Both the position numbers and the translations under genes were made by a program. Shown piece after piece: positions 1 through 64,000 of a stretch of DNA of 64,000 bases (the stretch's first letter is position 1; the number at the start of each line of letters is the position of its first letter). The stretch comes from an uncultured Ignavibacteriaceae bacterium (GTDB lineage: Bacteria > Bacteroidota > Ignavibacteria > Ignavibacteriales > Ignavibacteriaceae), in NCBI GenBank assembly GCA_964371075.1, contig CAYJKN010000006.1, positions 128,592 to 192,591 of the forward strand, given 5' to 3'. The notes under the pieces are model-generated. The model had not been told where the DNA came from. It saw only the letters and a list, made by a program, of their open reading frames with translations, and did not search any database.

Positions 1-667
1 CGGTTTTCGGCTGCAGGCCGATAAGTTTTTTCAGAGCTGAAGAAGTATTGCCTTTGGCTTTATCCTCGAGTAGTTTTCCCAAAAGAATAAATGCAATTAC
101 AACGGCAGCAGCTTCAAAGTAAACATGACCATGAAGTCCTCGGTCATGCCAAAAATCGGGGAAAAGGGTGTTGAAAACACTAAAAATATATGCAGTTCCG
201 GTGCTTAAAGCTACCAGAGTATCCATGTTTGCGGTGCCGTGGGAGGTCTGTTGCCAGGCACCGACAAAAAATCTACTTCCAAAATATAGAACCACCGGTG
301 TTGAAAGTGCCCACATGATATAGTTTGCATACGGGATGTTCATGAAGAACATCCCGATTACCACCACAGGGATCGAAAGTAGTATCGCTCCTGTTGTTTT
401 ATATTTGAGGTTTTTTGAAGCTTTTCGATTCAGGTCATCAATATCTTCGTCATCACCTTCAATTACGAGATCATAACCAAAGCTCTGAACGGAAGCTTTT
501 AGTTGATCAGGTGTGATCTGTTTTTCGTCATATTCCACCTGAACAGTCGCATTTGCATAATTAACAATTGCAGTTGTAACGCCGGGTTGTTTTCCCAGAG
601 TTTTTTGTACTCTTGCAGCGCAAGATGCACAGGTCATGTTTAAGACGGGATAAGTTTGTTTTGTCAT
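1..667 (-). CDS. copA: Heavy-metal (Cu-type) P1B ATPase, N-terminal part; gene continues past the left window edge
   Basis: Absent from the ORF track because it is truncated by the window edge. Minus-strand translation from ATG at 667 gives MTKQTYPVLNMTCASCAARVQKTLGKQPGVTTAIVNYANATVQVEYD, an HMA domain with MTCxSC. TM segments follow, then ...FEAAAVVIAFILLGKLLEDKAKGNTSSALKKLIGLQPKT, typical of P1B pumps. Confidence 0.85.
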   Translation of the reverse strand, partial: MTKQTYPVLNMTCASCAARVQKTLGKQPGVTTAIVNYANATVQVEYDEKQITPDQLKASVQSFGYDLVIEGDDEDIDDLNRKASKNLKYKTTGAILLSIPVVVIGMFFMNIPYANYIMWALSTPVVLYFGSRFFVGAWQQTSHGTANMDTLVALSTGTAYIFSVFNTLFPDFWHDRGLHGHVYFEAAAVVIAFILLGKLLEDKAKGNTSSALKKLIGLQPKT

Positions 668-766
668 TTCTTCTACCTTTTCGATTAATTTACAATACAA
701 ACTTACAGATAGCCATAAGCCGGCATGTTACACAATAACGGGAATGATTTACATAATAATGGAATT

Positions 767-1357
767 TTAAACATTATCCAATGTTTTCCGAAAAGTTATA
801 CCCTGTAGCTTAAATTGGGAAGGTGTAAAACCTGTAATTTTCTTAAATTGGCTCGAGAGATGGGCTACACTGCTATAACCCAATTGATCCGATATCTCAC
901 TCAGGCTCATTTCATTATATACAAGGAGTTCTTTCACTTTTTCTATCTTTTGCAGGATCACAAATTGTTCAATCGTGATTCCTTCTGTCTCCGAGAAAAG
1001 TTTGCTAAGGGTGGAGTATTCCCTGTTTAATTCTGCAGCGAGAACTTCAGGGAAGTTGAATTTGTCATCGACCCGATGGTGGATCCTTTCGATTACAATT
1101 GCCTTAATTCGCTCAATCTGTTGTTTCCTTTGATCATCGAGTAACTCAAAACCTGCACTCTCCAACCTCTCTCGCAATTCCAGTTTTTGTTCATTGGCAA
1201 GAGGATTTTCCAATACCACTTCCCCAAGATTTATCAAAAGGGGAACCACACCCATCTTGTTAAAAATTGATTCCACTGCCAGGATGCATCTACGGCATAC
1301 CATGTTTTTTATCGTCAATTTATGTAAACTCATCTTTAACCATGTTTTTGTTATCAA
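767..1357 (-). CDS. AraC/XylS-family transcriptional regulator with HMA-like N-terminal domain
   Basis: C-terminal AraC HTH (LSEISDQLGYSSVAHLSSQFKKITGFTPSQFK). N-terminus LTIKNMVCRRCILAVESIF has a CxxC in HMA-like context. The second Met (MSLHKL, coordinate 1333) is the more likely start. Confidence 0.8.
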   Translation of the reverse strand: MITKTWLKMSLHKLTIKNMVCRRCILAVESIFNKMGVVPLLINLGEVVLENPLANEQKLELRERLESAGFELLDDQRKQQIERIKAIVIERIHHRVDDKFNFPEVLAAELNREYSTLSKLFSETEGITIEQFVILQKIEKVKELLVYNEMSLSEISDQLGYSSVAHLSSQFKKITGFTPSQFKLQGITFRKTLDNV

Positions 1358-1474
1358 ATGGAGAAGTCAATTACCCAATATCATAAAAAATTGGATTAAA
1401 ACAAAAAAGCAGGTGTTGAATTTGGAAACTATTCATATTTTTACCGGGACAATTCAGAATTATGGATTTTTTTG

Positions 1475-2857
1475 ATGTATCATAAAAAAATATTATCTCT
1501 CTTTTTTCTCGCCTCGCTCTTCTTATTCTTTGGGTGTAAATCTGAAGAAAATCCGGTTATCCCGGTCAACACCGGGGGTGAAGTTACCCAATATGGAGTT
1601 CCATTTGCCGACGTTCCTGAGACAAAAGGGGTAATAATGTATGAAATAAACCTGCGGGCATTCAGTTCTCAAGGGAATTTTGCCGGAATTGAAATCCGCC
1701 TCGATTCCATTAAAGCTCTTGGAGTTAATGTGATTTGGCTGATGCCGATTCATCCTGTGGGTAAGTTAAAATCAGTGGGTCAGCTTGGCTCACCCTACTC
1801 TGTTCAGGATTACAACGCTGTTAATCCCGAGTTTGGTACTCTTGATGACCTCAGGCGATTGGTGGAAATAGCACATCAAAAGGGGATAGCTGTGATCCTC
1901 GATTGGGTAGCAAATCATACTGCTTGGGATAATCCCTGGATCGCCAATAAATCCTGGTACACACAAGATGGGAGTGGAAACATAATAATCCCCGCGGGTA
2001 CAAACTGGCAGGATGTGGCTGATCTAAATTATAACAGTCAGGAGATGCGAGCGTCAATGATTAAAGCGATGAAATATTGGGTTCTTGCAGCCAATATAGA
2101 TGGATTTAGATGTGACGCTGCTGATATGATCCCGTTTGATTTTTGGAAGCAGGCAATAGATTCACTTAAAACCATTCCAAACCGTAAACTGATCCTTCTC
2201 GCTGAAGGGGCAAGACTCGACCATTACACTGCCGGTTTTCAACTTACTTACGGTTGGGACTATTATAATAAAATTAAATCAGTGTTTCAGACAGGAGAGA
2301 CAGCTTCAAACATAAGATTTACTAATGCTACAGAATATAACTTCCTCCCTGCGGGTTCACACAGACTTCGATTTACATCAAATCATGATGAGTGTGCATG
2401 GTTTGATACCCCCCTCGGAAATTTTAAGGGTAAGCCGGGTTCGATGGCAGCTTTTGTACTTACTGTTTTTAACGGTGGGGTACCTCTCATTTACAACGGT
2501 CAGGAGGTTGGGTGTTCTGTAAAACTTCCATTCTTTTCCAAAAGTCCTATAGACTGGACTACCAATCCCGATATGATGATTGAATATAAAAATATTCTTT
2601 CATTCAGAAGGGAAAATGCCACAGTTAAGGAGCCGGTTACAGCGGTTGATGCAAATGCTGATGTGGTGCTGTTCAGCAAAAAACTTGGGTCAGAAGAGGT
2701 TTTGGTTATTGTGAATGTTCGAAATACAACAGTCAATTATCAGATTCCGATGACTTGGGCAAACTCTATTTGGAGAAATGCACTTGGTTCAAATCTTATT
2801 ACTCTGAGTACTTCAATAAATTTGGAACCATACAAATATTATGTATTGGTCAAATGA
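1475..2857 (+). CDS. GH13 alpha-amylase-family lipoprotein
   Basis: Lipobox LFFGC. GH13 conserved regions are present: DWVANHT, GFRCDAADM, LLAEG, FTSNHDE. ATG at 1475 is preferred over the TTG at 1472. Confidence 0.85.
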   Translation: MYHKKILSLFFLASLFLFFGCKSEENPVIPVNTGGEVTQYGVPFADVPETKGVIMYEINLRAFSSQGNFAGIEIRLDSIKALGVNVIWLMPIHPVGKLKSVGQLGSPYSVQDYNAVNPEFGTLDDLRRLVEIAHQKGIAVILDWVANHTAWDNPWIANKSWYTQDGSGNIIIPAGTNWQDVADLNYNSQEMRASMIKAMKYWVLAANIDGFRCDAADMIPFDFWKQAIDSLKTIPNRKLILLAEGARLDHYTAGFQLTYGWDYYNKIKSVFQTGETASNIRFTNATEYNFLPAGSHRLRFTSNHDECAWFDTPLGNFKGKPGSMAAFVLTVFNGGVPLIYNGQEVGCSVKLPFFSKSPIDWTTNPDMMIEYKNILSFRRENATVKEPVTAVDANADVVLFSKKLGSEEVLVIVNVRNTTVNYQIPMTWANSIWRNALGSNLITLSTSINLEPYKYYVLVK

Positions 2858-2924
2858 TTTAGAGGTAAGTTCTGATTATGAATATTTAATCCTGTCAAAT
2901 TAACGCTCTCGCAGATTTCGTCAT

Positions 2925-3095
2925 GCAGAGGGCAATCGGGATAATATCTTCCTCCTCTCACTGACGGCTAAAATCCGCGATAATCCGCCTCATCCGTTTC
3001 ATCCGCGTTCTATTTTAAATCTCACTCTGCGAAAATCCGTCTAATCTGAGTGTATTCGCGTCCCCCTTATCCGTCGCATCCGCGTTCTAATTTAA
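2925..3095. repeat. Composite intergenic repeat (CGGAT-word family), inverted copy
   Basis: Seven ATCCG words lie in about 120 bp. There is an internal direct repeat CATCCGCGTTCTAWTTT (about 2998 and about 3077). The reverse complement of 3025-3066 matches 61366-61405 at 34/40 positions (counted by hand). Confidence 0.7.
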
Positions 3096-3215
3096 TGCTA
3101 TCTATAAAGTTGTTCCTTTCCAATTAATAAGACATAATTTTACCGATATTGAGAAATCTGCGCTTGAAGAAATAACAGAAAATGGGATAGCGCATCGAAT
3201 GGCAAGGGTATTGTT

Positions 3216-3232
3216 TGGCATCAAATATGCAT
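3216..3232 (+). promoter_or_regulatory. Possible sigma-54-type -24/-12 promoter upstream of the sensor kinase
   Basis: TGGCAT-CAAAT-ATGCAT has GG and GC at the canonical 12-nt register of TGGCAC-N5-TTGCW, 16-30 nt before the start codon. No enhancer-binding protein is seen in the window. The site also overlaps a TAttgTTTG string. Confidence 0.25.
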
Positions 3233-3247
3233 GACTAAAATAGTTAA

Positions 3248-5248
3248 TTGTGGAAAAGGATAATGTCCGGCGTTATTTTTACTGTTCCTGACAGATGTAA
3301 AAGGTGCTACTCTTGTATTAGAGAGTGCCCGGCCAAAGCTATTCGTGTTGTGAACGGTCAAGCACTAATAATTCAGGACCGCTGTATCTCATGCGGGAAC
3401 TGTCTTGTTGTGTGCTCTCAGCACGCAAAATGCATCGTCAGTAATATCGAATATACTCGAAATGATGTCCTCTCCGACATTGAGTGTGAGCGAATTGCAA
3501 TGGTGGCTCCATCATTTGCGGCATCTTTCCCTGATTCATACGACAAAGTTCCTGCTGCACTAAAAAGGTTGGGGTTTGATACCGTTGTAGAGACCGCCTT
3601 TGGAGCGGATTTGATCAGTGGTGAGTATGTTGATGCTGTAATGAATGCTGATGTGAGACCGGTAATAAGCACCGCATGTCCCGCCGTATTTAACTACATA
3701 CAAAAGTATTACAACCATTTGGTACCCAATCTTGCAAAAATCGTCTCACCGATGATTGCACTTGGCAGGTACTTAAAAAAAGAAAACGGGGAGAAAACAA
3801 AAATAGTTTTTGTTGGTCCTTGTGTTGCCAAGAAGGATGAATTTACTGATGGACCGGTTGAAGGGGTAATTGATTCAGTGATTACCTTCAGTGAATTAAA
3901 AGAGATGCTTTTTGATGATAACATCGTTCTTTCAGAGTTGGAGACATTTCCATTTGACCCTCCAAGAGCGTCTCTTGGAAAAGCATTCCCATTGGCAGGC
4001 GGGCTGTTAAAATCCACTGATCTTCCCGGTGATGTGCTGGATGATGAAATTGTAGTAGTTGAGGGGAGAGAAAAAGTTCTCGAGATAATCGACGAAATCT
4101 CGAACAAAAATATCAATGCAAGGTTTGTTGATATTCTTTTTTGTGAAGGGTGTATTTCCGGGCCTGTAGTTGACAGTGAATTAAATTTTTACTCTAAAAG
4201 AGAAAAAGTAATTGAGTTCATTAAAAAAGACTTAAAACAGGTGGATAAAAAAGTCTGGAAAAGTAATATATTTAACAGCCGGGATATGGACTTCAGTAGA
4301 ACTTTCATTAAAACAAGTGAGAGGAAACCGGCACCTGATGAACCGGTGATAACTGAGATTCTGGCAACTATTGGCATACACAACAAAAACGATGAGTTAA
4401 ATTGTGGTGCATGTGGTTATACAACTTGCAGGGAATTTGCGATTGCGATCGCCAAGGGTCTGAGTGAAAAAGAGATGTGTTTACCCCATCTTCTTGATGA
4501 AATTCGTGAGGCATACGACAATTTACATGAGACAGAGGCTGCGCTCCACTCTGCTGAGAAACTCGCTTCAATAGGGCAATTGGCTGCAGGGGTGGCTCAT
4601 GAAATTAATAATCCACTCGGCACTATTATGGTTTACGCGGGTTTATTAAAAAAATTGTGTGATAAACACAAAATAGAGGCAGACATTGGTGGTGATCTTG
4701 AAATGATAATGGGAGAAGCCAACCGGTGCAAGAATATTGTTGCAAATCTACTTAATTTTGCAAGACAGGGAAAATTAAATGTTACCACTTTCGACATTAT
4801 GGCGGAAGTAAAAGCTATTATGAAAAAACTATCGGTTACGGGCAAACTCGACGGTATATCCGTTGAGATCGATCTGCCTGAAACCGCAGTTGTAATTCAG
4901 GGTGATAGAGACCAGATTGAACAGGTGATCGCTAATCTTGTCCTCAACGCAGTTGATGCAATGGCCGACAAACAAACCAGGAGGATTCGAATAAGACACG
5001 AAGACCTGGGCGAGAATCTCAAAATCTACATAGCGGATTCGGGAGGTGGAATAAAGAAAGAACACTTTAGCAAATTGTTCACACCTTTCTTCACTACAAA
5101 AGAGGCAGGCAAAGGAACAGGTTTAGGATTGGCTATCGCCTATGGCATTATGAAAATGCATAAAGGTGATATCAATTTTAAGAGTGAAGAAGGAAAAGGA
5201 ACCGAGTTCTTTATTAATCTTCCGAAGAAACAGTTCTTAAACATATAG
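3248..5248 (+). CDS. Sensor histidine kinase with N-terminal 2x[4Fe-4S] ferredoxin and [FeFe]-hydrogenase H-domain-like sensor module (putative H2/redox sensor)
   Basis: Ferredoxin motifs CKRCYSCIRECP and CISCGNCLVVCS. H-cluster-like motifs STACP (3668-3682), GPCVAKKDE (3815-3841) and FCEGCISGP. A CGACGYTTC Fe-S motif. HisKA H-box AAGVAHEINNPL, N box NLVLNAVDAM, G boxes DSGGGI and GKGTGLGL. Alternative start ATG at 3263. Confidence 0.85.
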   Translation: MWKRIMSGVIFTVPDRCKRCYSCIRECPAKAIRVVNGQALIIQDRCISCGNCLVVCSQHAKCIVSNIEYTRNDVLSDIECERIAMVAPSFAASFPDSYDKVPAALKRLGFDTVVETAFGADLISGEYVDAVMNADVRPVISTACPAVFNYIQKYYNHLVPNLAKIVSPMIALGRYLKKENGEKTKIVFVGPCVAKKDEFTDGPVEGVIDSVITFSELKEMLFDDNIVLSELETFPFDPPRASLGKAFPLAGGLLKSTDLPGDVLDDEIVVVEGREKVLEIIDEISNKNINARFVDILFCEGCISGPVVDSELNFYSKREKVIEFIKKDLKQVDKKVWKSNIFNSRDMDFSRTFIKTSERKPAPDEPVITEILATIGIHNKNDELNCGACGYTTCREFAIAIAKGLSEKEMCLPHLLDEIREAYDNLHETEAALHSAEKLASIGQLAAGVAHEINNPLGTIMVYAGLLKKLCDKHKIEADIGGDLEMIMGEANRCKNIVANLLNFARQGKLNVTTFDIMAEVKAIMKKLSVTGKLDGISVEIDLPETAVVIQGDRDQIEQVIANLVLNAVDAMADKQTRRIRIRHEDLGENLKIYIADSGGGIKKEHFSKLFTPFFTTKEAGKGTGLGLAIAYGIMKMHKGDINFKSEEGKGTEFFINLPKKQFLNI

Positions 5249-5257
5249 AGGTATAAA

Positions 5258-5665
5258 ATGAACTACGAAAAAAAAATATTATTGGTTGATGACGATATTG
5301 ATATCCTGGAACAAAATAAGATACTTTTTGAAGCAGAAGGTTATACTGTTGAAACAGCAGAGACCAGCAATGATGGCTACGAAAAATTTCTGACATTTAA
5401 ACCGGCTTGTGCCGTTATCGATCTTATGATGGAAGAGTATGACTCAGGATTTGTTCTGGCTCATAAATTAAAAAGGCACCCGCTTGGTAAAAAGATGCCG
5501 GTGTATATCGTAACCGCAGTCGCCAATCAGACCGGGTTGCAGTTCGAGTCGATGACTCCTGAAGAACAGGAATGGATCAATGCTGATGATATTCTGAACA
5601 AACCTGTTGAAATAGAAGAAATTCTTAGCAGAATATCAGACTTTTACGAAAATCAATCCGGTTAA
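5258..5665 (+). CDS. Stand-alone response-regulator receiver protein
   Basis: LLVDDDIDIL, phospho-acceptor context AVIDLMMEE, IVTAV and NKPV. No output domain. Confidence 0.85.
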   Translation: MNYEKKILLVDDDIDILEQNKILFEAEGYTVETAETSNDGYEKFLTFKPACAVIDLMMEEYDSGFVLAHKLKRHPLGKKMPVYIVTAVANQTGLQFESMTPEEQEWINADDILNKPVEIEEILSRISDFYENQSG

Positions 5666-5683
5666 TAATGGAGCTCGAAAAGG

Positions 5684-7180
5684 GTGGAAGATTCTGATCA
5701 TCCTGCCAGGATCCTTTTAGTAGATGATGAAGATTATCTAAGAAACGGAGTAAAACGAATCCTTCAGATAGAGGGATTTGAGGTTGAAACCGCCGAAAAT
5801 GGTGCCGAAGGTATTAAAAAAGGTACCGAATTCGATTTTGATGTCGCGCTTCTTGATCTGAAGATGCCCGACATCAGCGGGATAGAAGTGCTCCGGATGA
5901 TAAGGCAGGCAAGACCAAACACCATCTGTTTTATGGCAACAGCTTATGCCAGTTATGAAACTGCGGTGGAAGCCACAAAACTGGGTGCAGAGGGTTATAT
6001 ACTAAAACCTTTCACCCCCGACGAACTCATCCACAATATAGAAAAAGGTTTACAGAAACGCCGGCTGATCCTTGAAGCGGAGAGGCTTAAGGCCGATCGT
6101 GAAGCCCGCCTCCTTGAACTTGCCTTCGAAAGAAGCAGGCTTAATACAATAATAAACCTGATGGCAGATGGTGTACTGGTGATCAACCAGTTTGGTGAAA
6201 TGGTTTATTATAACCCCGCAGCATTAAGATATCTCGATCTTGATGTGATACTTCTCGCTGAAGAAATACTTGAGATACTTCCTCCTGAAGTGAAGGAAAT
6301 CGCACAAAGGATGATTTCAAAAGAGAAATTTGAAGTTATGGGCGAATCGGTGCAATTTAAACTCTCCTCAAATCCTGATATGTTTGTTGAAGTTACATGT
6401 TCCCCAATCCCCGATCACGAGAAGAAAAAGATTGCCGGAATAGTAATTGTTGCCAAAAACATCACCCAATTTAAGGAAATCGAACAACTCAAATCGCAGT
6501 TTGTTTCGATGGTCTCCCACGAATTAAAAGCTCCTGTTGCTGCAACCATCGGTTTTTTGGATATTCTCCTTAACCCCAAAATGAAATTAACTGATGAGCA
6601 AAGATCCGATTTTTTGACTCGCAGTACCTCACGATTGAGAAGTCTTCTTACAATGGTAAATGACCTTCTCGACATTTCCAGGATTGAATTAAACACTGTT
6701 AAAAGGGAGATTGTAAAAATCGATCTTGCTGCACTTGTGCAAGAAACAGTGGAGATGATGCAATTTGAAGCAGCAAAAAAAAATATCACCATAAAGTTTT
6801 CCGCAGGAGAGAATTCGTTTGCCATTGAGGTTGACAGGCTTGAGATTGAAAGAGTGATCACCAACCTGATGAGCAATGCGGTGAAATATAATAAAACTGA
6901 TGGTGAGGTGCTGGTTTCACTTAAGAAAAAGGGAGCTTATATAATTCTTGAAATAAAGGATACCGGAATTGGCCTAAAACCTGAAGAAAAAAACCGGCTG
7001 TTCTCAGAGTTTTTCAGGGCTAAAAATGAGTTTACAAAAAGCATTCATGGCACCGGACTTGGATTGTCGATAGTTAAAAAGACCATTGACTACTATTCCG
7101 GCAAAATTGAAACTGAAAGTGAATACGGGAAGGGAACCACATTCAAAGTGTTCCTTCCTGAAAAGATTTTGAATAAATAA
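5684..7180 (+). CDS. Hybrid REC-PAS-histidine kinase
   Basis: N-terminal receiver (ILLVDDEDYL, LLDLKMPDISG, LKPF). PAS-like segment (INLMADGVLVINQFGEMVYYNPAAL). H-box SHELKAPV. HATPase motifs NLMSNAVKYN, DTGIGL, GTGLGLSIV. GTG start. Confidence 0.85.
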   Translation: MEDSDHPARILLVDDEDYLRNGVKRILQIEGFEVETAENGAEGIKKGTEFDFDVALLDLKMPDISGIEVLRMIRQARPNTICFMATAYASYETAVEATKLGAEGYILKPFTPDELIHNIEKGLQKRRLILEAERLKADREARLLELAFERSRLNTIINLMADGVLVINQFGEMVYYNPAALRYLDLDVILLAEEILEILPPEVKEIAQRMISKEKFEVMGESVQFKLSSNPDMFVEVTCSPIPDHEKKKIAGIVIVAKNITQFKEIEQLKSQFVSMVSHELKAPVAATIGFLDILLNPKMKLTDEQRSDFLTRSTSRLRSLLTMVNDLLDISRIELNTVKREIVKIDLAALVQETVEMMQFEAAKKNITIKFSAGENSFAIEVDRLEIERVITNLMSNAVKYNKTDGEVLVSLKKKGAYIILEIKDTGIGLKPEEKNRLFSEFFRAKNEFTKSIHGTGLGLSIVKKTIDYYSGKIETESEYGKGTTFKVFLPEKILNK

Positions 7181-7350
7181 TCGTTCTTTGAAACCGGGCG
7201 TGCTTAAAGTAGCACAGACATCATAACAGCGGAACTAATACACAATCTTAGCAGAGAGTTCCGACGGGAGAAGCCTCCCAGAGTCAACCGGAGTAATCCG
7301 GATAACAATATATTCATTCAAAAGACCAAAAATTAATGCAAAGGAAGAGT

Positions 7351-7722
7351 ATGTCTCTTATAGCAATAATTGACGACGACCCGGATATTATCGATGCCAC
7401 ATCTCTTGTACTTATGGCTAACGGATTCGAAGTTATAACAGCCAATAACCCCGGTGACGGGTTTAAAATTATCGCAGAACAAAAACCTGCCCTTATCATT
7501 CTCGATGTAATGATGCAGGAACCTGACGATGGTTTTTTCCTCGCCCAAAAACTCCGCCGCGATGGCGTGTCCACACCTATTCTCATGTACACTTCCGTCT
7601 CTAAAGCATTGGGATTCCAATTCGGAAAAAGTGACATGGTGCCGGTGGATGATTTTGTTGAGAAGCCTGTTTCTGCAGATGTTCTCATTGCCAAAGTTAA
7701 CAAACTCTTAAATAAAAGTTAA
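7351..7722 (+). CDS. Stand-alone response-regulator receiver protein (paralog of 5258..5665)
   Basis: IAIIDDDPDI, LIILDVMMQEPDDGFFLAQKLRR (compare DLMMEEYDSGFVLAHKLKR in the first receiver), EKPV. ATG at 7351 is preceded by AAGGA at 5-nt spacing. The track start at 7336 is the alternative. Confidence 0.85.
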   Translation: MSLIAIIDDDPDIIDATSLVLMANGFEVITANNPGDGFKIIAEQKPALIILDVMMQEPDDGFFLAQKLRRDGVSTPILMYTSVSKALGFQFGKSDMVPVDDFVEKPVSADVLIAKVNKLLNKS

Positions 7723-7733
7723 GGGTAATAAAA

Positions 7734-8207
7734 ATGTTAGTACTTGAAAAAAACAATCTTACCGAAGAGATCGAACTCTTTGCCAGCCAATACGACTTCC
7801 ACAGAACGGCACTTATGCCACTGCTCGAGTACATTCAGGGGAAATATCATCATATCCCTGATTTTGCACAGCAGGAGGTGGCTCGTGTCCTCGATATTCA
7901 TCCGGTTGAAGTGTATGGAGTGATTTCTTTTTATTCATTCCTTAATGATCAGCCAAAAGGAAGAAATATCGTCCGTTTGTGCAGAACAATAATCTGTGAT
8001 ATGGCAGGAAAATGCCAGATTGAAAAGGCTATTGAGCGTGAACTTGGGCTGAAGTTTGGTGAAACCAGCAAAGATCAGAAGATCACACTTGAATTTACCA
8101 ACTGTTTGGGAATGTGTGATCAGGGACCGGCAATGATAGTAAATGACAGAGTTTACACAAAATTGGACCCCGAAAAAGCCTGTGCAATTCTTAAAGAGAT
8201 TAAGTAA
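7734..8207 (+). CDS. hydC: NuoE-like [2Fe-2S] thioredoxin-fold subunit of a multimeric [FeFe] hydrogenase
   Basis: Cys motifs CRTIIC and CLGMCDQGPAM characteristic of the NuoE/HydC family. Lies directly upstream of the NuoF-like gene. Confidence 0.85.
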   Translation: MLVLEKNNLTEEIELFASQYDFHRTALMPLLEYIQGKYHHIPDFAQQEVARVLDIHPVEVYGVISFYSFLNDQPKGRNIVRLCRTIICDMAGKCQIEKAIERELGLKFGETSKDQKITLEFTNCLGMCDQGPAMIVNDRVYTKLDPEKACAILKEIK

Positions 8208-8220
8208 GGAGAGATGAAAC

Positions 8221-9432
8221 ATGCATAATGATATAGTCAATACGATACACGAATCGAGTCTCCTTTTCTCGAATTATGAAGCTGGTTCGGCCATTAAAAA
8301 AGCTCTGGAAATGGGAAGGGACGACATCCTTTTTGAACTGAAAGCCTCCAAACTTAAAGGAAGAGGCGGAGCAGGATTCCCAACCTCAACAAAATGGATG
8401 CTCGTGGCAGCTGCCACGGGAGCAGATAAATTTATTATCTGTAACGCAGATGAAGGTGAACCCGGTACATTTAAAGACCGCGTGCTCCTGATGAATGCTC
8501 CCTTCCTGATACTTGATGGAATGGTAGTTGGCGGATATACTGTGGGCGCAGCTCACGGTTACATTTACCTGAGAGGTGAATATGTTTATATGAGACAATT
8601 TCTTGAAGATTGTCTAAATGAAATGAGAGAAAAAAACCTCCTTGGTGAAAATATCTGCGGTAAAGAAGGTTTTAACTTTGATATTTCGATTGTGATGGGA
8701 GCAGGAGCCTATGTTTGTGGTGAAGAGACTGCTCTTATAGAATCACTCGAAGGCCAAAGAGGTGAACCAAGAAACAGACCTCCATATCCTGTGAATACAG
8801 GTTTGTGTGGTGCTCCCACTACAGTAAACAATGTTGAAACTCTCGGAGCAGTTCCACATATTATTCTTATGGGTGGAGCAAAATATGCTGAGAGAGGAAC
8901 TTCTGCTTCCACGGGGTCAAAACTCTTCTCCATATCAGGAGATTGTGAAAAACCGGGTGTTTATGAACTTAACTGGGGTATCACGATAAATGAACTCCTG
9001 GTGAAGGTTGGAGCAAAAGATACTAAAGCTGTGCAAGTTGGTGGCGCATCGGGAATATGTATTCCAAAGTCAAAATTTGACCGGAAGCTTGCGTATGAAG
9101 ATGTTGCAACCGGTGGTTCAATAATGATATTTAATGAATCAAGGAAGATGCTCCATATTCTTAAAAACTTTATGGAATTTTTTGTTGAAGAGTCTTGCGG
9201 ACAATGTACACCGTGTAGAATTGGAAATCAAAAGCTGCTCGAAGGTGTGGAGATGCTTGAAAAAAATCAATACACATTTGCCCATATAAACAATCTTAAA
9301 GAACTGGGTGAAACAATGAAAATTGCTTCCAAGTGTGGATTGGGTCAAAGCAGTCCTAATCCATTCCTTTCGATTCTCGAAGACTTTAAAGAAGAAATAT
9401 TTCATGCTAAAAGTGATGGAGTCTATAAATGA
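8221..9432 (+). CDS. hydB: NuoF-like NAD(H)/FMN-binding subunit of a multimeric [FeFe] hydrogenase (short form, core only)
   Basis: GRGGAGFPT, EGEPGTFKDR, GAGAYVCGEETALIESLEG, ESCGQCTPCRIG...KCGLGQ. Only 403 aa; no extra N- or C-terminal Fe-S domains. Confidence 0.85.
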   Translation: MHNDIVNTIHESSLLFSNYEAGSAIKKALEMGRDDILFELKASKLKGRGGAGFPTSTKWMLVAAATGADKFIICNADEGEPGTFKDRVLLMNAPFLILDGMVVGGYTVGAAHGYIYLRGEYVYMRQFLEDCLNEMREKNLLGENICGKEGFNFDISIVMGAGAYVCGEETALIESLEGQRGEPRNRPPYPVNTGLCGAPTTVNNVETLGAVPHIILMGGAKYAERGTSASTGSKLFSISGDCEKPGVYELNWGITINELLVKVGAKDTKAVQVGGASGICIPKSKFDRKLAYEDVATGGSIMIFNESRKMLHILKNFMEFFVEESCGQCTPCRIGNQKLLEGVEMLEKNQYTFAHINNLKELGETMKIASKCGLGQSSPNPFLSILEDFKEEIFHAKSDGVYK

Positions 9433-11306
9433 AGCATTTAAAAACATCGCGTGCCCCCATCAGTCAGAAAGCTTTTGTTCCAAGTGCTCCTGAGAATGTG
9501 GATACTATCGGTGGCACGGTAACAGTGCAAATAAACAGTAAAACAATGAGTGTACCATTTGGTACAACGATACTCGAAGCATGCCGCATGTCAGATATCT
9601 ACATTCCAACCCTTTGCGCCCATGAAGATTTGGGAATTGGAGGGCATTGCCGGCTTTGCCTGGTTGATGTTGAAGGAATGAGAACCCTGCAAGCTTCGTG
9701 TGCATTCCCTATTACAGCTCCGCTTAAAGTTAAAACCTCAACAATTGCTGTTAGAAAAGCAAGAAAACATATCATGGAACTGCTTTTAAGTGAGCATGTT
9801 GGTGAGTGTTATGCTTGCGTAAAAAACGGTAATTGTGAGCTTCAGAACCTCGCCAAAGAGATGGGCGTCGATTCGTATATGTTTGGTCACGACAATGTCA
9901 GCAAATATCCGGTTGACAGATCATCTTATTCAGTCATTCGTGATATGGATAAATGTGTAAATTGCCGCAGATGTGTGAGAACATGCATCGATCTTCAGGA
10001 AGTTGGTTGTCTCGAAGCAATTGGAAGAGGAGCAGAAACTCATATCGATACATTTATGGCCAAACCTCTTGCAGAAGTGGTTTGTATCAACTGCGGACAA
10101 TGTATTAACCGCTGCCCAACCGGTGCACTTTACGCAAATGATCCATCGGATGAGATTTGGAGAGCAATTGAAGACCCCACAAAACATGTGGTTATTCAGA
10201 CTGCCCCATCTCCTCGTGCTGCAATTGGTGAAGAATTTGGACTGGAACCGGGTATCTCTTTGACCAGAGAGTTAAATACCGCAATCAAAAGAATTGGTTT
10301 TGATAAGGTATTCGACACTAACTTCACAGCCGATTTAACAATCATGGAAGAGGGCACTGAGTTACTCACCAGGATTAAAAAAGCTGTTGTTGATGGAGAT
10401 GAATCTGTTAAATTGCCCCAGTTTACTTCGTGTTCACCGGGATGGGTTAAATATATCGAACATTTTTATCCCGAATATCTGGATCATCTTTCTTCTGCAA
10501 AATCACCTCAGCAGATGTTTGGAACAATTATAAAGACATTTTATGCTGAGCAGGCAGGTATCGATCCAAAAGATATCGTCAGCGTTGCTTTGATGCCATG
10601 CTCCGCAAAGAAATTCGAGTGCAACCGTCCTGAGATGGATGCTTCGGGTTACAAAGATGTTGATTATGGTCTCACAGCCCGTGAAATGGCAATGATGATA
10701 AAAGAAGCAGGTATGAAACTTCCTTCACTCCCTAAATCTGATTTTGATAATCCTTTTGGTCTCGGTTCGGGAGCAGGACTTATCTTTGGTGCCACGGGTG
10801 GTGTAATGGAAGCTGCTCTGAGAACAGTTTACGAACTGGTCACAGGGCGTGAAGTACCATTTGAGAAACTTCGTATAGAGGCCGTCAGAGGCTTTGAAGG
10901 AGTGAAGCAATCATCTGTAGTGCTTGAAAATTGTGTACCCGACTGGTCATTCCTGGAGGGTGTGGAACTGAAGTTCATCGTTGCTCATGGCACGGCAAAT
11001 GCAAAAAAGGTAATGGAACTGCTTAAAGCCGGAGAACTCTACGATGTACATTTCATCGAGATCATGGCATGCCCCGGTGGCTGTCTTGGTGGTGGTGGTC
11101 AACCTGTTCCTACAAACGAAAAGATAAGAAAAGCAAGAGCTAAAGCAATATATGCTGAAGAAGAGACACTTCCAATCAGGAAATCTCATGAAAACAGTCA
11201 TGTAGCTGAGTTTTATGCCAAGTTTATTCCTGAGGGTCCATGCAGTCACAAGTCTCACGAACTGCTGCATACTCACTATACAAAACGAGGCAAATTCATA
11301 CTCTGA
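9429..11306 (+). CDS. hydA: [FeFe]-hydrogenase catalytic subunit (2Fe-2S, His-ligated 4Fe-4S, 2x4Fe-4S and H-domain)
   Basis: CAHEDLGIGGHCRLCLV...SC, HVGECYACVKNGNC, CVNCRRCVRTC, CINCGQCINRCP. H-cluster motifs L1 FTSCSPGW (variant of TSCCPxW), L2 MPCSAKKFE, L3 EIMACPGGCLGGGGQP. ATGA overlap with hydB. Confidence 0.9.
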   Translation: MKHLKTSRAPISQKAFVPSAPENVDTIGGTVTVQINSKTMSVPFGTTILEACRMSDIYIPTLCAHEDLGIGGHCRLCLVDVEGMRTLQASCAFPITAPLKVKTSTIAVRKARKHIMELLLSEHVGECYACVKNGNCELQNLAKEMGVDSYMFGHDNVSKYPVDRSSYSVIRDMDKCVNCRRCVRTCIDLQEVGCLEAIGRGAETHIDTFMAKPLAEVVCINCGQCINRCPTGALYANDPSDEIWRAIEDPTKHVVIQTAPSPRAAIGEEFGLEPGISLTRELNTAIKRIGFDKVFDTNFTADLTIMEEGTELLTRIKKAVVDGDESVKLPQFTSCSPGWVKYIEHFYPEYLDHLSSAKSPQQMFGTIIKTFYAEQAGIDPKDIVSVALMPCSAKKFECNRPEMDASGYKDVDYGLTAREMAMMIKEAGMKLPSLPKSDFDNPFGLGSGAGLIFGATGGVMEAALRTVYELVTGREVPFEKLRIEAVRGFEGVKQSSVVLENCVPDWSFLEGVELKFIVAHGTANAKKVMELLKAGELYDVHFIEIMACPGGCLGGGGQPVPTNEKIRKARAKAIYAEEETLPIRKSHENSHVAEFYAKFIPEGPCSHKSHELLHTHYTKRGKFIL

Positions 11307-11326
11307 TAATTTCTTTATGTTAATTT

Positions 11327-11367
11327 AGAGGTTGTTTTTTTTATGAAAAGCAACCTCTTTTGTTTTT
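11327..11367 (+). terminator. Rho-independent terminator after hydA
   Basis: AGAGGTTG...CAACCTCT stem followed by TTTTGTTTTT. Confidence 0.7.
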
Positions 11368-11399
11368 AAAGCATCTAATTGATTAAAAAAGGAGTAAAT

Positions 11400-11990
11400 A
11401 TGGGAAGAATACTAATACTTCTGTTTGTTTCCGTTTTGATTTTCACCGGTTGTGTTAAAAAGGTGGAACCTAAAAAGGATGTTAAACTTGAAGAGGCAAA
11501 AATGGTTGCCGGTAAAGCTGCCGGAGAATTCATGAAAGAGTTAAAGTCTATTTTGGTGGCAGAAATGAAGAAAGGTGGTCCCGAGAGTGCATTAAATGTA
11601 TGCTCGGATACAGCCCAGGAATTTGCCAAAACATATTCTGTGAAGAAAGGGATGGAGGTTGGAAGAGTCTCTTTTATGAACAGAAATGAAGCAAATGTCC
11701 CTGATGAAGCAGAAGTGATGTGGCTTAAAGAGTGTGAAAACATGATGAAAGCGGATAACTTCAATAAAGACACTGTTTTCTCCAGAGTGGAAAAATCGGC
11801 AAACAGCCGGACATTACATCTCGCTAAACCAATTCTTTTGGCGGAAGAATGTGTAGTTTGTCATGGTACGGATGAACAAATCCCCGGTAATATTAAGAAG
11901 TTAATAGCTAAAAAATACCCTGACGATAAGGCTGTAAATTTTAGTCCGGGTGATCTAAGGGGATTGGTAACCGTAAAAATGAAATTTTAA
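11400..11990 (+). CDS. Tll0287-like (DUF3365) c-type heme lipoprotein
   Basis: Lipobox IFTGC. Single CxxCH (CVVCHG) near the C-terminus in a DUF3365-like context (family assignment from memory). AAGGAG lies 5 nt before the ATG at 11400. Confidence 0.65.
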   Translation: MGRILILLFVSVLIFTGCVKKVEPKKDVKLEEAKMVAGKAAGEFMKELKSILVAEMKKGGPESALNVCSDTAQEFAKTYSVKKGMEVGRVSFMNRNEANVPDEAEVMWLKECENMMKADNFNKDTVFSRVEKSANSRTLHLAKPILLAEECVVCHGTDEQIPGNIKKLIAKKYPDDKAVNFSPGDLRGLVTVKMKF

Positions 11991-12116
11991 AAGTCGCATT
12001 ATCCGGGGTTAAAATTTTTTAAAATATATTAAAGTATAACATTCAGTAATACAGTCTATCTGGTTTTTCAAAAAATAGATAGGTGAGTTTACTTAAACAA
12101 TCACTTAAATATAAAA

Positions 12117-12830
12117 TTAAAAAGTTTTAACCTTGATTTTATTATTAAAAAAATGTTGGTAGTCCTGGTACGGCTTCCAGTCACCGCCCCATTTCCAACC
12201 ATTTTTGATAAAGATTTTATAGATCAGTGCTTTTCTGTGGATTGTGCCATTTTTGGTGATATCATATTTTGCTCCTTTTGGTGATACTCTTTTGCCTGAT
12301 ACAAACGGGTTCCAAAATGGATTGATATCGAGGGCAAGACCGTAGGCGTGTTTACTCATGCTCCGGGTTCCGGAGACTAATCGATAGTTGAAGCTTGATG
12401 TATTGTTGTTAACCATTGAGCTGTCATCTGACCATTTATATTTACTCATCGGTTCGATTTTTTCAATTACAAACCCCGAATCCGCAATTTCTTTGAATAT
12501 TAACCTTATCTGAGTTGCAACTTCTTTGTGTACAATTAACCATGCTTCTTTTCTGTTGCCGTCAGGGTTAAGAAATTGTACTTTTACAGCAGTAAGTATT
12601 TCCGCAAGCTTGTCACTTTTTTTCTTATTGATAATTTTGAGATCCACCAGCGACTTTAATTCCCCTGCTAAAAAGTCTTTCGCTTCTTTTAAGCTGTCTT
12701 TTTTTGTTACATGCGATCCAATAGTTGAGTCTTTAGCGACAACTTTTGATGGAGTGGCAGATCTTTCAGTTGCAGGTGAGCAAGAGATCAACAACAGTGA
12801 AAGTGAGAATTTTAATATCCAGCCGGTCAT
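12117..12830 (-). CDS. M15-family (VanY/D-Ala-D-Ala carboxypeptidase-like) peptidoglycan peptidase, lipoprotein
   Basis: Lipobox LLISC. SKHAYGLALDINP and WGGDW...DYQHF are metal-ligand-like motifs of M15 peptidases. Confidence 0.7.
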   Translation of the reverse strand: MTGWILKFSLSLLLISCSPATERSATPSKVVAKDSTIGSHVTKKDSLKEAKDFLAGELKSLVDLKIINKKKSDKLAEILTAVKVQFLNPDGNRKEAWLIVHKEVATQIRLIFKEIADSGFVIEKIEPMSKYKWSDDSSMVNNNTSSFNYRLVSGTRSMSKHAYGLALDINPFWNPFVSGKRVSPKGAKYDITKNGTIHRKALIYKIFIKNGWKWGGDWKPYQDYQHFFNNKIKVKTF

Positions 12831-12997
12831 TTATTCCTCATATATTTATAATACTCAAATAACAACCCAACCAAAAGAGAAATGCCCATTATGGCAACTG
12901 CCACAGCAAATCCATTACCTACCTGTTTTGTAATAATCATCGAGAGGATTAATCCTGCGGCGAGTGAGAGACCAAGATATCTTCCGGGTTTTTGCAT
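12827..12997 (-). CDS. Small (56 aa) hydrophobic membrane protein, translationally coupled to the M15 peptidase
   Basis: Below the ORF-track cutoff. MQKPGRYLGLSLAAGLILSMIITKQVGNGFAVAVAIMGISLLVGLLFEYYKYMRNK has two hydrophobic spans. Its TGA overlaps the downstream ATG (ATGA). The RBS is weak. Confidence 0.4.
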   Translation of the reverse strand: MQKPGRYLGLSLAAGLILSMIITKQVGNGFAVAVAIMGISLLVGLLFEYYKYMRNK

Positions 12998-13099
12998 AAA
13001 TTCTGCTTCTTGTTGTTATTCTTGTAAATTTGCTACTGAAATTTAATTTATTTTTCATTGTTAAGTGATAACATAAACCGCGGTAAAAACGACTAAAAG

Positions 13100-14311
13100 A
13101 TGGCAAGAATACATAACAACCTGTTAGAAGCAGTATTAAGAATTATAAAAAGCACGATACTCGAGAATCGTTATGCTGATTCTGTGATCAATTTTATCCT
13201 TAAAACCAATCCAAAATGGGGAGCGAGGGATCGAAAATTCATCGCTGAGACCTCCTACGAAATTATCCGAAACTTAAGACTGATCTCTTACGCAGCCTCT
13301 ACGGGAACAACAAACGAAGAGCAATTCAGGAAGATTATAACTGCCTATCTTTTTATAGTAAGATTAAGTGATGAGGCGCAGCTGGGAGAAGTTGGACTAA
13401 AAAAAGATAAACTTCTTCAGAGATACGAAGAGGGGAAACAAACTCGAAAGATTAGAGAATCAGTACCGGACTGGTTGGATGAATTTGGGGAGCAGCAGTT
13501 GGGAGCACGCTGGGAGAAAGAGTTGAGTGCTCTTAACAAAGAGGCAGAAGTGGTGCTCCGGGTGAACACTATAAAAACCACAAAGAAATTTCTTAAGGAC
13601 AAATTCGCCGAACAAGAGATTAAGGCGATCGAAGTTCCCCATAATCCTGATGCATTGGTTCTTGAAGAAAGAAAAAATCTTTTCCTTCTTGATGAGTTTA
13701 AAAAAGGTTTTTTTGAGATACAGGATGCTTCTTCACAACATGTTGCCTATTTCTCGGGTGTGGAGCCGGGGATGCGTGTTATAGATGCATGTGCAGGTGC
13801 CGGCGGCAAATCTCTACACATGGCAGCATTGATGAAAAACAAAGGGAAGATACTTTGCCTCGATACAGAAGAACGAAAACTGATTGAGCTGAAAAAAAGA
13901 TCAAAAAGAAACGGTATCTCAATAATCGAAACGAAGGCTATTGACAGTACAAAAGTAATAAAACGTCTTGCCGAGAGTGCTGATCTTGTTCTTCTTGATG
14001 TTCCATGTTCAGGTCTTGGTGTTATCCGAAGAAATCCGGATGCCAAATGGAAACTAAAAAAAGAACGAATTGAAGAACTGATCAAAATTCAAGCAGAGAT
14101 ACTTTCTTCTTACTCAAACATGGTTAAAAAAGGTGGAAAGTTAATTTATGTTACATGCAGCATTCTTCCTTCTGAGAATGAATTACAAATCAAAAAATTC
14201 CTTGAGTCCCATAAAGATCAATTTAAGTTAATCGAAGAGAAAACAATCTCACCGGCAGAATCCGGATTCGATGGCTTTTATATGGCGAAACTCATTAGAT
14301 TAATGCAGTAA
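13100..14311 (+). CDS. NOL1/NOP2/Sun-family rRNA m5C methyltransferase (RsmB-like)
   Basis: SAM motif DACAGAGGKS. Catalytic Cys motifs DVPCSGLGVIRRNPD and YVTCSILPSENE. NusB-like N-terminal region. Confidence 0.8.
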   Translation: MARIHNNLLEAVLRIIKSTILENRYADSVINFILKTNPKWGARDRKFIAETSYEIIRNLRLISYAASTGTTNEEQFRKIITAYLFIVRLSDEAQLGEVGLKKDKLLQRYEEGKQTRKIRESVPDWLDEFGEQQLGARWEKELSALNKEAEVVLRVNTIKTTKKFLKDKFAEQEIKAIEVPHNPDALVLEERKNLFLLDEFKKGFFEIQDASSQHVAYFSGVEPGMRVIDACAGAGGKSLHMAALMKNKGKILCLDTEERKLIELKKRSKRNGISIIETKAIDSTKVIKRLAESADLVLLDVPCSGLGVIRRNPDAKWKLKKERIEELIKIQAEILSSYSNMVKKGGKLIYVTCSILPSENELQIKKFLESHKDQFKLIEEKTISPAESGFDGFYMAKLIRLMQ

Positions 14312-14470
14312 TGCAGTAATCCAATAATGCAGTAATTTTTAATAGTTTCACTGATTCTCACGGATTTGACACGGATTTTCACGGATGGATTTATTATTCC
14401 TCTCTTTGCGTCCTCTGCGCCCTTCGCGGTTTCTCTCAATCTCTCCTCTGTGTGCTCTGAGTGCTCTGTG
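14302..14470. repeat. Composite intergenic repeat: AATGCAGT octamer array, then CACGGAT words, then CTCTG words
   Basis: AATGCAGT AATGCAGT AATCCAAT AATGCAGT (14302-14333) includes the stop codon of the preceding gene. CACGGAT occurs 3 times (14359-14386). TGTGTGCTC/TGAGTGCTC words follow. The module order is the same as at 61323-61453. Confidence 0.75.
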
Positions 14471-14634
14471 GTTTAATCAACCCTTTGAGGTTTAATTCCA
14501 AATTTCCCTCCATTCCTCTTCCATCAAATCGAATAAAACCATTCTAATTATAGATTTACCCCTCATTGTTTTACCAATTTTATAACACAAAACCACCCGT
14601 TGAAAAATTTATTTTAACTTTTTTTCAAATATGC

Positions 14635-14663
14635 TTGACTATTTGCGAAAAATTTAATAAGTT
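14635..14663 (+). promoter_or_regulatory. Putative dcw promoter
   Basis: TTGACT (14635-14640) followed about 20 nt later by TAAGTTTTG (resembles a TAnnTTTG-type -7 box or a weak -10). It lies immediately upstream of the MraZ boxes. Confidence 0.3.
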
Positions 14664-14664
14664 T

Positions 14665-14689
14665 TGGGGTGAAGTGTGGAAAAGTGGGT
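14665..14689 (+). promoter_or_regulatory. Putative MraZ operator (three direct repeats at 10-bp spacing)
   Basis: TGGGG (14665), TGTGG (14675) and TGGGT (14685) are phased exactly 10 bp apart, about 50 nt upstream of mraZ. This matches the known TGGGN-N5 triple-repeat architecture of MraZ sites. Confidence 0.55.
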
Positions 14690-14735
14690 AAGTTGCCCAC
14701 AAAAAACCCCAAAAACAAATAAAAGGACCGCCTTA

Positions 14736-15203
14736 GTGTTCAAAGGACACTTTTTACACAATTTAGACTCCAAAAACCGTATCAGTATTCCTTCGAAACT
14801 GAAACGGTTTATCAGTCCGGCTGCTGAGAACACCCTGGTACTTACCAAGGGTGTGGGTCTCGATGAGGTAGGTCATTGTATAGATCTGTTTCCTAAGGAT
14901 TTATTTGCAACGATCGAGGAAAATCTTTCGAAATTGAACCAGTACAATAAAAACCATGCAAGATTCATTAGAGTCTTTCTTCACAGTGCTGAAGAGCAAA
15001 CCATGGATGGTCAATCCCGAGTGATAATTCCTCCACATCTTCTTGAATATGCAAAAATTGAGAAGGATGTGCTGATTCTCGGCTCATTAAACAAAATTGA
15101 GTTTTGGAATCCGGTGATCTATGAGCAATATGAAAAGGCTTCTTTGGACAGCTTTGAAGACATTGCCGAAAATGTGATGCAAATAAATGGACAAATTTCA
15201 TAG
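14736..15203 (+). CDS. mraZ: Transcriptional regulator MraZ
   Basis: (V)FKGHFLHNLDSKNRISIPSKL... and a second DGQSRVIIPPHL repeat give the duplicated SpoVT/AbrB-like MraZ signature. GTG at 14736 is preferred because the track ATG at 14676 lies inside the operator. Confidence 0.85.
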   Translation: MFKGHFLHNLDSKNRISIPSKLKRFISPAAENTLVLTKGVGLDEVGHCIDLFPKDLFATIEENLSKLNQYNKNHARFIRVFLHSAEEQTMDGQSRVIIPPHLLEYAKIEKDVLILGSLNKIEFWNPVIYEQYEKASLDSFEDIAENVMQINGQIS

Positions 15204-16110
15204 CCCTGTATTATTAAAAGAATCTGTTGAACATCTGATTACAGACAAAGACGGAGCATATTTTGATGGTACTTTTGGATTTGGCGGGCATTCGAGAAGA
15301 TTTCTCGAACAGCTCAGTCAAAGCGCTTTATTAATCGGGACAGATCTCGATCAAATCGTTTTTAATCAATCCCTCGAAAATTTTTCTCAAGACAGCCGTG
15401 TCAGACTTTACAATTTCAATTTTACAAAAATTGGAGTTGCAGCCCGACTTGAGTCTGTTGAGGGTTTTACCGGCATTTTTGCAGATCTAGGTGTTTCATC
15501 CTATCAACTCGATAATGAGGAGGAGGGATTTTCCTACAGGATGACAGCACCTCTCGACCTTAGAATGAACAAAGCTGAGGGAATAGCTGCACATGAGATC
15601 GTAAATAATGCTGAGGCGCATGACCTTGCAAAGATATTCCGTGAATTTGGAGAAGAAATCCAAAGTGGATACATCGCAAGTCTTATTGTAAAACAGAGGA
15701 AAATTAAACCGTTTAAAACTACCACCGACCTTGCCAAACTGATTGAGGATGTTACTCCTCAGCGGTTTCTTTTTAAACGGTTGTCAAGGGTTTTTCAAGC
15801 ACTTAGAATCGCCGTGAACAAAGAACTCGACTCGTTGAGAGAATTTCTTGAAGAGTCGGTCCCTCTGCTTAAACCCGGTGGAAGAATTGTGGTACTCACA
15901 TATCACTCACTTGAAGACAGAATTGTAAAAGATTTTTTTAAGGAAGAAGAGAAGGGGTGCATTTGTCCGCCGAATTTTCCGGTTTGCAATTGCAGTAAAG
16001 AGCAAACTCTTAAAATTATTACAAAAAAACCGGTATCCCCATCGATTGCCGAGATTCACGAAAATCGCAGAGCAAGAAGTGGTAAACTTAGAGCAGCCGA
16101 AAGAATCTGA
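15187..16110 (+). CDS. rsmH: 16S rRNA m4C1402 methyltransferase RsmH (MraW)
   Basis: HSPVLLKE, DGTFGFGGHS, DLGVSSYQLD, SLEDRIVK. Conserved position after mraZ. Confidence 0.95.
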   Translation: MDKFHSPVLLKESVEHLITDKDGAYFDGTFGFGGHSRRFLEQLSQSALLIGTDLDQIVFNQSLENFSQDSRVRLYNFNFTKIGVAARLESVEGFTGIFADLGVSSYQLDNEEEGFSYRMTAPLDLRMNKAEGIAAHEIVNNAEAHDLAKIFREFGEEIQSGYIASLIVKQRKIKPFKTTTDLAKLIEDVTPQRFLFKRLSRVFQALRIAVNKELDSLREFLEESVPLLKPGGRIVVLTYHSLEDRIVKDFFKEEEKGCICPPNFPVCNCSKEQTLKIITKKPVSPSIAEIHENRRARSGKLRAAERI

Positions 16111-16113
16111 TTA

Positions 16114-16443
16114 GTGAAAAAATCTTATAAAAAAAATATACTCTGGTTTCTGTTCTTCGCCTCGTGCATCGGGGTAATGGCATATTATTATATAAGCATC
16201 AATCTTGTGAATACAAAACTTTCGAAACAGATTGATGATTTGAAAGCTGAAATTAAAATTGAACAGTCGAATGTCAATTCATATAAAGCGGTGTTCGACA
16301 AACTGGTTTCCAAAGAACAGATAGTGCCCTTGGCAGAATCCAAGTTGGGACTTATTACAAGTTTTGATTCTACAGGAACAATTACACTTTCTCAGCAAGA
16401 AATTGAAGAATTTGAAAACAAGATTAACTATCTAAATGAATAG
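16114..16443 (+). CDS. ftsL: FtsL-like cell division protein
   Basis: Small bitopic protein (one TM segment, then a coiled-coil-like region) in the canonical slot between rsmH and ftsI. GTG start. Confidence 0.7.
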   Translation: MKKSYKKNILWFLFFASCIGVMAYYYISINLVNTKLSKQIDDLKAEIKIEQSNVNSYKAVFDKLVSKEQIVPLAESKLGLITSFDSTGTITLSQQEIEEFENKINYLNE

Positions 16444-18442
16444 CAACAGACTTCTGATTATAAATGGAATTATGGCAGTATTTTTTCTGATACTGCTTAC
16501 CAGGATAATTGTAGTTCAGGTGGTTAAGGCAGACGATTATTCATATTTTGCCAAAAAACAGCAGACAGGTGTTGAACCACTTGCCGCAAGCAGGGGATCA
16601 ATCTATGACAGAAACGGGACCATACTGGTTTACAGTAAAGATCAGGTCTCATTTTATGTGGATCCACGATTAGCGAAAAAATTCAAAAAAGATTCACTGA
16701 TTGCGAAGGTGTTAGCGGATTCAATTGGAGGGACTTATGGATTTTACAAAGGGAAGATTGATTCTGCAAAAAAGATCTTTTGCATTATAAACAAAGTTGA
16801 TGCAAAGCTCGCTCATAAACTCAAAAATGTTGTTTATGACGGTTTGATCTACACTGAAGATCCAACAAGGGTTTATGAATATGCAAGTCTGGCATCTCAT
16901 GTAATTGGATTTGTCAATTATGAAAAAACCGGGACAGACGGAATAGAAGCCACTTTTGAAAACCAACTCAAAGGTAAGGCCGGTAGTAGATTTGTTTTAA
17001 AAGACGGCACAGGGTCGGTTATGTCGGTTCTTAATGAGAACTACAAAGAAGCCCAACCGGGTCAAAACATTGTTTTAACAATCGACAGAGCACTACAAAA
17101 TGCTTTGGAGGTGGAATTGGAAGCCGGAGTTAAGGCTGCCAAAGCGGAAAATGCCACCGGCATCATTATGGACCCAAACACGGGTGAAATTCTGGCGCTT
17201 GCAAATTATTCAGGTTACGAACCGGGAAATTATAAAAAATACAGCAATGAGATAAGAAGAAACAAAGCCATATCTGATGTTTATGAGCCGGGCTCAACAT
17301 TTAAGGGTATTGCAATGGCGGGAATTCTGGATAAAAAACTTGTAACACCAGCCACTTCAATCAACACCGAAAACGGCGTTTACAATTTTATGGGCGGAAC
17401 GATAAAAGATCATCACGGTGCTGCTACCATGACAGTTAGGGAAATCCTTCGGTTCTCAAGCAACATCGGAATGGTGAAACTCTCCCAAAAAATGGATAAA
17501 GATGAGTTTTATACCTATATCAGAAGTTTTGGTTTTGGAAATTACACTTATCTTGGGTTACCCGGCGAAGTGAAGGGAAGACTTGGTTTACCTTCCGAAT
17601 GGTCGGGACCAACAAAAGGGACAATGTCTTATGGTTATGGCATCTCGGTGACGCCCATTCAACTTATAACTGCATATTCTGCTTTGATAAATGGTGGATA
17701 TCTCTACAAACCATACCTGGTGAAAGAGATCAGGGATGTAAAGGGAAATGTAACTGAAGCAAATTCGCCAAAAAGAATCAGACCTGTGATCACCGAAGAG
17801 ACCTCAAAATTGATGAGAGACCTGCTTCTTGATGTGGTTGAAAAAGGGACGGGAAAACGGGCTAAAATTGATGGGATTCAAATTGGTGGAAAAACAGGCA
17901 CTTCGCGAAAAATCGTGGATGGCAAATATTCAAAAGAGAGATATAATTCCTCTTTTGTTGGCTTTTTCCCCGCGGATAATCCAAAATACATCTGTTTGAT
18001 TCTTGTGAACACACCTAAAAGTGTGGGGATAACAGGTGGTGAAGTGGCAGCACCGGTCTTTAAAAACATTGTAAAGAGAATTATTTCGATTGATCCTTCC
18101 ATCGGGAAAAATGTAAATCTCGAAAAGCTCAATAAAGAGAACGACGAGGAAATTATAAAACCTGAGTATCAAGAAGAAGAAATTGATATCGAATCTGATA
18201 CAGAAATAGAGATTAAAAAAGTGGATTACAGATCAGTTGATCTCAATGAAATGCCAAATCTTAAAGGAGTTTCCTTAAAAGATGCAATTTCTATTATGAG
18301 AAAGCTTGGATTGGATTTCACATGTACAGGATCCGGACGGGTGGTTGAACAGAGCATTAAACCGGGCAAAAGAATTAATAAAGGTATGAAAATTCAATTG
18401 AAACTGCAGGAAAAAGCATTTTCAGGAGCTAATATTTATTAA
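16436..18442 (+). CDS. ftsI: Peptidoglycan D,D-transpeptidase FtsI (class B PBP) with C-terminal PASTA domain
   Basis: STFK, SSN and KTGT motifs. The C-terminal roughly 55 aa (MPNLKGVSLKDAISIMRKLGLDFTCTGSGRVVEQSIKPGKRINKGMKIQLKLQ) look like PASTA. Confidence 0.9.
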   Translation: MNSNRLLIINGIMAVFFLILLTRIIVVQVVKADDYSYFAKKQQTGVEPLAASRGSIYDRNGTILVYSKDQVSFYVDPRLAKKFKKDSLIAKVLADSIGGTYGFYKGKIDSAKKIFCIINKVDAKLAHKLKNVVYDGLIYTEDPTRVYEYASLASHVIGFVNYEKTGTDGIEATFENQLKGKAGSRFVLKDGTGSVMSVLNENYKEAQPGQNIVLTIDRALQNALEVELEAGVKAAKAENATGIIMDPNTGEILALANYSGYEPGNYKKYSNEIRRNKAISDVYEPGSTFKGIAMAGILDKKLVTPATSINTENGVYNFMGGTIKDHHGAATMTVREILRFSSNIGMVKLSQKMDKDEFYTYIRSFGFGNYTYLGLPGEVKGRLGLPSEWSGPTKGTMSYGYGISVTPIQLITAYSALINGGYLYKPYLVKEIRDVKGNVTEANSPKRIRPVITEETSKLMRDLLLDVVEKGTGKRAKIDGIQIGGKTGTSRKIVDGKYSKERYNSSFVGFFPADNPKYICLILVNTPKSVGITGGEVAAPVFKNIVKRIISIDPSIGKNVNLEKLNKENDEEIIKPEYQEEEIDIESDTEIEIKKVDYRSVDLNEMPNLKGVSLKDAISIMRKLGLDFTCTGSGRVVEQSIKPGKRINKGMKIQLKLQEKAFSGANIY

Positions 18443-19921
18443 ATGAGACTTAACGAAATACTGGATCACTTAACTGTTATTCAACTCACAGGCGATTTTT
18501 TCGCTAATGAGATAACAGGGATCTATTACAACTCGGCTAAAGTTACAAAAGATTCCATTTTTGTTGCCGTTAAGGGTTACAAAACTGATGGTCACCGTTT
18601 TGCCATGGATGCCTTCAGCAAAGGAGCAGCCGCAATCATTGTTGAAGACCTTCATTCAATTCCCGATGAGATTTTTAGACGGAGTGGGCAGGCTAAAATT
18701 GTTGTGGCAGACACTCGCAAAGCACTCGCTCAAATTTCAGCAGCATATTATGGATTTCCATCAAAAAAACTGAGATTGTTTGGTGTAACGGGCACAAAGG
18801 GAAAGACCACCACATCGTTTTTGATCAAAAATATTCTTAAAAAAGCGGGACACAAGACAGGTCTTATTGGCACGATTGCAAATATGATCGGTGATGAAAA
18901 AGTGCCAACCGAGCTCACAACCCCTGAATCTGTTGAATTAAATGCACTTTTTGCCCGTATGGTAAATGAAGGATGCACAGCCGCGGTAATGGAGGCATCA
19001 TCCCATTCCCTTTATCTTAAAAGGACTTTTGGACTTGATTTTGATGGAGCTGTTTTTACCAATCTTTCAAGCGAACACAGAGATTTCCATGAAACCATGG
19101 ATGATTATGCCACTGCAAAAAAATTACTTTTTGATGAGTTAAAAACGGGAGTGCCTGCGGTTTACAACATCGATGATGAGTATGGATGTTTCATCACCAA
19201 AGACACAAACGGCAGAAAAGTCAGCTTTGGTAAACTCGGCGGAAATTACCGGCTTGAGGATATCACTTTCGATTTTAGTGGAACTTCATTCACACTGGAT
19301 CACAATGGTATAAAAACCGATCTAAGAACCGCTCTGGTGGGTGAGTTTAATGCCTACAACGCTGCGGCAGCTTATGTTTTGATGGTTGAAGCTGGTTTTG
19401 ACAAAGATCTGGTAGCAGAGGGAATTGCAGAAGCACCACAAGTGGATGGCAGATTTGAACTGATAAAATCGGGAAATAAAAAAGTACTTGTAGACTATGC
19501 ACACAGCCCCGGGGCACTTGAGCAAGTGTTGATAAGCATTAACAAACTTGCAGGTGAATCGCCGATCTACACAGTGATTGGCTGTGGTGGAAACCGCGAC
19601 AAAACAAAACGACCTGTTATGGGAAGAATTGCAGCCGAAATGTCAACAGTTGCAGTAATCACAAGTGATAATCCAAGAGATGAAGACCCTGATGAGATCG
19701 TTAAAGAAGTGGTTGCAGGTATTTCGACAGATAACTTGATTGTTTGTACAGATCGCGAAGAAGCAATTAAGAGAGCAATAAACGAGAGTCCCGATAATGC
19801 AATCATACTTATTGCCGGAAAAGGGCACGAGGACTACCAGATTATTAAAGGGGTGAAATATCATTTTTCAGACCGTGAAATGACAAACAAATATCTGTTT
19901 GGCAACGGGGAGCAGAATTGA
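18443..19921 (+). CDS. murE: UDP-MurNAc-L-Ala-D-Glu:meso-DAP ligase
   Basis: GVTGTKGKTTT P-loop. DNPR motif (ITSDNPRDEDP), which is typical of meso-DAP-adding enzymes. Confidence 0.9.
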   Translation: MRLNEILDHLTVIQLTGDFFANEITGIYYNSAKVTKDSIFVAVKGYKTDGHRFAMDAFSKGAAAIIVEDLHSIPDEIFRRSGQAKIVVADTRKALAQISAAYYGFPSKKLRLFGVTGTKGKTTTSFLIKNILKKAGHKTGLIGTIANMIGDEKVPTELTTPESVELNALFARMVNEGCTAAVMEASSHSLYLKRTFGLDFDGAVFTNLSSEHRDFHETMDDYATAKKLLFDELKTGVPAVYNIDDEYGCFITKDTNGRKVSFGKLGGNYRLEDITFDFSGTSFTLDHNGIKTDLRTALVGEFNAYNAAAAYVLMVEAGFDKDLVAEGIAEAPQVDGRFELIKSGNKKVLVDYAHSPGALEQVLISINKLAGESPIYTVIGCGGNRDKTKRPVMGRIAAEMSTVAVITSDNPRDEDPDEIVKEVVAGISTDNLIVCTDREEAIKRAINESPDNAIILIAGKGHEDYQIIKGVKYHFSDREMTNKYLFGNGEQN

Positions 19922-21300
19922 TAACTGTCCGGGAAATTATTGCTGCCTCAACCAGGCCATTAAAAATTATTAATTCGGATGAAAAAACAATTTTTAATTC
20001 TGTTGTTATTGATTCCAGAAAAGTTATTCCCGGCTCATTATTCATTGCCGTTAAAGGTGAAAGATTCGACGGACACGATTTTATTCCGGAAGCTGTGGCA
20101 AGAGGAGCAAGTGGGATAGTTGTCAAAAAATCAAGAATTTCAGAATATTCTGAGAACAAGGTAATCGTTATTGGTGTCACTGATACTGAAATTGCTCTTG
20201 GTTTTATTGCCGGTGAGTGGAGAAAACACCTGAAAGCAAAAGTTATTGGTATAACCGGCAGCAATGGTAAGACCACTACAAAAGATATGCTTGCGACGAT
20301 TCTGAAAGTTAACCATAACGTAGTGGCAACTGTCGCCAATAATAACAATCACATAGGTGTTCCTCTTACGATACTTGAAGCCACCAATGAGACAGAATAT
20401 CTGGTGTGTGAAATTGGTACAAACCATCCCGGGGAAATAAAATATTCATCTTTGATAGCACAACCCGATTTTGCATTGATCACAAACATTGGTGACTCCC
20501 ATCTGGAATATCTGATAAACAGAAAAGGAGTCAGGCAAGAAAAAGAAGCCTTGTTCGCAGTGACACTTGATAGAGGTGGAAAAGTATTTCTGAACATTGA
20601 TGATCCTTTTTTAAGCCGTTTGGGATCTAAATTTCCCGATGCCATCACTGTATCGATGAAGCTTCCGGCGGATGTGACAGGGAAACTTCTCGCCTACACC
20701 GAAACCGGATTACCAATACTCCGAATTTCTTCAGGTAAAGAGTCAGTGAAAGTTGAACTACAACTTTTTGGTAAAAATAATGGACAAAACGCCCTTGGAG
20801 CTGCGGCATTGGCAATAAAATGTGGGATTCCCCTTGAGGATATTAAAACAGGGCTTGAGAGTCTCAAACCTCCAAAAGGGAGAATGAACAGATATACTCT
20901 TGATGGATTTGATCTGATTGATGATACATATAACGCAAATCCTGCGAGTATGAAGAGTGCATTTGAAACCATGGGAAGAGATTTGATCCATGAAAAAAGA
21001 GTGGTCATCCTTGGAGATATGTTCGAATTGGGAGTAAAATCCAGGGAGCGCCATGAATTTCTTGCAACACAATTGAAGACAACACGAATTAAACGGGCTT
21101 TTTTGATTGGAAGCAACATGCGCCATTTGTATAACGCTCTCAAAGGAAGCAAAATAACTGCAGAACACTTTAAGACGAAAGAAGATTTAATTCAATCACT
21201 TTCGAATTATGATTTCAGAAATTCCCTCGTACTCGTAAAAGGGTCAAGAGGAATGGAGATGGAGACTATAGTAAAATTTTTGAAAGAAAAAGGCAACTAA
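19918..21300 (+). CDS. murF: UDP-MurNAc-tripeptide:D-Ala-D-Ala ligase
   Basis: GITGSNGKTTTKD. Position after murE. TTG start overlapping the murE stop. Confidence 0.9.
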   Translation: MITVREIIAASTRPLKIINSDEKTIFNSVVIDSRKVIPGSLFIAVKGERFDGHDFIPEAVARGASGIVVKKSRISEYSENKVIVIGVTDTEIALGFIAGEWRKHLKAKVIGITGSNGKTTTKDMLATILKVNHNVVATVANNNNHIGVPLTILEATNETEYLVCEIGTNHPGEIKYSSLIAQPDFALITNIGDSHLEYLINRKGVRQEKEALFAVTLDRGGKVFLNIDDPFLSRLGSKFPDAITVSMKLPADVTGKLLAYTETGLPILRISSGKESVKVELQLFGKNNGQNALGAAALAIKCGIPLEDIKTGLESLKPPKGRMNRYTLDGFDLIDDTYNANPASMKSAFETMGRDLIHEKRVVILGDMFELGVKSRERHEFLATQLKTTRIKRAFLIGSNMRHLYNALKGSKITAEHFKTKEDLIQSLSNYDFRNSLVLVKGSRGMEMETIVKFLKEKGN

Positions 21301-22410
21301 ATGCTCTATTATTTACTCGAGTATTTGAATAAAACTTTTGATCCTCCCGGTCTCGATATGATCAAATATCTGACTTTCAGATCGGGAATAGCGGCTATTA
21401 CCGGCCTTTTTATGGCGTTTTTCTTCGCTCCGCGAATCATTAAAATGCTCCAAAAACATCAAATTGGTGAGAAAATAAAGGATTTTGGCCCCAAAACTCA
21501 CTTTAGTAAAGCCGGGACACCAACCATGGGGGGACTAATAATTCTCACCTGCGTGGTAATTCCCGTTTTGTTGTGGGGAGATATTAAAAGCACATATATC
21601 TGGTTGTTGCTTGTTGGCACCCTGTTATTGGGTGGAGTGGGATTCCTTGATGATTACCTGAAAGTAATCAAAAAGATGCCAAATGGACTGATTGCCAGAT
21701 ATAAACTGATTGGTCAGGTTTCTGTTGGATTGCTTGTTGGAAGTGTACTCTATTTTTCACCCGAATTTGCTGATGTAAGATCACTGACAACAATTCCATT
21801 TTTTAAGGATTTGAATCTTGATCTATCATATCTTTATATCCCTGCTGTGATATTTATAATAACAGCAACATCCAATGCAGTAAATCTTACAGATGGACTT
21901 GACGGGTTGGCAATTGGTCTCACGATCATTGCGATGCTGGCACTTGGAGTAATCAGTTATATCTCCGGAAATGCCATCTACTCCGATTATTTAAACATTA
22001 TCTATCTCCCCGGCTCGGGGGAATTGTCGGTTTTTATCGCTGCACTCATTGGGGCGGGGCTTGGATTCCTTTGGTTTAATTTTTATCCTGCACAGGTTTT
22101 TATGGGGGACACAGGGAGTCTTGCACTCGGTGGAGCTCTCGGGATTTTGTCGGTTATGGTTAGAAAAGAGTTGTTGTTGCCGTTTCTCGCAGGTGTTTTC
22201 TTTTTTGAGACCATCTCTGTAATCATACAGACCTCATATTTTAAATATACCAAAAGGAAATACGGAACGGGGAAAAGAGTTTTTAAGATGGCTCCAATTC
22301 ACCACCATTTTGAAGAAAAGGGGTGGGCAGAACCTAAAATTGTTGTTAGATTTTATATCATTGGCATAATCCTCGCGATCATCAGCTTAACATCGTTTAA
22401 GATAAGGTGA
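21301..22410 (+). CDS. mraY: Phospho-MurNAc-pentapeptide translocase
   Basis: NAVNLTDGLDGLA, MGDTGSLALGG, PIHHHFE. Confidence 0.95.
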   Translation: MLYYLLEYLNKTFDPPGLDMIKYLTFRSGIAAITGLFMAFFFAPRIIKMLQKHQIGEKIKDFGPKTHFSKAGTPTMGGLIILTCVVIPVLLWGDIKSTYIWLLLVGTLLLGGVGFLDDYLKVIKKMPNGLIARYKLIGQVSVGLLVGSVLYFSPEFADVRSLTTIPFFKDLNLDLSYLYIPAVIFIITATSNAVNLTDGLDGLAIGLTIIAMLALGVISYISGNAIYSDYLNIIYLPGSGELSVFIAALIGAGLGFLWFNFYPAQVFMGDTGSLALGGALGILSVMVRKELLLPFLAGVFFFETISVIIQTSYFKYTKRKYGTGKRVFKMAPIHHHFEEKGWAEPKIVVRFYIIGIILAIISLTSFKIR

Positions 22411-22414
22411 AAAA

Positions 22415-23767
22415 GTGAAGAGTTACCAAAAATTAAAAATATCGATTATTGGAGCTGCCAGAAGTGGTGAAGCCGCAGCATATCTTGCCGTAAAATGTGG
22501 TGCCACACCTTTTGTAAGCGACAAATCACCTTACGAATCGATTTCTGAAGTAGTTGACAGATTAAAACTTGCCGGAATAGAAGTTGAAACAGGTAAAAAC
22601 AGTGAGAGCGTGTTTAACTGTGACCTGATGATCGTCTCTCCCGGGGTGCCGATGGAAGCTCCTGTGGTAGTTGAAGCCCAAAAGAGGGGGATCAGGCTGA
22701 TAAGCGAAGTTGAATTTGCTTCGTCCTTGTGTAAAGGCAGAATTTTTGCAATCACCGGAACAAATGGAAAAACCACAACAACTGCACTTTTGCACCACAT
22801 TTTTAGTCTTTCAGGTATAAAGTCGTTTTCAGCGGGAAATATTGGAACTGCATTTTCAGAGATCGCACTTGAGTGTGATGAAAACTCCCTCGTTGCCCTT
22901 GAATTATCAAGTTTTCAACTCGATTTGATCGATCAATTTAAGCCTGAAGGTGCAGCAATTTTGAATATTACACCTGATCATTTAAACAGGTATGGCTACA
23001 AAATTGAAAATTATATCGCTTCAAAATACCGGATATTTATGAACCAGAGTGGAACGGATCTTTCACTTTATAATGCGGATGATCCTGTTCTAAAGGCACA
23101 TGGTTATAAAGGAGCTCTGATTGAATTCTTCTCTACAAGGAATGAAGTGAGTAACGGAACATATCTCTCGGGGAAAAGACTTGTAACGAGGATAGCCGGA
23201 AAAGTGGTTTTCTCGTGCGACACAAGTGATCTGAAGTTAAGAGGAGAGCATAATTATGCAAACGCTGCTGCAGCTATTACACTCGCTTTAAAAGCAGGTG
23301 TCCCGACAGGTATTATTAGAGACGGATTGTTCACATTTGAAGCGGTTGAACACAGGCTTGAGGCTGTGCCATCACAAGATGGAATCATTTATATAAATGA
23401 CTCAAAAGCAACAAATGTTGACTCTGTTATTTATGCGTTAAAAAGTTTTGATGCCCCGATCTATTTAATTCTGGGTGGAATTGATAAAGGAAACGACTAT
23501 AACCTGATCAAAGATCTTGTATTAAAAAATGTTAAAAAGATTTATGCAATTGGTGAATCAGCTCATAAAGTAATCGATTTTTTTGGAAAATTGCTCCCTG
23601 TCGAAAAGGTAACTTCTCTCGAAGATTGTGTACTGAAAGGACACGAGGAGGCAAATCAGGGCGATGTGGTGTTGTTATCCCCTGCCTGTGCGAGTTTTGA
23701 TATGTTTAGAAGTTATGAACACCGTGGAAAAGTTTTTAAAGAAGCAGTCAGAGAGATTGCCGGGTGA
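22415..23767 (+). CDS. murD: UDP-MurNAc-L-Ala:D-Glu ligase
   Basis: AITGTNGKTTT, DSKATN. GTG start. Confidence 0.9.
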   Translation: MKSYQKLKISIIGAARSGEAAAYLAVKCGATPFVSDKSPYESISEVVDRLKLAGIEVETGKNSESVFNCDLMIVSPGVPMEAPVVVEAQKRGIRLISEVEFASSLCKGRIFAITGTNGKTTTTALLHHIFSLSGIKSFSAGNIGTAFSEIALECDENSLVALELSSFQLDLIDQFKPEGAAILNITPDHLNRYGYKIENYIASKYRIFMNQSGTDLSLYNADDPVLKAHGYKGALIEFFSTRNEVSNGTYLSGKRLVTRIAGKVVFSCDTSDLKLRGEHNYANAAAAITLALKAGVPTGIIRDGLFTFEAVEHRLEAVPSQDGIIYINDSKATNVDSVIYALKSFDAPIYLILGGIDKGNDYNLIKDLVLKNVKKIYAIGESAHKVIDFFGKLLPVEKVTSLEDCVLKGHEEANQGDVVLLSPACASFDMFRSYEHRGKVFKEAVREIAG

Positions 23768-24906
23768 AACCTTACTCCTTCATAATTTTTGTTTGTGCAG
23801 TTCTGCTCGTGATATTTGGATCACTTCTGGTACTTAGTGCCAGCAGCACCTTTGCACAACTGAAGTTTGATAACCCTCAGGCACTATTTGCAGCGCACAT
23901 CGGGAAAGCAATTGGCGGGGTGGTCTTGATGGCAATTCTGGCAATGGTTGACTATCATCATTATAAAAAATACAGTAAGATTGTCCTTATCGGGGCTATA
24001 GTCTTATTGGTTATAACTGTATTTTTTGCCCCTGAGGTTAAGGGATCACAAAGATCTTTTACAATTGGAAGTGTATCATTTCAACCCGTTGAATTAGTAA
24101 AAATTGCACTCTTTATTCATCTTGCTGCGATGCTTGAGAGGATAGGGGATGACATAACTGATATCAAACTTGGTGTGATTAATCCTTTGATTTGGGTGGG
24201 TATTGTAGTTGTGCTCGTTTTGCTTCAGCCAAATGTCAGCAATGGTGTTTTGATCCTTGCAACCGGAATTGCAATGTTGTTTGTAGCGGGAATCAGAATA
24301 CAACACTTTTTAGCGTTTGCCGGGGGCGGCTTTGTGATGGCATTGGGTTATGCACTTTATAAACCCCATTCATTTAAAAGAATTTCCTCCCATTTGGGAG
24401 CGATTTTTGGTGATGGTGACTTCCACCCACAGGTGATGCAATCACTCTACGGGCTTGGTAGCGGCGGTGTTTTGGGTGTAGGGCTGGGACATAGTGCCCA
24501 AAGAAATCTCTTCCTCCCTGAGGCTTATGGTGATTTTATTTTTGCTGTTGCCGGGGAAGAGGCAGGGATGATTGGAACAGTTGGTGTTTTGCTTGCATAC
24601 AGTGCGATACTTGTTTGTGGGCTTATAATTGCTAAAAACGCAAAAGATAAATTTGGCAAACTTTTGGCTTTTGCAATAGCGTTTTCCATTCCTCTTTATG
24701 GTTTCGTGAATGCTGCTGTTGCCATAGGTGTCGTGCCGGTTACGGGTCTGCCGTTGCCACTCATTAGTCATGGAGGAACTGCAATAATCATCGTTTGTTC
24801 GTCAATCGGAATTTTACTGAATATTGGATTGTCGTCAAAAACGGATGAAGCAAAACAAACATCCACCAAAAAAGAAGCAAAAACATGGCAGGAACAGCCG
24901 GTATAA
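23764..24906 (+). CDS. ftsW: SEDS-family peptidoglycan glycosyltransferase FtsW
   Basis: Multi-TM protein. PEAYGDFIFAVAGEEAGMIG and PLPLISHGGTA signatures. dcw position. Confidence 0.9.
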   Translation: MKPYSFIIFVCAVLLVIFGSLLVLSASSTFAQLKFDNPQALFAAHIGKAIGGVVLMAILAMVDYHHYKKYSKIVLIGAIVLLVITVFFAPEVKGSQRSFTIGSVSFQPVELVKIALFIHLAAMLERIGDDITDIKLGVINPLIWVGIVVVLVLLQPNVSNGVLILATGIAMLFVAGIRIQHFLAFAGGGFVMALGYALYKPHSFKRISSHLGAIFGDGDFHPQVMQSLYGLGSGGVLGVGLGHSAQRNLFLPEAYGDFIFAVAGEEAGMIGTVGVLLAYSAILVCGLIIAKNAKDKFGKLLAFAIAFSIPLYGFVNAAVAIGVVPVTGLPLPLISHGGTAIIIVCSSIGILLNIGLSSKTDEAKQTSTKKEAKTWQEQPV

Positions 24907-25994
24907 GAGTTATGTTCACCGGTGGTGGAACAGGTGGACATATTTTCCCTGCAATAGCAGTTGCTGAGCAGTTGAGAGAGATGGAACCGGATACTGATAT
25001 TCTTTTTATCGGAACAAAAAAGAAGATTGAAGAGAGGGTTGTTCCGGCGGCAGGATTCAAATTTAAAAGTATCTGGATATCGGGATTTTCTAGAAAAAGT
25101 ATCAAAGAGAATCTTCTCTTTCCAATAAAATTGATGGTAAGTCTGTTTCAGGCGATTGGAATTTCAATGGGGTTTAGGCCTCAGGTTATTGTTGCAACGG
25201 GGGGATATGTTTCGGGCCCATCAGTTATTGCAGCGAGAATGATGGGGGCAAAAGTTTTACTTATAGAACCAAACAGTTATCCCGGAATCACAACCCGTTT
25301 GCTTGAAAGAAGAGCGGAAGAGATTCACCTGATGTTTAAGGATGCTGTTCAATTTTTGAGGCAACCCGAAAAACTTTTTATCACCGGGAATCCTGTAAGA
25401 AAAAGTCTTGTGTCAATAAACAGGGACGAAGCAAGAAAAAAACTTGGATTGGCTCTTGATTCAAAAGTGGTTTTTGTTGTTGGTGGAAGTCTTGGTGCAA
25501 GAGCGATTAATAAAACAATCGCCGCATCCATAAAAAGGTTTGCAGAGGAAAAAATATCGATTATCTGGCAAACAGGTGCAACATCTTTTGATGAGTTTAA
25601 ATCATTTTCATCGGAAAATGTAAAAGTTCTCTCTTTTATTGAAAATATGAACGAAGTATATGCAGCTTCCGATCTTGTGGTTGCAAGGGCAGGAGCAACA
25701 ACAATAGCAGAACTCGTTTATTTAAATAAACCGGCGGTGTTAATTCCTTTTCCATTTGCCGCAGAGAATCACCAGTTGATGAATGCAAAATCGATGGTTG
25801 AGTTGGGGACAGCGGTTTTGATTGAAGAGAAAGAAATTGATGGAAAGCTGTTTTCAGAAGTGGTTTCTCTTTTAAGTGACGGGAAGAGAATTAAAGTGAT
25901 GGTCGAAAATTTGGAAAAAGCAGGTGGCAAAGATGCTGCTTTTAAAATTGCAGGCAGAGTAATCAACGCCTGTAAATATGGAAATTTTAGTTAG
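24885..25994 (+). CDS. murG: Lipid II synthase MurG
   Basis: GGGTGGHIFPAIAVA, ARAGATTIAEL, NHQLMNA. The start may be the internal Met at 24912. Confidence 0.9.
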   Translation: MAGTAGIRVMFTGGGTGGHIFPAIAVAEQLREMEPDTDILFIGTKKKIEERVVPAAGFKFKSIWISGFSRKSIKENLLFPIKLMVSLFQAIGISMGFRPQVIVATGGYVSGPSVIAARMMGAKVLLIEPNSYPGITTRLLERRAEEIHLMFKDAVQFLRQPEKLFITGNPVRKSLVSINRDEARKKLGLALDSKVVFVVGGSLGARAINKTIAASIKRFAEEKISIIWQTGATSFDEFKSFSSENVKVLSFIENMNEVYAASDLVVARAGATTIAELVYLNKPAVLIPFPFAAENHQLMNAKSMVELGTAVLIEEKEIDGKLFSEVVSLLSDGKRIKVMVENLEKAGGKDAAFKIAGRVINACKYGNFS

Positions 25995-26002
25995 AGGATT
26001 AG

Positions 26003-27385
26003 ATGTTTTCAAAGTTTACTAAAGTGCATTTTGTTGGAATTGGTGGTATAGGAATGAGCAGTATTGCTGAAATCCTTATCTCCAAAGGTTTTACGGTTTC
26101 AGGTTCTGATAAAAACAGATCAGACACCACCGAAAGACTTGAATCTATTGGTGCAACCGTTTATGAAGGACACAGTGCAGAAAATATTAAAGATGTGGAT
26201 GTTGTAGTTTATTCATCCGCTGTAATAGAATCGAATCCTGAAGTTATGGAAGCAATCTCCAGAAACATTCCTGTGATCAAAAGATCTGAGATGCTGGCTG
26301 AAACTATGAGAATGCAGAAATACGGGATTGGTATTGCAGGAACACACGGTAAAACAACCACCACTTCGATGACGGGGCTTGTTTTAACCGAGGCGGGGAT
26401 CGACCCTACTATTATTGTGGGCGGGAAACTTTCCAGTCTTGGTGGCACGAACGCAAGACTCGGACATGGAGACTTTATTGTTGTTGAAGCTGATGAATTT
26501 GACAGAACTTTTTTGAAATTGATGCCGGCAATTGCTGCGATTACAACCCTCGAACGGGAGCATCTCGACACATACCGTGATCTTGATGACATTAAAGATG
26601 CATTTATTGAGTTCGCAAACAAAGTACCTTTTTACGGTTTTGTGGTTCTGTGTATGGATGAGCCTGCCCTGCTTGATATCAGGCCATTTATCAATAAAAG
26701 AATTATAACTTACGGGGTTACTCCTCAGGCTGATTTGAGAGCGGTTAATATTGTTCACGACGGATATAAAACCAAATACACGGTTGTTTATAACAGCAAA
26801 ACTTTGGGAGATATTACTATCGGAGTGCCCGGTCTTCACAATGTAAAAAATTCACTTGTGGCGGTTACAATTGCTCTCGAGTTAAAAGTACCATTTGAAA
26901 CAATTAAATTGGCTCTGGAACGCTTTAGCGGTGTTTACAGAAGATTTGAAGTTAAGTATGACAAAGAAATTATGGTGGTTGACGACTATGGACACCACCC
27001 AACAGAAACAACAGCGACACTTTCAGGAATTAGAGCAGGATGGCAGAGAAGACTTGTATCAGTTTTCCAACCGCACCTCTACTCCAGAACAAGAGATTTT
27101 TATCAGGAATTTGGACGGTCTTTCCTCAATTCGGATGTCTTCATCTGTACTGATATCTACCCTGCGAGAGAAGAACCGATTGAAGGAATCACGGGTGCAC
27201 TCGTTGCTGAAGCGGCAAGAAAGATGGGACACAAAAATGTCATTTTTGTCCCAAACAAAGAGGATGTTCCGGCAACCCTTTTGAAGATCACTGAACCGGG
27301 CGATATAATTGTTACCCTCGGTGCAGGAGATATCTGGAAATATGGTGAAAAGTTTGTTGAACTCTACACTTCAGAGAAGAAATAA
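26003..27385 (+). CDS. murC: UDP-MurNAc:L-Ala ligase
   Basis: FVGIGGIGMS, GIAGTHGKTTTT, DDYGHHPTE. Confidence 0.95.
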   Translation: MFSKFTKVHFVGIGGIGMSSIAEILISKGFTVSGSDKNRSDTTERLESIGATVYEGHSAENIKDVDVVVYSSAVIESNPEVMEAISRNIPVIKRSEMLAETMRMQKYGIGIAGTHGKTTTTSMTGLVLTEAGIDPTIIVGGKLSSLGGTNARLGHGDFIVVEADEFDRTFLKLMPAIAAITTLEREHLDTYRDLDDIKDAFIEFANKVPFYGFVVLCMDEPALLDIRPFINKRIITYGVTPQADLRAVNIVHDGYKTKYTVVYNSKTLGDITIGVPGLHNVKNSLVAVTIALELKVPFETIKLALERFSGVYRRFEVKYDKEIMVVDDYGHHPTETTATLSGIRAGWQRRLVSVFQPHLYSRTRDFYQEFGRSFLNSDVFICTDIYPAREEPIEGITGALVAEAARKMGHKNVIFVPNKEDVPATLLKITEPGDIIVTLGAGDIWKYGEKFVELYTSEKK

Positions 27386-27388
27386 GTT

Positions 27389-28168
27389 ATGAAAAAAAGC
27401 AGGATTATTCCCGCACTTATACTCCTTGTCCTCCTGGCAGCCGGCACAACGGCTCTGCCCGGTTTCTTCTTTAAGGAAGAGATTCAGCAGAAGGTTACGG
27501 GATATGAGATTAAAGGGGCAAACCTGCTTACTGCTGAAGATTATATAAAATTTGCACATGCTGCCCCTGAAAAAGGTGAATACCCTGAAATTAATGTTCT
27601 CTACGACAGAATGTTGAATCATCCTTACATCAAAAATCTTGAAATGAGATTTAGTGATGGTGGAGTGGTGAAAATCGATATTACTGAGAAGGAGATAGTC
27701 GCTTCAATTTTCACTGGAGAAAAACTTTCGCTTTTAAGCAATGAACTTGAATTATTGCCCGTGATGAAAGAGTTGAAAAATTTTGATTATCCCGTGATAA
27801 GAAATACCCGGTTAAACAGTGTAAGATATTTTAAAACATTTCAGGATTCAACCGTTCTTCCCGGTTATAAAATTGCGCGGGCATGCAAAATTTTAGGTGG
27901 CGAAATTGCCGCTAATCTCTCGGAAATCGATCTTCGTCAAGGTGGTGATATCATCCTCGTCTTCTCAGATATGAAACCTCCCGTCATTTGTTCTGCAAGA
28001 GGAATTGCCGAACAGATGCTTATTCTCAGAGAAATCAGAGGGATGGGTAAACAACTGGAGTTAAACAACGATGTGGAATATATCGATCTGAGGTATTCCG
28101 GCAAAATCTATATGGGAAACAAGAAATTGGAAAGAAAAGATGAAAAACGAGATAATAACCGGACTTGA
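27389..28168 (+). CDS. ftsQ: Cell division protein FtsQ (POTRA-containing)
   Basis: Single N-terminal TM segment. Position between murC and ftsA. Size fits. Confidence 0.75.
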   Translation: MKKSRIIPALILLVLLAAGTTALPGFFFKEEIQQKVTGYEIKGANLLTAEDYIKFAHAAPEKGEYPEINVLYDRMLNHPYIKNLEMRFSDGGVVKIDITEKEIVASIFTGEKLSLLSNELELLPVMKELKNFDYPVIRNTRLNSVRYFKTFQDSTVLPGYKIARACKILGGEIAANLSEIDLRQGGDIILVFSDMKPPVICSARGIAEQMLILREIRGMGKQLELNNDVEYIDLRYSGKIYMGNKKLERKDEKRDNNRT

Positions 28169-29456
28169 TATTGGCTCCACAAAGGTCTGTGCTGTAATAG
28201 CGGAAAAGACCGGCAAGAACAAGTTTAAAATTCTTGGAGTGGGGAAAGCTCCAAGCACAGGTCTCGTTCGTGGTGAAGTGAGTAATATCATCGATACAGC
28301 AAACTCGATAAAAGCTGCGCTTAACGAAGCTGAAGAACAAGCCGGTGTAAAGGTAACAGAAGTTATTGCAGGTGTTTCGGGAGAAAATATAAGCAGTATC
28401 AGGTCAAGAAATTATGTGACCATTACCAATGAAGAGCAGGAAGTTACGATGGCAGACCTTCGTAAACTGAAAGAGGATATGCGCAGTATCCAGTTTTCAA
28501 AAGATATGAAAATTCTGCATATTCTTCACGAAGAGTTTTTTGTTGACCGTCAGGGAGTTGTAACAAATCCTTTGGGTGTTGCGTGTTCAAGAATTGAAGC
28601 ATCAAACCATGTAGTGATGGCTTCGGGTACGGCAATTCAAAATATTCAAAAATCGGTTAAAAGGGGTGGATATGAAGTTGGTGATCTGAAACTTCAATCG
28701 CTTGCTTCAGCCTCTGCCGTTCTTGAAGATGCCGAAAAAGATCTTGGTGTTTTGCTGCTTGATATTGGTGGTGGAACAACTGATGTGCTTATCTACCAGG
28801 GAAATGCAATCAGATACTCAAGAGTTTATGGAATCGCCGGTAACAGGATAACAAATGATATCAAAGAAACCTTAAATGTTATTGCCGAAGATGCGGAACA
28901 ACTTAAAACAAATTATGGATACGCAACAGAGGCCGCAATCGTAAAAGATGATACCATTACTGTTAAAGGTGTTGGACCCCGTCCAAGCACAAGAATCCCA
29001 ATCAGTCTGTTAACTCAGATAATCAGAAGCAGGGTTGAAGAGCTTTTTGAAATCATCAACATAGAACTTGAAAAATCGGATGTAAAGAAAAAAATTCGTG
29101 CCGGATTGGTGATCACCGGGGGTGGAGCACTTCTTAAAGGAATCACAGATCTTGCCGAAAAGGTTTTTGGAGTTCCTGCCAGAGTGGGTTTACCGGCAGA
29201 AGAACATTTTGACGGAAGCATTGGCGAACTTTCTAAACCGGAATATGCAACTGCATTGGGTTTACTTTTGCCGCTTGAAGAAGATTATCTTGTCGATTCC
29301 GAAGAGGAAGAAAAACCTAAAGGTACATTCTGGAGACGAGGGAAATCGACTGACAAAACAAAAAGTGAAAAGTCGGAAAGTAAAAAATCGAAATCGAAAT
29401 CATCGCCAATTAAAGATTTTCTCCTCAAAATAAGAGCTCAATACGATGATTTATAA
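28140..29456 (+). CDS. ftsA: Cell division protein FtsA
   Basis: GLDIGSTKVCAVIAE, DIGGGTTDV, ITGGGALLKGI. Basic linker plus a C-terminal amphipathic helix IKDFLLKIRAQY. Confidence 0.95.
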   Translation: MKNEIITGLDIGSTKVCAVIAEKTGKNKFKILGVGKAPSTGLVRGEVSNIIDTANSIKAALNEAEEQAGVKVTEVIAGVSGENISSIRSRNYVTITNEEQEVTMADLRKLKEDMRSIQFSKDMKILHILHEEFFVDRQGVVTNPLGVACSRIEASNHVVMASGTAIQNIQKSVKRGGYEVGDLKLQSLASASAVLEDAEKDLGVLLLDIGGGTTDVLIYQGNAIRYSRVYGIAGNRITNDIKETLNVIAEDAEQLKTNYGYATEAAIVKDDTITVKGVGPRPSTRIPISLLTQIIRSRVEELFEIINIELEKSDVKKKIRAGLVITGGGALLKGITDLAEKVFGVPARVGLPAEEHFDGSIGELSKPEYATALGLLLPLEEDYLVDSEEEEKPKGTFWRRGKSTDKTKSEKSESKKSKSKSSPIKDFLLKIRAQYDDL

Positions 29457-30033
29457 AAATCCGGTATTGTTCGTCATAGGAAATGCACTCTCTGTGATGA
29501 TTGAAAAGATGTCGTCACCACTGGGTCAAAATGTCCAAATCGTGTTTGTTGGAACTGACGAAGAAGAATTAAAACAATATTCTTCGGGGAAAAAACTGAT
29601 AGTTAATGAGGGGATCAGGGATTTTTACATCGATGAATCGATTCTTTATTTGAATCAAACTGAATTTGACAATTTGGAAAAAGCGATTACATATCTGATA
29701 AGCGGCACAAAAAATCTTTTTGTCCTCTTTTCTCTTAGTGATCCTTTATCACTTGCAATTACACCGATACTTGCTCAATCTGCCGGAAGATCAAAATGTG
29801 ATCCGAGTTTTATCGGGGTTAATATGAACAATTATGATTCTCATGAAGAGAAAATTGCAAATGAAAACATCAACTATTTTTTAAAGAACCGCTACAGGTT
29901 TTATCTAATCGAAAAAGAAGAAAACAACTTCTCGCTGCAAGCAAACGAGGAAAAATCGAACAGTGAATTGCTGGATGAGATAATCAATTCATTAGTGAAA
30001 AATTTAAAACAGGCTGAATCAAAAATTAAGTAA
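29446..30033 (+). CDS. Hypothetical 195-aa protein; FtsZ N-terminal-domain-like fold lacking GTP-binding motifs (hypothesis)
   Basis: Overlaps the ftsA stop by 11 nt and ends 13 nt before ftsZ. It aligns without gaps (constant offset of 11 residues) to FtsZ residues about 19-166 from this window. Shared anchors: G12, M22, T37-D38, K49-K50, G87, F92, P107-I108, A110-Q111, Y130, E140, K147. The T1 loop and the GGGTGTG box are not conserved. Confidence 0.6.
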   Translation: MIYKNPVLFVIGNALSVMIEKMSSPLGQNVQIVFVGTDEEELKQYSSGKKLIVNEGIRDFYIDESILYLNQTEFDNLEKAITYLISGTKNLFVLFSLSDPLSLAITPILAQSAGRSKCDPSFIGVNMNNYDSHEEKIANENINYFLKNRYRFYLIEKEENNFSLQANEEKSNSELLDEIINSLVKNLKQAESKIK

Positions 30034-30046
30034 TACTGGAGGTATT

Positions 30047-31366
30047 ATGTCCTTTGCAACATTGGAACAACAAGAAGTAATTTTACGCGCCAACCTTAAA
30101 GTTGTAGGTGTTGGTGGTGGAGGCTGTAACGCGGTAAATTCGATGATCAAACAGGGTCTCGAGGGAGTCGAGTTTATTGCAATCAACACCGATGCCCAAT
30201 GTCTCGACTCAAACCTTGCTTCAAAAAAGGTTACAATCGGAACAAAAATCACGAAAGGTCTCGGTGCCGGAGCTAATCCTGAAGTTGGAAAAGCTGCCGC
30301 TGAAGAAGATCGTGCAAAAATTGAAGAAGTGCTCATGGGTGCGGATATGGTATTTATAACCGTAGGCATGGGTGGAGGCACAGGAACGGGTGCTGCTCCA
30401 ATAGTTGCACAGATCGCAAAACAGAACGGCTCTCTTGTGGTTGCAATAGTTACCAAACCCTTCAGATATGAAGGTCCAAACAGAATGAAAAATGCTGAAG
30501 CAGGAATTCAGGAAGTGAAGAAGTATGTTGACAGTCTAATCATCGTACAAAACGCTAAACTTCATGATCTGCTCCACAAAGATGCACCTGCATTTTCAGG
30601 TTTCGATAAACCAAACGAAATTCTTTATGAGGCAACCAAAGGTATTGCAGAAGTAATCACCTATGAAGGTATGATCAACTGCGATTTTGCGGATGTAAGA
30701 ACTGTAATGCAGGCAAGTGGTCTGGCACTTATGGGAACAGGTACTGCTACTGGCGAAAACAGAGCAATTGAAGCTGCACAGAAGGCAATTTCAAGTCCTC
30801 TCCTCGAGGGAATGGATATCCGTGGTGCTAAATCGATGTTGGTTAACATTACTGCTTCAACAAATCTCACGATGCATGAAGTTCAGGATGGAATGGCAAC
30901 AATTCAGGAAGCAGCCGGAGAAGATGCCAATGTTATCTTTGGTCTGGTTCAAAAAGAAGAAATGAAAGATTACCTTTCTTTTACAGTTATTGCCACAGGA
31001 TTTGACAGCTCAAAGCAGAATAGCCGTCCAATTCCGACAGAAAAACCTGTTGAAAAACAGCAATCAAATCAATCCTTTTCGGGAGCGTATTCTCACAGCG
31101 CTGCTGCTGAAGCACAGGTTGTAACCCCAACTTTCCCGATCAGGGACCTTAACAAGGATGACATAAATACTCCTGCTTTTCTCAGAGAGCAATTAAGAGC
31201 TACCCATGGAACCGAATCTCAGGTTCAGGAGCAAAAATCGTTTGATTTCAAAGATTCAAAACAAGACAATGTTAATTCTTTGAAATTCAAGAGTAACCCC
31301 AACAGTGTAGCAAAGGAAGAAGATGATGATCAAAGTGCTTCATTCTTAAGAATGATCATGGATTAG
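30047..31366 (+). CDS. ftsZ: Cell division GTPase FtsZ
   Basis: GVGGGGCNAVN, GMGGGTGTGAAP, NCDFADV (T7 loop), C-terminal peptide SASFLRMIMD. Confidence 0.97.
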   Translation: MSFATLEQQEVILRANLKVVGVGGGGCNAVNSMIKQGLEGVEFIAINTDAQCLDSNLASKKVTIGTKITKGLGAGANPEVGKAAAEEDRAKIEEVLMGADMVFITVGMGGGTGTGAAPIVAQIAKQNGSLVVAIVTKPFRYEGPNRMKNAEAGIQEVKKYVDSLIIVQNAKLHDLLHKDAPAFSGFDKPNEILYEATKGIAEVITYEGMINCDFADVRTVMQASGLALMGTGTATGENRAIEAAQKAISSPLLEGMDIRGAKSMLVNITASTNLTMHEVQDGMATIQEAAGEDANVIFGLVQKEEMKDYLSFTVIATGFDSSKQNSRPIPTEKPVEKQQSNQSFSGAYSHSAAAEAQVVTPTFPIRDLNKDDINTPAFLREQLRATHGTESQVQEQKSFDFKDSKQDNVNSLKFKSNPNSVAKEEDDDQSASFLRMIMD

Positions 31367-31393
31367 CACAGCCCTTACACACTAAATACCTCC

Positions 31394-31439
31394 GTTTGGA
31401 CGGTACACATCAGCCGGTGTACCGTTCCAAACATTTTTT
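31394..31439 (+). terminator. Rho-independent terminator closing the dcw cluster
   Basis: GTTTGGACGGTACAC...GGTGTACCGTTCCAAAC forms a stem of about 15 bp followed by a T-run. Confidence 0.75.
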
Positions 31440-31532
31440 AATATAAACCACACGACCACCAGCCTTTTTTCACTTTCAAATTGAGATAATATTGAGTAAT
31501 TTTCAAGTGTAAATTTGAAAAAGGAGTGTACA

Positions 31533-31733
31533 ATGAAAATGCAGATTGATATTGATAAAGAAATGCTTGATGAAGCAATGAAACTTGGCAAACATGATAG
31601 CAAAAAAGCGACTATTGATGCAGCCATAAAAGAGTACATTGCCCGGAAGAAACGAATTGAAATTAAAGAACTTTTTGGTTCGGTAGAGTATGATCCAGAA
31701 TATGATTACAAACAATTAAGACAAGCTCGTTGA
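31533..31733 (+). CDS. vapB: Type II antitoxin, VapB-like
   Basis: MKMQIDIDKEMLDEAMKLGKHDSKKATIDAAIKEYIARKKR. AAGGAG lies 6 nt before the ATG at 31533. The stop overlaps the toxin start (TTGA). Confidence 0.75.
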   Translation: MKMQIDIDKEMLDEAMKLGKHDSKKATIDAAIKEYIARKKRIEIKELFGSVEYDPEYDYKQLRQAR

Positions 31734-32128
31734 AAGTAATTGTTGATACTTGTGTTTGGACAAGCGTGCTGCGGAAACAGCCGCTAAAATCTTCCTGAAA
31801 AGATAAGCTGCTTGAACAATTGATTGAGTCCGATCAAATAATCATGTTAGGCCCGATCAGACAGGAATTATTGTCAGGGATAAAAGATGACAAAAAATTT
31901 GATGATTTAAAAAGCAAACTTATCTGGTATGATGACTTTGAGATAAAAACTGCCGATTACGAATTAGCTGCGTCGTTATTTAATAAATTAAAATCGAAAG
32001 GAATACAGGGATCCAATATCGATTTCCTAATCTGTGCAGTAACCCTGAATAATAATCTGAGCATATACACTTATGATCAGGATTTTTTTCGTTTTTCTGG
32101 CGTAATACCAATTAAGCTGGTTCAATAA
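31730..32128 (+). pseudogene. vapC: PIN-domain toxin VapC interrupted by one in-frame TGA (31796-31798)
   Basis: (M)KVIVDTCVWTSVLRKQPLKSS-stop-KDKLLEQLIESDQIIMLGPIRQELLSG...NIDFLICAV...TYDQDFF. Both halves are in the same frame. Together they give about 132 aa with the four PIN acidic positions (D6, the E of QELL, the D of IDFL, the D of DQDF). Confidence 0.75.
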
Positions 32129-32453
32129 CCTTTCAAAAAGATTATTTGAGGGAAATGAGGATATAACCTTCTTTCCCTCGGAAAACTTCTATTCTCCACC
32201 CTCAGAAAACCTAACCTCAGCAACTGATGTAGAGGTGCCGTATGGGTAGAGATGGAATAAATACAATCATGACCTGGTTAGGGGCCATGTATGGGTAGAG
32301 CAATCTCACAAAGTATTTCGACCCCTTGAGATCAATTAAAATAAAACCCCCAATCTCCCTAAGACCAACACATGGGGGAACCTTAATTGCAGTTTGCTTG
32401 TAAAACAGTTATTCATAACTTGCAGTTGTGATTTCTAAAAAATTGGACAAATA

Positions 32454-33329
32454 ATGAAGAAGCTGATATTTTTATTTTTTCTAACCACAAATATTGTTTT
32501 TAGTCAGGAGCTTGATGCTACTGTTATCGTAAATTCTGAGAATTTATCGATCCGTTACCGTGAAATCCTTGCTGATTTTGGGCCAATGGTTCAGACTTAT
32601 CTTAACACGACTAAATTCAGCGGCTCGCCTTGGGAATATGAGAAGGTAAAATGCAGTTTTAATGTTTTTTTTAGTACAGTAAGCGATGAATCCAATTACA
32701 CCGCTCAAGTGGTAGTAACAAGTATGCGACGGGTTTACCAAAGTCAAAAGTTTTCACCTATGATGGTGGTTAACGATGGAACATGGGCTTTTGTTTATGA
32801 AAAAAATCAGTCAATCTTTTTTGATCCCAACTATTTTAACGGACTCACTTCATTTCTCGACTATTATGCTTATATGATCATCGGTTTCGAAAATGATTCT
32901 TGGGAAAGGGGAGCCGGCACACCATTTTTTCAAAAAGCGTTTGATCTTGTAAATCTGGCAAATGGGAGAAGAGCCACAGGGTGGGAAGCCGGATCAAGTT
33001 ATAACAAATCAGATTTTGTTCAAAATATTCTTGATAATAAATATAGTGCATTCAGAGATGCAACAACAGAATATCACCGTGGAATTGATATTTACACTAA
33101 AAATAAAGCAAAGGGGCAGGAACTGATAGTTAAGATGATAAAAGCTCTTGATCAGATGAAATCAAAAATTGATTTCAGAAGTGTTTATTTAAAGGTTTTC
33201 TTTGATGCCAAAAGTGGTGAGATTATCGAATACTTAAAAGACTATCCTGAAAAGTCGATCTTCAAAATATTAAAAACCGTGGATCCCCCAAGACTTGCAA
33301 AGTATGACGAGATTCTTCGGGCCGAATAA
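32454..33329 (+). CDS. Secreted DUF4835-like protein (family assignment from memory)
   Basis: Signal peptide ending VFSQE. The pattern NVFFSTVSDESNYTAQVVV...FLDYYAYMIIGFENDSWE resembles DUF4835 proteins of Bacteroidota. Confidence 0.5.
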   Translation: MKKLIFLFFLTTNIVFSQELDATVIVNSENLSIRYREILADFGPMVQTYLNTTKFSGSPWEYEKVKCSFNVFFSTVSDESNYTAQVVVTSMRRVYQSQKFSPMMVVNDGTWAFVYEKNQSIFFDPNYFNGLTSFLDYYAYMIIGFENDSWERGAGTPFFQKAFDLVNLANGRRATGWEAGSSYNKSDFVQNILDNKYSAFRDATTEYHRGIDIYTKNKAKGQELIVKMIKALDQMKSKIDFRSVYLKVFFDAKSGEIIEYLKDYPEKSIFKILKTVDPPRLAKYDEILRAE

Positions 33330-33339
33330 TAATTGGGAT

Positions 33340-33372
33340 CAGGAAGAATATTTATAACCAATATTCTTCCTG
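33340..33372. terminator. Bidirectional hairpin between convergent genes
   Basis: Perfect 13-bp inverted repeat CAGGAAGAATATT / AATATTCTTCCTG with a 7-nt loop. The U-tracts are weak. Confidence 0.5.
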
Positions 33373-33387
33373 TCAATTCCCATCCAA

Positions 33388-34848
33388 TTACTTCAATATT
33401 TGAAGTTTTACCATCATTGATTTAATTCCAACAACCGAACCTGTCGTAATTCTCACAATATAAGTTCCTGAAGAAAGACCATTCCCAATGTTTACCGGTT
33501 CACTGTATCTTCCCGGTGAAAGGAAACCAAAGTCTTTTTCATAAATCACACGTCCGAGTAAATCATAAAGAGTTAAACTTGAACTGCCGGCTTCCGGTAC
33601 AGTAAAGACAATGGTAGCAGATGAATTTCCTGCACCTGAACTTGATGAAAAAGGATTTGGAAAAGCAGATATCTGATATTCCCGGGGTAATGACTCCTCA
33701 TTTTCAACAGATGTTGGTGCCAGGTATTTACTTAATTCTGTCCACAGTTCGGTTCTGTCCCTGTCGTAACCCAAAGCCCACATGCCAACGCCCCTGTAAT
33801 TTTTCTGTTTGGCAAGATTAAATTTTAAGGCAGTACTGCTGTCATCATCAAACCACACCTGATTAAATTTGTTGTTATTTGGGATTGTATAATAAACAGT
33901 CTGCGATGAAGTATGCCAAATAAGAGTGTAAAACTGAGATTGAGCCATGGCTGCATAAACTCTGGGATGTCCGATATATGAGCTGACAGTGGCCCCGGGT
34001 TGATTGGTATTTGCCACCCACTCACATCCATAATAGGGAACACCTAGGATCAACTTTTCGGGTGGGCATCCGGCATATTGAGTATTCACTGTGTTGGTTA
34101 TATTGTAACCTCCACCTGTAAGAGGGGCTGAGGGACCCGTTGTGGTGCTCCATGATCCATAAAAATCATAACCCATTATAAATATATAATCGCATGAAGC
34201 GGCAAGCCCTTGAAGATTCCATCCACTCCAGTTAACTGCAGGACCGGCAAAAGAGACCTCTTTCCCCGGGAGCTCAGTGTGAATATAGTTGGTTAATTCT
34301 GTCATAAAACCATTGATTACGAACCCTCGATCGGCAGTGTTAAGGCTTTCAAAGTCGATGTTTACTCCATCAAGCGAATATTGGTTGATAGTTGCTTTAA
34401 CTTTTGCAAAGAAGTTTTGTTTTGCTGTTGCATTTGTAATCAACCAGTGAATTTGTGATCCATCAAAATTGACGGCAGTCATAATCACTTTTACACCATT
34501 TTGGTGGGCTGTATTAATCATATTTGTCCATGGCCACCCCGATGGATTGCTGACATTTCCGAGAGAGTCGATCTGGAAGTCGAAAGCAGAAATATGGGTA
34601 ATAATATCATATCTAAGCCAGGTAAGTGCACCCGGATATTCCCAATAGGGGAGAAAACCAAAAACTATTTTTGCATTACCTGCAGATTTATCAAATTGCA
34701 GAGGGATTATCGCATCGGATTCTGAAATACCTTTATCATAGGGTCTTGATTTGTAAAATTCGAGATCTGATTGATGGATCGAACGATGTTCCTGTGCATA
34801 CATCATTGCAGAAAGAACCAGGAACAGGATAAGGGGACTAAACTTCAT
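33388..34848 (-). CDS. GH18 glycoside hydrolase (chitinase-like) with T9SS C-terminal sorting domain
   Basis: Signal peptide. GH18 catalytic motif LDGVNIDFES (DxxDxDxE). C-terminal ...SAFPNPFSS...LTLYDLLGRVIY...GTYIVRI is CTD-like. Confidence 0.85.
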   Translation of the reverse strand: MKFSPLILFLVLSAMMYAQEHRSIHQSDLEFYKSRPYDKGISESDAIIPLQFDKSAGNAKIVFGFLPYWEYPGALTWLRYDIITHISAFDFQIDSLGNVSNPSGWPWTNMINTAHQNGVKVIMTAVNFDGSQIHWLITNATAKQNFFAKVKATINQYSLDGVNIDFESLNTADRGFVINGFMTELTNYIHTELPGKEVSFAGPAVNWSGWNLQGLAASCDYIFIMGYDFYGSWSTTTGPSAPLTGGGYNITNTVNTQYAGCPPEKLILGVPYYGCEWVANTNQPGATVSSYIGHPRVYAAMAQSQFYTLIWHTSSQTVYYTIPNNNKFNQVWFDDDSSTALKFNLAKQKNYRGVGMWALGYDRDRTELWTELSKYLAPTSVENEESLPREYQISAFPNPFSSSSGAGNSSATIVFTVPEAGSSSLTLYDLLGRVIYEKDFGFLSPGRYSEPVNIGNGLSSGTYIVRITTGSVVGIKSMMVKLQILK

Positions 34849-34853
34849 AACTA

Positions 34854-35312
34854 CTATATTCCAAAAAGTTTTTTAAATTCATCATTTTGTTTTTCGAGGT
34901 CTTTAATTTTCTCGAGTTCTTCTTTTTCATTACCCTTGCTAAAAAAACGAGCGATAAAATCTTCGGAGGTCATCGTTTCACAACAGCTCTTTTTTCCATA
35001 GTTAATCACCTCGTGATCGGAGGAGACAACAATAATATTTCTGGGGTTCTTCGATCTGTCAATTTCATCTTTAATAACAAGATCAGCAGGTCTTGAATCG
35101 GAGTAAATAATGGACATTTTGCTGCTTCTAATCAGATCATTCATGAATCCATCAAGAAACAGGGTCACCTTGTTATTTGAGTTACCAAATGCGCGGTCAA
35201 GTTGCACGACAAGTTGCTCCCTCACAAAAATTTTATCACTTTTTATTTTATTTTTAAGAGATGGAATTTTACCCATCAGGTTGTTTCCATCAATAAAATA
35301 TATTCTCATCAA
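34854..35312 (-). CDS. NYN-domain (YacP/Rae1-like) predicted ribonuclease
   Basis: IYFIDGNNLMG, VTLFLDG, SRPADLVIKDEI, IIVVSSDHEV. Confidence 0.7.
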   Translation of the reverse strand: MMRIYFIDGNNLMGKIPSLKNKIKSDKIFVREQLVVQLDRAFGNSNNKVTLFLDGFMNDLIRSSKMSIIYSDSRPADLVIKDEIDRSKNPRNIIVVSSDHEVINYGKKSCCETMTSEDFIARFFSKGNEKEELEKIKDLEKQNDEFKKLFGI

Positions 35313-35319
35313 ATATCCT

Positions 35320-36351
35320 TTAGTAACTCATATGATCCATCTTAACTTTGCCTCTAAAAACCCAGTAAATGCTTATTGTATAAGCGATTACAAACGGGAT
35401 GCCGATGGCTGCCATAGTTAACATGATCTCCAAAGTGGTTTCTGAAGACGCAGCATTATAGATCGTTAAATTATATTCAGGCGATATGGAAGATACGAGG
35501 AAATTGGGGAACAAACCCACCGCAAATAATGCCATAAGGCTGAGAATAGCAGCAGAAGATGAAAGGAAAGCCAGGAAATCTTTACCCCGTTGAATCTCTC
35601 TCGGGATATTTGCAATTGCCATCATGTTCAAAAAAGCGAGTAAAAAGAAGCCCGGGTGTGCTCTGAATGGCTCAACCATGTGGGGTATATAAATCAGAGT
35701 GGCAAGTGTGGTTGTTGCGTAACAGATGACAAAAAAGATTATGGAATTATTGATCCATCCTCTAACTTGTTTTTGGAGTTCACCATCGGTTTTCATAGCG
35801 AGATAAATTGAACCGTGCATCATAAAAGCCGCAAGTGTGGTCATACCTACAAGAAGGGCGTAGGGGTTTAACATCTCAAAAATGGAAATATACAGCTCCT
35901 TGTCCTTTCCTATCGGAACCCCCTGGATGATATTTCCAATTGTTACACCAATCAGGATTGCGATGGCTATACTTGCAATTGAAAAAGCCCTGTCCCAAAA
36001 AGCCCTCCATCTTTTACCCTCTTCCTTACTTCTCACTTCTATCGAGATTGCTCTAAAAATAAGCATAAAAAGAAGCAGCATAAACGGGATATAAAATCCT
36101 GAGAAAGCGGTGGCATAAACATCAGGGAATGCTGCAAAGAGGGCACCTCCACCCGTTACCAACCAAACCTCGTTACCATCCCACACCGGACCTATTGAGT
36201 TAAGGAGAATCCTTCTGTCAAGATCTGATTTTGTTAACAGATGAAGAGAACCAACACCAAGATCGAAGCCGTCGAGAATTCCATAACCGGCGAGAAGGAC
36301 GCCGATGAGGATAAACCAAATGGTATTTATATCAAATGAGAATTCCATCAT
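35320..36351 (-). CDS. cydB: Cytochrome bd ubiquinol oxidase subunit II
   Basis: GPVWDGNEVWLVTGGGALFAAFP. Polytopic membrane protein. Overlaps the cydA stop. Confidence 0.9.
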   Translation of the reverse strand: MMEFSFDINTIWFILIGVLLAGYGILDGFDLGVGSLHLLTKSDLDRRILLNSIGPVWDGNEVWLVTGGGALFAAFPDVYATAFSGFYIPFMLLLFMLIFRAISIEVRSKEEGKRWRAFWDRAFSIASIAIAILIGVTIGNIIQGVPIGKDKELYISIFEMLNPYALLVGMTTLAAFMMHGSIYLAMKTDGELQKQVRGWINNSIIFFVICYATTTLATLIYIPHMVEPFRAHPGFFLLAFLNMMAIANIPREIQRGKDFLAFLSSSAAILSLMALFAVGLFPNFLVSSISPEYNLTIYNAASSETTLEIMLTMAAIGIPFVIAYTISIYWVFRGKVKMDHMSY

Positions 36352-37712
36352 AACTCCGTCATTCTTAGGTTTTCAGAAAAATCGAGTTCCTTGGTTTTGG
36401 CTTCGGGACCGTGTTTTATTTTCTTATCGAGGAGGTACAGGAAAACGACAAAAAGTCCGGCATAAATGAGAGTGAAAAGAATGAGTGAAAAGATAATATG
36501 CTCGGATGTAACAGTTTTTGAAAGTCCATCAGACGTTTTAAGCAGACCATAAACAATCCAAGGTTGTCGGCCAATCTCGGCAGTGTACCAGCCAATCTGA
36601 TTTCCGATCTGAGGCAGCAGCACAGAAAGGACAAGAATTTTTAACCATAAAATCGAAGTGAAAAGTTTACCGCGCCACCAAAGAAAAATTGAGATGAGAG
36701 TGAGCCCAATAAGTGAAAAACCGATAGTCACCATCAAATGATATGTTTGAAAAGTTATGTTAACAGGGGGAGTTTCATCTTTGGGAAAACTGTCCAATCC
36801 CCTTATGGGCACGGCAGGATCACCATGAATCAAAAAACTTAACATTCCCGGAATAGCAATTCCATAAACTTCTTTATCAGTTTCGTTCACCCAGCCAAAC
36901 ATGTAAAGAGCGCCGGGGGAGAGAGAGTCGTAATGGGCTTCCATAGCAGCAAGTTTTGCGGGCTGATTTTCAGCCACTCCTGAAGCACTGGAATGACCTG
37001 TAAAAAGTTGAAACAGAGATGCAAACAATGCCACAAGAAGGGCGATCTTCAAACCGGCTTTTGCTATCTCTTCATGTCTTTTTTTAATCAGGTAATATGC
37101 ACTCACGGAGATCACAAGGAAAGCTCCTGCAAGGAAGGCTCCACCGAGTGTATGACTCAGGCGGTCAACACTGGAGGGGTTAAAAACCATCGACCAAAAA
37201 TCTGTTATCTCAGCTCTTACAATACCGTCGTTGTTTACAAGTGAGTATCCTGCCGGAGTCTGTTGCCACGAATTGGCGACAACTATCCAGACAGCACTCA
37301 TCATCGAACCGAGAGAAACCATACAAGTGGCAAAAAAGTGAGTTTTTTTGCCTACCCGGTTCCATCCGAAGAGCAAAATTGCCAGGAATCCCGATTCCAG
37401 GAAAAAAGCAAAAATACCTTCTGCGGCAAGTGCACTTCCAAAAATATCGCCAACAAACCGGGAATAAGTTGCCCAGTTGGTTCCAAATTCAAATTCCATC
37501 ACAATTCCGGTGGCGACCCCCATCGCAAAGGTTAAAGCAAAAATCTTAACCCAAAACTTTGTCATCACTTCATACATTTTGTTGCCGGTTTTAAGATACA
37601 TCCCTTCCATAATAACGAGGATGATGCCGAGCCCAATTGACAAAGGAGGGTAGATATAATGAAAAGAGATGGTAAAGGCAAACTGGAGCCTTGCCCATAA
37701 TTCTGTTGTCAT
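36348..37712 (-). CDS. cydA: Cytochrome bd ubiquinol oxidase subunit I
   Basis: Signature GWYTAEIGRQPWIVYGLLKT. N-terminal FAFTISFHYIYPPLSIG. Confidence 0.92.
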   Translation of the reverse strand: MTTELWARLQFAFTISFHYIYPPLSIGLGIILVIMEGMYLKTGNKMYEVMTKFWVKIFALTFAMGVATGIVMEFEFGTNWATYSRFVGDIFGSALAAEGIFAFFLESGFLAILLFGWNRVGKKTHFFATCMVSLGSMMSAVWIVVANSWQQTPAGYSLVNNDGIVRAEITDFWSMVFNPSSVDRLSHTLGGAFLAGAFLVISVSAYYLIKKRHEEIAKAGLKIALLVALFASLFQLFTGHSSASGVAENQPAKLAAMEAHYDSLSPGALYMFGWVNETDKEVYGIAIPGMLSFLIHGDPAVPIRGLDSFPKDETPPVNITFQTYHLMVTIGFSLIGLTLISIFLWWRGKLFTSILWLKILVLSVLLPQIGNQIGWYTAEIGRQPWIVYGLLKTSDGLSKTVTSEHIIFSLILFTLIYAGLFVVFLYLLDKKIKHGPEAKTKELDFSENLRMTEL

Positions 37713-40700
37713 ATACGATATCCATTTCTTTTAGGGAGAGTTAAAGTAAAAGTTGATCCAAAACCCGGTTTTGAAGAGCAGCTGATATTACCTCCCAATA
37801 ATTTTACGAGCATGTTTACAATTGAAAGTCCAAGTCCCGTTGATGACTCCCCGGCAGTTGGTCTACTGCTTAATTTGGAGAACTTTTTAAATAAATGTTT
37901 AATCTCATCGGCAGGAATTCCCACGCCATGATCTTCAATTTCCAATAAAACAATATCTTCTTCCCCCCTGAATCTGACATTTACGGTGGAATTGCTGAAG
38001 GAATATTTAACTGCATTTGAGATCAAATTATCGATAATCTGATAGATCAGGTTTCTGTCTGAATTGATATAGAGGCTTTCATCCGGGGCATTAAATTGGA
38101 TAGTGATACCTTTTCTTTTTGAATGTGGCAGGTTGCTCTCTATTGTTTCTTCAATAAGTTTTGTCAGATCAAAATCATGGATGACCACATCAAGTTTCCC
38201 TTGCTCCATTCTGTCGATATCAAGCAATTTATTAATTATATCAAGCATAGAGGTTGAAGAAATCCGTATATTTTCTGCGTATCTGGTAATCTCGTCCAAA
38301 TCGAGTTCATCCACTTCATCACTTATTATCTCGGCAAAACCAAGTACACCTGACAGGGGATTTTTAAGGTCGTGAGCAACGATTCCCAGATATTCACTTT
38401 TTTCTTTGTCGAGTTGTTCAAGCTGCAAGTTTGTATTCAGGAGCTGTTGGTTCTTTGAACTTAACTCATTGTTAAGGGAGAGGAGTTTACCTGTTCTCTC
38501 ATTTACGAGTTCTTCAAGACTATCCCTTTCCATCACAAGCAGGCTTGTCCGGGTCTTAATAATAATTATGACAATGGCGAGTAAAATCAAAAAATAGAGC
38601 ATATATGCATAGTTATTTGCATACCAGTAGTTTTTGACCTTAAAATGGAATATTTCGTCGGGGGTTGTGATGCCTGAAGGAAGCACACTCCTGACCCGGA
38701 ATTTGTAGTTACCCGGGGAAAGACTGGCAAATTCTCTAAAAGAATTTTTGTTGAGTTGTTGCCAGGAAGTATCTATCCCCTCCATATATGTTTGATAGAG
38801 CACACTTGACTCATCTTCAAAAGATAACGCCGAAAAATTTATTGTGATTGAGCTTCCCGGTGAAAGTTTAAGCAGTTCCTTGCCTGTGGATACACCACTA
38901 AACCAGGCGGAATCACCAATCGTGACACTCCTTACAAAAGTTTTTCTTTCCGATTGAACTTCTCTTTTTGAAAGATCAAATTTTAACAGACCGGTACTTG
39001 TAGCAAGCCAAAGAGTTTTTTCATCAAGTTTTTTATCAGCATAGATTTTATACACATTGTACGCATTAATTCTTCCAATTCTTGATACGGTGCAACTGTC
39101 TTTTCCCGGGAGAATCTGAATAGAGTAGAGGCTTCCCTCAAGAAAGACAATCAGAGTATCGGGACAGTAGTTGCAAACAAGTGGAGAACTGTATGGGTCT
39201 CTTGCACGGAGAGGTATGTTCGATTTTAGAGGGGTGAATAGATCCCTTGTCGGGTCAAACTTTAAAAGCCCTGAGGTTGTTACAATTATTGGAGTTCCAT
39301 TGGGATTTAAAGTTGCGATTGCATTGCCAAATTTTCCCGATTCATATTTATACCAGATAATCTCAGGTTGATTAAAATAACCATTTTTGAATTTAACTCT
39401 GACAAGGGTGTGAGGAGAAATCTCCAGCCAAAAATCACCTTTTGCCAGCTCTGTAATATTCCTTATCTCACCCGTAATTCCATTTGCTTCCATTGACTGA
39501 ACCACTTTTTCACCCATTGGGTCGAGCCGTAGAACACTTAACCCATTATCTGATGCAAGAAGGATGATGTCTGTTGAATCACTTGGTGAATGAGCCATAA
39601 AACAGTAGTCATCCGAGAGCCGGGTTTCCCTGTTTCCTTCTATGCGGTATAATCCTGTTGAAGAGGTTATATAAAATTTTCCTTTATGGTGAAAAAAGTT
39701 CCAGGATTCATCAAGTTGAAGATTATGTCTCTCGAAAACATAGTCTGATGTTTTGCCTAAAAAATCGGTACTAAAAACTCCGAAAGTGGAGGATACAAAC
39801 AGTTTGTTATTAAAAATAGATACATCAGCAAGTGCGCCGAACAATTTAAATCTCTTATCAAAAATGGAGATCGGGGAGTTGATATTTATTCTCGCCAAAC
39901 CCTCCTCAAGTGTTATCCAAAGGTTTTTTTGTCTGTCTTCATAAATTGAATAGACAACATTATTTCCAAGGCCGGTTTCTTCATTTAATGACTGGATAAT
40001 GGTTCCTTCTTCATCGATAATAATCACACCTGCGGTTACAGTAGCTAATGCGATCAGTCCATTTGACAACTGTTTGGCTTCATAAACACTTCCTCCATTT
40101 TGAAGGATTGGCAGATCCCCCATTATAGATGAGGCTTTACCATCGATAACTTCATACATCGCTCCATTTTTCGTGAGGAGAAGTAAACCTCCATCAGACT
40201 TTGGGCATAAAATTATCCTCTCTGCCTTCGCAAGGATATTATTTGAAATGAAAGGAATAAGTTTTGTACCGTCGAATAATTCAGGATTTCCGGAGTCAAA
40301 AGCGACAATTAATTTTCCATTTGCATTAACAAGACTGCTAATCGACCTTTGAGAATTAAATGTATTAACTAATTTTCCATCCCAGATGAAAATTTCCACA
40401 TAAGTTGAGAAGTAAACTTTGCCGTTAAACCACGCAATGCTCCATACATCAAGAAAATCTTTTTCCCTTCCGGTCATTTTCGATTTTAGGGAAGTGTATT
40501 CCGCATTTCCTGTTCGAGTATAGGAGAGGAAGCCAATTTCGTTGAATCCTGCAACATACACAATACCATCAGGGGCGAGGTAAAGGGCTCTGCAGGTTAC
40601 ACCGTTGGGGAGTCGAATGAGTCGCCATTTTACCCCATCATATTCAAGGATACCATCAGAGTTGGCAAAATAGATTAGCCCGCGACTGTCTTGAACAGCA

Positions 40701-40867
40701 CCCCAGTTTTGTGAGTGAAATCCATACATTGTGGGGGAATAGTTATAGATAATGGGAAGACCAATAAATCGTGAGCTTTGTGAAAACGCAGAATTTAATG
40801 GAAGAAAAAGAAGAATTATAAACGAAATGATTACAGGAAGTTGTAACAAAAAATAACCTGTGTGCAA
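37709..40867 (-). CDS. Sensor histidine kinase with large periplasmic beta-propeller/Y_Y_Y-type domain (no receiver or DNA-binding domain)
   Basis: About 750 aa of propeller-like repeats, then a TM segment (YMLYFLILLAIVIIII), a coiled coil, H-box AHDLKNPLSG, N box NLISNAVKYS, and G boxes DHGVGI and STGLGLSIV. The stop overlaps the cydA ATG (ATGA). TTG start is uncertain. Confidence 0.8.
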   Translation of the reverse strand: MHTGYFLLQLPVIISFIILLFLPLNSAFSQSSRFIGLPIIYNYSPTMYGFHSQNWGAVQDSRGLIYFANSDGILEYDGVKWRLIRLPNGVTCRALYLAPDGIVYVAGFNEIGFLSYTRTGNAEYTSLKSKMTGREKDFLDVWSIAWFNGKVYFSTYVEIFIWDGKLVNTFNSQRSISSLVNANGKLIVAFDSGNPELFDGTKLIPFISNNILAKAERIILCPKSDGGLLLLTKNGAMYEVIDGKASSIMGDLPILQNGGSVYEAKQLSNGLIALATVTAGVIIIDEEGTIIQSLNEETGLGNNVVYSIYEDRQKNLWITLEEGLARININSPISIFDKRFKLFGALADVSIFNNKLFVSSTFGVFSTDFLGKTSDYVFERHNLQLDESWNFFHHKGKFYITSSTGLYRIEGNRETRLSDDYCFMAHSPSDSTDIILLASDNGLSVLRLDPMGEKVVQSMEANGITGEIRNITELAKGDFWLEISPHTLVRVKFKNGYFNQPEIIWYKYESGKFGNAIATLNPNGTPIIVTTSGLLKFDPTRDLFTPLKSNIPLRARDPYSSPLVCNYCPDTLIVFLEGSLYSIQILPGKDSCTVSRIGRINAYNVYKIYADKKLDEKTLWLATSTGLLKFDLSKREVQSERKTFVRSVTIGDSAWFSGVSTGKELLKLSPGSSITINFSALSFEDESSVLYQTYMEGIDTSWQQLNKNSFREFASLSPGNYKFRVRSVLPSGITTPDEIFHFKVKNYWYANNYAYMLYFLILLAIVIIIIKTRTSLLVMERDSLEELVNERTGKLLSLNNELSSKNQQLLNTNLQLEQLDKEKSEYLGIVAHDLKNPLSGVLGFAEIISDEVDELDLDEITRYAENIRISSTSMLDIINKLLDIDRMEQGKLDVVIHDFDLTKLIEETIESNLPHSKRKGITIQFNAPDESLYINSDRNLIYQIIDNLISNAVKYSFSNSTVNVRFRGEEDIVLLEIEDHGVGIPADEIKHLFKKFSKLSSRPTAGESSTGLGLSIVNMLVKLLGGNISCSSKPGFGSTFTLTLPKRNGYRI

Positions 40868-40931
40868 AAAATCAAATTTCTATTTTATATATTAGTAAAT
40901 TACAATTAGATAATAAAATCTGAGACAAAAA

Positions 40932-42749
40932 ATGCTTGATCAAAACCCTTATCCTCCGTATTATATCCCCCCAAAAAGGGGAGCAAAAGATTTTTTTATG
41001 ATGATGTTTGCTTCGATGCTTGGTTTTATAATCGCAAGCATTGCATTCTCATTTTTATCTTTCGGGATTATGTTGTTAATCTTTGGATTGATAGCGAGCG
41101 GTGAAACTGCCGTCGTCAGTCCAGACTCCGTCTTGAAGATCACGATGACGGAACAAATTGTGGATTCACCGCAGGCAGAAGATGACATCTTTGCACAGAT
41201 TTTTGCCGACGAAATGGGCAAGAAGATAAGCCTTCAGGATTATGTTAATGCCATTAACACAGCAAAAGATGACGAGAACATTAAAGCAATCTATCTCGAA
41301 TTGAGTGACGCCAACGGTGATCTTGCAAATCTTGATGAGATATGGAATGCTCTCGACGATTTTAAGAGAAGTGGTAAAAAGGTAATTGCCTATTCCGATT
41401 TTCTTGGACTTCGGGGGCTATATATGGCTTCCGTTGCCGATAAGATTTATCTTAATCCGAGGGGAGGCATACTCTTTAAAGGATTGGGTGCGGAAGTTCC
41501 GATGTTTAAAAATATGCTCAATTCAATTGGAGTTGAGGCACAAGTTATCCGGGCAGGTAAATACAAAAGTGCAGTTGAGCCATTTATCGCAAACGAACTG
41601 AGTGTTGAGAACAAAACCCAGTTGAGAGAATATCTTTCAGGATTGTGGGGTTCAATTTTAGAAAAAATCTCGAGGAAAACGGGATTGGATGTTTCAAATC
41701 TGAACACCATCGCTGATTCTCTTGCAGTGTTTGATCCATCTGCTGCTTACAACAGGGGAGTGGTTGACGGTTTGGTATATCGGGATAAACTTGATTCGAT
41801 ATTAAAATCTGGTTTTGGATTAAAAGATGACATGAATTTTATTTCTCTTTCAAAATATCTGAAAACGGGTGCAGGTCACTTTGAATTTAACAACAGCGAT
41901 TATGTAAAAATCATCTACGCTGAGGGAGATATTGTAATGGGCAAAGGTAGCGATGACAATATCGGTGCCGACCCTTTTGTTAAAGCAGTCAGAGATGCTG
42001 CAGAAGATGAATCGGTGAAGGCAGTTGTATTGCGTGTAAACTCACCGGGTGGGAGTGCCCTGGCAAGTGATATCATGTATCGTGAACTGATGAAATTAAA
42101 ATCGAAAAAGCCACTTGTAATTTCGATGGGTAATTATGCCGCTTCGGGTGGTTATTACATTGCAGCTCCGGGTGATGTTATTGTTGCTTCCAAAAATACC
42201 TTAACAGGTTCAATTGGTGTCTTTGGATTGGTTATGAATACTCAGAAATTGTTCAGAGATAAAATTGGAATATCCTTTGATACAGTGAAGACAAACCTTT
42301 ACGCTGATTTCTTTTCAGGTGTCAGACCCATGACGACTTATGAACTTGGCGTTATGCAAATGAGTGTTGATACCACTTATGAGGCATTTCTGGGGTGTGT
42401 CTCCCGTGGTAGAAAGTTGACACGGGATGAAGTGAATGAGATTGGTCAGGGAAGAATCTGGTTTGCTCCTGCCGCAGTGGAAAACAAACTTGTAGACTCG
42501 CTCGGGGGACTTTTTGATGCAATCAAAATAGCAGCTTCGAAAGCAAAACTTAAAGATTATACGGTTTCTTACAGCACAACCTCAGAATCATTTTTCGAGA
42601 AATTTATGAAAAATCTTGACTCGAAATTAAGTTTCAATTTTGGCAGTTCAGAAACGACTGAAAGATTAAACACCTATGTTAAAGAAATTGCGAAAATTTC
42701 CAAATCAAGTGGTGTAATGATGATAATGCCCTATCATTTTGTTTGGTAA
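40932..42749 (+). CDS. sppA: Signal peptide peptidase SppA (67K type, two S49 domains)
   Basis: N-terminal TM segment. MGNYAASGGYYIA nucleophile motif. Duplicated ClpP/crotonase-like halves. Confidence 0.85.
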   Translation: MLDQNPYPPYYIPPKRGAKDFFMMMFASMLGFIIASIAFSFLSFGIMLLIFGLIASGETAVVSPDSVLKITMTEQIVDSPQAEDDIFAQIFADEMGKKISLQDYVNAINTAKDDENIKAIYLELSDANGDLANLDEIWNALDDFKRSGKKVIAYSDFLGLRGLYMASVADKIYLNPRGGILFKGLGAEVPMFKNMLNSIGVEAQVIRAGKYKSAVEPFIANELSVENKTQLREYLSGLWGSILEKISRKTGLDVSNLNTIADSLAVFDPSAAYNRGVVDGLVYRDKLDSILKSGFGLKDDMNFISLSKYLKTGAGHFEFNNSDYVKIIYAEGDIVMGKGSDDNIGADPFVKAVRDAAEDESVKAVVLRVNSPGGSALASDIMYRELMKLKSKKPLVISMGNYAASGGYYIAAPGDVIVASKNTLTGSIGVFGLVMNTQKLFRDKIGISFDTVKTNLYADFFSGVRPMTTYELGVMQMSVDTTYEAFLGCVSRGRKLTRDEVNEIGQGRIWFAPAAVENKLVDSLGGLFDAIKIAASKAKLKDYTVSYSTTSESFFEKFMKNLDSKLSFNFGSSETTERLNTYVKEIAKISKSSGVMMIMPYHFVW

Positions 42750-42849
42750 AAAAAAAGAATTAATTTTTTGCATTAGTAAAAACATTAACTGATTTTTACT
42801 GAATTATCATTAGTTTTATCCGTTTCTTAAATATTATTTTGGAGCCGGA

Positions 42850-45231
42850 ATGAAGCGTTTATTACCACTTATATTGTTTAGTGTGATATTGTCATTATCA
42901 GTTGTCTCACAGCCAATAACTGAGACGATTCAATTGCTGAAAAAACCGGTTACTCCCGGTAGTTTTCGGGCTTTCAGCAAGGTTAACAATACTATCTTTA
43001 CAATCGGGTATGATCTCGATGTAAGCAGTCATTGTAGTAAATCGACGGATGGTGGAAGCTCATGGCAGACCACATCATTCCCGTTTACCCCCGGCGACAA
43101 CATTAATGGAGTTTCATTCGTAACTGAATCAATTGGTTATGTTGGTGGTGATGCAGGACTGGTTCTTAAAACAACCGATGGAGGGTTTACCTGGACTAAC
43201 AAGTCTTCATCGGTATATACCGGGGATGTTAATGCCATCCATTTCTTCAATGAAAATCTTGGTTATGTAGCCGGTGGCACTGTCAACAGTGTTAATATTG
43301 TTAAAACCACAGATGGTGGTACCTCATGGACTGCAGTCACAACTCCGTTACCTAGCCGTACTTTTTACGACATGTTCTGGATCAGCCAGAATGAGGGAAT
43401 TGTTGTTGGAACCGGTAGCCAATATGCCCGTACCACAGACGGAGGTGCCACATGGACCGCAGGAACAATGCCGGGACTTTCAACCACTCTTTACAGAATA
43501 AGACAGGCTGATGTTTTAACCTTTTATGCTGTTGGAACTGCCGGTAGAGCATTTAAAAGCACCGATGGTGGAGTCACTTTTACACTTTTAACAACACCCA
43601 CCACTGCAGCATTATATTCCTGCGAGTTTTATGATGCCCAGAATGGTGTTGCACTCGGATCGAACGGTATTCTTATACGGACCACAGATGGTGGAACTTC
43701 ATGGACAACCATTCCCGTTTTTTCAACAGAGGTTATCCGAGCATCCTTGAAAGATGGAAATACAATCCTTGCCGGTGGTTATGAGTCAAACCTTGGTATC
43801 TCGACCGACGCGGGAGCTACCTGGAGAAATACCGGCTCAACGAGTCGGGATTTTTATGGTGTCTATGCAGAGTCACAACTAAAATACACTGTTGCAGGCG
43901 ATAGAGGTGAACTTCACCAAACAACCGATGGAGGAGTTACATGGAGAAAGTCGGCTTTTATGATGGGTGACTTCCTCTACGATGTTTACACTTCCGGTGA
44001 CAAAATATATACTTGTGGAAGGCTTGGTGCCTATTTCACTTCGACCGATAATGGTTTAAGCTGGACAAACAGATCAGTTGGCTCATCCACAACCAGAAAT
44101 TACAAGATGAATTTTTCAGATGAGAACACCGGTTATATGGTTAACAATGAAGGCGGAATTTTATTCACGACCAACCAGGGAGCCCTCTGGAACACTCAAA
44201 CCACACTTCCCACAACAACACTTTATGACATAAAAATGCTCTCTTCAACCACAGGTTACGCCGTTGGATCGGGAGAGAGAATTTTTAAGACCACTAATGG
44301 AATAAATTTTGCCCATGGCACAATGGTAATTCCTGCCGGTCAGATGACGGGTCTGGCAATGGTAAATGAGAATACCGGCTTTATCTGTGGTGAAAACGGC
44401 GCTTTTTACAAAACCACTGATGGCTTTCAAACGGTAACACTGCTCACTGATACCGTTGCTCTTCAAGGGAAAGTGGTTCACGATATCGTAATCTTCTCAG
44501 AGGACAATGTTTGGGCAGTTGGCAGAGGTGGTTTGCTGATTCATAGAACAGGCGGAGTAACATATTACGATACTACAAATGCGGGTATCGATTACCTCGG
44601 TGCGGCGAAAATAAGCAATTACGAGTTCATTGTTGCAGCTTCCGATGGAAGAGTATATAAAGTATCTGATCAGACTGTTCCCGTTGAACTTGTCTCTTTT
44701 ACCGCACAGGCAATTGGCAATGAGGTGGTTCTTAATTGGACAACCGCTACTGAAACCAACAACAAAGGATTCGAAATTCAGAAAAGAACCGATGGTTCAT
44801 GGCAAGAAGTAACATTTATCAGTGGAAATGGCACGGTTACTTCTCCGGTGAGTTACTCATTTACAGACAAAATGGTTTCAGGGAAAAGTGTTTACTATCG
44901 ATTAAAACAAGTTGATTTTGATGGTACATCCCATTATTCAAATGAAGTTGAGGTAATCTCTGCCACCATCTCTTTTGAATTGATGCAGAACTATCCAAAT
45001 CCGTTTAATCCATCCACTCTGATCAACTATAGCATACCCAAAGCAGGACATGTATCGCTGAATGTTTATGATATAACAGGAGTGGAAGTTTCAACACTTG
45101 TAAATGAGATTCAATCACCCGGTACATATTCAATAAAATTTGATGCTTCCAATCTCACTACGGGAGTTTATTTTTATAAGCTGGAAACAGGTGGATACTC
45201 CACAATTAAGAAGTTGAGTTTAATCAAATAG
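42850..45231 (+). CDS. Secreted multi-blade BNR/Asp-box repeat protein with T9SS C-terminal sorting domain
   Basis: At least 10 (S/T)TDGGxxW Asp-box motifs at roughly 45-50-aa spacing. C-terminal VPVELVSFTA... module, then NYPNPFNPSTLINYSIP...GVYFYKL CTD. Confidence 0.85.
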   Translation: MKRLLPLILFSVILSLSVVSQPITETIQLLKKPVTPGSFRAFSKVNNTIFTIGYDLDVSSHCSKSTDGGSSWQTTSFPFTPGDNINGVSFVTESIGYVGGDAGLVLKTTDGGFTWTNKSSSVYTGDVNAIHFFNENLGYVAGGTVNSVNIVKTTDGGTSWTAVTTPLPSRTFYDMFWISQNEGIVVGTGSQYARTTDGGATWTAGTMPGLSTTLYRIRQADVLTFYAVGTAGRAFKSTDGGVTFTLLTTPTTAALYSCEFYDAQNGVALGSNGILIRTTDGGTSWTTIPVFSTEVIRASLKDGNTILAGGYESNLGISTDAGATWRNTGSTSRDFYGVYAESQLKYTVAGDRGELHQTTDGGVTWRKSAFMMGDFLYDVYTSGDKIYTCGRLGAYFTSTDNGLSWTNRSVGSSTTRNYKMNFSDENTGYMVNNEGGILFTTNQGALWNTQTTLPTTTLYDIKMLSSTTGYAVGSGERIFKTTNGINFAHGTMVIPAGQMTGLAMVNENTGFICGENGAFYKTTDGFQTVTLLTDTVALQGKVVHDIVIFSEDNVWAVGRGGLLIHRTGGVTYYDTTNAGIDYLGAAKISNYEFIVAASDGRVYKVSDQTVPVELVSFTAQAIGNEVVLNWTTATETNNKGFEIQKRTDGSWQEVTFISGNGTVTSPVSYSFTDKMVSGKSVYYRLKQVDFDGTSHYSNEVEVISATISFELMQNYPNPFNPSTLINYSIPKAGHVSLNVYDITGVEVSTLVNEIQSPGTYSIKFDASNLTTGVYFYKLETGGYSTIKKLSLIK

Positions 45232-45303
45232 GGTGGTTTGAATTCCGTAACTATCTAATGAAAATTGCATATATTTAAGGTTTAAATATTCAAGATTAAG
45301 CAT

Positions 45304-45756
45304 TTGGAACAGGCAAACATCAAAATCATAGTGAGAAACAGAAAAGCTCACTTCGAATATGAGATCATTCAGTCATTTGAGGCAGGGATAGCGCTACACG
45401 GAACGGAAGTGAAATCACTCCGCGCCGGTAAGTGTAATCTCACCGATGGATTTGTTGAAATCGTAAGTGGTGAGGCCTGGTTGAAGAGTGTACATATCTC
45501 TGAATATACACAAGGAAACATAAATAACCACGATCCTTTCCGTGACAGGAAACTCCTTCTTAATGGTATAGAGATAAAAAAACTCAACCAGAAAGTAAAG
45601 GAAAAAGGGTACACTATTGTGCCTCTGTCACTATATTTCAAGAATGGCAAAGTAAAAGTTGAGATAGCTTTGGCAAAAGGAAAGAAACTCTATGACAAAA
45701 GGGAAACGATTGCCAAGAGGGATTTGGAACGGGATAGAAAAAGAAACAATTATTAG
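45304..45756 (+). CDS. smpB: SsrA-binding protein SmpB
   Basis: NRKAHFEYEI, GTEVKSLR, RDRKLLLNGIEIKKL. TTG start. Confidence 0.9.
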   Translation: MEQANIKIIVRNRKAHFEYEIIQSFEAGIALHGTEVKSLRAGKCNLTDGFVEIVSGEAWLKSVHISEYTQGNINNHDPFRDRKLLLNGIEIKKLNQKVKEKGYTIVPLSLYFKNGKVKVEIALAKGKKLYDKRETIAKRDLERDRKRNNY

Positions 45757-45796
45757 TTCATTTTTGTTTTAGACGAAAAACAGGAAGGAGAAAAAG

Positions 45797-46342
45797 GTGT
45801 TCGTACCTTCTCGGATATTTTTTACAAAAGGAGTTGGCAGGCATAAGGATTATCTTGCATCATTTGAACTTGCACTTAGAGGTGCAGGTATAGAGATGTG
45901 TAATCTTGTAACTGTCAGCAGTATTTTTCCACCTGATTGCAAGAGAATTTCAAAAGAAGAGGGTCTCAAATATCTTAAACCGGGGCAGGTCACTTTTTGT
46001 GTAATGGCCCGTAACCAGACCAATGAACCAAATCGTCTCATAGCATCATCCATCGGAGTTGCCATTCCCGCAGATAAAAATCTTTACGGATATCTTTCTG
46101 AGCATCACCCTTATGGTGAAACTGAAAAAGTTTGTGGTGAATATGCAGAAGATCTCGCAGCTACAATGCTTGCAACTACACTTGGTATCGATTTTAATCC
46201 TGAAGTTGATTGGAGTGAAAGAGAAAACATCTACAAGATGTCGGGCAAAATAGTTCGCTCTTTTAATGTTACCCAATCCGCTGAAGGTCACAAAAACGGA
46301 CTTTGGACAACAGTTCTCGCTTCTGCGATCCTTCTCCCATAA
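45797..46342 (+). CDS. pdaD: Pyruvoyl-dependent arginine decarboxylase
   Basis: [11 protein letters not shown]...[25 protein letters not shown] includes the Ser-Ser self-cleavage site. GTG start after AGGAAGGAG. Confidence 0.85.
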
Positions 46343-46353
46343 TTTATATTTAA

Positions 46354-46396
46354 TCCGGTTGTAATCTTTAATAAAAGACTACAACCGGAATTTTTT
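46354..46396 (+). terminator. Rho-independent terminator after pdaD
   Basis: TCCGGTTGTA...TACAACCGGA forms a 10-bp stem followed by TTTTTT. Confidence 0.7.
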
Positions 46397-46415
46397 CCAC
46401 CAGTAATGGAGGGAT

Positions 46416-46982
46416 ATGGCACCATATCTTATTTATATTCTATCCATCATGAGTTCGCTTAACTCAGCACCACCGGGTCACAATTTCATCACACTTCACA
46501 GGGAATACTTCGAAAATGTTTATAAACTTCCGGAAGGAATGGTTATAAACGATGAATTTAAAGTTCCTGATAATTTTTCCAATCAGGCTGCCGTAAATAA
46601 TTTGTTGTCACAAGCAAAAAAATATTTAGGGTACCCTTATGTTTGGGGAGGTACTACGGAACGAGGTTTCGACTGTTCAGGTTTTATGTATTTCCTTTTT
46701 AATAAAATTGGCAAACCTATACCGAGGATGCCGGCCGACCAATGTATTCTGGGACCGGATATTCCTTACTCAAAAATTGAACCCGGCGATTTGATCTTCT
46801 TTGGAGGTGGTAACCCAAATTCAACCTGGATTGGACATGTTGGTATGGCCTACGACCGTGATGCCAATGGAAATATCAGATTTATCCATGCAGAAGGAAG
46901 AAAAACCGGAGTGGTAATAACACTTCTCGACAATCAATATTACAAAAAACGCTTTATTAGAGCCACACGAATTCTTAATTAA
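46416..46982 (+). CDS. NlpC/P60 (C40) peptidoglycan endopeptidase
   Basis: GYPYVWGGTTERGFDCSGFMYFLF (catalytic Cys) and a downstream GHVGM His. Confidence 0.85.
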   Translation: MAPYLIYILSIMSSLNSAPPGHNFITLHREYFENVYKLPEGMVINDEFKVPDNFSNQAAVNNLLSQAKKYLGYPYVWGGTTERGFDCSGFMYFLFNKIGKPIPRMPADQCILGPDIPYSKIEPGDLIFFGGGNPNSTWIGHVGMAYDRDANGNIRFIHAEGRKTGVVITLLDNQYYKKRFIRATRILN

Positions 46983-46993
46983 TCGGAAAGCAC

Positions 46994-48238
46994 ATGAAAC
47001 AAATTTCAAGATCCCTGTCGGTCTTATTTTTCCTTACAATTTTAGCGGCATCATTCACTTTTGCAGCCTGCAACAAAAGCGCCAAAGCCGACGATAAGTC
47101 GCCGGTTGTCAGTGATTCTGTTAAAAAAGACTCAATCGCGCAAGTTAAAGATGGAAATGTCACCGGCGAGGCTTATGATGCCTCAAAATATAAAAGTACT
47201 TATGACGACATCGCAAAATTCTTTGCAGGGATGACAGTTGACTCAACAAGCGAAATAGCACCTCTTTTTAAGACCAATGCATGGAAATCTTACTCATCCG
47301 GATTTTCAGGAAGATGGGACGGTCTTGAGACAAAAAGACTTGCTCCTGTCAGAGAATGGGCTGCAACTGAGCTAAAAGATATCTCCGCAGATTGTAAAAC
47401 TCTGTTTTATCCTTTTGGTGGTCCCGATTTTCTTTTTGCAAATACATTTTTCCCTTCATTCGATAATTTTGTACTTATCGGTCTTGAACCCGTTGGTCAG
47501 CTTCCAAACCTGAATAAACTGCAGGCAAATGTTCTTAATGCTTATTTAAATAGCCTCCAGGGTTCACTCAGAACTCTTACAACAGGTGGCTTTTTTAAGA
47601 CAATCGATATGGCTTCCGACTTTCAACCCGGTAGAGTGAATGGAACAGTTCCTGTCCTCTTGATTTTTCTTGCAAAAACAGGTAACCGTGTACTTGATAT
47701 CGAGTATATCAAAATGGACAAAACCGGAAAATTGACTTATGAAAAGTCAGACCTCACAGAAAGTAAACTGAAGACGAGATATGACGGAGTCTTAATCAAA
47801 TTTACAGATAAAGAAGCAAAAACTGTCAAAAGACTTTATTTCTTTAGTACCGATCTTTCAGATGCCGGTTTCCCGAAAAAAGCCGATTTCCAACAGTTCA
47901 TAAACAATATGAAACCTTTTGCAGCAATGGCAAAGGCAGCTTCATATTTGATGCATCAGGGTGGATTTAACGGAATCAGGGATTATGTTGTTAACAATGC
48001 AAGTTATATGGTTCAGGAAGACAGTGGAATTCCCCTCAAATATTTCGATGCAACAAAATGGGAAAGAAGATTCTACGGAACTTACACCGCTCCAATACCA
48101 ATGTTCGCCGGAAGAGTTCAGAAAGACCTTCAGGCAGAATACCGCAAAAAGGATAATGTGAAACCCCTCCCGTTTGGTCTCGGCTACTATTGGGAACCGG
48201 GCAGAAGCAACCTTATGTTTGGTATACGCAAACCCTAA
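46994..48238 (+). CDS. Hypothetical lipoprotein (family not recognised)
   Basis: Lipobox FAACN. Long uninterrupted ORF of 414 aa with ordinary composition. Confidence 0.7.
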   Translation: MKQISRSLSVLFFLTILAASFTFAACNKSAKADDKSPVVSDSVKKDSIAQVKDGNVTGEAYDASKYKSTYDDIAKFFAGMTVDSTSEIAPLFKTNAWKSYSSGFSGRWDGLETKRLAPVREWAATELKDISADCKTLFYPFGGPDFLFANTFFPSFDNFVLIGLEPVGQLPNLNKLQANVLNAYLNSLQGSLRTLTTGGFFKTIDMASDFQPGRVNGTVPVLLIFLAKTGNRVLDIEYIKMDKTGKLTYEKSDLTESKLKTRYDGVLIKFTDKEAKTVKRLYFFSTDLSDAGFPKKADFQQFINNMKPFAAMAKAASYLMHQGGFNGIRDYVVNNASYMVQEDSGIPLKYFDATKWERRFYGTYTAPIPMFAGRVQKDLQAEYRKKDNVKPLPFGLGYYWEPGRSNLMFGIRKP

Positions 48239-48240
48239 GA

Positions 48241-48352
48241 AAACCCCGGAACTTCGGAACCTCAGAACTTCAAAATCATAGGACTCCGGAAATTCAGAAC
48301 CTCGGTGCTTCAGTAATTCTGAAACACTGAGGTTCTGAAACTCTGAGGTTCG
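48241..48352. repeat. Octamer-word array (AACCCCGG/AACTTCGG/AACCTCAG ... then inverted CTGAGGTT/CTGAAACT)
   Basis: About 14 consecutive 8-nt units start 3 nt after the stop codon. The first half is forward words and the last third is their reverse complements, which gives long imperfect hairpin potential. Confidence 0.75.
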
Positions 48353-48674
48353 ACTTTACAAACCCCTTCTTTATTTCCCTTCGAAACCATGATACTTTCA
48401 TGATTCAAACCATACATTTTAAACAAACCATACTTAGCGAATAGAATTGCCCCCTAAAGATGTAGTTCCTTTTTCATCCTTAGGATTGATTGAATACTCT
48501 ATGAATCTCGATATCATATATTGGTAATCAAGAAGTTTTTTTAAGAATGATTAATTGTATTCTTAAAGTGACTTTCAAATGAAATAAAAAATTGTTTGAC
48601 TAACCGGAGCGATAGCAATGGAAGTGGATTATCTGAATCGTTAAAAAATTTATTAACCTATTTTGGAGCTTATT

Positions 48675-49265
48675 ATGGCAGAAATTAAAATTGAAAAGAA
48701 AAACATGGCTTGGCTGTGGATTTTATTGGTCGTTGGAATTGCCGTTCTTGTATATTTTGTGGCTTTTCATAAATACAATGACAAAACGACTGAAACACCC
48801 AAAACCACCGGGACTGAACAAACTGACCTTATTGGTGTGCAGGAAAATAACGCCACCGTTGTTGCTTATTTAGATTTTGCGGATACCAATAAAAATAAGA
48901 TGACACTCGACCATGCATATACAAATGAAGCACTTCTAAAATTAACCAACGCTACTCAGGCTATAGCTGATGAAGTTGGATATGAAGTTAAGGCTGACTT
49001 GGAAAAGGTAAAAGAATATGCAGAAAAGATAACAAAAGATCCGTTTGAAACTACACATGCTGACAACATAAGATGGGCTGATGACATTTTAACCAGGGTA
49101 TTACAAAACATCCAAATGGCTAAATATCCCGGATTAACAAGTGAAGTTGCAGCATTAAAAAATGCGGCAGAATCAATTAAACCGGCAGTACTTACTCTTG
49201 ATCAGAGAACTGAAGTTGCAGCTTTCTTTCATAAAGCTGCGGACCTTCTCCGTAAAATGAATTAA
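48675..49265 (+). CDS. Hypothetical single-pass membrane protein
   Basis: TM segment MAWLWILLVVGIAVLVYFVAF, then a helical soluble domain. GGAG lies 6 nt before the ATG at 48675 (the track TTG at 48663 is the alternative). Confidence 0.65.
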   Translation: MAEIKIEKKNMAWLWILLVVGIAVLVYFVAFHKYNDKTTETPKTTGTEQTDLIGVQENNATVVAYLDFADTNKNKMTLDHAYTNEALLKLTNATQAIADEVGYEVKADLEKVKEYAEKITKDPFETTHADNIRWADDILTRVLQNIQMAKYPGLTSEVAALKNAAESIKPAVLTLDQRTEVAAFFHKAADLLRKMN

Positions 49266-49288
49266 TAACCTAAAAAGGAATAACAATT

Positions 49289-49810
49289 ATGTCCGATACA
49301 ATTAAAACTCTGTACTATTTAGATGAACTTCCCGATTATAAAGTGGCATCCGACTATTTGGATGTGATGGGGTGGGATGTTAATGATGCCAATAACCGAA
49401 CACTTGGTAAAGTTACCGGTTTAGTGGTCAATAAAGAAGCAGAAAGAGTGGTGTATCTTGATGTGGAAGTAGATAAATCTTTGATCCAGGTAGGTTACGA
49501 TTCCTACCAGGTTCCTGCAAGTGAAGGTGTTCACGGATTTATAAACAAAGATGGTGATGACCACCTTATTCTACCGATAGGAATGGTGAATTTGGATGTG
49601 GATCAAGAAAGAGTGCACACAAACAAAATTGACTATGCTACTTTTGCTCAGGCAAAACGGTTCAACAGGGTAATGAATATCGATCGTGATTACGAATTAG
49701 CTTTGTTCCGCCATTACAATCGTAATGATGTAATTGATGAAGCAAATACACAATCCGGATTTTATGATCGTAGAGAATTCGATAATAATTTACGGCGAAA
49801 AGATTCATAA
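49289..49810 (+). CDS. PRC-barrel domain protein (stress-protein-like)
   Basis: VMGWDVNDANNRTLGKVTGLVVNKEAERVVYLDVEV matches the PRC-barrel pattern. Confidence 0.7.
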   Translation: MSDTIKTLYYLDELPDYKVASDYLDVMGWDVNDANNRTLGKVTGLVVNKEAERVVYLDVEVDKSLIQVGYDSYQVPASEGVHGFINKDGDDHLILPIGMVNLDVDQERVHTNKIDYATFAQAKRFNRVMNIDRDYELALFRHYNRNDVIDEANTQSGFYDRREFDNNLRRKDS

Positions 49811-49869
49811 ATGTGAATATGTGTAGTTCCTTTTTCATCCTTCTGGACGATGGGTTAACTATGGAATAG

Positions 49870-50046
49870 AACCCCGGAACCCCGGAACTTCAGAACCCCG
49901 GAACCCCGGAACTTCAGAACCCCGGAACTTCAGAACCTAAGAACCTTGGACGCTGGAATTCAGGATTTAAATCTTAAGTGCGGAAACTCTGAAGTACTGA
50001 GGTACTGAAACTCTGAAGTACTGAAGTTCTGAAACTCTGAAATTCT
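49870..50046. repeat. Octamer-word array: 10 forward units (AACCCCGG/AACTTCAG), spacer, 7 inverted units (CTGAAGTA/CTGAAGTT/CTGAAACT)
   Basis: 49870-49949 reads AACCCCGG x2, AACTTCAG, AACCCCGG x2, AACTTCAG, AACCCCGG, AACTTCAG, AACCTAAG, AACCTTGG. 49990-50046 holds period-8 CTGAAGTA-type words that are the reverse complement family. The array abuts the stop of the convergent TPR gene. Confidence 0.8.
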
Positions 50047-50797
50047 ACTTACAATACTTTCTAAGCGAGTCCGCGGCAGATATTGAATTGCTGCGGACCG
50101 CTTCCTCAAAAGCATTACACGCCCCTGCTTTATCTCCATTTGATGCGAGGATACTTCCCGTTACAAGCCATGCTTTTTGATCGCTGTTGTTTTTTTCGGT
50201 TGCTGTTTTTAGGTAGATCATAGCGGTTTCAAATTCCCCTTTTTGAAAATAGGCTTCACCAAAAAAAGTTTGTAAACTCTCAAAGTCGGGGCGCAGTTTT
50301 TGAACTTTTTCAAGTTCAAGGATTGCTCTGTCGGGGTCTTCTGATTTCAAATAAAAAGCTGCTTTATAAATTGGAACCAGTGGGTTTGAGGGATCAATTT
50401 TTTCGGCCTTATCGTAATTCTCTGCAGTTTTTTTGTTATCACCCATCTCCGAATAGAGGTTACCCAACAGAATGATCGCATCAACTTTATCAGGATAATC
50501 TTCCAACACTTTTTTAAAATCCGTTTCTGCCTCCGGAAATTTTTTCATTCCCTGGTAGGCCAGTCCTCTGAAAAGATGCGCTGAACTGTCTTTTGAATCT
50601 ATCTCCAGTATCGCATTATAGATTTTAACTGCAGAATCAAAAGCTCCTGTCGTCAATTTCTCAAATGCCTGAGACCTGAGCATAAAAACCTCTTTTCGCT
50701 CATTTTCAACCGATTTTTGATAAAAATGATAGATGACATATATCTGAACAATTGCAGCAAAAAATAAAAATATTGCGAGGTTTTTGTTTTTCTTCAT
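50045..50797 (-). CDS. TPR-repeat protein with N-terminal membrane anchor
   Basis: MKKNKNLAIFLFFAAIVQIYVIY followed by several 34-aa TPR-like units (A..Y..AL..D). ATG at 50797 is preferred over the TTG at 50824. Confidence 0.75.
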   Translation of the reverse strand: MKKNKNLAIFLFFAAIVQIYVIYHFYQKSVENERKEVFMLRSQAFEKLTTGAFDSAVKIYNAILEIDSKDSSAHLFRGLAYQGMKKFPEAETDFKKVLEDYPDKVDAIILLGNLYSEMGDNKKTAENYDKAEKIDPSNPLVPIYKAAFYLKSEDPDRAILELEKVQKLRPDFESLQTFFGEAYFQKGEFETAMIYLKTATEKNNSDQKAWLVTGSILASNGDKAGACNAFEEAVRSNSISAADSLRKYCK

Positions 50798-50865
50798 TGG
50801 GCTTTTGTAAGTTTTGATGTTCAAAAAAAGAAAATTGCGAATCCAAATATAAAACGGACACTATT

Positions 50866-53820
50866 ATGAGATCAATTAAATTAACTCTTTTATTTATCCT
50901 TACACTTTTAGCCTCCTCAATAACAGCTCAGCAAGGGATGGATAACAAGGTTAAGGAATTCAGGAAGAAGCTCTCCGCAGAATTAAAATCAAATTATAAA
51001 CTTTACAATTTTCCATCTGCGGCGAGAGTGGATACTGTATTTATTGATAATAATAAAAATCTGACCGTAGTGTTCAACCGCAGAAGTTCAGGGAATGTGC
51101 TTAGGGAAAATGATATTACAAAAGCCACAGGGAGACTGACCGAATTTAAAAATAAAAACGGCTTTAAGGAGAATGGACTAAATATTTTTATAGGAGCATT
51201 TGAGCTAAAAGAAATGGTCCCAAATTATTACCGTGTGGATATGGATCAAGACCCTCTCAGGTTCCCCGCAGAACGAAACAAATTCTCTTTGGTTTCAAAC
51301 GAGGACAGGCCATACGAAATCAAATATGGACTTACGGGGCGCAATATCGTTGTTTGGAACTCCCACGGCTGGTATTACAGTCATGAAGATGACAGGTGGC
51401 AGTGGCAGAGAGCCAGATTGTGGGGCTCTGTTGAAGACATTCTTACAACTTCAATGGTGGTGCCGTATCTCGTTCCTATGCTTGAGAATGCAGGTGCAGG
51501 AGTTTTTCTCCCCAGGGAGAGGGATTTTCAAATCGGAGAGGTAATAATTGATAATGAAAGCAGTGACGGTAAAAGCAATGTTGAAGGTCTTGAGAACTGG
51601 AAGAACGATGGGAAAGGATTTCTGAACAAACCTGATGGATACGATGCAAATGTAAATCCATTTAGACTGGGTTCCTTCATAAAAACTGCAACTACTACAG
51701 CGGGAGAGACTAAACTAAGTTATCTTGCAGATATCCCCGAAGAAGGTGAATATGCCGTTTATGTTGCATACGGAAAGGATTCAGAGTCAAAAAACATCCC
51801 TGATGCAATATATACTGTTCACCATGCAGGTGGAAAAACCTCATTTCGAGTAAACCAGACAGCAGGATGGGGGACATGGATTTATTTGGGAACATTCAAA
51901 TTCCTAAAAGGTTTCGACCGTGAAAAAGCCGCAGTGGTTCTTTTGAATAAAAGCAATTTTGAAGGTAATGTAACCTCTGATGCTGTTAGATTTGGGGGAG
52001 GAATGGGAGTTGTCAAACGAAATGGAAAAACAAGTGGAAAACCAAAATTTGTCGAGGGGGCAAGGTATTATTTACAGTTTTTGGGTGTTGAAGACACTCT
52101 CGTTTATAATATGGGGAAAGATGTAGATGATTATGTTGATGATTACAGAGCTCGCGCCGAGTATGCCAACTGGTTAAATGGAGCCCCAGCCGGACCCAAT
52201 AAAGAAAAGGATCATGAGGGGTTGAAGATTCCCATCGATCTTACAATGGCATGGCACACAGATGCAGGAATTTTAGGAGCTGATTCTGTGGTTGGTACTC
52301 TGATGATCTACAGTTCGGTGGGGATGGATACAACCATCTTCGCCGGAGGCAGAAGCAGAATGGCGAACAGAGACCTCGCCGATATCGTACAATCGCAGAT
52401 CGTTGATGATATCAGGTTTCACTTTGATAAAAAATGGACTCGCCGTGAGCTGATGGATGCAAACTATGCCGAGGCTGTCAGAGGAAACATTCCCGGAATT
52501 CTTCTTGAGCTTTTGTCACATCAGAACTTTGCTGAAATGAAATTCTTTTGGGATCCAAAGTTTAGATTTACTGCTTCAAGGGCGATTTATAAAGGGATGA
52601 TCAAATTTATTGCTCATGCAAATAAAGAAAGATATGCTATTCAACCACTTCCTGTTAATGGCTTTTCTGCAATTCTTGACGGACAAAATGTAAATCTTTC
52701 GTGGGAACCGGTTTTAGATCCGTTGGAGCCCACTGCAAGTCCTGAGGGTTATATAGTATATCGAAGAGTGGGGAACGGGGGATTTGACAATGGCACGCTG
52801 ACCCGTTCAAACAGTTTTGTTGACACTAACATTCCTGAAGGAAAGGTTGTAAGTTATAAAATCACAGCAATCAACAGTGGTGGTGAAAGTTTTCCATCTG
52901 AGATTTTAAGTGTCGGAATTGGAAAAGATAAAAACAAAAAACTGTTGATCGTAAATGCATTTGATCGTTTGGCTGCTCCTGCACAAATTGTGGAAAAAGA
53001 TTTTGAAGGATTTCTCTTCAACTTTGATGAAGGAGTGCAATACGTAAAAGATGTGGCTTTCACAGGAGAGCAGGTAAATTTTGACAGGAAATCAGAATTT
53101 AAATCGAATGATGCTCCGGGATTTGGTGCGAGTAAATCTGATAAGGAATGTCAGGTTATCGCCGGAAACAGTTTCGATTATCCAATCATTCATGGAGAAT
53201 CAATAATCGAAGCCGGATTTTCATTCTCCAGCACAAGTGACGAATCGGTTGAGAATGGAAAAATCACTCTCAGCGGTTTTGATTTGGTTGATCTGATTGC
53301 CGGAGAGGAAAAACATACAAAATCAAAATTAGGGCTCGATCCTGTTATAACTGAGAACTATCAACTTTTCACCAAACAATTAACACAACGATTAACCGAA
53401 TTCCTTAAAAATGGTAACTCTCTTTTTATCAGTGGTGCATATATTGGAACAGAATTGGAACACGATACAACAACTTCGGAATTTGGTAGCACTATTTTGA
53501 AAGTAAAACTTGGAACCGAATACGCTTCTACAAACGGGGAAGTTTCAGGCGTGTCAAAATTTGAGGGCAGTTCAGATATGAAGTTCAAATTTAACACTGA
53601 GCATTCTGCTAATATTTACAGAGTTGAAGCCCCACAGGCAATAAATCCTGAAAAGGGAGGGGAGACACTTTTAAGGTATTCAGAGAACACTAACAGTGCC
53701 GCTGTTGGGTTTAGAGGGGGTTACAAAACGATTGTTGCAGGTTTCCCTTTTGAAACAATCACTAACACACAACAAAGAAACACTTTAATGAAATTTGTTC
53801 TCGGTTATTTCGGGATGTAA
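50866..53820 (+). CDS. Large secreted protein: golvesin-C-like domain, MurNAc-LAA/zinc-amidase-like core and FN3-like domain
   Basis: Signal peptide. EGEYAVYVAYGK...YTVHHAGGKTSFRVNQTAGWGTWIYLGTFKF is the golvesin C-terminal-like pattern. AWHTDAG and ILLELLSHQNF are amidase-like. Domain names are from memory. Confidence 0.6.
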   Translation: MRSIKLTLLFILTLLASSITAQQGMDNKVKEFRKKLSAELKSNYKLYNFPSAARVDTVFIDNNKNLTVVFNRRSSGNVLRENDITKATGRLTEFKNKNGFKENGLNIFIGAFELKEMVPNYYRVDMDQDPLRFPAERNKFSLVSNEDRPYEIKYGLTGRNIVVWNSHGWYYSHEDDRWQWQRARLWGSVEDILTTSMVVPYLVPMLENAGAGVFLPRERDFQIGEVIIDNESSDGKSNVEGLENWKNDGKGFLNKPDGYDANVNPFRLGSFIKTATTTAGETKLSYLADIPEEGEYAVYVAYGKDSESKNIPDAIYTVHHAGGKTSFRVNQTAGWGTWIYLGTFKFLKGFDREKAAVVLLNKSNFEGNVTSDAVRFGGGMGVVKRNGKTSGKPKFVEGARYYLQFLGVEDTLVYNMGKDVDDYVDDYRARAEYANWLNGAPAGPNKEKDHEGLKIPIDLTMAWHTDAGILGADSVVGTLMIYSSVGMDTTIFAGGRSRMANRDLADIVQSQIVDDIRFHFDKKWTRRELMDANYAEAVRGNIPGILLELLSHQNFAEMKFFWDPKFRFTASRAIYKGMIKFIAHANKERYAIQPLPVNGFSAILDGQNVNLSWEPVLDPLEPTASPEGYIVYRRVGNGGFDNGTLTRSNSFVDTNIPEGKVVSYKITAINSGGESFPSEILSVGIGKDKNKKLLIVNAFDRLAAPAQIVEKDFEGFLFNFDEGVQYVKDVAFTGEQVNFDRKSEFKSNDAPGFGASKSDKECQVIAGNSFDYPIIHGESIIEAGFSFSSTSDESVENGKITLSGFDLVDLIAGEEKHTKSKLGLDPVITENYQLFTKQLTQRLTEFLKNGNSLFISGAYIGTELEHDTTTSEFGSTILKVKLGTEYASTNGEVSGVSKFEGSSDMKFKFNTEHSANIYRVEAPQAINPEKGGETLLRYSENTNSAAVGFRGGYKTIVAGFPFETITNTQQRNTLMKFVLGYFGM

Positions 53821-53823
53821 AAT

Positions 53824-53862
53824 AAAAAAAGAGGCTGACGGGAACCCCGTGAGCCTCTTTTG
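53824..53862. terminator. Bidirectional rho-independent terminator
   Basis: A-run, AGAGGCTGACGGG / CCCGTGAGCCTCT stem (12 bp, one mismatch), T-run. Lies between convergent genes. Confidence 0.75.
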
Positions 53863-53895
53863 ATTAAAATTTAATCTTAAAATTTGATTAAATGT

Positions 53896-54483
53896 TTACT
53901 TTAAATTTGGTGGTGCAATTGGTGCCGGAACTGAATTTTTAACCGGCTTGATTGTCTTCAAATAGGCAAACATTGCCTTCAGATCATCATCGGTCATCTT
54001 CGAATAAGATGGCCATGGCATCGGTGGCAGCAAAGGACGAGTATTATCCAACCCCTTAAATTTTCCTTCCCTTAACGCTTTTATAAACTGTTCCTCCGTC
54101 CAGGTACCAAGTCCGGTTGCATCGGGAGTAAGGTTTGCAGCAAAAGAAGCCCCCCAAGGACCCACGGTAGCAGTGTTGTGAGCGTTAAACAAAACCCATG
54201 ATTTTAAGGTATTTTTGTCAACCGGATCAAGAGCCACGTTTTCAGGATGACCTGATAATCTACGCTCGGGATCCATAGCCGGGCCGTTTGGTCCAAAAAC
54301 CTTGGGGCTGTGGCAATCGTCGCACCCTGCAATGGTTACGAGATATTCCCCTCTTTTTACAAGTTCCTCCTGTGTGGAACCTGCTGTTTTGGTCTCTTTT
54401 GTTTCGGTTTTCACATTACAACCCGTAATTAAAATTGTGGTTAAGGCAGTAATTGCAAGAAATGAATAAAGACTTTTTTTCAT
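53896..54483 (-). CDS. Mono-heme c-type cytochrome lipoprotein
   Basis: Lipobox LITGC. Single CxxCH (CDDCHS). Confidence 0.75.
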   Translation of the reverse strand: MKKSLYSFLAITALTTILITGCNVKTETKETKTAGSTQEELVKRGEYLVTIAGCDDCHSPKVFGPNGPAMDPERRLSGHPENVALDPVDKNTLKSWVLFNAHNTATVGPWGASFAANLTPDATGLGTWTEEQFIKALREGKFKGLDNTRPLLPPMPWPSYSKMTDDDLKAMFAYLKTIKPVKNSVPAPIAPPNLK

Positions 54484-54744
54484 AAAAATCTCTCCTGTAC
54501 TCTTTTGTGAAAAAGAATGTTGATGATGGTAAATGATTGTTAAATAACTGCAGCCGGGCTCGATGCACTTGATCCGATGGGGGAATCGATGTTATTAAAA
54601 TCTGTCATCGACTATTCCGCAGTTTTATGACTGCAAAATTAAAAATTATTCTTTCACAATCAACTAAATTATTGATGAACAGTATATAGAATAATTAGAT
54701 GAAAGTATTATTTGATAAGTGAGGAGGATTTTAATTTCGGATGG

Positions 54745-54781
54745 CAAAAAAAAGAGGCTGTTCATTTTCATGAACAGCCTC
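54745..54781 (-). terminator. Rho-independent terminator of the 1268-aa T9SS protein gene
   Basis: On the minus strand: GAGGCTGTTCAT-gaaa-ATGAACAGCCTC followed by TTTTTTTT. Confidence 0.85.
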
Positions 54782-54816
54782 GAATTCTAACAGATTATTG
54801 CATCACTGCTTTACCG

Positions 54817-57800
54817 TTATTTGTTAAGAATCATTTTCTTCACAGTTGAGAAGTTGCCTGATTCAAGTCTGTAGATATAAACGCCCGAAGCGAGTTTTGA
54901 AGCATTAAATGAAACTTCATAACTGCCGGCTTTTTGTATCGTGGAGACAAGTGTGGTAACTTTTTCACCAAGAGTGTTGTAGATGTGAAGTGAAACCATT
55001 CCATCAACAGGAATCGAATATTTGATCACGGTTGAAGGGTTAAATGGATTTGGATAGTTTTGCTCGAGAGCGAAAACAGTTGGTGTTCCAACTTCTACTT
55101 CCACTTCAGAGGAGTAAGTAGTTGTTCCATCATAATCCACTTGTTTCAAACGATAAATATATTTACCTGATTCAAGACCTTTGTCAACAAATGAGTAAGC
55201 AGTTGGTTCAAGTGAGTTTCCTCTGCCTGATACAAATCCTGCATTAACAAACGAACCATTTGCGATTTTCCTTTCAACGGAGAATCCCTGGTTGTTAACT
55301 TCTGTTGCTGTCATCCAGTTTACAAGAACTGAGTTTCCTTCTGCTGAAGCAGAGAATGAAACCAATTCAACAGGAACACCACCACCACCACTCATCATGA
55401 AATTTAATGCATTTGCGATGAAGTTTGCAGCTGCGGTTTGATTAACCATTGTACCAACAGAGAATGTAAAAAATGCATTTCTGATGTTGGTTGGATTGTT
55501 GTCAGGTGAATAGAGGATAATACCTGCTGTATCCTGATAGGTAGGATACCATCCTGCGATTTTATAGATACCCGGTTTATTCGGGATAATTCTCATTGCA
55601 TCTCTGTCACCATAAGAGGTACCTGTGAATGCAAGTGAATCGGGGATGTAGTTAGGCATGGTAAACATTTCATGTCCCGGAACTGTTTTTTTCAATAGTC
55701 CGGTACCTGACATGTCAGAAACCCATGATGAACATTGCAGAACATTATTACGGAAATAAGGATCTTTGTCGGTTGTTGTACCTGATTGACGATAAGTATA
55801 ACCAACTTCTCCACCCTCAACGATGGTTTTACCACCGCGAAGTGTATAGTTGACAACTGCTGTTCTTTTTGCAAGATTGTCAAAAATGGTTGTACCTGTT
55901 TTTACACCTGCAGTCATGATAACAACATCGTAGTTATCAAGAACTGTGGTATCAAAAGCTGTAAACGATACATTATCAACAATGTAACCTTCAGCAAGGA
56001 GTGTTGTACTAAAGAGAGTTCCCGAAGCTCCGAGAGGAGTGGATTCGTTGCCTCTTCCTTTTTCGCCTGATCTTTCAGCAAGAACAAGATCGTCATCAAT
56101 GATAAGAACAACACCAAGGGTGTTTATTACCTTAAATTGTGATGTACCTGAAGCAGGGAAATAAACAGTGTTTCTGCTTGTTGAATTATCCACAACTTTA
56201 ATACGGTATTGAACCGAGTCACCAGCGGTGATCTGGGTGGTATCGATATTAAAGAATCCTTCGTAAACGCTACCTGAAACATTGTTAAGTGAGAAAGTTC
56301 TCGGAGTAGCATTGTTTACTGTGTAGTCAACAGTTACTGAATAGATACCGAGGTTATCGGTAGCATTTGCAGAAACTTTAGGAGGCCATCTCAATTTGGC
56401 AACATCTCTAAGTGGTGTGTGTGTAACTACAGGAAGGGTATTGTCAGAAACAAATTTGAATGAATTCCAACCTGTGGATGATGGGTGATATCCAAGTGTA
56501 TGAGCTACACCGGCGTCTCTTGCTACAATTCTGTAGTAGATTGTATCACCAACAACAATATTTGCTGTATCCAATCCAAAAACACCTGAATACTGTGCTT
56601 CTGTTAACATAGAAAGGTTAATTCTGTTAAGAGTACCACTTGTATTCAATTTGTAGAGAACATAAACGCTATCGAGACCGATATTGTCTGTTACATCAGC
56701 CATTACCATGGCAGGCCAGGTTTCTCTGTATTGATCACCTAAAACCGAGTGGGTTACAACAGGAGCTTCGATGTCAGTTGCAACAACAAAACTAAGTTTG
56801 TTATTTGGTGCGCCTGAAGGGAATGACGAAAAACCACCGGTATTATCCATCGCATAGATGTAATAATTGTAGGTGTTTGGAAGACCATTTCCTGGTATTG
56901 AAGCAGTCCAGTTATTGCCTGAGGTATTGGTCATGATCAATGAATCAGTGATCTCACCATTTGTTCCTCTGCCGTAGAAAACTTTAACGCCGTTTGATGC
57001 GAGCGGAAGAGCTGATTCAACGGTTGCATTTACCACATAAGGACCTGCAAGATTTTCGGTATTGCCCAAAGGTTCATGATTGATTGTTGGACCAAATGAT
57101 GCTTTACCTACCCAACCCTGATAAGCGTTGGTTCTATCATCTGCCCAGTATGCCCAGACATTATTGTCTTTTGCTGCGATACCGATATAATCACCTTGAT
57201 AACCGCCTGCGAGACCGCTGATGGCTTTAGGTTTAAATTTAGAATCAGAGATTTTGATGTTTTCAAAAGTCACACCAAAATCGGTAGATCTTGCCATATA
57301 AACAGAGGCTGAGTCATTACTCATATCACGACTGTCATACCAAACCGAGTAAACATGTCCTGTAGTCTGATCTACTGTCATCCATGGGTAATATTGATCT
57401 TTACCATTGTTTATAGGATCGTTGTTAACTCTAACCGGGGTAGTCCATGTTGTTCCACCGTTTGTTGATTTCATCATCACGATATCAGGGTCACTTCCTG
57501 CAGGTGCAACACCTCTCTGTGGCCATGTAATATAGATGGTTCCGCTTCCCGGTCCGTTGGTTCTGTCAACAGCCATCGAAGGGAAAGATGAAACTCTGAT
57601 GGAAGTAGGTTTTAAGTTTCCACGGATACCAAAATTCAGTGCTGAGTAAGCTCTGATGGCAGGTGCCCATGTAACGCCGCCGTCTGTCGACTTGGCAAAC
57701 CCGATAGCATCTTCGCCACCCGGCCATGCATCATAGATTGCCCATGCTGCATATACTTCACCGTTTGGTCCTGTTGAAAGGTTTATACCTTGATCATGAC

Positions 57801-58575
57801 TACCGGATGCAACAGCAGCGGAAATGTTTTTTGGTGTGCTCCATGTCAGTCCATTATTACTTGACCAAACAAGTTCGATCTTTTCATTATTGGGACTTCC
57901 GGTAACAAAAGCTGTCCATGCATTGTATAACCTGTTAGCGTAAGGACTTCCCGGAGTTTTATCAGCTGTCATATGATTTTTATCAAGGAGATCTGCTGAG
58001 CTGGAAGGGTTTGGTCCTGCTTGTGAGGTTGTCCAGTTAACACCATTATTTGATGAAGAAGCTACTCCCTGACCACCACCGTTGTGAATATAACCAACAT
58101 GCATGTAGCCATTGGGTGCAATCACAGAAACAGGATCACCTGAGTTTCTTCCATATGGAGGATCATCCCAACCGGTCCAGTTTGTTCCACCATTGGTAGT
58201 GAGGTAAGTACCGGTACCATAAAGTGTACCGATTGTACTTCCATTCCATGAAGTGGAGTTTGCAGAAAGAAGAAGGATGTCCATATTTAATGGATGAACA
58301 TCGATACTGAGTTCTGACTGTGTTGAGTTGGTAGTTGGGAAAGGTCTGAAGTTAGGATAAAGAGTTGCTTCAGCGCCGGCAACGCGAAGATGCCGATTTA
58401 CATTGGGTGCAGGGATGTAGATAAAGGAATTATCTCCAGCTGCAGTTGTAAAATTTTGGTCTTTCATTATTTTCGACCAATATTTTGCATTACTCTTGTC
58501 CGGGTCAATCGAGTCCTGAGCGATCATTAGCCCTGAAAGAAAGACGAAGAGGAGAGAAAATCGTAAAAATGCCAT
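54817..58575 (-). CDS. Very large secreted BNR/sialidase-like protein with tandem Ig-like modules and T9SS C-terminal sorting domain
   Basis: Asp-box motifs (SSNNGVNWT, SNNGLTWS, STDGGVTWA, STNGGTTWT). Two tandem modules of about 110 aa (PVVTHSVLGD... and PVVTHTPLRD...). VPVELVSFSA module plus NYPNPFNPSTVIKYSIP...GVYIYRL CTD. Start moved to MAFLRFSLLF (58575), preceded by AAGGAG at 10 nt; the track start is 58623. Confidence 0.85.
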   Translation of the reverse strand: MAFLRFSLLFVFLSGLMIAQDSIDPDKSNAKYWSKIMKDQNFTTAAGDNSFIYIPAPNVNRHLRVAGAEATLYPNFRPFPTTNSTQSELSIDVHPLNMDILLLSANSTSWNGSTIGTLYGTGTYLTTNGGTNWTGWDDPPYGRNSGDPVSVIAPNGYMHVGYIHNGGGQGVASSSNNGVNWTTSQAGPNPSSSADLLDKNHMTADKTPGSPYANRLYNAWTAFVTGSPNNEKIELVWSSNNGLTWSTPKNISAAVASGSHDQGINLSTGPNGEVYAAWAIYDAWPGGEDAIGFAKSTDGGVTWAPAIRAYSALNFGIRGNLKPTSIRVSSFPSMAVDRTNGPGSGTIYITWPQRGVAPAGSDPDIVMMKSTNGGTTWTTPVRVNNDPINNGKDQYYPWMTVDQTTGHVYSVWYDSRDMSNDSASVYMARSTDFGVTFENIKISDSKFKPKAISGLAGGYQGDYIGIAAKDNNVWAYWADDRTNAYQGWVGKASFGPTINHEPLGNTENLAGPYVVNATVESALPLASNGVKVFYGRGTNGEITDSLIMTNTSGNNWTASIPGNGLPNTYNYYIYAMDNTGGFSSFPSGAPNNKLSFVVATDIEAPVVTHSVLGDQYRETWPAMVMADVTDNIGLDSVYVLYKLNTSGTLNRINLSMLTEAQYSGVFGLDTANIVVGDTIYYRIVARDAGVAHTLGYHPSSTGWNSFKFVSDNTLPVVTHTPLRDVAKLRWPPKVSANATDNLGIYSVTVDYTVNNATPRTFSLNNVSGSVYEGFFNIDTTQITAGDSVQYRIKVVDNSTSRNTVYFPASGTSQFKVINTLGVVLIIDDDLVLAERSGEKGRGNESTPLGASGTLFSTTLLAEGYIVDNVSFTAFDTTVLDNYDVVIMTAGVKTGTTIFDNLAKRTAVVNYTLRGGKTIVEGGEVGYTYRQSGTTTDKDPYFRNNVLQCSSWVSDMSGTGLLKKTVPGHEMFTMPNYIPDSLAFTGTSYGDRDAMRIIPNKPGIYKIAGWYPTYQDTAGIILYSPDNNPTNIRNAFFTFSVGTMVNQTAAANFIANALNFMMSGGGGVPVELVSFSASAEGNSVLVNWMTATEVNNQGFSVERKIANGSFVNAGFVSGRGNSLEPTAYSFVDKGLESGKYIYRLKQVDYDGTTTYSSEVEVEVGTPTVFALEQNYPNPFNPSTVIKYSIPVDGMVSLHIYNTLGEKVTTLVSTIQKAGSYEVSFNASKLASGVYIYRLESGNFSTVKKMILNK

Positions 58576-58783
58576 GAATATCTGGCTCCTTAAGTGAATA
58601 ATTGAAGTGAAATGTACCCTCAAATTACGGAATTATTGGTTTATATACAATCAATTTTACATGGGGGTGATTTAAAACATCTTTTAAATAAAAATTAAGT
58701 TTTAATAGCGTCCAAATTTTCGTGACTTTGCGCTTGGCTTCATAATAAGTATCTTTGAAATCATAAATCTAAAAGTTTTTGCA

Positions 58784-60412
58784 ATGAAGATCAACTTTAA
58801 TGACATTCCCGGGCAGTCACCACTTTACCTTGATTATCTATATAATTTTAAGAAAGTGGCAAAATATTACATAAAGGACTTTAGAAATGAGGCTATCTAC
58901 GAACCTCATTTTAAGGATGTTCTTTCAAAATATCCATCTGATAGAAAACAGGTGACTCAGACAATTAAAAACCAATATCTGAGTAAAAGGATATCCACAA
59001 AAACTTCGCAAAACATAAAACTTCTTGAAGAGAAAAACACTCTTGCGGTGGTTACCGGTCAACAACTGGGAATCGCCGGTGGCCCACTCTATACGATTTA
59101 TAAAACAATCACGGCAATTAAACTTGCCAACCTGCTTGCTCAGAAATATCCTGAAATGAATTTTGTACCTGTTTTTTGGCTCGCCGGTGATGATCACGAT
59201 TTTGAAGAGATCAGCTCGATAAATGTCATCAACAACGATAACAAAGTTGAAAAGATTACTTATAGCGTTGAAGAGGAAGGGGAAAAAGAAGCCGGAAGTG
59301 TGGGGGGAATCAGACTTGAACAGGAGATTGAAGATTTTATATCATCGCTCGGAAATTCTCTTCGCACAACAGAGTTTACGCAGGATGTTATCGGTTATTT
59401 AAGTTCCATCTATCAGCAGGGCAGAACAATAGCTGAATCATTTAGTGAAATGATGTTTAAGTTTTTTGACAAATATGGACTTGTTATTTTTAACCCTCAG
59501 ACTGAAGATGTTAAAAGGTTACTCGTGCCTGTTTTCAGAAAAGAGATTGAAAACTACAGAGCACATGCCACCAAACTTATTTCTGTAAGTGCGGGACTAG
59601 ATGAGGAGTATCATGCTCAGGTTAAGATTAGACCGATTAATCTTTTTGTCAATAATGAAAGAGGCAGATACCTTCTCGATCCTCTTGAGAACAATGAATT
59701 CAGATTAAAACGCAAGAAGGTTAAATTTACAAAAGATGAATTACTTCAGCTTCTTGAAAGTTCACCTGAAATGTTTAGTGCAAATGTGATTCTTCGTCCT
59801 GTATGTCAGGACTATCTTTTCCCGACAGCCTTTTATGTGGGTGGACCTGCTGAGATTTCTTACTTTGCACAGATTATCCAGCTTTACAAAGCATTTAATA
59901 TCGCTACACCAATTGCTTATCCGAGAATCAGTGCTACGATTGTTGAAAAAAGTGTTCAATCCCTTACACAGAAGTTTGACCTTACGGTGAAAGACTTTTT
60001 TGAACTGAAAGGTGAAATTTTTAACAGCGTTGCAGCAAAAATCTCAGAATATGATATCGACGGAAAGTTTGAAGTCAGCGAAAATAAAGTGGCAAATATT
60101 TTTGACGAATTAAAAGAATATCTGACTGAAATCGACAAAACTCTTACTGATCCTGTTGAACGAAGTAAACAAAGAACAATGCAATATTTTGTCGAGCTGA
60201 AAGCGAAAGCTGAATCCGCGAGACTCCGCAGACATGAAAGTACACTAAATCAGCTCCAAAAAAGTTATTCGATGATCCTCCCAAATGATAATCTTCAGGA
60301 AAGAGAATTAAATTATTTCTATTTTGCCAATAAATATGGTCTTGGATTTTATGAATACCTGATCGATAAACTTGATGTCGAATGTATCGACCATCAGGTG
60401 GTAATGTTATAG
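58784..60412 (+). CDS. bshC: Bacillithiol biosynthesis cysteine-adding enzyme BshC
   Basis: N-terminal LYLDYLYNF... and VVTGQQLGIAGGPLYTIYKTITAIKLA are the BshC/YllA signature. Length 542 aa fits. Confidence 0.8.
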   Translation: MKINFNDIPGQSPLYLDYLYNFKKVAKYYIKDFRNEAIYEPHFKDVLSKYPSDRKQVTQTIKNQYLSKRISTKTSQNIKLLEEKNTLAVVTGQQLGIAGGPLYTIYKTITAIKLANLLAQKYPEMNFVPVFWLAGDDHDFEEISSINVINNDNKVEKITYSVEEEGEKEAGSVGGIRLEQEIEDFISSLGNSLRTTEFTQDVIGYLSSIYQQGRTIAESFSEMMFKFFDKYGLVIFNPQTEDVKRLLVPVFRKEIENYRAHATKLISVSAGLDEEYHAQVKIRPINLFVNNERGRYLLDPLENNEFRLKRKKVKFTKDELLQLLESSPEMFSANVILRPVCQDYLFPTAFYVGGPAEISYFAQIIQLYKAFNIATPIAYPRISATIVEKSVQSLTQKFDLTVKDFFELKGEIFNSVAAKISEYDIDGKFEVSENKVANIFDELKEYLTEIDKTLTDPVERSKQRTMQYFVELKAKAESARLRRHESTLNQLQKSYSMILPNDNLQERELNYFYFANKYGLGFYEYLIDKLDVECIDHQVVML

Positions 60413-61302
60413 TGTATAACTTATTGAGCCCTAAAAGGCTTTTTCTTATTGGTCTGACATTTTTATTGGTTACTTCTTTTGTGACGACTCCGGCACAAAC
60501 TGAACCGGGCAGGCTCTACAAATTTCATCTGCAAAATGCCCCATTTCCCGATGAAGGAAGAATAAACGGCTATAATGGACTCCCGTATTCGGGGCATTAT
60601 GACGATAACACTGTGGCAGTATATGTGCCCCCGGGTTATAAAGTGAACCAGAGTGTCGATTTTGTTTTTTATTTTCACGGGTGGTACAACAATGTTGATG
60701 GTGTTTTGCGCGATTTTAAGATGCTTGAACAGTTTCTGGAAGCGAGGAAAAATGCTATTCTTGTCATTCCGGAGGGACCCAAAAATGCCGCAGACTCATA
60801 TTATGGCAAACTTGAATCAGAAAACGGGTTTTTGAATCTGCTTGAAGAGATTCTCGATTCGTTGAAGGGGAGAAAAGAGATAGAAGAAACCATTCCCGGG
60901 AAGATTGTTATCGCCTGCCACTCGGGGGGTGTGAGAGTGCTTTCAAAAATTCTGTTGTTTGGAGGAATTACACATCAAATTCGTGATGTCTATTTATTTG
61001 ATGCCACATATGGTTATGTGGATGAATATCTCGATTGGCTGATGACTTTTGAAGGAAAACTGATCAGTATCTGGACAGAAGGATCGGGTACCAGGGAGGG
61101 AACAATGAGAATGCTGCAAAGACTTGAAACCGGTAATATTCCACATCTCAACATTGAGGAAGCCGCCCTTCAAAAAGACGACCTTATCTATAACCGGATT
61201 ATTGTGATCAAAACACCACTTGCCCACAGCGATCTTGTTTTTCTCACCGGAAATTTCACAAAATTTCTGAAAACAAGTATGCTCGATTTGTTGGAGTTTT
61301 AG
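60412..61302 (+). CDS. Secreted alpha/beta-hydrolase-like protein
   Basis: Signal-like LFLIGLTFLLVTSFVTTPAQ. FYFHGW and a nucleophile-elbow-like IACHSGG. GTG at 60412 is preferred; the track ATG at 60382 overlaps bshC by 31 nt. Confidence 0.6.
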   Translation: MYNLLSPKRLFLIGLTFLLVTSFVTTPAQTEPGRLYKFHLQNAPFPDEGRINGYNGLPYSGHYDDNTVAVYVPPGYKVNQSVDFVFYFHGWYNNVDGVLRDFKMLEQFLEARKNAILVIPEGPKNAADSYYGKLESENGFLNLLEEILDSLKGRKEIEETIPGKIVIACHSGGVRVLSKILLFGGITHQIRDVYLFDATYGYVDEYLDWLMTFEGKLISIWTEGSGTREGTMRMLQRLETGNIPHLNIEEAALQKDDLIYNRIIVIKTPLAHSDLVFLTGNFTKFLKTSMLDLLEF

Positions 61303-61460
61303 GGGACGCAAATACATTTGGAAATGCAATAATCCAATAATGCAGTAATCCAATAATGTAAGCATGGGACGCAGATACACGCAGATTAGACAGAGTTACG
61401 CAGAGGGGGGATATTTACGCGGATTACACAGATTTTCACAGATTCCACGGATGAATTTAT
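61303..61460. repeat. Composite intergenic repeat (AATGCAAT/AATCCAAT octamers, GGGACGCAGATACAC core, CGCGGAT/CACAGAT/CACGGAT words)
   Basis: Five octamers at 61323-61362. Core 61366-61405 is 34/40 identical to the reverse complement of 3025-3066. The 61417-61453 words parallel 14359-14386. Module order is the same as at 14302-14400. Confidence 0.8.
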
Positions 61461-61480
61461 TTCACAAATAACTTAACTTT

Positions 61481-61553
61481 CAAGTTCTCAAGTTCTCAAG
61501 TTCTCAAGTTCTCAAGTTCTCAAGTTCTCAAGTTCTCAAGTTTCTCAAGTACT
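61481..61553. repeat. Tandem octamer array CAAGTTCT (6 perfect and 3 degenerate units)
   Basis: CAAGTTCT x6 (61481-61528), then CAAGTTTCT, CAAGTACT, CAAGTAC. The reverse complement AACTTGAG differs by 1 nt from the AACTTCAG word at 49886. The degenerate units encode the last residues (LEYLRNLRT) of the minus-strand aminotransferase. Confidence 0.9.
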
Positions 61554-62679
61554 CAAGTACCCTCTCCGCACCCTCTCTAAGAATTTCATCCCGTTTAGCA
61601 AAACAGACTCTTATCTTTTTCCCTGAATAATCGACAGAATAAAATGGAGAGAGGGGAATTACTGCCGTTCCTGCTTCTGCTGTCAGTCGTTTTGCAAATG
61701 TAAAATCATCCTCATTCGAATATTCAGAATAATCAAATATTTGAAAATATGTTCCTTCCGCAGGTGAAAATTTTAATTTTGTTCCGGTGAAAAAGGAATT
61801 CAGAAAATCTCTTTTTTTCTGATAAAATTCGTTTAGATGTAAATAATGTTCGGGATTTTTCAGGAACTCAGAATATGACATTTGTGCCGGCGTATTCACT
61901 GCAAATACCGTAAACTGGTGGATTTTTCTGAACTCTGCAATATATTTTGCAGGTCCTGCAATATATCCCACTTTCCAGCCTGTAGCATGAAAAGTTTTTC
62001 CAAAGGAAGAAATTACTAATGATCTTTCGGCGAGTTCGGGATATTTTGCCATGCTGGGGTGTTTTTTCCCGTCAAAAATTATATGTTCATATACTTCATC
62101 ACTTAGTATAAGAATCTCAGTATTCCGCGTGATGTCCATTAGTGTTTGAATATCATCGTCATGAAATGTTGTTCCAAGTGGATTGTGCGGTGAATTGATC
62201 ACAATCATTCTGGTTTTGGAGGTGATGGCTGCCTTTATTTGATCCCAGTCATATCTGAAATTTTCAGTGAGAGGAATTGGGACAGGTTTCCCACCGTTTA
62301 AGATAATTGAAGGGATATAAGAGTCGTAGGCCGGCTCTATCACAATAACTTCGTCTCCGGTGAAAACAAATGCATTAAATGCTGTAAAAAGTGCCTGGGT
62401 TGCCCCTGCAGTAATATTAATTTCATTATCGGGGTTGTAGTATCTGCCATAATCACGGTTGATTTTTGCTGAAATTTCTTGTCTCAAAGGTAAAACACCC
62501 GGCATTGGAGCATACTGATTGTTCCCCTCCCTCATATTTTTATCCATCAATTCAATCAACTCCGGAGACAGATCAAAATCGGGGAATCCTTGCGAAAGGT
62601 TTATGGCATTATGTTCTCTTGCAAGCCCTGACATCACAGCAAAAATACTTGTTGTGGCACCGGGAAGTTTACTCCTCAT
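61528..62679 (-). CDS. Class I/II PLP-dependent aminotransferase (YbdL/methionine aminotransferase-like)
   Basis: MRSKLPGATTSIFAVMSGLA...INLSQGFPDF, NPLGT, PLP-Lys motif SSFGKTFHATGWKVGY. Start moved to 62679 (the track start 62754 adds 25 unlikely residues). Confidence 0.85.
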   Translation of the reverse strand: MRSKLPGATTSIFAVMSGLAREHNAINLSQGFPDFDLSPELIELMDKNMREGNNQYAPMPGVLPLRQEISAKINRDYGRYYNPDNEINITAGATQALFTAFNAFVFTGDEVIVIEPAYDSYIPSIILNGGKPVPIPLTENFRYDWDQIKAAITSKTRMIVINSPHNPLGTTFHDDDIQTLMDITRNTEILILSDEVYEHIIFDGKKHPSMAKYPELAERSLVISSFGKTFHATGWKVGYIAGPAKYIAEFRKIHQFTVFAVNTPAQMSYSEFLKNPEHYLHLNEFYQKKRDFLNSFFTGTKLKFSPAEGTYFQIFDYSEYSNEDDFTFAKRLTAEAGTAVIPLSPFYSVDYSGKKIRVCFAKRDEILREGAERVLEYLRNLRT

Positions 62680-63031
62680 CTTGCAGCCTTTGTAATTCTT
62701 CTTTCGATTTTTTAGGAAGTGCTGCAACCACAAGCTCATAGGAGTGATCCACAAGTTCGTTTATCAGTCGGACTGGCACACTTCCATCAAATTGAACAGT
62801 ATTCCAGTGAACTTTATTCATGTGGTAACCCGGAGTAATTCCTTCATACGCTTCTCGAAGTTCTGCCGACCTTTCAGGATCACATTTTAAGCTGATACTG
62901 TGTGGGGGTGTAACCGAGATAATGGCAAACATTTTCCCCATAACTTTGTAAACGGGAGAGTCTTCGTCGAAAGGGAGAGTCTCCTCCACTCCGGGTTTGG
63001 ACATACAATAATTTCTTATTTGCTCGAGCAT
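62669..63031 (-). CDS. MmcQ/YjbR-family protein
   Basis: YCMSKPGVEETLPFDEDSPVYKVMGKMFAI...KCDPE...GYHMNKVHWNTV. Confidence 0.8.
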   Translation of the reverse strand: MLEQIRNYCMSKPGVEETLPFDEDSPVYKVMGKMFAIISVTPPHSISLKCDPERSAELREAYEGITPGYHMNKVHWNTVQFDGSVPVRLINELVDHSYELVVAALPKKSKEELQRLQDEE

Positions 63032-63036
63032 CAGTT

Positions 63037-64000
63037 TTATTTTGTCAGAGTGAGTATGTTATCTGAATTATCAACATCAGGAATTTTTGGAGAACCGAGT
63101 GTTATCTTATCGATCTTTTTAGTTCCAGATATATTCAAAACTAATGACTTTTCGCCATTTTTCCAAACTTCAGCTGTTTTTCTTATCGTTTCTGAAGTGC
63201 CATCATCAAATAAAACATCAATCACCACTGGAACAGGGAAATGACCTTTTTTTACCACTTCAAACTTTCTTTCGTTTTTAAGATCGATATCTTTTAATCC
63301 GAGGGAGGGATATCCATAATCAAAAAACCACGCCTTCCAGAACCAGTTCAGGTTTTTTCCTGAAGTTTTATTTATTGAGAAAAAGAAATCGTAGGGAGTT
63401 GGATGTTTGTGTTTCCAGACATTTACAAACTCCTGAAGTGATTTTTTCACCAAATCTTTCCCAATGATGTTCTCAAGAATCAGGAATGCTATTCCTGAGC
63501 GGCCATAAGCGCCAAACATGTGGGCGCCACCCTGGACAAAATGTGAAGGTATCATTAAAGGAATATCATTTTGTGTGCCCATCATCCGGCTGAGAGCCGT
63601 TGCTGTTATTTCATCATAACGAAGTCCATCAAATAATTTTGTTTGTTCACTTAATGGGAGATAAACAGCCATTCCTTCGTCAAGCCATGAAAACCTTTTT
63701 TCGTTTGTTCCCGTCAGGAACGGAAAATAGGTGTGAGCTATTTCGTGGGTGGTTACATAAGTTGCCAACCAGCGGTCGTTTTCAACATCCTGATTTACCA
63801 TCATCGGAAACTCCATTCCGCCACTACCATTAAATACAGTCATTGTTTCATAGGGGTAGGCAATTCCGGGAAATTCTTCAGAAAAATATTTGATTATATG
63901 GCGGGAGAGTGTAATCACTTCTCCAACCAGGGAGTCAGTCCCAGGTCGATACACAGAGCTGATCAAAACATTTCTTTTGCCACCTTCAACCGGCAGGCCA
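63037..64000 (-). CDS. M1-family (gluzincin) metallopeptidase, C-terminal part; gene continues past the right window edge
   Basis: HEIAH-X18-E zinc motif (THEIAHTYFPFLTGTNEKRFSWLDEG). The reading frame stays open upstream of the track start (...GLPVEGGKRNV-LISSVY) to position 64000. Confidence 0.8.
   Translation of the reverse strand, partial: GLPVEGGKRNVLISSVYRPGTDSLVGEVITLSRHIIKYFSEEFPGIAYPYETMTVFNGSGGMEFPMMVNQDVENDRWLATYVTTHEIAHTYFPFLTGTNEKRFSWLDEGMAVYLPLSEQTKLFDGLRYDEITATALSRMMGTQNDIPLMIPSHFVQGGAHMFGAYGRSGIAFLILENIIGKDLVKKSLQEFVNVWKHKHPTPYDFFFSINKTSGKNLNWFWKAWFFDYGYPSLGLKDIDLKNERKFEVVKKGHFPVPVVIDVLFDDGTSETIRKTAEVWKNGEKSLVLNISGTKKIDKITLGSPKIPDVDNSDNILTLTK

What the first reader, a model, noticed from the sequence alone, without database searches (positions are those of the whole stretch)
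3248..5248. Histidine kinase whose sensor domain is an [FeFe]-hydrogenase H-domain: candidate direct H2 sensor
One 666-aa polypeptide contains three parts in order. First, two ferredoxin-type 4Fe-4S motifs. Second, a hydrogenase large-subunit-like domain with the cluster-ligand motifs recognisable: STACP for L1, GPCVAKKDE matching the CxxKxxE of L2, and FCEGCISGP for L3. Third, a four-Cys CGACGYTTC motif, a coiled coil and a complete HisKA/HATPase transmitter. In L1 the residue that acts as proton relay in catalytic enzymes (first Cys of TSCCP) is Ala, as expected for a sensor rather than a catalyst. The gene sits at the head of a cluster ending in hydCBA. Kinase-linked sensory (Group C-type) [FeFe] hydrogenases are predicted in classification schemes. 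To my knowledge the direct kinase fusion has not been characterised biochemically. No hydEFG maturase genes are in this window.
Basis: partly seen in the sequence, partly recalled or inferred. Interest (0 to 1): 0.6.

Follow-up and report, generated by a model that had tools for sequence, protein, structure and literature searches.

The report
Hydrogenase-domain sensor kinase, no maturases
This gene fuses a sensor-type iron hydrogenase domain directly to a signalling kinase and heads a conserved hydrogenase gene cluster. The design is already catalogued but untested, and here it sits in a bacterial genus that has none of the three known enzymes for building the hydrogenase cofactor.

Summary
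ORF 3248-5248 (start probably ATG 3263, 661 aa) encodes two ferredoxin-type 4Fe-4S motifs, an [FeFe]-hydrogenase H-domain, a Cx2Cx4Cx16C cluster motif and a complete HisKA/HATPase transmitter. All four H-cluster cysteines and the CN-binding Lys align to CpI. The proton-relay Cys is Ala, and M353/M497 are Gly/Leu. Motif L3 is Cx2C, one residue shorter than the canonical motif.

The gene heads a seven-gene unit (kinase, REC, REC-PAS-kinase, REC, hydCBA) kept in 28 of 41 Ignavibacteriales genomes. A conserved sigma-54-like promoter sits in front of it. Close relatives fuse the same 420-aa module to sigma-54 activators, GGDEF or MCP outputs, so it is a true sensory module.

The architecture is not new. 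Kinase-fused group C hydrogenases are in HydDB and in genome papers, and this scan has met them repeatedly on other DNA. None has been tested biochemically.

The twist is that this genome, and all 11 genomes of its genus, lack hydE, hydF and hydG. They nevertheless keep five H-domain genes under strong purifying selection. Direct H2 sensing stays the best reading (about 0.5). An iron-sulfur-only redox sensor is the main rival.

The parts
3263..5248 (+). Coding sequence of the hydrogenase-domain sensor histidine kinase. The ORF is open from TTG 3248; the likely start is ATG 3263, giving 661 aa.
3216..3231 (+). Sigma-54-like -24/-12 element TGGCATCAAATATGCA, about 32 nt upstream of the ATG
   Evidence: It is conserved upstream of the first gene of the cluster in relatives and never found before the internal genes. 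rpoN and 10 EBPs are in the genome.
3284..3424 (+). Two ferredoxin-type [4Fe-4S] motifs (CKRCYSCIRECP, CISCGNCLVVCS)
   Evidence: Pfam Fer4 families. Invariant in 28 orthologs.
3494..4165 (+). [FeFe]-hydrogenase H-domain (PF02906)
   Evidence: E 7.6e-51. Aligned to solved hydrogenases.
3668..3682 (+). Motif L1, STACP. Ala143 stands at CpI C299 (proton relay) and Cys144 at C300.
3815..3841 (+). Motif L2, GPCVAKKDE. Gly190 = M353, Cys192 = C355, Lys195 = K358, Glu198 = E361.
4139..4165 (+). Motif L3, FCEGCISGP. Cys299 = C499 and Cys302 = C503; the spacing is Cx2C instead of Cx3C.
4403..4480 (+). C-terminal Cx2Cx4Cx16C cluster motif (C386, C389, C394, C411; PF04060)
   Evidence: The motif is defined in PMC8163306.
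4574..4768 (+). HisKA/DHp domain. The phospho-accepting His451 is the codon at 4598-4600, in AHEINNPL.
4901..5230 (+). HATPase_c catalytic domain with N, G1, F and G2 boxes
5258..5665 (+). Stand-alone receiver RR1 (135 aa) with DD, D55, T86 and K115
5684..7180 (+). REC-PAS-HisKA-HATPase hybrid kinase (498 aa)
7336..7722 (+). Stand-alone receiver RR2 (128 aa), 11 nt upstream of hydC
7734..8207 (+). hydC (NuoE-like 2Fe-2S subunit)
8221..9432 (+). hydB, short form (403 aa, NuoF-like, without extra Fe-S domains)
   Evidence: Compare I. album IALB_0256 in PMC3362086.
9429..11306 (+). hydA (625 aa). L1 is TSCSP. NCBIfam group A6: 788.8 bits against a cut-off of 765.
11327..11358 (+). Terminator-like hairpin with a T-run after hydA

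Best explanation
The gene encodes a soluble sensor histidine kinase of the kinase-fused branch of the putative sensory (group C-like) [FeFe] hydrogenases.

Proposed path:
1. Inferred: the H-domain binds an H-cluster and reacts slowly with H2. It has no proton-relay Cys and no flanking Met residues.
2. Inferred: the resulting change in redox state or conformation passes through the Cx2Cx4Cx16C domain. The last Cys of that motif sits at the start of one long predicted helix that runs into the DHp helix carrying His451.
3. Inferred: this sets the autokinase/phosphatase balance of an NtrB/AtoS-type transmitter.
4. Inferred: phosphoryl groups go to the adjacent receiver RR1 and/or the receiver of the REC-PAS hybrid kinase, which feeds RR2. 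They probably also go to an unlinked NtrC-type activator that drives the sigma-54-type promoters in front of this cluster and the other hydrogenase operons.
5. Net effect: hydrogenase expression or activity is matched to H2.

Shown: the domain architecture, the ligand positions, synteny with hydrogenase operons, conservation of the promoter motif, purifying selection, and modular reuse of the sensor module.

Inferred: H2 as the ligand, the phosphotransfer routes, and the output. Because the genus lacks HydE, HydF and HydG, this reading also needs the [2Fe] subcluster to come from an unknown route.
For: - Architecture and ligand mapping.
- All cluster ligands are invariant in 28 orthologs at 52-97% identity, and so are K358, E361 and the APS and SP elements that line the [2Fe] pocket.
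- C299 is A/S/T/P, M353 is Gly (as in TmHydS) and M497 is Leu (as in TamHydS) (PMC8163306).
- The seven-gene unit HK-REC-REC/PAS/HK-REC-hydCBA is conserved in 28 of 41 genomes of three families. A second hydCBA often lies directly upstream.
- The same sensor module is fused to sigma-54 EBP, GGDEF and MCP outputs in relatives.
- A sigma-54-like element sits only before the first gene of the cluster and before the two other hyd loci. rpoN is present, with 10 EBPs of which 8 carry REC.
- The transmitter's closest matches are ZraS/AtoS/NtrB-type kinases.
- dN/dS is 0.036 overall and 0.038 for the H-domain. dS is saturated between species while dN is 0.12-0.16.
- The three catalytic HydAs of the same genome, two with perfect TSCCP/MPCxxKKxE/CPxGC motifs, are equally conserved without maturases. 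This argues that some supply of H-cluster exists.
- TmHydS and TamHydS bind an H-cluster and behave like sensors when matured artificially (PMC8163306, PMC13104023).
Against: - HydE, HydG and HydF were not found in this genome. It is 98.4% complete, in 12 contigs with 900 N. The checks were curated HMMs, tblastn with relatives' HydG and HydE, and searches for BATS and HydF_tetramer domains, which gave nothing.
- They were not found in any of the 10 other genomes of the genus either.
- Only about 6 of the 28 genomes with the kinase fusion have a full set.
- The Cx2C spacing of L3 is not that of any hydrogenase with a solved structure.
- In TamHydS the C-terminal cluster does not respond to H2 (PMC13104023). 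The relay step through that cluster may therefore be conformational rather than redox.
- No DNA-binding output is encoded in the cluster, and no EBP lies within 20 kb in any locus.
- No kinase-fused member has been tested.
Confidence: 0.5

Rival explanations
1. It is an iron-sulfur-only redox sensor. In these maturase-less bacteria the H-domain carries only its [4Fe-4S] subcluster. The chain of four cubanes then reports the redox poise of ferredoxin/NAD(H), or O2/NO damage, to the kinase. That signal adjusts the neighbouring HydABC-type complexes. H2 is not bound.
For: - No HydE/F/G in the genome or the genus.
- 22 of the 28 genomes with the fusion lack a full set.
- Order-wide, about 65 of 136 high-quality genomes with catalytic-type HydA lack HydG.
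- Invariant Cys ligands are expected under this model too.
- Position 299 varies freely (A/S/T/P).
- Strong purifying selection persists without maturases.
Against: - Residues that matter only for the [2Fe] subsite stay invariant: K358, the APS element, the SP element, and the Gly that opens the pocket at M353.
- The same genome keeps two canonical catalytic HydAs, which have no known function without the [2Fe] subcluster.
- In other lineages the same sensor family is reported next to hydEGF. That comes from earlier notes of this scan and was not verified here.
Confidence: 0.33
2. It is an ordinary H2 sensor, and the missing maturases are an artefact. hydEFG would lie on an unbinned plasmid or island, or in the unassembled 1.6% of the genome.
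For: All genomes of the genus are metagenome-assembled (record titles). Plasmids are often lost in binning.
Against: - Eleven of 11 genomes of the genus lack all three genes, including assemblies of one and six contigs.
- Several closed genomes of other genera also lack HydG while keeping HydA: G012, G041, G044, G047, G067, G073 and G133.
- In I. album hydEFG are chromosomal and next to hydABC (PMC3362086).
- In G012 a HydF-like gene remains beside hydCBA while HydE and HydG are gone. That looks like stepwise loss.
Confidence: 0.08
3. It is a catalytically working hydrogenase, or a decaying relic, whose kinase part is incidental.
For: The H-domain is intact, and group C and D enzymes show low H2 turnover in vitro (PMC8163306).
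Against: - The proton relay and the small-subunit domain are absent.
- Scores fall below the NCBIfam cut-offs for groups A and B.
- All kinase boxes are intact.
- dN/dS is 0.04.
- The module recurs with four different signalling outputs.
Confidence: 0.04

Closest known systems
Kinase-domain group C [FeFe] hydrogenases known from genome surveys: 'BfuT' with a His-kinase domain next to A3 hydrogenases in Hydrogenedentota, with HydDB reference WP_006928132.1 (PMC11406978); the Ca. Lernaella group C3 enzyme with a kinase domain (PMC9324843); and HydDB classes C1-C3 (PMC5037454)
   Same: The H-domain sensor is fused to a histidine-kinase transmitter and encoded beside trimeric group A hydrogenase genes. 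H2 sensing is presumed. All are uncharacterised biochemically.
   Different: Here the cluster carries a fixed REC / REC-PAS-kinase / REC set and a sigma-54-type promoter. The host genus has no HydEFG. The HydDB subgroup could not be assigned with the tools at hand.
TmHydS, Thermotoga maritima (group C, subclass M2f)
   Same: Two N-terminal 4Fe-4S motifs, an H-domain, and a C-terminal Cx2Cx4Cx16C motif. C299 is lost and M353 is Gly. It is encoded with a bifurcating hydrogenase (PMC8163306, PMC13104023).
   Different: TmHydS ends in a PAS domain rather than a kinase, and M497 is Ser there but Leu here. The window protein falls in the Cx2C-L3 assemblage, outside the starred clade of about 570-aa Cx3C proteins. 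T. maritima has HydEFG (control rows).
TamHydS, Thermoanaerobacter mathranii (group D, subclass M2e)
   Same: Sensor-like H-domain with the C-terminal 4Fe-4S motif; M497 is Leu; it lies upstream of a trimeric group A hydrogenase (PMC8163306).
   Different: It has no fused signalling domain, and M353 is Ser. Its C-terminal cluster is unresponsive to H2 (PMC13104023), which cautions against a simple redox relay.
Ignavibacterium album ortholog (P0101, 659 aa, 60% identical), annotated 'NtrC family signal transduction histidine kinase', presumably upstream of IALB_0255-0257
   Same: Same architecture. I. album has the same short-HydB / Cys-to-Ser-L1 type of hydCBA (PMC3362086).
   Different: I. 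album has hydEFG (IALB_0525, 0526, 0528). The window's genus does not. The position of P0101 in the I. album genome was not checked here.
Regulatory [NiFe] hydrogenase with its kinase (HoxBC-HoxJ / HupUV-HupT; HydDB group 2b)
   Same: The logic is the same: a slow hydrogenase reports H2 to a histidine kinase that controls hydrogenase genes (PMC5037454, table; further details from my own knowledge).
   Different: The metal site and fold are unrelated. Sensor and kinase are separate proteins there and fused here.

Membership tests
Putative sensory [FeFe] hydrogenases (group C-like, HydS type), kinase-fused branch | H-domain (PF02906) present | tested here: met
   E 7.6e-51, residues 83-306
Putative sensory [FeFe] hydrogenases (group C-like, HydS type), kinase-fused branch | Four Cys at the positions of CpI C300, C355, C499 and C503 | tested here: met
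   C144, C192, C299 and C302 align there and are invariant in 28 orthologs. The L3 spacing is Cx2C, shared with 53 of the top 150 cluster representatives.
Putative sensory [FeFe] hydrogenases (group C-like, HydS type), kinase-fused branch | Two N-terminal ferredoxin-type 4Fe-4S motifs | tested here: met
Putative sensory [FeFe] hydrogenases (group C-like, HydS type), kinase-fused branch | C-terminal Cx2Cx4Cx16C motif (PMC8163306) | tested here: met
   C386-x2-C389-x4-C394-x16-C411
Putative sensory [FeFe] hydrogenases (group C-like, HydS type), kinase-fused branch | Proton-relay Cys299 and the Met353/Met497 pair not conserved | tested here: met
   Ala143, Gly190 and Leu297. Position 299 is A/S/T/P in the orthologs.
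Putative sensory [FeFe] hydrogenases (group C-like, HydS type), kinase-fused branch | Signalling domain fused or adjacent | tested here: met
   HisKA and HATPase_c are fused. No PAS domain is present.
Putative sensory [FeFe] hydrogenases (group C-like, HydS type), kinase-fused branch | Encoded with group A hydrogenase genes | tested here: met
   hydCBA lies downstream in the window. The arrangement is conserved in 28 genomes.
Putative sensory [FeFe] hydrogenases (group C-like, HydS type), kinase-fused branch | Host encodes the H-cluster maturases HydE, HydF and HydG | tested here: not met
   None found in the genome or in 10 congeners
Putative sensory [FeFe] hydrogenases (group C-like, HydS type), kinase-fused branch | Binds an H-cluster and reacts with H2 | not testable with these tools
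   Needs protein chemistry (FTIR/EPR after maturation)
Putative sensory [FeFe] hydrogenases (group C-like, HydS type), kinase-fused branch | HydDB subgroup (C1, C2 or C3) | not testable with these tools
   The HydDB classifier was not available. Published kinase-fused examples were called C3 or C1 (PMC11406978, PMC9324843).
Class I (HisKA) sensor histidine kinases, NtrB/AtoS/ZraS-like transmitter | H box His plus N, G1, F and G2 boxes | tested here: met
   AHEINNPL, NLVLNAVDAM, DSGGGI, FTPFFTTK and GKGTGLGL. The best solved match is ZraS at 1.3e-33.
Class I (HisKA) sensor histidine kinases, NtrB/AtoS/ZraS-like transmitter | Cognate receiver domain nearby with an acceptor Asp | tested here: met
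   Three receivers follow, each with DD, D55, T86 and K115
Class I (HisKA) sensor histidine kinases, NtrB/AtoS/ZraS-like transmitter | Autophosphorylation and phosphotransfer | not testable with these tools
   Biochemical assay needed
Catalytic [FeFe] hydrogenases, groups A and B | Reaches the curated family score (TIGR02512 group A; TIGR04105 group B1) | tested here: not met
   94.3 bits against a cut-off of 406; 182 bits against 450
Catalytic [FeFe] hydrogenases, groups A and B | TSCCP proton relay and a small-subunit-like C-terminal domain (PF02256) | tested here: not met
   L1 is STACP and there is no PF02256 hit
Nar1/NARF-like non-hydrogenase H-domain proteins | H-domain relatives that do not hold a [2Fe] subcluster | not tested
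   No Nar1 sequence was compared. K358, E361 and the APS and SP pocket elements are retained here, and the closest relatives are HydS-type proteins.

The most novel reading that the evidence does not exclude
Ignavibacteriales keep catalytic and sensory [FeFe]-hydrogenase genes under strong purifying selection without the canonical maturases. In this genus all of HydE, HydF and HydG were not found in 11 of 11 genomes. Order-wide, about 65 of 136 high-quality HydA-bearing genomes lack HydG. If these proteins are functional hydrogenases and H2 sensors, bacteria must have a HydEFG-independent way to make or scavenge the [2Fe] subcluster, as has been proposed for archaea (PMC11216029). This kinase would then be an H2 sensor whose cofactor comes by that unknown route.
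Probability: 0.4. Interest if true: 0.85.

Novelty: new member of a known kind. Interest (0 to 1): 0.5.

Why it matters
Whether group C and D [FeFe] hydrogenases really sense H2 is still open. Only TmHydS and TamHydS have been studied, and neither has an assayable output (PMC13104023). A version fused directly to a histidine kinase gives a simple read-out: autophosphorylation with and without H2, in apo and holo forms. The question becomes directly testable.

The context adds a second question. A whole bacterial genus, and about half of the sampled order, conserves five (or several) H-domain genes without any known H-cluster maturase. Either an unknown cofactor supply exists in bacteria, or these proteins work without the [2Fe] subcluster.

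Tried and rejected
- AlphaFold2 on a 43-sequence alignment gave a poor model (mean pLDDT 65, pTM 0.40). I used only its secondary structure and ran no fold search.
- Rfam with permissive thresholds found nothing in 2800-12200, including the 155-nt spacer at 7181-7335.
- I looked for a sigma-54 activator within about 20 kb of the cluster in 29 loci and found none.
- Greening et al. 2016 (ISME J) could not be fetched, and HydDB classification could not be run.
- I considered that the protein might be a group A or B catalytic enzyme. I rejected this on curated scores and motifs.
- I considered that maturase loss might be an assembly artefact. I judged it unlikely because of closed genomes and 11 of 11 congeners.
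- The C-terminal region of the second sensor (C2:540909-542684) gave no Pfam PAS hit at E <= 1e-4, so I do not call it PAS.
Full report
**What is there.** The window has an ORF at 3248-5248 on the + strand, 666 aa from a TTG. An ATG at 3263 preceded by GGAAAAGGA gives 661 aa. That fits the 659-664 aa of database orthologs, so 3263 is the likely start.

Pfam finds two ferredoxin-type 4Fe-4S motifs (residues 13-59). It also finds the [FeFe]-hydrogenase large-subunit H-domain (83-306, E 7.6e-51), the PF04060 'putative Fe-S cluster' domain (384-413), HisKA (443-507) and HATPase_c (552-661). No small-subunit domain is present. The transmitter's best solved relatives are ZraS and other NtrB/AtoS-type kinases. 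The N-terminal part matches HydA of T. maritima, A. woodii and CpI.

**Ligand positions.** I aligned the sensor half against solved hydrogenases and against the three catalytic HydAs of the same genome. In 666-aa numbering:
- Ala143 stands at CpI C299, the proton relay, and Cys144 at C300.
- Gly190 stands at M353, Cys192 at C355, Lys195 at K358 and Glu198 at E361.
- Leu297 stands at M497, Cys299 at C499 and Cys302 at C503.

The best-scoring CpI chain is a variant that itself has Ala at position 299 (6gly).

The C-terminal motif is exactly Cx2Cx4Cx16C. This is the signature of the putative sensory subclasses M2e and M2f (PMC8163306). Gly at M353 is what TmHydS has, and Leu at M497 is what TamHydS has (PMC8163306). 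By curated NCBIfam scores the protein is not a group A or B enzyme (94 bits against 406; 182 against 450).

**Organism and context.** Record titles of near-identical loci place the window in uncultured Ignavibacteriales/Ignavibacteriaceae from activated sludge and anammox reactors. The I. album ortholog is 60% identical and is annotated only as an NtrC-family kinase.

Downstream genes are:
- a stand-alone receiver (5258-5665);
- a REC-PAS-HisKA-HATPase hybrid (5684-7180);
- a second stand-alone receiver (7336-7722);
- hydC, a short hydB and hydA (7734-11306).

All three receivers have the acidic pocket, the acceptor Asp, and the Thr and Lys.

A full-length ortholog of the kinase is present in 28 of 41 sampled genomes, from three families of the order. 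The downstream gene order is the same wherever the contig extends far enough. In many of them a second hydCBA, with the long 660-aa HydB, lies immediately upstream of the kinase gene. The window's hydCBA is the I. album IALB_0255-0257 type, with a short HydB and a Cys-to-Ser change in L1 (TSCSP here) (PMC3362086).

**Conservation.** In 28 orthologs at 52-97% identity every cluster ligand is invariant. So are L2 (GPCxAKKxE), L3 (D-x-LFCEGCIxGP), the APS and SP pocket elements, the C-terminal four-Cys motif and the H box. Position 299 varies (A, S, T, P).

Within the window's own genus the closest pair gives dN/dS 0.036, and 0.038 for the H-domain. Between the other species dS is saturated while dN is 0.12-0.16. 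The H-domain changes less than the kinase domain. The gene is therefore under strong purifying selection.

**A modular sensor.** A search of 1.84 billion cluster representatives with residues 1-430 gave 989 hits below 1e-30. Of the best 150, 46 carry a kinase domain. L3 is Cx2C in 53 and Cx3C in 71.

A quick tree separates a well-supported clade of about 570-aa Cx3C proteins from the Cx2C assemblage, in which the kinase fusions form most of one branch. That Cx3C clade holds this genome's second sensor.

Non-kinase Cx2C members carry the same Fer4 / H-domain / four-Cys module fused to other outputs. These are sigma-54 activator AAA+ plus HTH domains (seven of ten tested), a GGDEF domain, or an MCP signalling domain. 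Kinase-fused members occur in Bacteroidota, Armatimonadota, Bacillota and 'Deltaproteobacteria'. One input module joined to four classes of signalling output is strong evidence that it is a sensory domain. It does not identify the ligand.

**Output.** TGGCATCAAATATGCA at 3216-3231 fits the sigma-54 -24/-12 pattern. The element TGGCAY-N5-WTG(C/T/A) recurs at the same place in loci of the family where the kinase gene is first in the cluster. In loci where the long hydCBA comes first, a near-perfect TGGCACATTAATTGCA lies about 48 nt before that hydC instead. No match precedes RR1, the hybrid kinase, RR2 or the short hydC.

Similar elements precede the two other hyd loci of this genome. rpoN is present, along with ten sigma-54 activators, eight of them with receiver domains. 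None of these is within about 20 kb of the cluster in any locus. I therefore infer that an unlinked NtrC-type regulator is the transcriptional output. The receivers and the hybrid kinase would form a branch or modulator. This is inference.

The AlphaFold model was poor (pLDDT 65). It does predict one long helix from the fourth Cys of the C-terminal motif through His451. For TamHydS the C-terminal cluster does not change redox state with H2 (PMC13104023), so any relay may be conformational.

**The maturase problem.** The evidence that this condition is met:
- The window's genome is 3.95 Mb in 12 contigs, 98.4% complete, with 900 N. It has no match above cut-off to HydE, HydG or HydF.
- tblastn with relatives' HydG and HydE finds nothing.
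- There is not a single BATS-domain or HydF-tetramer-domain protein.
- All ten other genomes of the genus also lack the three genes, including assemblies of one and six contigs.
- Nine of those ten, like this genome, keep five H-domain genes; the 89%-complete single-contig one shows three.

The five H-domain genes in this genome are:
- two canonical HydAs with perfect TSCCP / MPCxxKKFE / CPxGC motifs;
- the TSCSP-type HydA of the window;
- this kinase;
- a second sensor encoded with a SpoIIE/PP2C phosphatase, a Rex-type repressor and another hydCBA.

The canonical HydAs score as high against PF02906 as those of maturase-bearing relatives. The window's HydA has dN/dS of 0.016-0.034. Of the 28 genomes with the kinase fusion, only about six have a full HydEFG set. 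Some keep only a HydE-like or only a HydF-like gene.

In an even sample of 151 genomes of the order at 90% completeness or better, 136 have a catalytic-type H-domain and 71 have HydG. About 65 therefore have hydrogenase genes without HydG, several of them closed genomes. The held literature has no report of this for Ignavibacteria. The same puzzle is described for archaea, where an alternative pathway was proposed (PMC11216029).

**Weighing.** The refutation criterion is met. It does not discriminate, though, because it applies equally to three catalytic hydrogenases that have no known role without the [2Fe] subcluster. Two readings remain:
- The H-cluster is supplied by an unknown route, and the kinase is an H2 sensor. 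I put this at about 0.5, plus 0.08 for missing maturase contigs.
- The proteins work with Fe-S clusters only, and the kinase senses redox poise. I put this at about 0.33.

Retention of K358 and the pocket elements, together with the catalytic paralogs, tips me towards the first.

**Novelty.** The architecture is already catalogued. HydDB lists kinase-linked group C enzymes (PMC5037454). Kinase-domain 'BfuT' proteins next to A3 hydrogenases are described in Hydrogenedentota, with a HydDB reference sequence (PMC11406978). A kinase-domain group C3 enzyme is noted in Ca. Lernaella (PMC9324843). This scan has also followed up the same fusion on other genomes several times, with the same verdict. 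No kinase-fused member has been characterised in the held literature. As of 2026 only TmHydS and TamHydS have been studied (PMC13104023).

The finding is a new member of a known, untested kind. What sets it apart is the maturase-less host genus and the conserved sigma-54 promoter.

Noticed in passing
Whole genome G000 and relatives (window = G000:C6:128592-192591): HydE, HydF and HydG were not found in this genome or in all 10 congeners. All 11 genomes keep H-domain genes: five each, except three in the 89%-complete single-contig G010. In 151 high-quality genomes of the order, 136 have a catalytic-type HydA but only 71 have HydG. I found no report of this for Ignavibacteria.
   Followed up: yes
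window 3216-3231; G000:C1 about 57650; G000:C2 about 540870; loci L051, L053, L054, L055, L059: Sigma-54-like -24/-12 elements stand in front of the first gene of each hydrogenase cluster (for example TGGCACATTAATTGCA before the long hydC in other families). None precedes the internal genes. No activator gene is nearby.
   Followed up: partly
window 9429-11306: The cluster's HydA has L1 = TSCSP, with Ser where CpI has the cluster ligand C300. It pairs with a short 403-aa HydB lacking extra Fe-S domains. This is the I. album IALB_0255-0257 / NCBIfam 'group A6' type. In A. woodii HydA1 (7q4v) the aligned chain shows the same TSCSP.
   Followed up: partly
G000:C2:535636-543808 (loci L043, L046): A second sensory module lies here. 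A 591-aa HydS-type protein (L1 STSCP, L3 Cx3C, same four-Cys motif) is followed by a SpoIIE/PP2C phosphatase. It is divergent from a Rex-type repressor and a hydCBA whose 676-aa HydA has canonical motifs.
   Followed up: partly
L047 (G012:C1:1744000-1763900): A closed genome retains a divergent HydF-like gene (350 bits) directly upstream of hydCBA and the sensor kinase, while HydE and HydG are missing. Other genomes keep only HydE. This suggests stepwise loss or re-use of single maturases.
   Followed up: no
Proteins P0150, P0161, P0170, P0172, P0178, P0185, P0151, P0135, P0154: The same Fer4 / H-domain / four-Cys sensor module is fused in other lineages to sigma-54 activator AAA+ and HTH domains, to GGDEF, or to an MCP signalling domain.
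   Followed up: partly
window 2858-3262: The 400-nt spacer before the kinase gene holds two copies of a short dispersed repeat (CATCCGCGTTCTA). There are 17 exact copies in the 3.95-Mb genome, mostly intergenic by position.
   Followed up: partly
window 7181-7335: The 155-nt spacer between the hybrid kinase and RR2 is the only long gap inside the cluster. It has no Rfam match even at permissive thresholds and no sigma-54-like element.
   Followed up: partly
G007:C1:360716-362712 and G010:C1:3295681-3297672: Two congeners show in-frame stops in the ortholog: one TGA in G010, several in G007. G010 is a single-contig assembly and both genomes score about 90% complete, so sequencing errors are as likely as pseudogenes.
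   Followed up: no

Follow-up and report, generated by a model that had tools for sequence, protein, structure and literature searches.

Within the window, a 64,000-nt stretch of DNA from an uncultured Ignavibacteriaceae bacterium, an ORF referred to here as gene X lies between ftsA and ftsZ. The junction is laid out as follows:

28140-29456, forward strand: ftsA (438 aa), assigned by the Pfam models FtsA (6e-42) and SHS2_FTSA (2e-18)
29446-29456, forward strand: ftsA/X overlap of 11 nt, ATGATTTATAA, read from the sequence; the same overlap with an ATG is found in 8 of 9 related loci
29446-30033, forward strand: gene X (195-aa ORF, ATG start), a probable degenerate paralogue of the FtsZ N-domain running from S1 to H7; assigned from the ORF, homologues, synteny, dN/dS, an AlphaFold2 model, Foldseek and the secondary-structure register
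30034-30046, forward strand: X-ftsZ spacer of 13 nt holding the ftsZ Shine-Dalgarno sequence GGAGG (30038-30042), read from the sequence
30047-31366, forward strand: ftsZ (439 aa), canonical, its T1, T4 and T7 motifs and its C-terminal FtsA-binding peptide all intact; assigned by Pfam Tubulin (2e-49), FtsZ_C (3e-30) and invariant columns

These coordinates bear out the initial annotation, which had described a 195-aa ORF that overlaps ftsA by 11 nt and ends 13 nt before ftsZ. The ATG of X is embedded in the last ftsA codons (…D-D-L-stop), making the overlap a likely site of termination-reinitiation coupling; GGAGG is kept within a 12-24 nt X-ftsZ spacer in the 8 related loci that include ftsZ. 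X would share a transcript with ftsA and ftsZ, and its translation would be coupled to that of ftsA. A promoter/terminator scan of positions 27300-31800 gave counts equal to the shuffle expectation.

Conservation and distribution of gene X

X homologues fall into 14 clusters with 53-92% identity, and their products are 188-195 aa long, except for one 171-aa cluster representative without the N-terminus. The order murC-ftsQ-ftsA-X-ftsZ recurs in 9 related Ignavibacteriales-type loci, the contig of one of them (L005) stopping before ftsZ. Across these loci, which span 53-97% identity, X occupies the same junction, its ORF is intact, and its start and overlap are conserved; L005, with a TTG start and a 14-nt overlap with ftsA, is the exception. 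In the family alignment, 48 columns are invariant, among them those of new motifs where the loops used to be, and dN/dS of X is 0.06-0.12 (at dS 0.3-0.7), compared with 0.03-0.05 for FtsA and FtsZ and 0.06 for FtsQ. X is a real, functional protein-coding gene under purifying selection.

The family is restricted to one subclade of uncultured Ignavibacteriaceae. In 4 related Ignavibacteria loci outside the X clade, ftsA directly adjoins ftsZ, and an exhaustive HMMER search of 1.84 billion representatives with the X profile recovered X's own cluster alone, with no intermediates bridging X to FtsZ. An ATG with the same 11-nt overlap is shared by genomes outside the clade; the idea that it is an ancestral ftsZ start kept by X was rejected, this ATG being embedded in the conserved C-terminal D-(D/E)-L-stop codons of FtsA. 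The FtsA linker is ~20 aa longer in X-bearing genomes. Clade-specific FtsZ substitutions, examined for a trace of co-evolution with X, occupy 43 columns scattered along the protein and are not diagnostic. X carriers are mostly MAGs which, going by the names of their records or isolates, would come from wastewater, such as activated sludge, or from anammox reactors.

Relationship of X to FtsZ

What kind of protein does X encode? A Pfam search with X gave no PF00091 match even at E<=10 and no FtsZ_C match; models of SulA, MinC, ZapA-D, SepF, EzrA and MciZ in Pfam/NCBIfam were likewise not matched at E<=10 (the sole chance match was YqbF, E 1.1), and neither phmmer nor a profile hmmsearch, both against the PDB, found anything significant (chance match TM1739, E 0.6). 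X is ~15% identical to FtsZ, and its glycine content is 4.1% vs 12.3% in FtsZ 12-206. BLASTP against the neighbouring FtsZ is not significant (E 0.84), and neither is the hhalign comparison between the X family and 46 FtsZ sequences (P 0.074, probability 0.76%), a weak test because both alignments are low in diversity (Neff 1.9 and 2.5). Both programs place the two proteins in one register, in which FtsZ numbering runs 11 residues ahead of X (offset 11).

This gapless register had been proposed in the initial annotation, and it is the best diagonal at both the sequence and the profile level; every matched segment listed there is found, although the Y130 match, present at offset 11, holds just for the nearest relatives, and the region around it contains an indel of 3 residues. 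Aligned without gaps, X1-150 and FtsZ12-161 share 22 identities where 9.0 are expected. The BLOSUM62 total at offset 11 is +13 vs -135 +/- 25 for shuffles (z 5.9), the best of all diagonals, and at the profile level, over all 195 residues, offset 11 scores -30 and the next best diagonal -108 (z 5.4 vs other offsets and 6.0 vs column shuffles, with 0 of 300 shuffles reaching the score at any offset); shuffle controls preserve the alpha/beta periodicity only partly, whereas the comparison with other real offsets does preserve it. HMM-versus-decoy tests give P of about 0.002-0.02. At offset 11, the same residue is found at 12 positions conserved in both families, vs a mean of 3.2 at other offsets. 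These doubly conserved identities include G12/G23, T37-D38/T48-D49, P107/P118 and A110/A121, and they sit on hallmark positions of FtsZ: the NTD Thr-Asp and the H4 Pro/Ala. Among the best matches is the FtsZ-specific (A/T)PI(V/L)AQ in H4, where Q111 equals Q122, a residue particular to FtsZ of the X clade.

The AlphaFold2 model of X has a pLDDT of 81.5 and a pTM of 0.83; it was built on a shallow 15-sequence alignment, and AlphaFold2 may be biased towards an often-seen fold. In this predicted structure, X follows the topology of the FtsZ/tubulin N-domain, S1-H1-S2-H2-S3-H3-S4-H4-S5-H5-S6 and then core helix H7, with H6 of FtsZ replaced by a predicted beta-strand. DSSP assignments of the X model and of a model of the neighbouring FtsZ agree at 161 of 195 positions at offset 11, and each element from S1 to S6 and H7 is paired. 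When the X model was compared to the PDB with Foldseek, the best 50 matches were all FtsZ or phage TubZ (E 5e-7 to 1e-5, TMq 0.56-0.64), and 116 matches were returned at E<=1e-3. The exclusive FtsZ/TubZ makeup of these best 50 matches and the colinear secondary structure identify the predicted fold of X as FtsZ-like. Since no standard sequence or profile statistic is significant, the case for homology is built on the predicted structure and a weak, consistent sequence signal. The portrayal of X in the initial annotation as an FtsZ-derived, N-domain-only protein free of GTPase motifs is supported by Foldseek, junction conservation and colinear secondary structure but not by PF00091 or hhalign.

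The correspondence with FtsZ, taken together with the models, places the following features within X:

29479-29499, forward strand: T1-loop equivalent GNALSVM (X 12-18) replacing FtsZ GGGGCNA, with the first Gly alone kept (offset-11 alignment)
29551-29562, forward strand: T2-loop equivalent GTDE, in which T37-D38 corresponds to FtsZ T48-D49 (invariant in both families at offset 11)
29587-29697, forward strand: the most conserved block of X (48-84, GKKLIVNEGIRDFYID..LNQ.EFD.L..AI.YL), equivalent to FtsZ S3-T3-H3 (invariant columns, secondary-structure register)
29737-29757, forward strand: T4-loop equivalent SDPLSLA (X 98-104) replacing the tubulin signature GGGTGTG (FtsZ 109-115; offset-11 alignment)
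29965-30027, forward strand: C-terminal helix (X 174-194), equivalent to the FtsZ core helix H7 (DSSP of both models)

The change at T1 had been read correctly from the start; at the tubulin signature, the segment first named, SLSDPLS, is 2 residues off, and SDPLSLA is aligned there at offset 11. G12, L15 and S16 are conserved in the X family, D99-P100-L101 is invariant, and the T3 motif GxGAGxxP is absent. The invariant residues of X cluster in the former nucleotide-pocket loops (T1-T4 equivalents), where they bring in new chemistry (DPL, NEGIRDFYID). Because the glycine-rich T1, T3 and T4 loops are lost, FtsZ-type GTP binding by X is very probably absent; judged by its sequence, X is predicted neither to bind or hydrolyse GTP nor to polymerise with it.

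At the other end of the protein, the helix spanning X residues 174-194 pairs with FtsZ helix 182-203 at offset 11, the invariant A190 corresponding to A201. Residue 195 is equivalent to FtsZ 206, the end of H7, and X stops where the T7 loop would begin. As the initial annotation had it, the T7 synergy loop (NxDFAD), the C-terminal GTPase-activating domain (PF12327) and the C-terminal conserved peptide for FtsA and other anchors are all absent: X ends in …NLKQAESKIK, part of the H7-like helix, vs …SASFLRMIMD in FtsZ. The "short charged helical tail" thought to have replaced them is the equivalent of H7 and not a new appendage. Because this helix coincides with H7 and has a mean hydrophobicity close to 0, the idea that it serves as a membrane-targeting or FtsA-binding peptide was rejected.

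Origin and possible role of X

Taken as a whole, these data are probably best explained if X is a degenerate FtsZ paralogue that retains the N-domain fold only, derives from the resident ftsZ and modulates FtsZ. The resident ftsZ is the most likely source, probably via partial tandem duplication; X would have arisen in the ancestor of one Ignavibacteriaceae subclade and would then have been inherited vertically under purifying selection.

How could half of an FtsZ act on the whole? The top surface of the FtsZ N-domain docks onto the T7-exposing growing end, and the T2 Asp touches the T7 Asn; in S. aureus, D46 (the T2 equivalent) contacts N208 of the partner T7 loop and is required for assembly, and the T2 Thr-Asp of FtsZ is a filament-interface and Mg-water residue (10.1101/2021.11.29.470395). 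Whereas the initial annotation credited X with a bottom-face-like surface, the N-domain forms the top (nucleotide-side) face, which docks on the T7-exposing bottom end (10.1101/2021.11.29.470395). The remodelled, highly conserved top face of X, in which the T2 Thr-Asp is kept, would bind the T7-exposing bottom of FtsZ monomers or of the growing filament end. Having no T7 loop, C-terminal domain or FtsA-binding peptide, X cannot be the "upper" subunit of an FtsZ filament. X offers no bottom face to the next subunit and would for that reason act through end-capping or sequestration, modulating Z-ring dynamics independently of GTP and at substoichiometric amounts. Conservation in X does not extend to most of what makes up the FtsZ top interface (T3, T5, the R143-equivalent, the nucleotide itself), and binding to the FtsZ bottom face is therefore not assured; as a mechanism on its own, top-face binding followed by capping or sequestration is put forward tentatively. 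It is possible, if doubtful, that X is a "half-FtsZ" which evolution made from FtsZ and fixed in the dcw operon, and which caps the growing (T7-exposing) filament end independently of nucleotide.

An FtsZ-derived X could also act off the filament ends, as an FtsA/divisome adaptor or scaffold, or through a former pocket that senses another small ligand and signals to division. We consider such a role unlikely. It would account for the concentration of invariant residues with new chemistry in the former nucleotide-pocket loops, for a second invariant patch, the basic/aromatic FLKNRYR (145-151), which lies away from the nucleotide-side face, for the overlap coupling with ftsA and for the longer FtsA linker of X-bearing genomes; it is harder to reconcile with the retained T2 Thr-Asp, given the part these residues play in FtsZ, and with the H7 character of the C-terminal helix, which is neither a membrane peptide nor one of FtsA type.

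Could the likeness to FtsZ be convergent, or an artefact of prediction, in a small alpha/beta protein (Rossmann or flavodoxin-like) that is unrelated to it and happens to reside in the dcw operon? Three-layer alpha/beta folds recur widely, the model derives from 15 sequences, and no standard sequence or profile search links X to PF00091. Yet generic Rossmann proteins are missing from the best 50 Foldseek matches, and in a viral library TMq values above 0.5 are confined to tubulin, PhuZ and FtsZ-like proteins, whereas non-tubulin alpha/beta matches stay at 0.3-0.4. The sequence diagonal, the profile diagonal and the predicted secondary structure agree on one gapless full-length register, identities conserved in both families occupy hallmark positions of FtsZ, and X lies directly beside ftsZ; together, these observations make an unrelated fold improbable.

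That X stems from a tubulin relative of the TubZ or PhuZ type carried by a mobile element, or from a foreign FtsZ gained by horizontal transfer, is very improbable. Phage TubZ 3v3t is among the Foldseek matches to the X model (E 3e-6), and phage tubulins rank first in the viral library, but X is colinear with the host FtsZ with no indel across 195 residues, its best sequence matches are FtsZ-specific, Q111 pointing to FtsZ of the clade itself, the profile search recovered no other relatives, and the locus lies inside the dcw operon, with mobile-element genes absent from the X junction. Finally, the view of X as a leftover of ftsZ duplication that has lost its function and is decaying, which its truncation and the loss of all catalytic motifs might suggest, is effectively refuted by an ORF intact in 9 loci with conserved length, start and overlap, by the low dN/dS (0.06-0.12) and by 48 invariant columns that include the new motifs at the former loops.

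Comparison with known systems

In the literature searched, we found no earlier account of an FtsZ pseudo-GTPase, of FtsZ-like proteins from Ignavibacteria or of a gene located at the ftsA-ftsZ junction. To our knowledge, the bacterial FtsZ regulators described so far are proteins unrelated to FtsZ. If X does cap the growing end, it would be the first bacterial FtsZ-derived pseudo-GTPase regulator, an independent bacterial counterpart of plant ARC3. The filament polarity of FtsZ has been defined with laboratory-made interface mutants and truncated fragments; with an N-domain-only protein supplied by nature, one could probe which end of the filament is important in vivo and how much of the longitudinal interface works without nucleotide. 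The reach of these findings is limited to one subclade of uncultured Ignavibacteriaceae; X also illustrates how a gene conserved in a division operon can escape Pfam, NCBIfam and HMMER and come to light through predicted structure only.

X shares with FtsZ (PF00091 + PF12327) the predicted N-domain fold, S1-H1…S6 plus H7, with no indels, and an operon; it differs in being without T1 GGGGxNA, T3 GxGAGxxP, T4 GGGTG(T/S)G, the T7 loop, the C-terminal domain, the linker and the FtsA-binding peptide. The mode of action proposed for X resembles that of MciZ, SulA and MinC, which bind a longitudinal interface of FtsZ, capping filaments or sequestering monomers (see also 10.1101/2024.03.31.587266). 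Unlike X, these inhibitors have unrelated folds and origins, are not FtsZ paralogues and are not encoded between ftsA and ftsZ; X matches none of them in Pfam. FtsZl1, found in bacteria and archaea, also has an FtsZ-like N-domain and no canonical FtsZ C-terminal domain, but it keeps the GTP-binding motifs, is missing T6-H7, carries a coiled coil and a helical C-terminal domain, and is encoded outside the dcw cluster (Makarova & Koonin 2010, PMC2875224). By contrast, X has no GTP motifs and nothing beyond H7, and the X profile search recovers no FtsZl1.

The best functional analogy is to plant ARC3, an FtsZ-like-domain protein that directly inhibits Z-ring assembly (10.1101/2024.01.08.574726; PMC12232670): in ARC3, as proposed for X, an FtsZ-derived domain is reused as a regulator of FtsZ assembly and not as a polymer subunit. 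ARC3 is eukaryotic and chloroplast-targeted, combines FtsZ-like, middle and MORN domains and is regulated by ARC6/PARC6 (PMC12232670), whereas X, the product of a gene in a bacterial dcw operon, consists of one 195-aa domain and matches neither MORN nor any other Pfam family. ARC3 and X have no detectable sequence relationship and would therefore have arisen independently; if the capping model holds, X would show that bacteria too, as plants do with ARC3, can make from a cytoskeletal subunit a pseudoenzyme that governs the polymer it came from.

A conserved gene between ftsA and ftsZ

A complete dcw operon occupies positions 14676-31366 on the forward strand (Pfam matches and ORF calls), in the order mraZ, rsmH/mraW, ftsI, murE, murF, mraY, murD, ftsW, murG, murC, a gene in the FtsQ position, ftsA, the 195-aa gene X and ftsZ. 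The features needed here are:

27389-28168, +, FtsQ-position gene, 259 aa, no Pfam or NCBIfam match
28140-29456, +, ftsA, its stop overlapped 11 nt by X
29446-30033, +, X, ATG-initiated ORF of 195 aa
30038-30042, +, GGAGG within the X-ftsZ spacer
30047-31366, +, ftsZ, ATG start 13 nt after the end of X
31515-31733, +, VapB antitoxin gene directly downstream of ftsZ (Pfam E 6e-14)
31820-32128, +, PIN-domain ORF, matching profile positions 26-117 of 120 only
32454-33329, +, DUF4835 protein, downstream of the operon
33388-34848, -, GH18 chitinase-like protein, weak match to a Por/T9SS C-terminal sorting domain (E 9e-4)

The ORF coordinates bear out the overlap and the gap described in the initial annotation. 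No ORF of at least 50 aa lies antisense to X, and a scan of 27300-31800 for sigma-70 promoters and intrinsic terminators gave site counts not above those of shuffles, so nothing here points to a unit transcribed separately. Upstream, the FtsQ-position gene has no family match and its orthologues in related Ignavibacteria outside the X-bearing clade (out-clade, below) give at most weak POTRA_1/FtsQ_DivIB_C matches, so FtsQ has diverged strongly in this lineage. Downstream, the gap of ~85 nt between VapB and the PIN ORF suggests that the latter is a VapC toxin shortened at its N-terminus, frameshifted or called from the wrong start; the GH18 chitinase-like and DUF4835 neighbours are usual for the FCB-group lineage and have no connection with X.

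Is X a working gene? Among 5.8 billion proteins, a word-indexed search picked out 14 matching clusters (53-92% identity), all unannotated or "hypothetical" and, where named, from Ignavibacteriales; when the profile was run exhaustively with HMMER against 1.84 billion 50%-identity representatives, the only match was X's own cluster, and the family is very narrow. In its 15-sequence alignment 48 columns are invariant and a further 25 nearly so. X was found in nine related loci, eight of them in species-representative genomes and one further locus, and is thus retained at this junction in relatives; the carriers are all Ignavibacteriales, Ignavibacteriaceae or "Chlorobiota" MAGs, with complete genome CP129491 among them. 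Across these loci the order murC-ftsQ-ftsA-X-ftsZ is constant (the L005 contig stops before ftsZ), the ATG with its 11-nt overlap is kept in 8 of 9 (L005 has TTG and a 14-nt overlap), and the short GGAGG spacer is kept in all eight that include ftsZ. Nei-Gojobori dN/dS, taken from pairs whose dS (0.3-0.7) is not saturated, is 0.06-0.12 for X, 0.03-0.05 for FtsA and FtsZ, and 0.06 for the FtsQ-position gene. Conservation, synteny and low dN/dS thus place X under strong purifying selection, slightly more relaxed than that on its neighbours. X is almost certainly a functional gene; its dN/dS and the conserved ORF and junction exclude a pseudogene.

In four out-clade loci (L009, L011/L012, L013/L014 and L015) ftsA is followed directly by ftsZ; X is present in L016, an in-clade locus. 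In X-bearing genomes FtsZ forms a group of its own: over the first 330 residues it matches the window's FtsZ at 76-99% identity, and the FtsZ proteins of the remaining Ignavibacteria reach at most 70%. Relatives rank by identity in the same order for X as for FtsA, FtsZ and MurC. This distribution and the parallel ranking fit one insertion event that was then inherited vertically.

Gene callers start out-clade ftsZ at an ATG inside the last FtsA codons, with an 11-nt overlap (L009 4001-4040; L013/L014 3501); in L009, where the sequence was read, this ATG is in frame, 12 codons upstream of the GGAGG-preceded ftsZ start. The same embedded ATG is the X start codon in the X-bearing clade. In L002 (MAG JADJNX010000001, ~5225-5228) ftsZ lies in two frames split at codon ~209, probably an assembly error and not a genuine frameshift; the name of the contig points to assembly from long reads.

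Resemblance to FtsZ in sequence and predicted structure

The FtsZ relationship proposed initially does not surface in standard searches: X has no match in Pfam at E<=10 (PF00091 included), in NCBIfam, or in the PDB by phmmer or profile, and neither BLASTP against the neighbouring FtsZ (E 0.84) nor hhalign of the X alignment against 46 FtsZ sequences (P 0.074) is significant. The weak alignments all fall in the gapless register first proposed, in which residue n of X faces residue n+11 of the window's FtsZ. In that register X1-150 and FtsZ12-161 share 22 identities (9.0 expected), with a BLOSUM62 sum of +13, where shuffles give -135 +/- 25 (z 5.9); no other diagonal scores as high. The gapless profile-profile score over all 195 residues is -30 at offset 11; among the 245 offsets the runner-up scores -108 (z 5.4). 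Relative to column-shuffled profiles the offset-11 score stands at z 6.0, and at no offset did any of 300 shuffles equal it. The two families share the same residue at twelve positions that each conserves to 80% or more (mean at other offsets, 3.2), among them the X/FtsZ pairs G12/G23, T37-D38/T48-D49, L42/L53, K50/K61, P107/P118, A110/A121, E140/E151 and A190/A201. With an FtsZ N-domain HMM the window's X outscores 99.5% of 3000 shuffled decoys, and with an X HMM the median FtsZ outscores 99.8% of decoys. As judged from sequence, these register-directed tests are clearly above chance.

An AlphaFold2 model of X built from the family alignment (mean pLDDT 81.5, pTM 0.83) gave 116 Foldseek matches at E<=1e-3 among 350,542 PDB chains. 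In agreement with the initial annotation, the 50 best of these consist entirely of FtsZ (S. aureus, K. pneumoniae, M. tuberculosis, E. coli, P. aeruginosa, B. subtilis, Spiroplasma, S. mutans) and phage TubZ; their E-values run from 5e-7 to 1e-5, their probability is 1.00 and their TM-scores, normalised to X, are 0.56-0.64. Among predicted viral structures, TMq exceeds 0.5 only for tubulin, PhuZ and FtsZ-like proteins, with generic alpha/beta proteins at 0.3-0.4. The window's FtsZ was modelled by the same method (N-domain pLDDT 65-90 per 10-residue block); when the DSSP string of X is slid along it, agreement again peaks at offset 11 (161 of 195 positions).

Secondary-structure elements of the X model, X numbering +11 (FtsZ model in parentheses)
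Strands: 18-22 (17-22); 42-47 (42-47); 60-63 (60-63); 101-107 (101-107); 130-137 (130-137); 163-169 (163-168)
Helices: 24-32 (23-35); 50-54 (50-54); 82-96 (78-96); 111-126 (112-126); 143-158 (144-158); 185-205 (182-203)

The models differ locally at only two places, a short helix at X55-59 (T3 region) and a beta-strand at X161-166 replacing H6. Because the elements match one by one, X is modelled as the counterpart of FtsZ residues 12-206 with zero indels, ending exactly where core helix H7 ends, before the T7 loop. Both structures are predictions from shallow alignments; on these models, the case for FtsZ likeness looks stronger than it does on sequence. X very probably has the FtsZ/tubulin N-domain fold. 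Its descent from FtsZ is likely: the extent of colinearity with the product of the adjacent gene argues against both a more remote tubulin ancestor and convergence on a Rossmann fold.

Relative to 41 out-clade sequences, in-clade FtsZ is changed at otherwise fixed T5 positions (W141Y, K144P) and in the S6/T6 "PN" motif (P168 to Q, K or R), and L209 at the T7 start is variable; Q122 of the X-bearing clade, which faces X Q111 at offset 11, is Ser in 40 of 41 out-clade FtsZ. As a sign of co-evolution or a date for the duplication, such substitutions are suggestive, not diagnostic.

Altered loops and a possible action on FtsZ filaments

What has become of the GTPase? In the nucleotide-binding T1 loop, FtsZ GGGGCNA is GNALSVM in X (family consensus IG..LS), as first reported; the tubulin signature GGGTGTG corresponds to SDPLSLA, not to the SLSDPLS given earlier, and D99-P100-L101 is invariant in the family. 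The T3 stretch GLGAGANP has become part of X's most conserved block, GKKLIVNEGIRDFYID…LNQ.EFD.L, and the T5 equivalent is variable, with a 3-residue indel. Glycine makes up 4.1% of X, an acidic protein (pI 4.9), versus 12.3% of FtsZ 12-206. Given the changed T1, T3 and T4 loops and the drop in glycine, canonical GTP binding appears very unlikely. The T7 loop, C-terminal domain and FtsA-binding peptide are missing, as first described: X stops at the end of H7, with neither a hydrophobic nor an FtsA-type peptide at its terminus. The T2 Thr-Asp pair is retained (T37-D38, FtsZ T48-D49); in the S. aureus FtsZ filament, D46 of T2 in the lower subunit forms a hydrogen bond with T7-loop residue N208 of the subunit above, and D46A abolishes assembly (10.1101/2021.11.29.470395).

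The nucleotide-binding domain of FtsZ supplies the top surface of the monomer, which adds to the T7-exposing bottom of the filament, the growing end (10.1101/2021.11.29.470395). Since this domain is all X has, X presents a top-type face without a bottom face, the opposite of the "bottom-face-like surface" initially ascribed to it. Without nucleotide, X would dock on the T7 side, or bottom, of FtsZ monomers or on the growing filament end; with the T7 loop and C-terminal domain absent, no further subunit could add, and X would cap or sequester. Its start codon lies inside the end of ftsA without its own Shine-Dalgarno sequence, and ftsZ has GGAGG; this arrangement suggests FtsA-like, substoichiometric amounts of X, which would suit a capper. 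Capping or sequestration is the most economical hypothesis, which we advance tentatively. An FtsZ-derived X could instead be an FtsA- or divisome-binding adaptor or a sensor using the remodelled pocket, roles that would be compatible with the invariant FLKNRYR patch (145-151) and with the motifs newly arisen at the former loops.

FtsA is 434-438 aa long in X-bearing genomes (L016 among the loci compared) versus 414-416 aa in out-clade Ignavibacteria (L009, L011, L013 and L015). The window's FtsA (~370-438; 29250-29456) has a K/S/E-rich linker, …KSTDKTKSEKSESKKSKSKSS…, ahead of its C-terminal amphipathic helix; the extra length probably sits there, and the longer FtsA may have co-evolved with the appearance of X.

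Comparison with known systems

What the initial annotation observed is confirmed with small corrections. The core of its interpretation, an FtsZ-derived, truncated, junction-conserved protein without GTPase motifs, is supported, although not by standard profile statistics; it is mistaken about the face that X presents, and the functions it names are candidate roles. A full-text literature search, with most subscription journals outside its coverage, turned up no account of any FtsZ pseudo-GTPase, FtsZ-like protein from Ignavibacteria or X-type gene between ftsA and ftsZ; with such coverage, this absence is not proof of novelty. X is of moderate to high interest for cell-division specialists, tempered by its narrow taxonomic range.

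By its sequence definition (PF00091; T1, T4 and T7 motifs; C-domain; C-terminal peptide) the FtsZ/tubulin family does not include X, but by fold, as predicted, it does: X is a new degenerate member within a known superfamily. FtsZl1 likewise consists of the N-domain only; unlike X, it retains the GTP motifs, lacks T6-H7, carries other C-terminal domains and lies at a different genome location (PMC2875224). The best functional analogue is plant ARC3, which has an FtsZ-like domain and directly inhibits Z-ring assembly (10.1101/2024.01.08.574726; PMC12232670), although ARC3 is eukaryotic, multi-domain and of independent origin.
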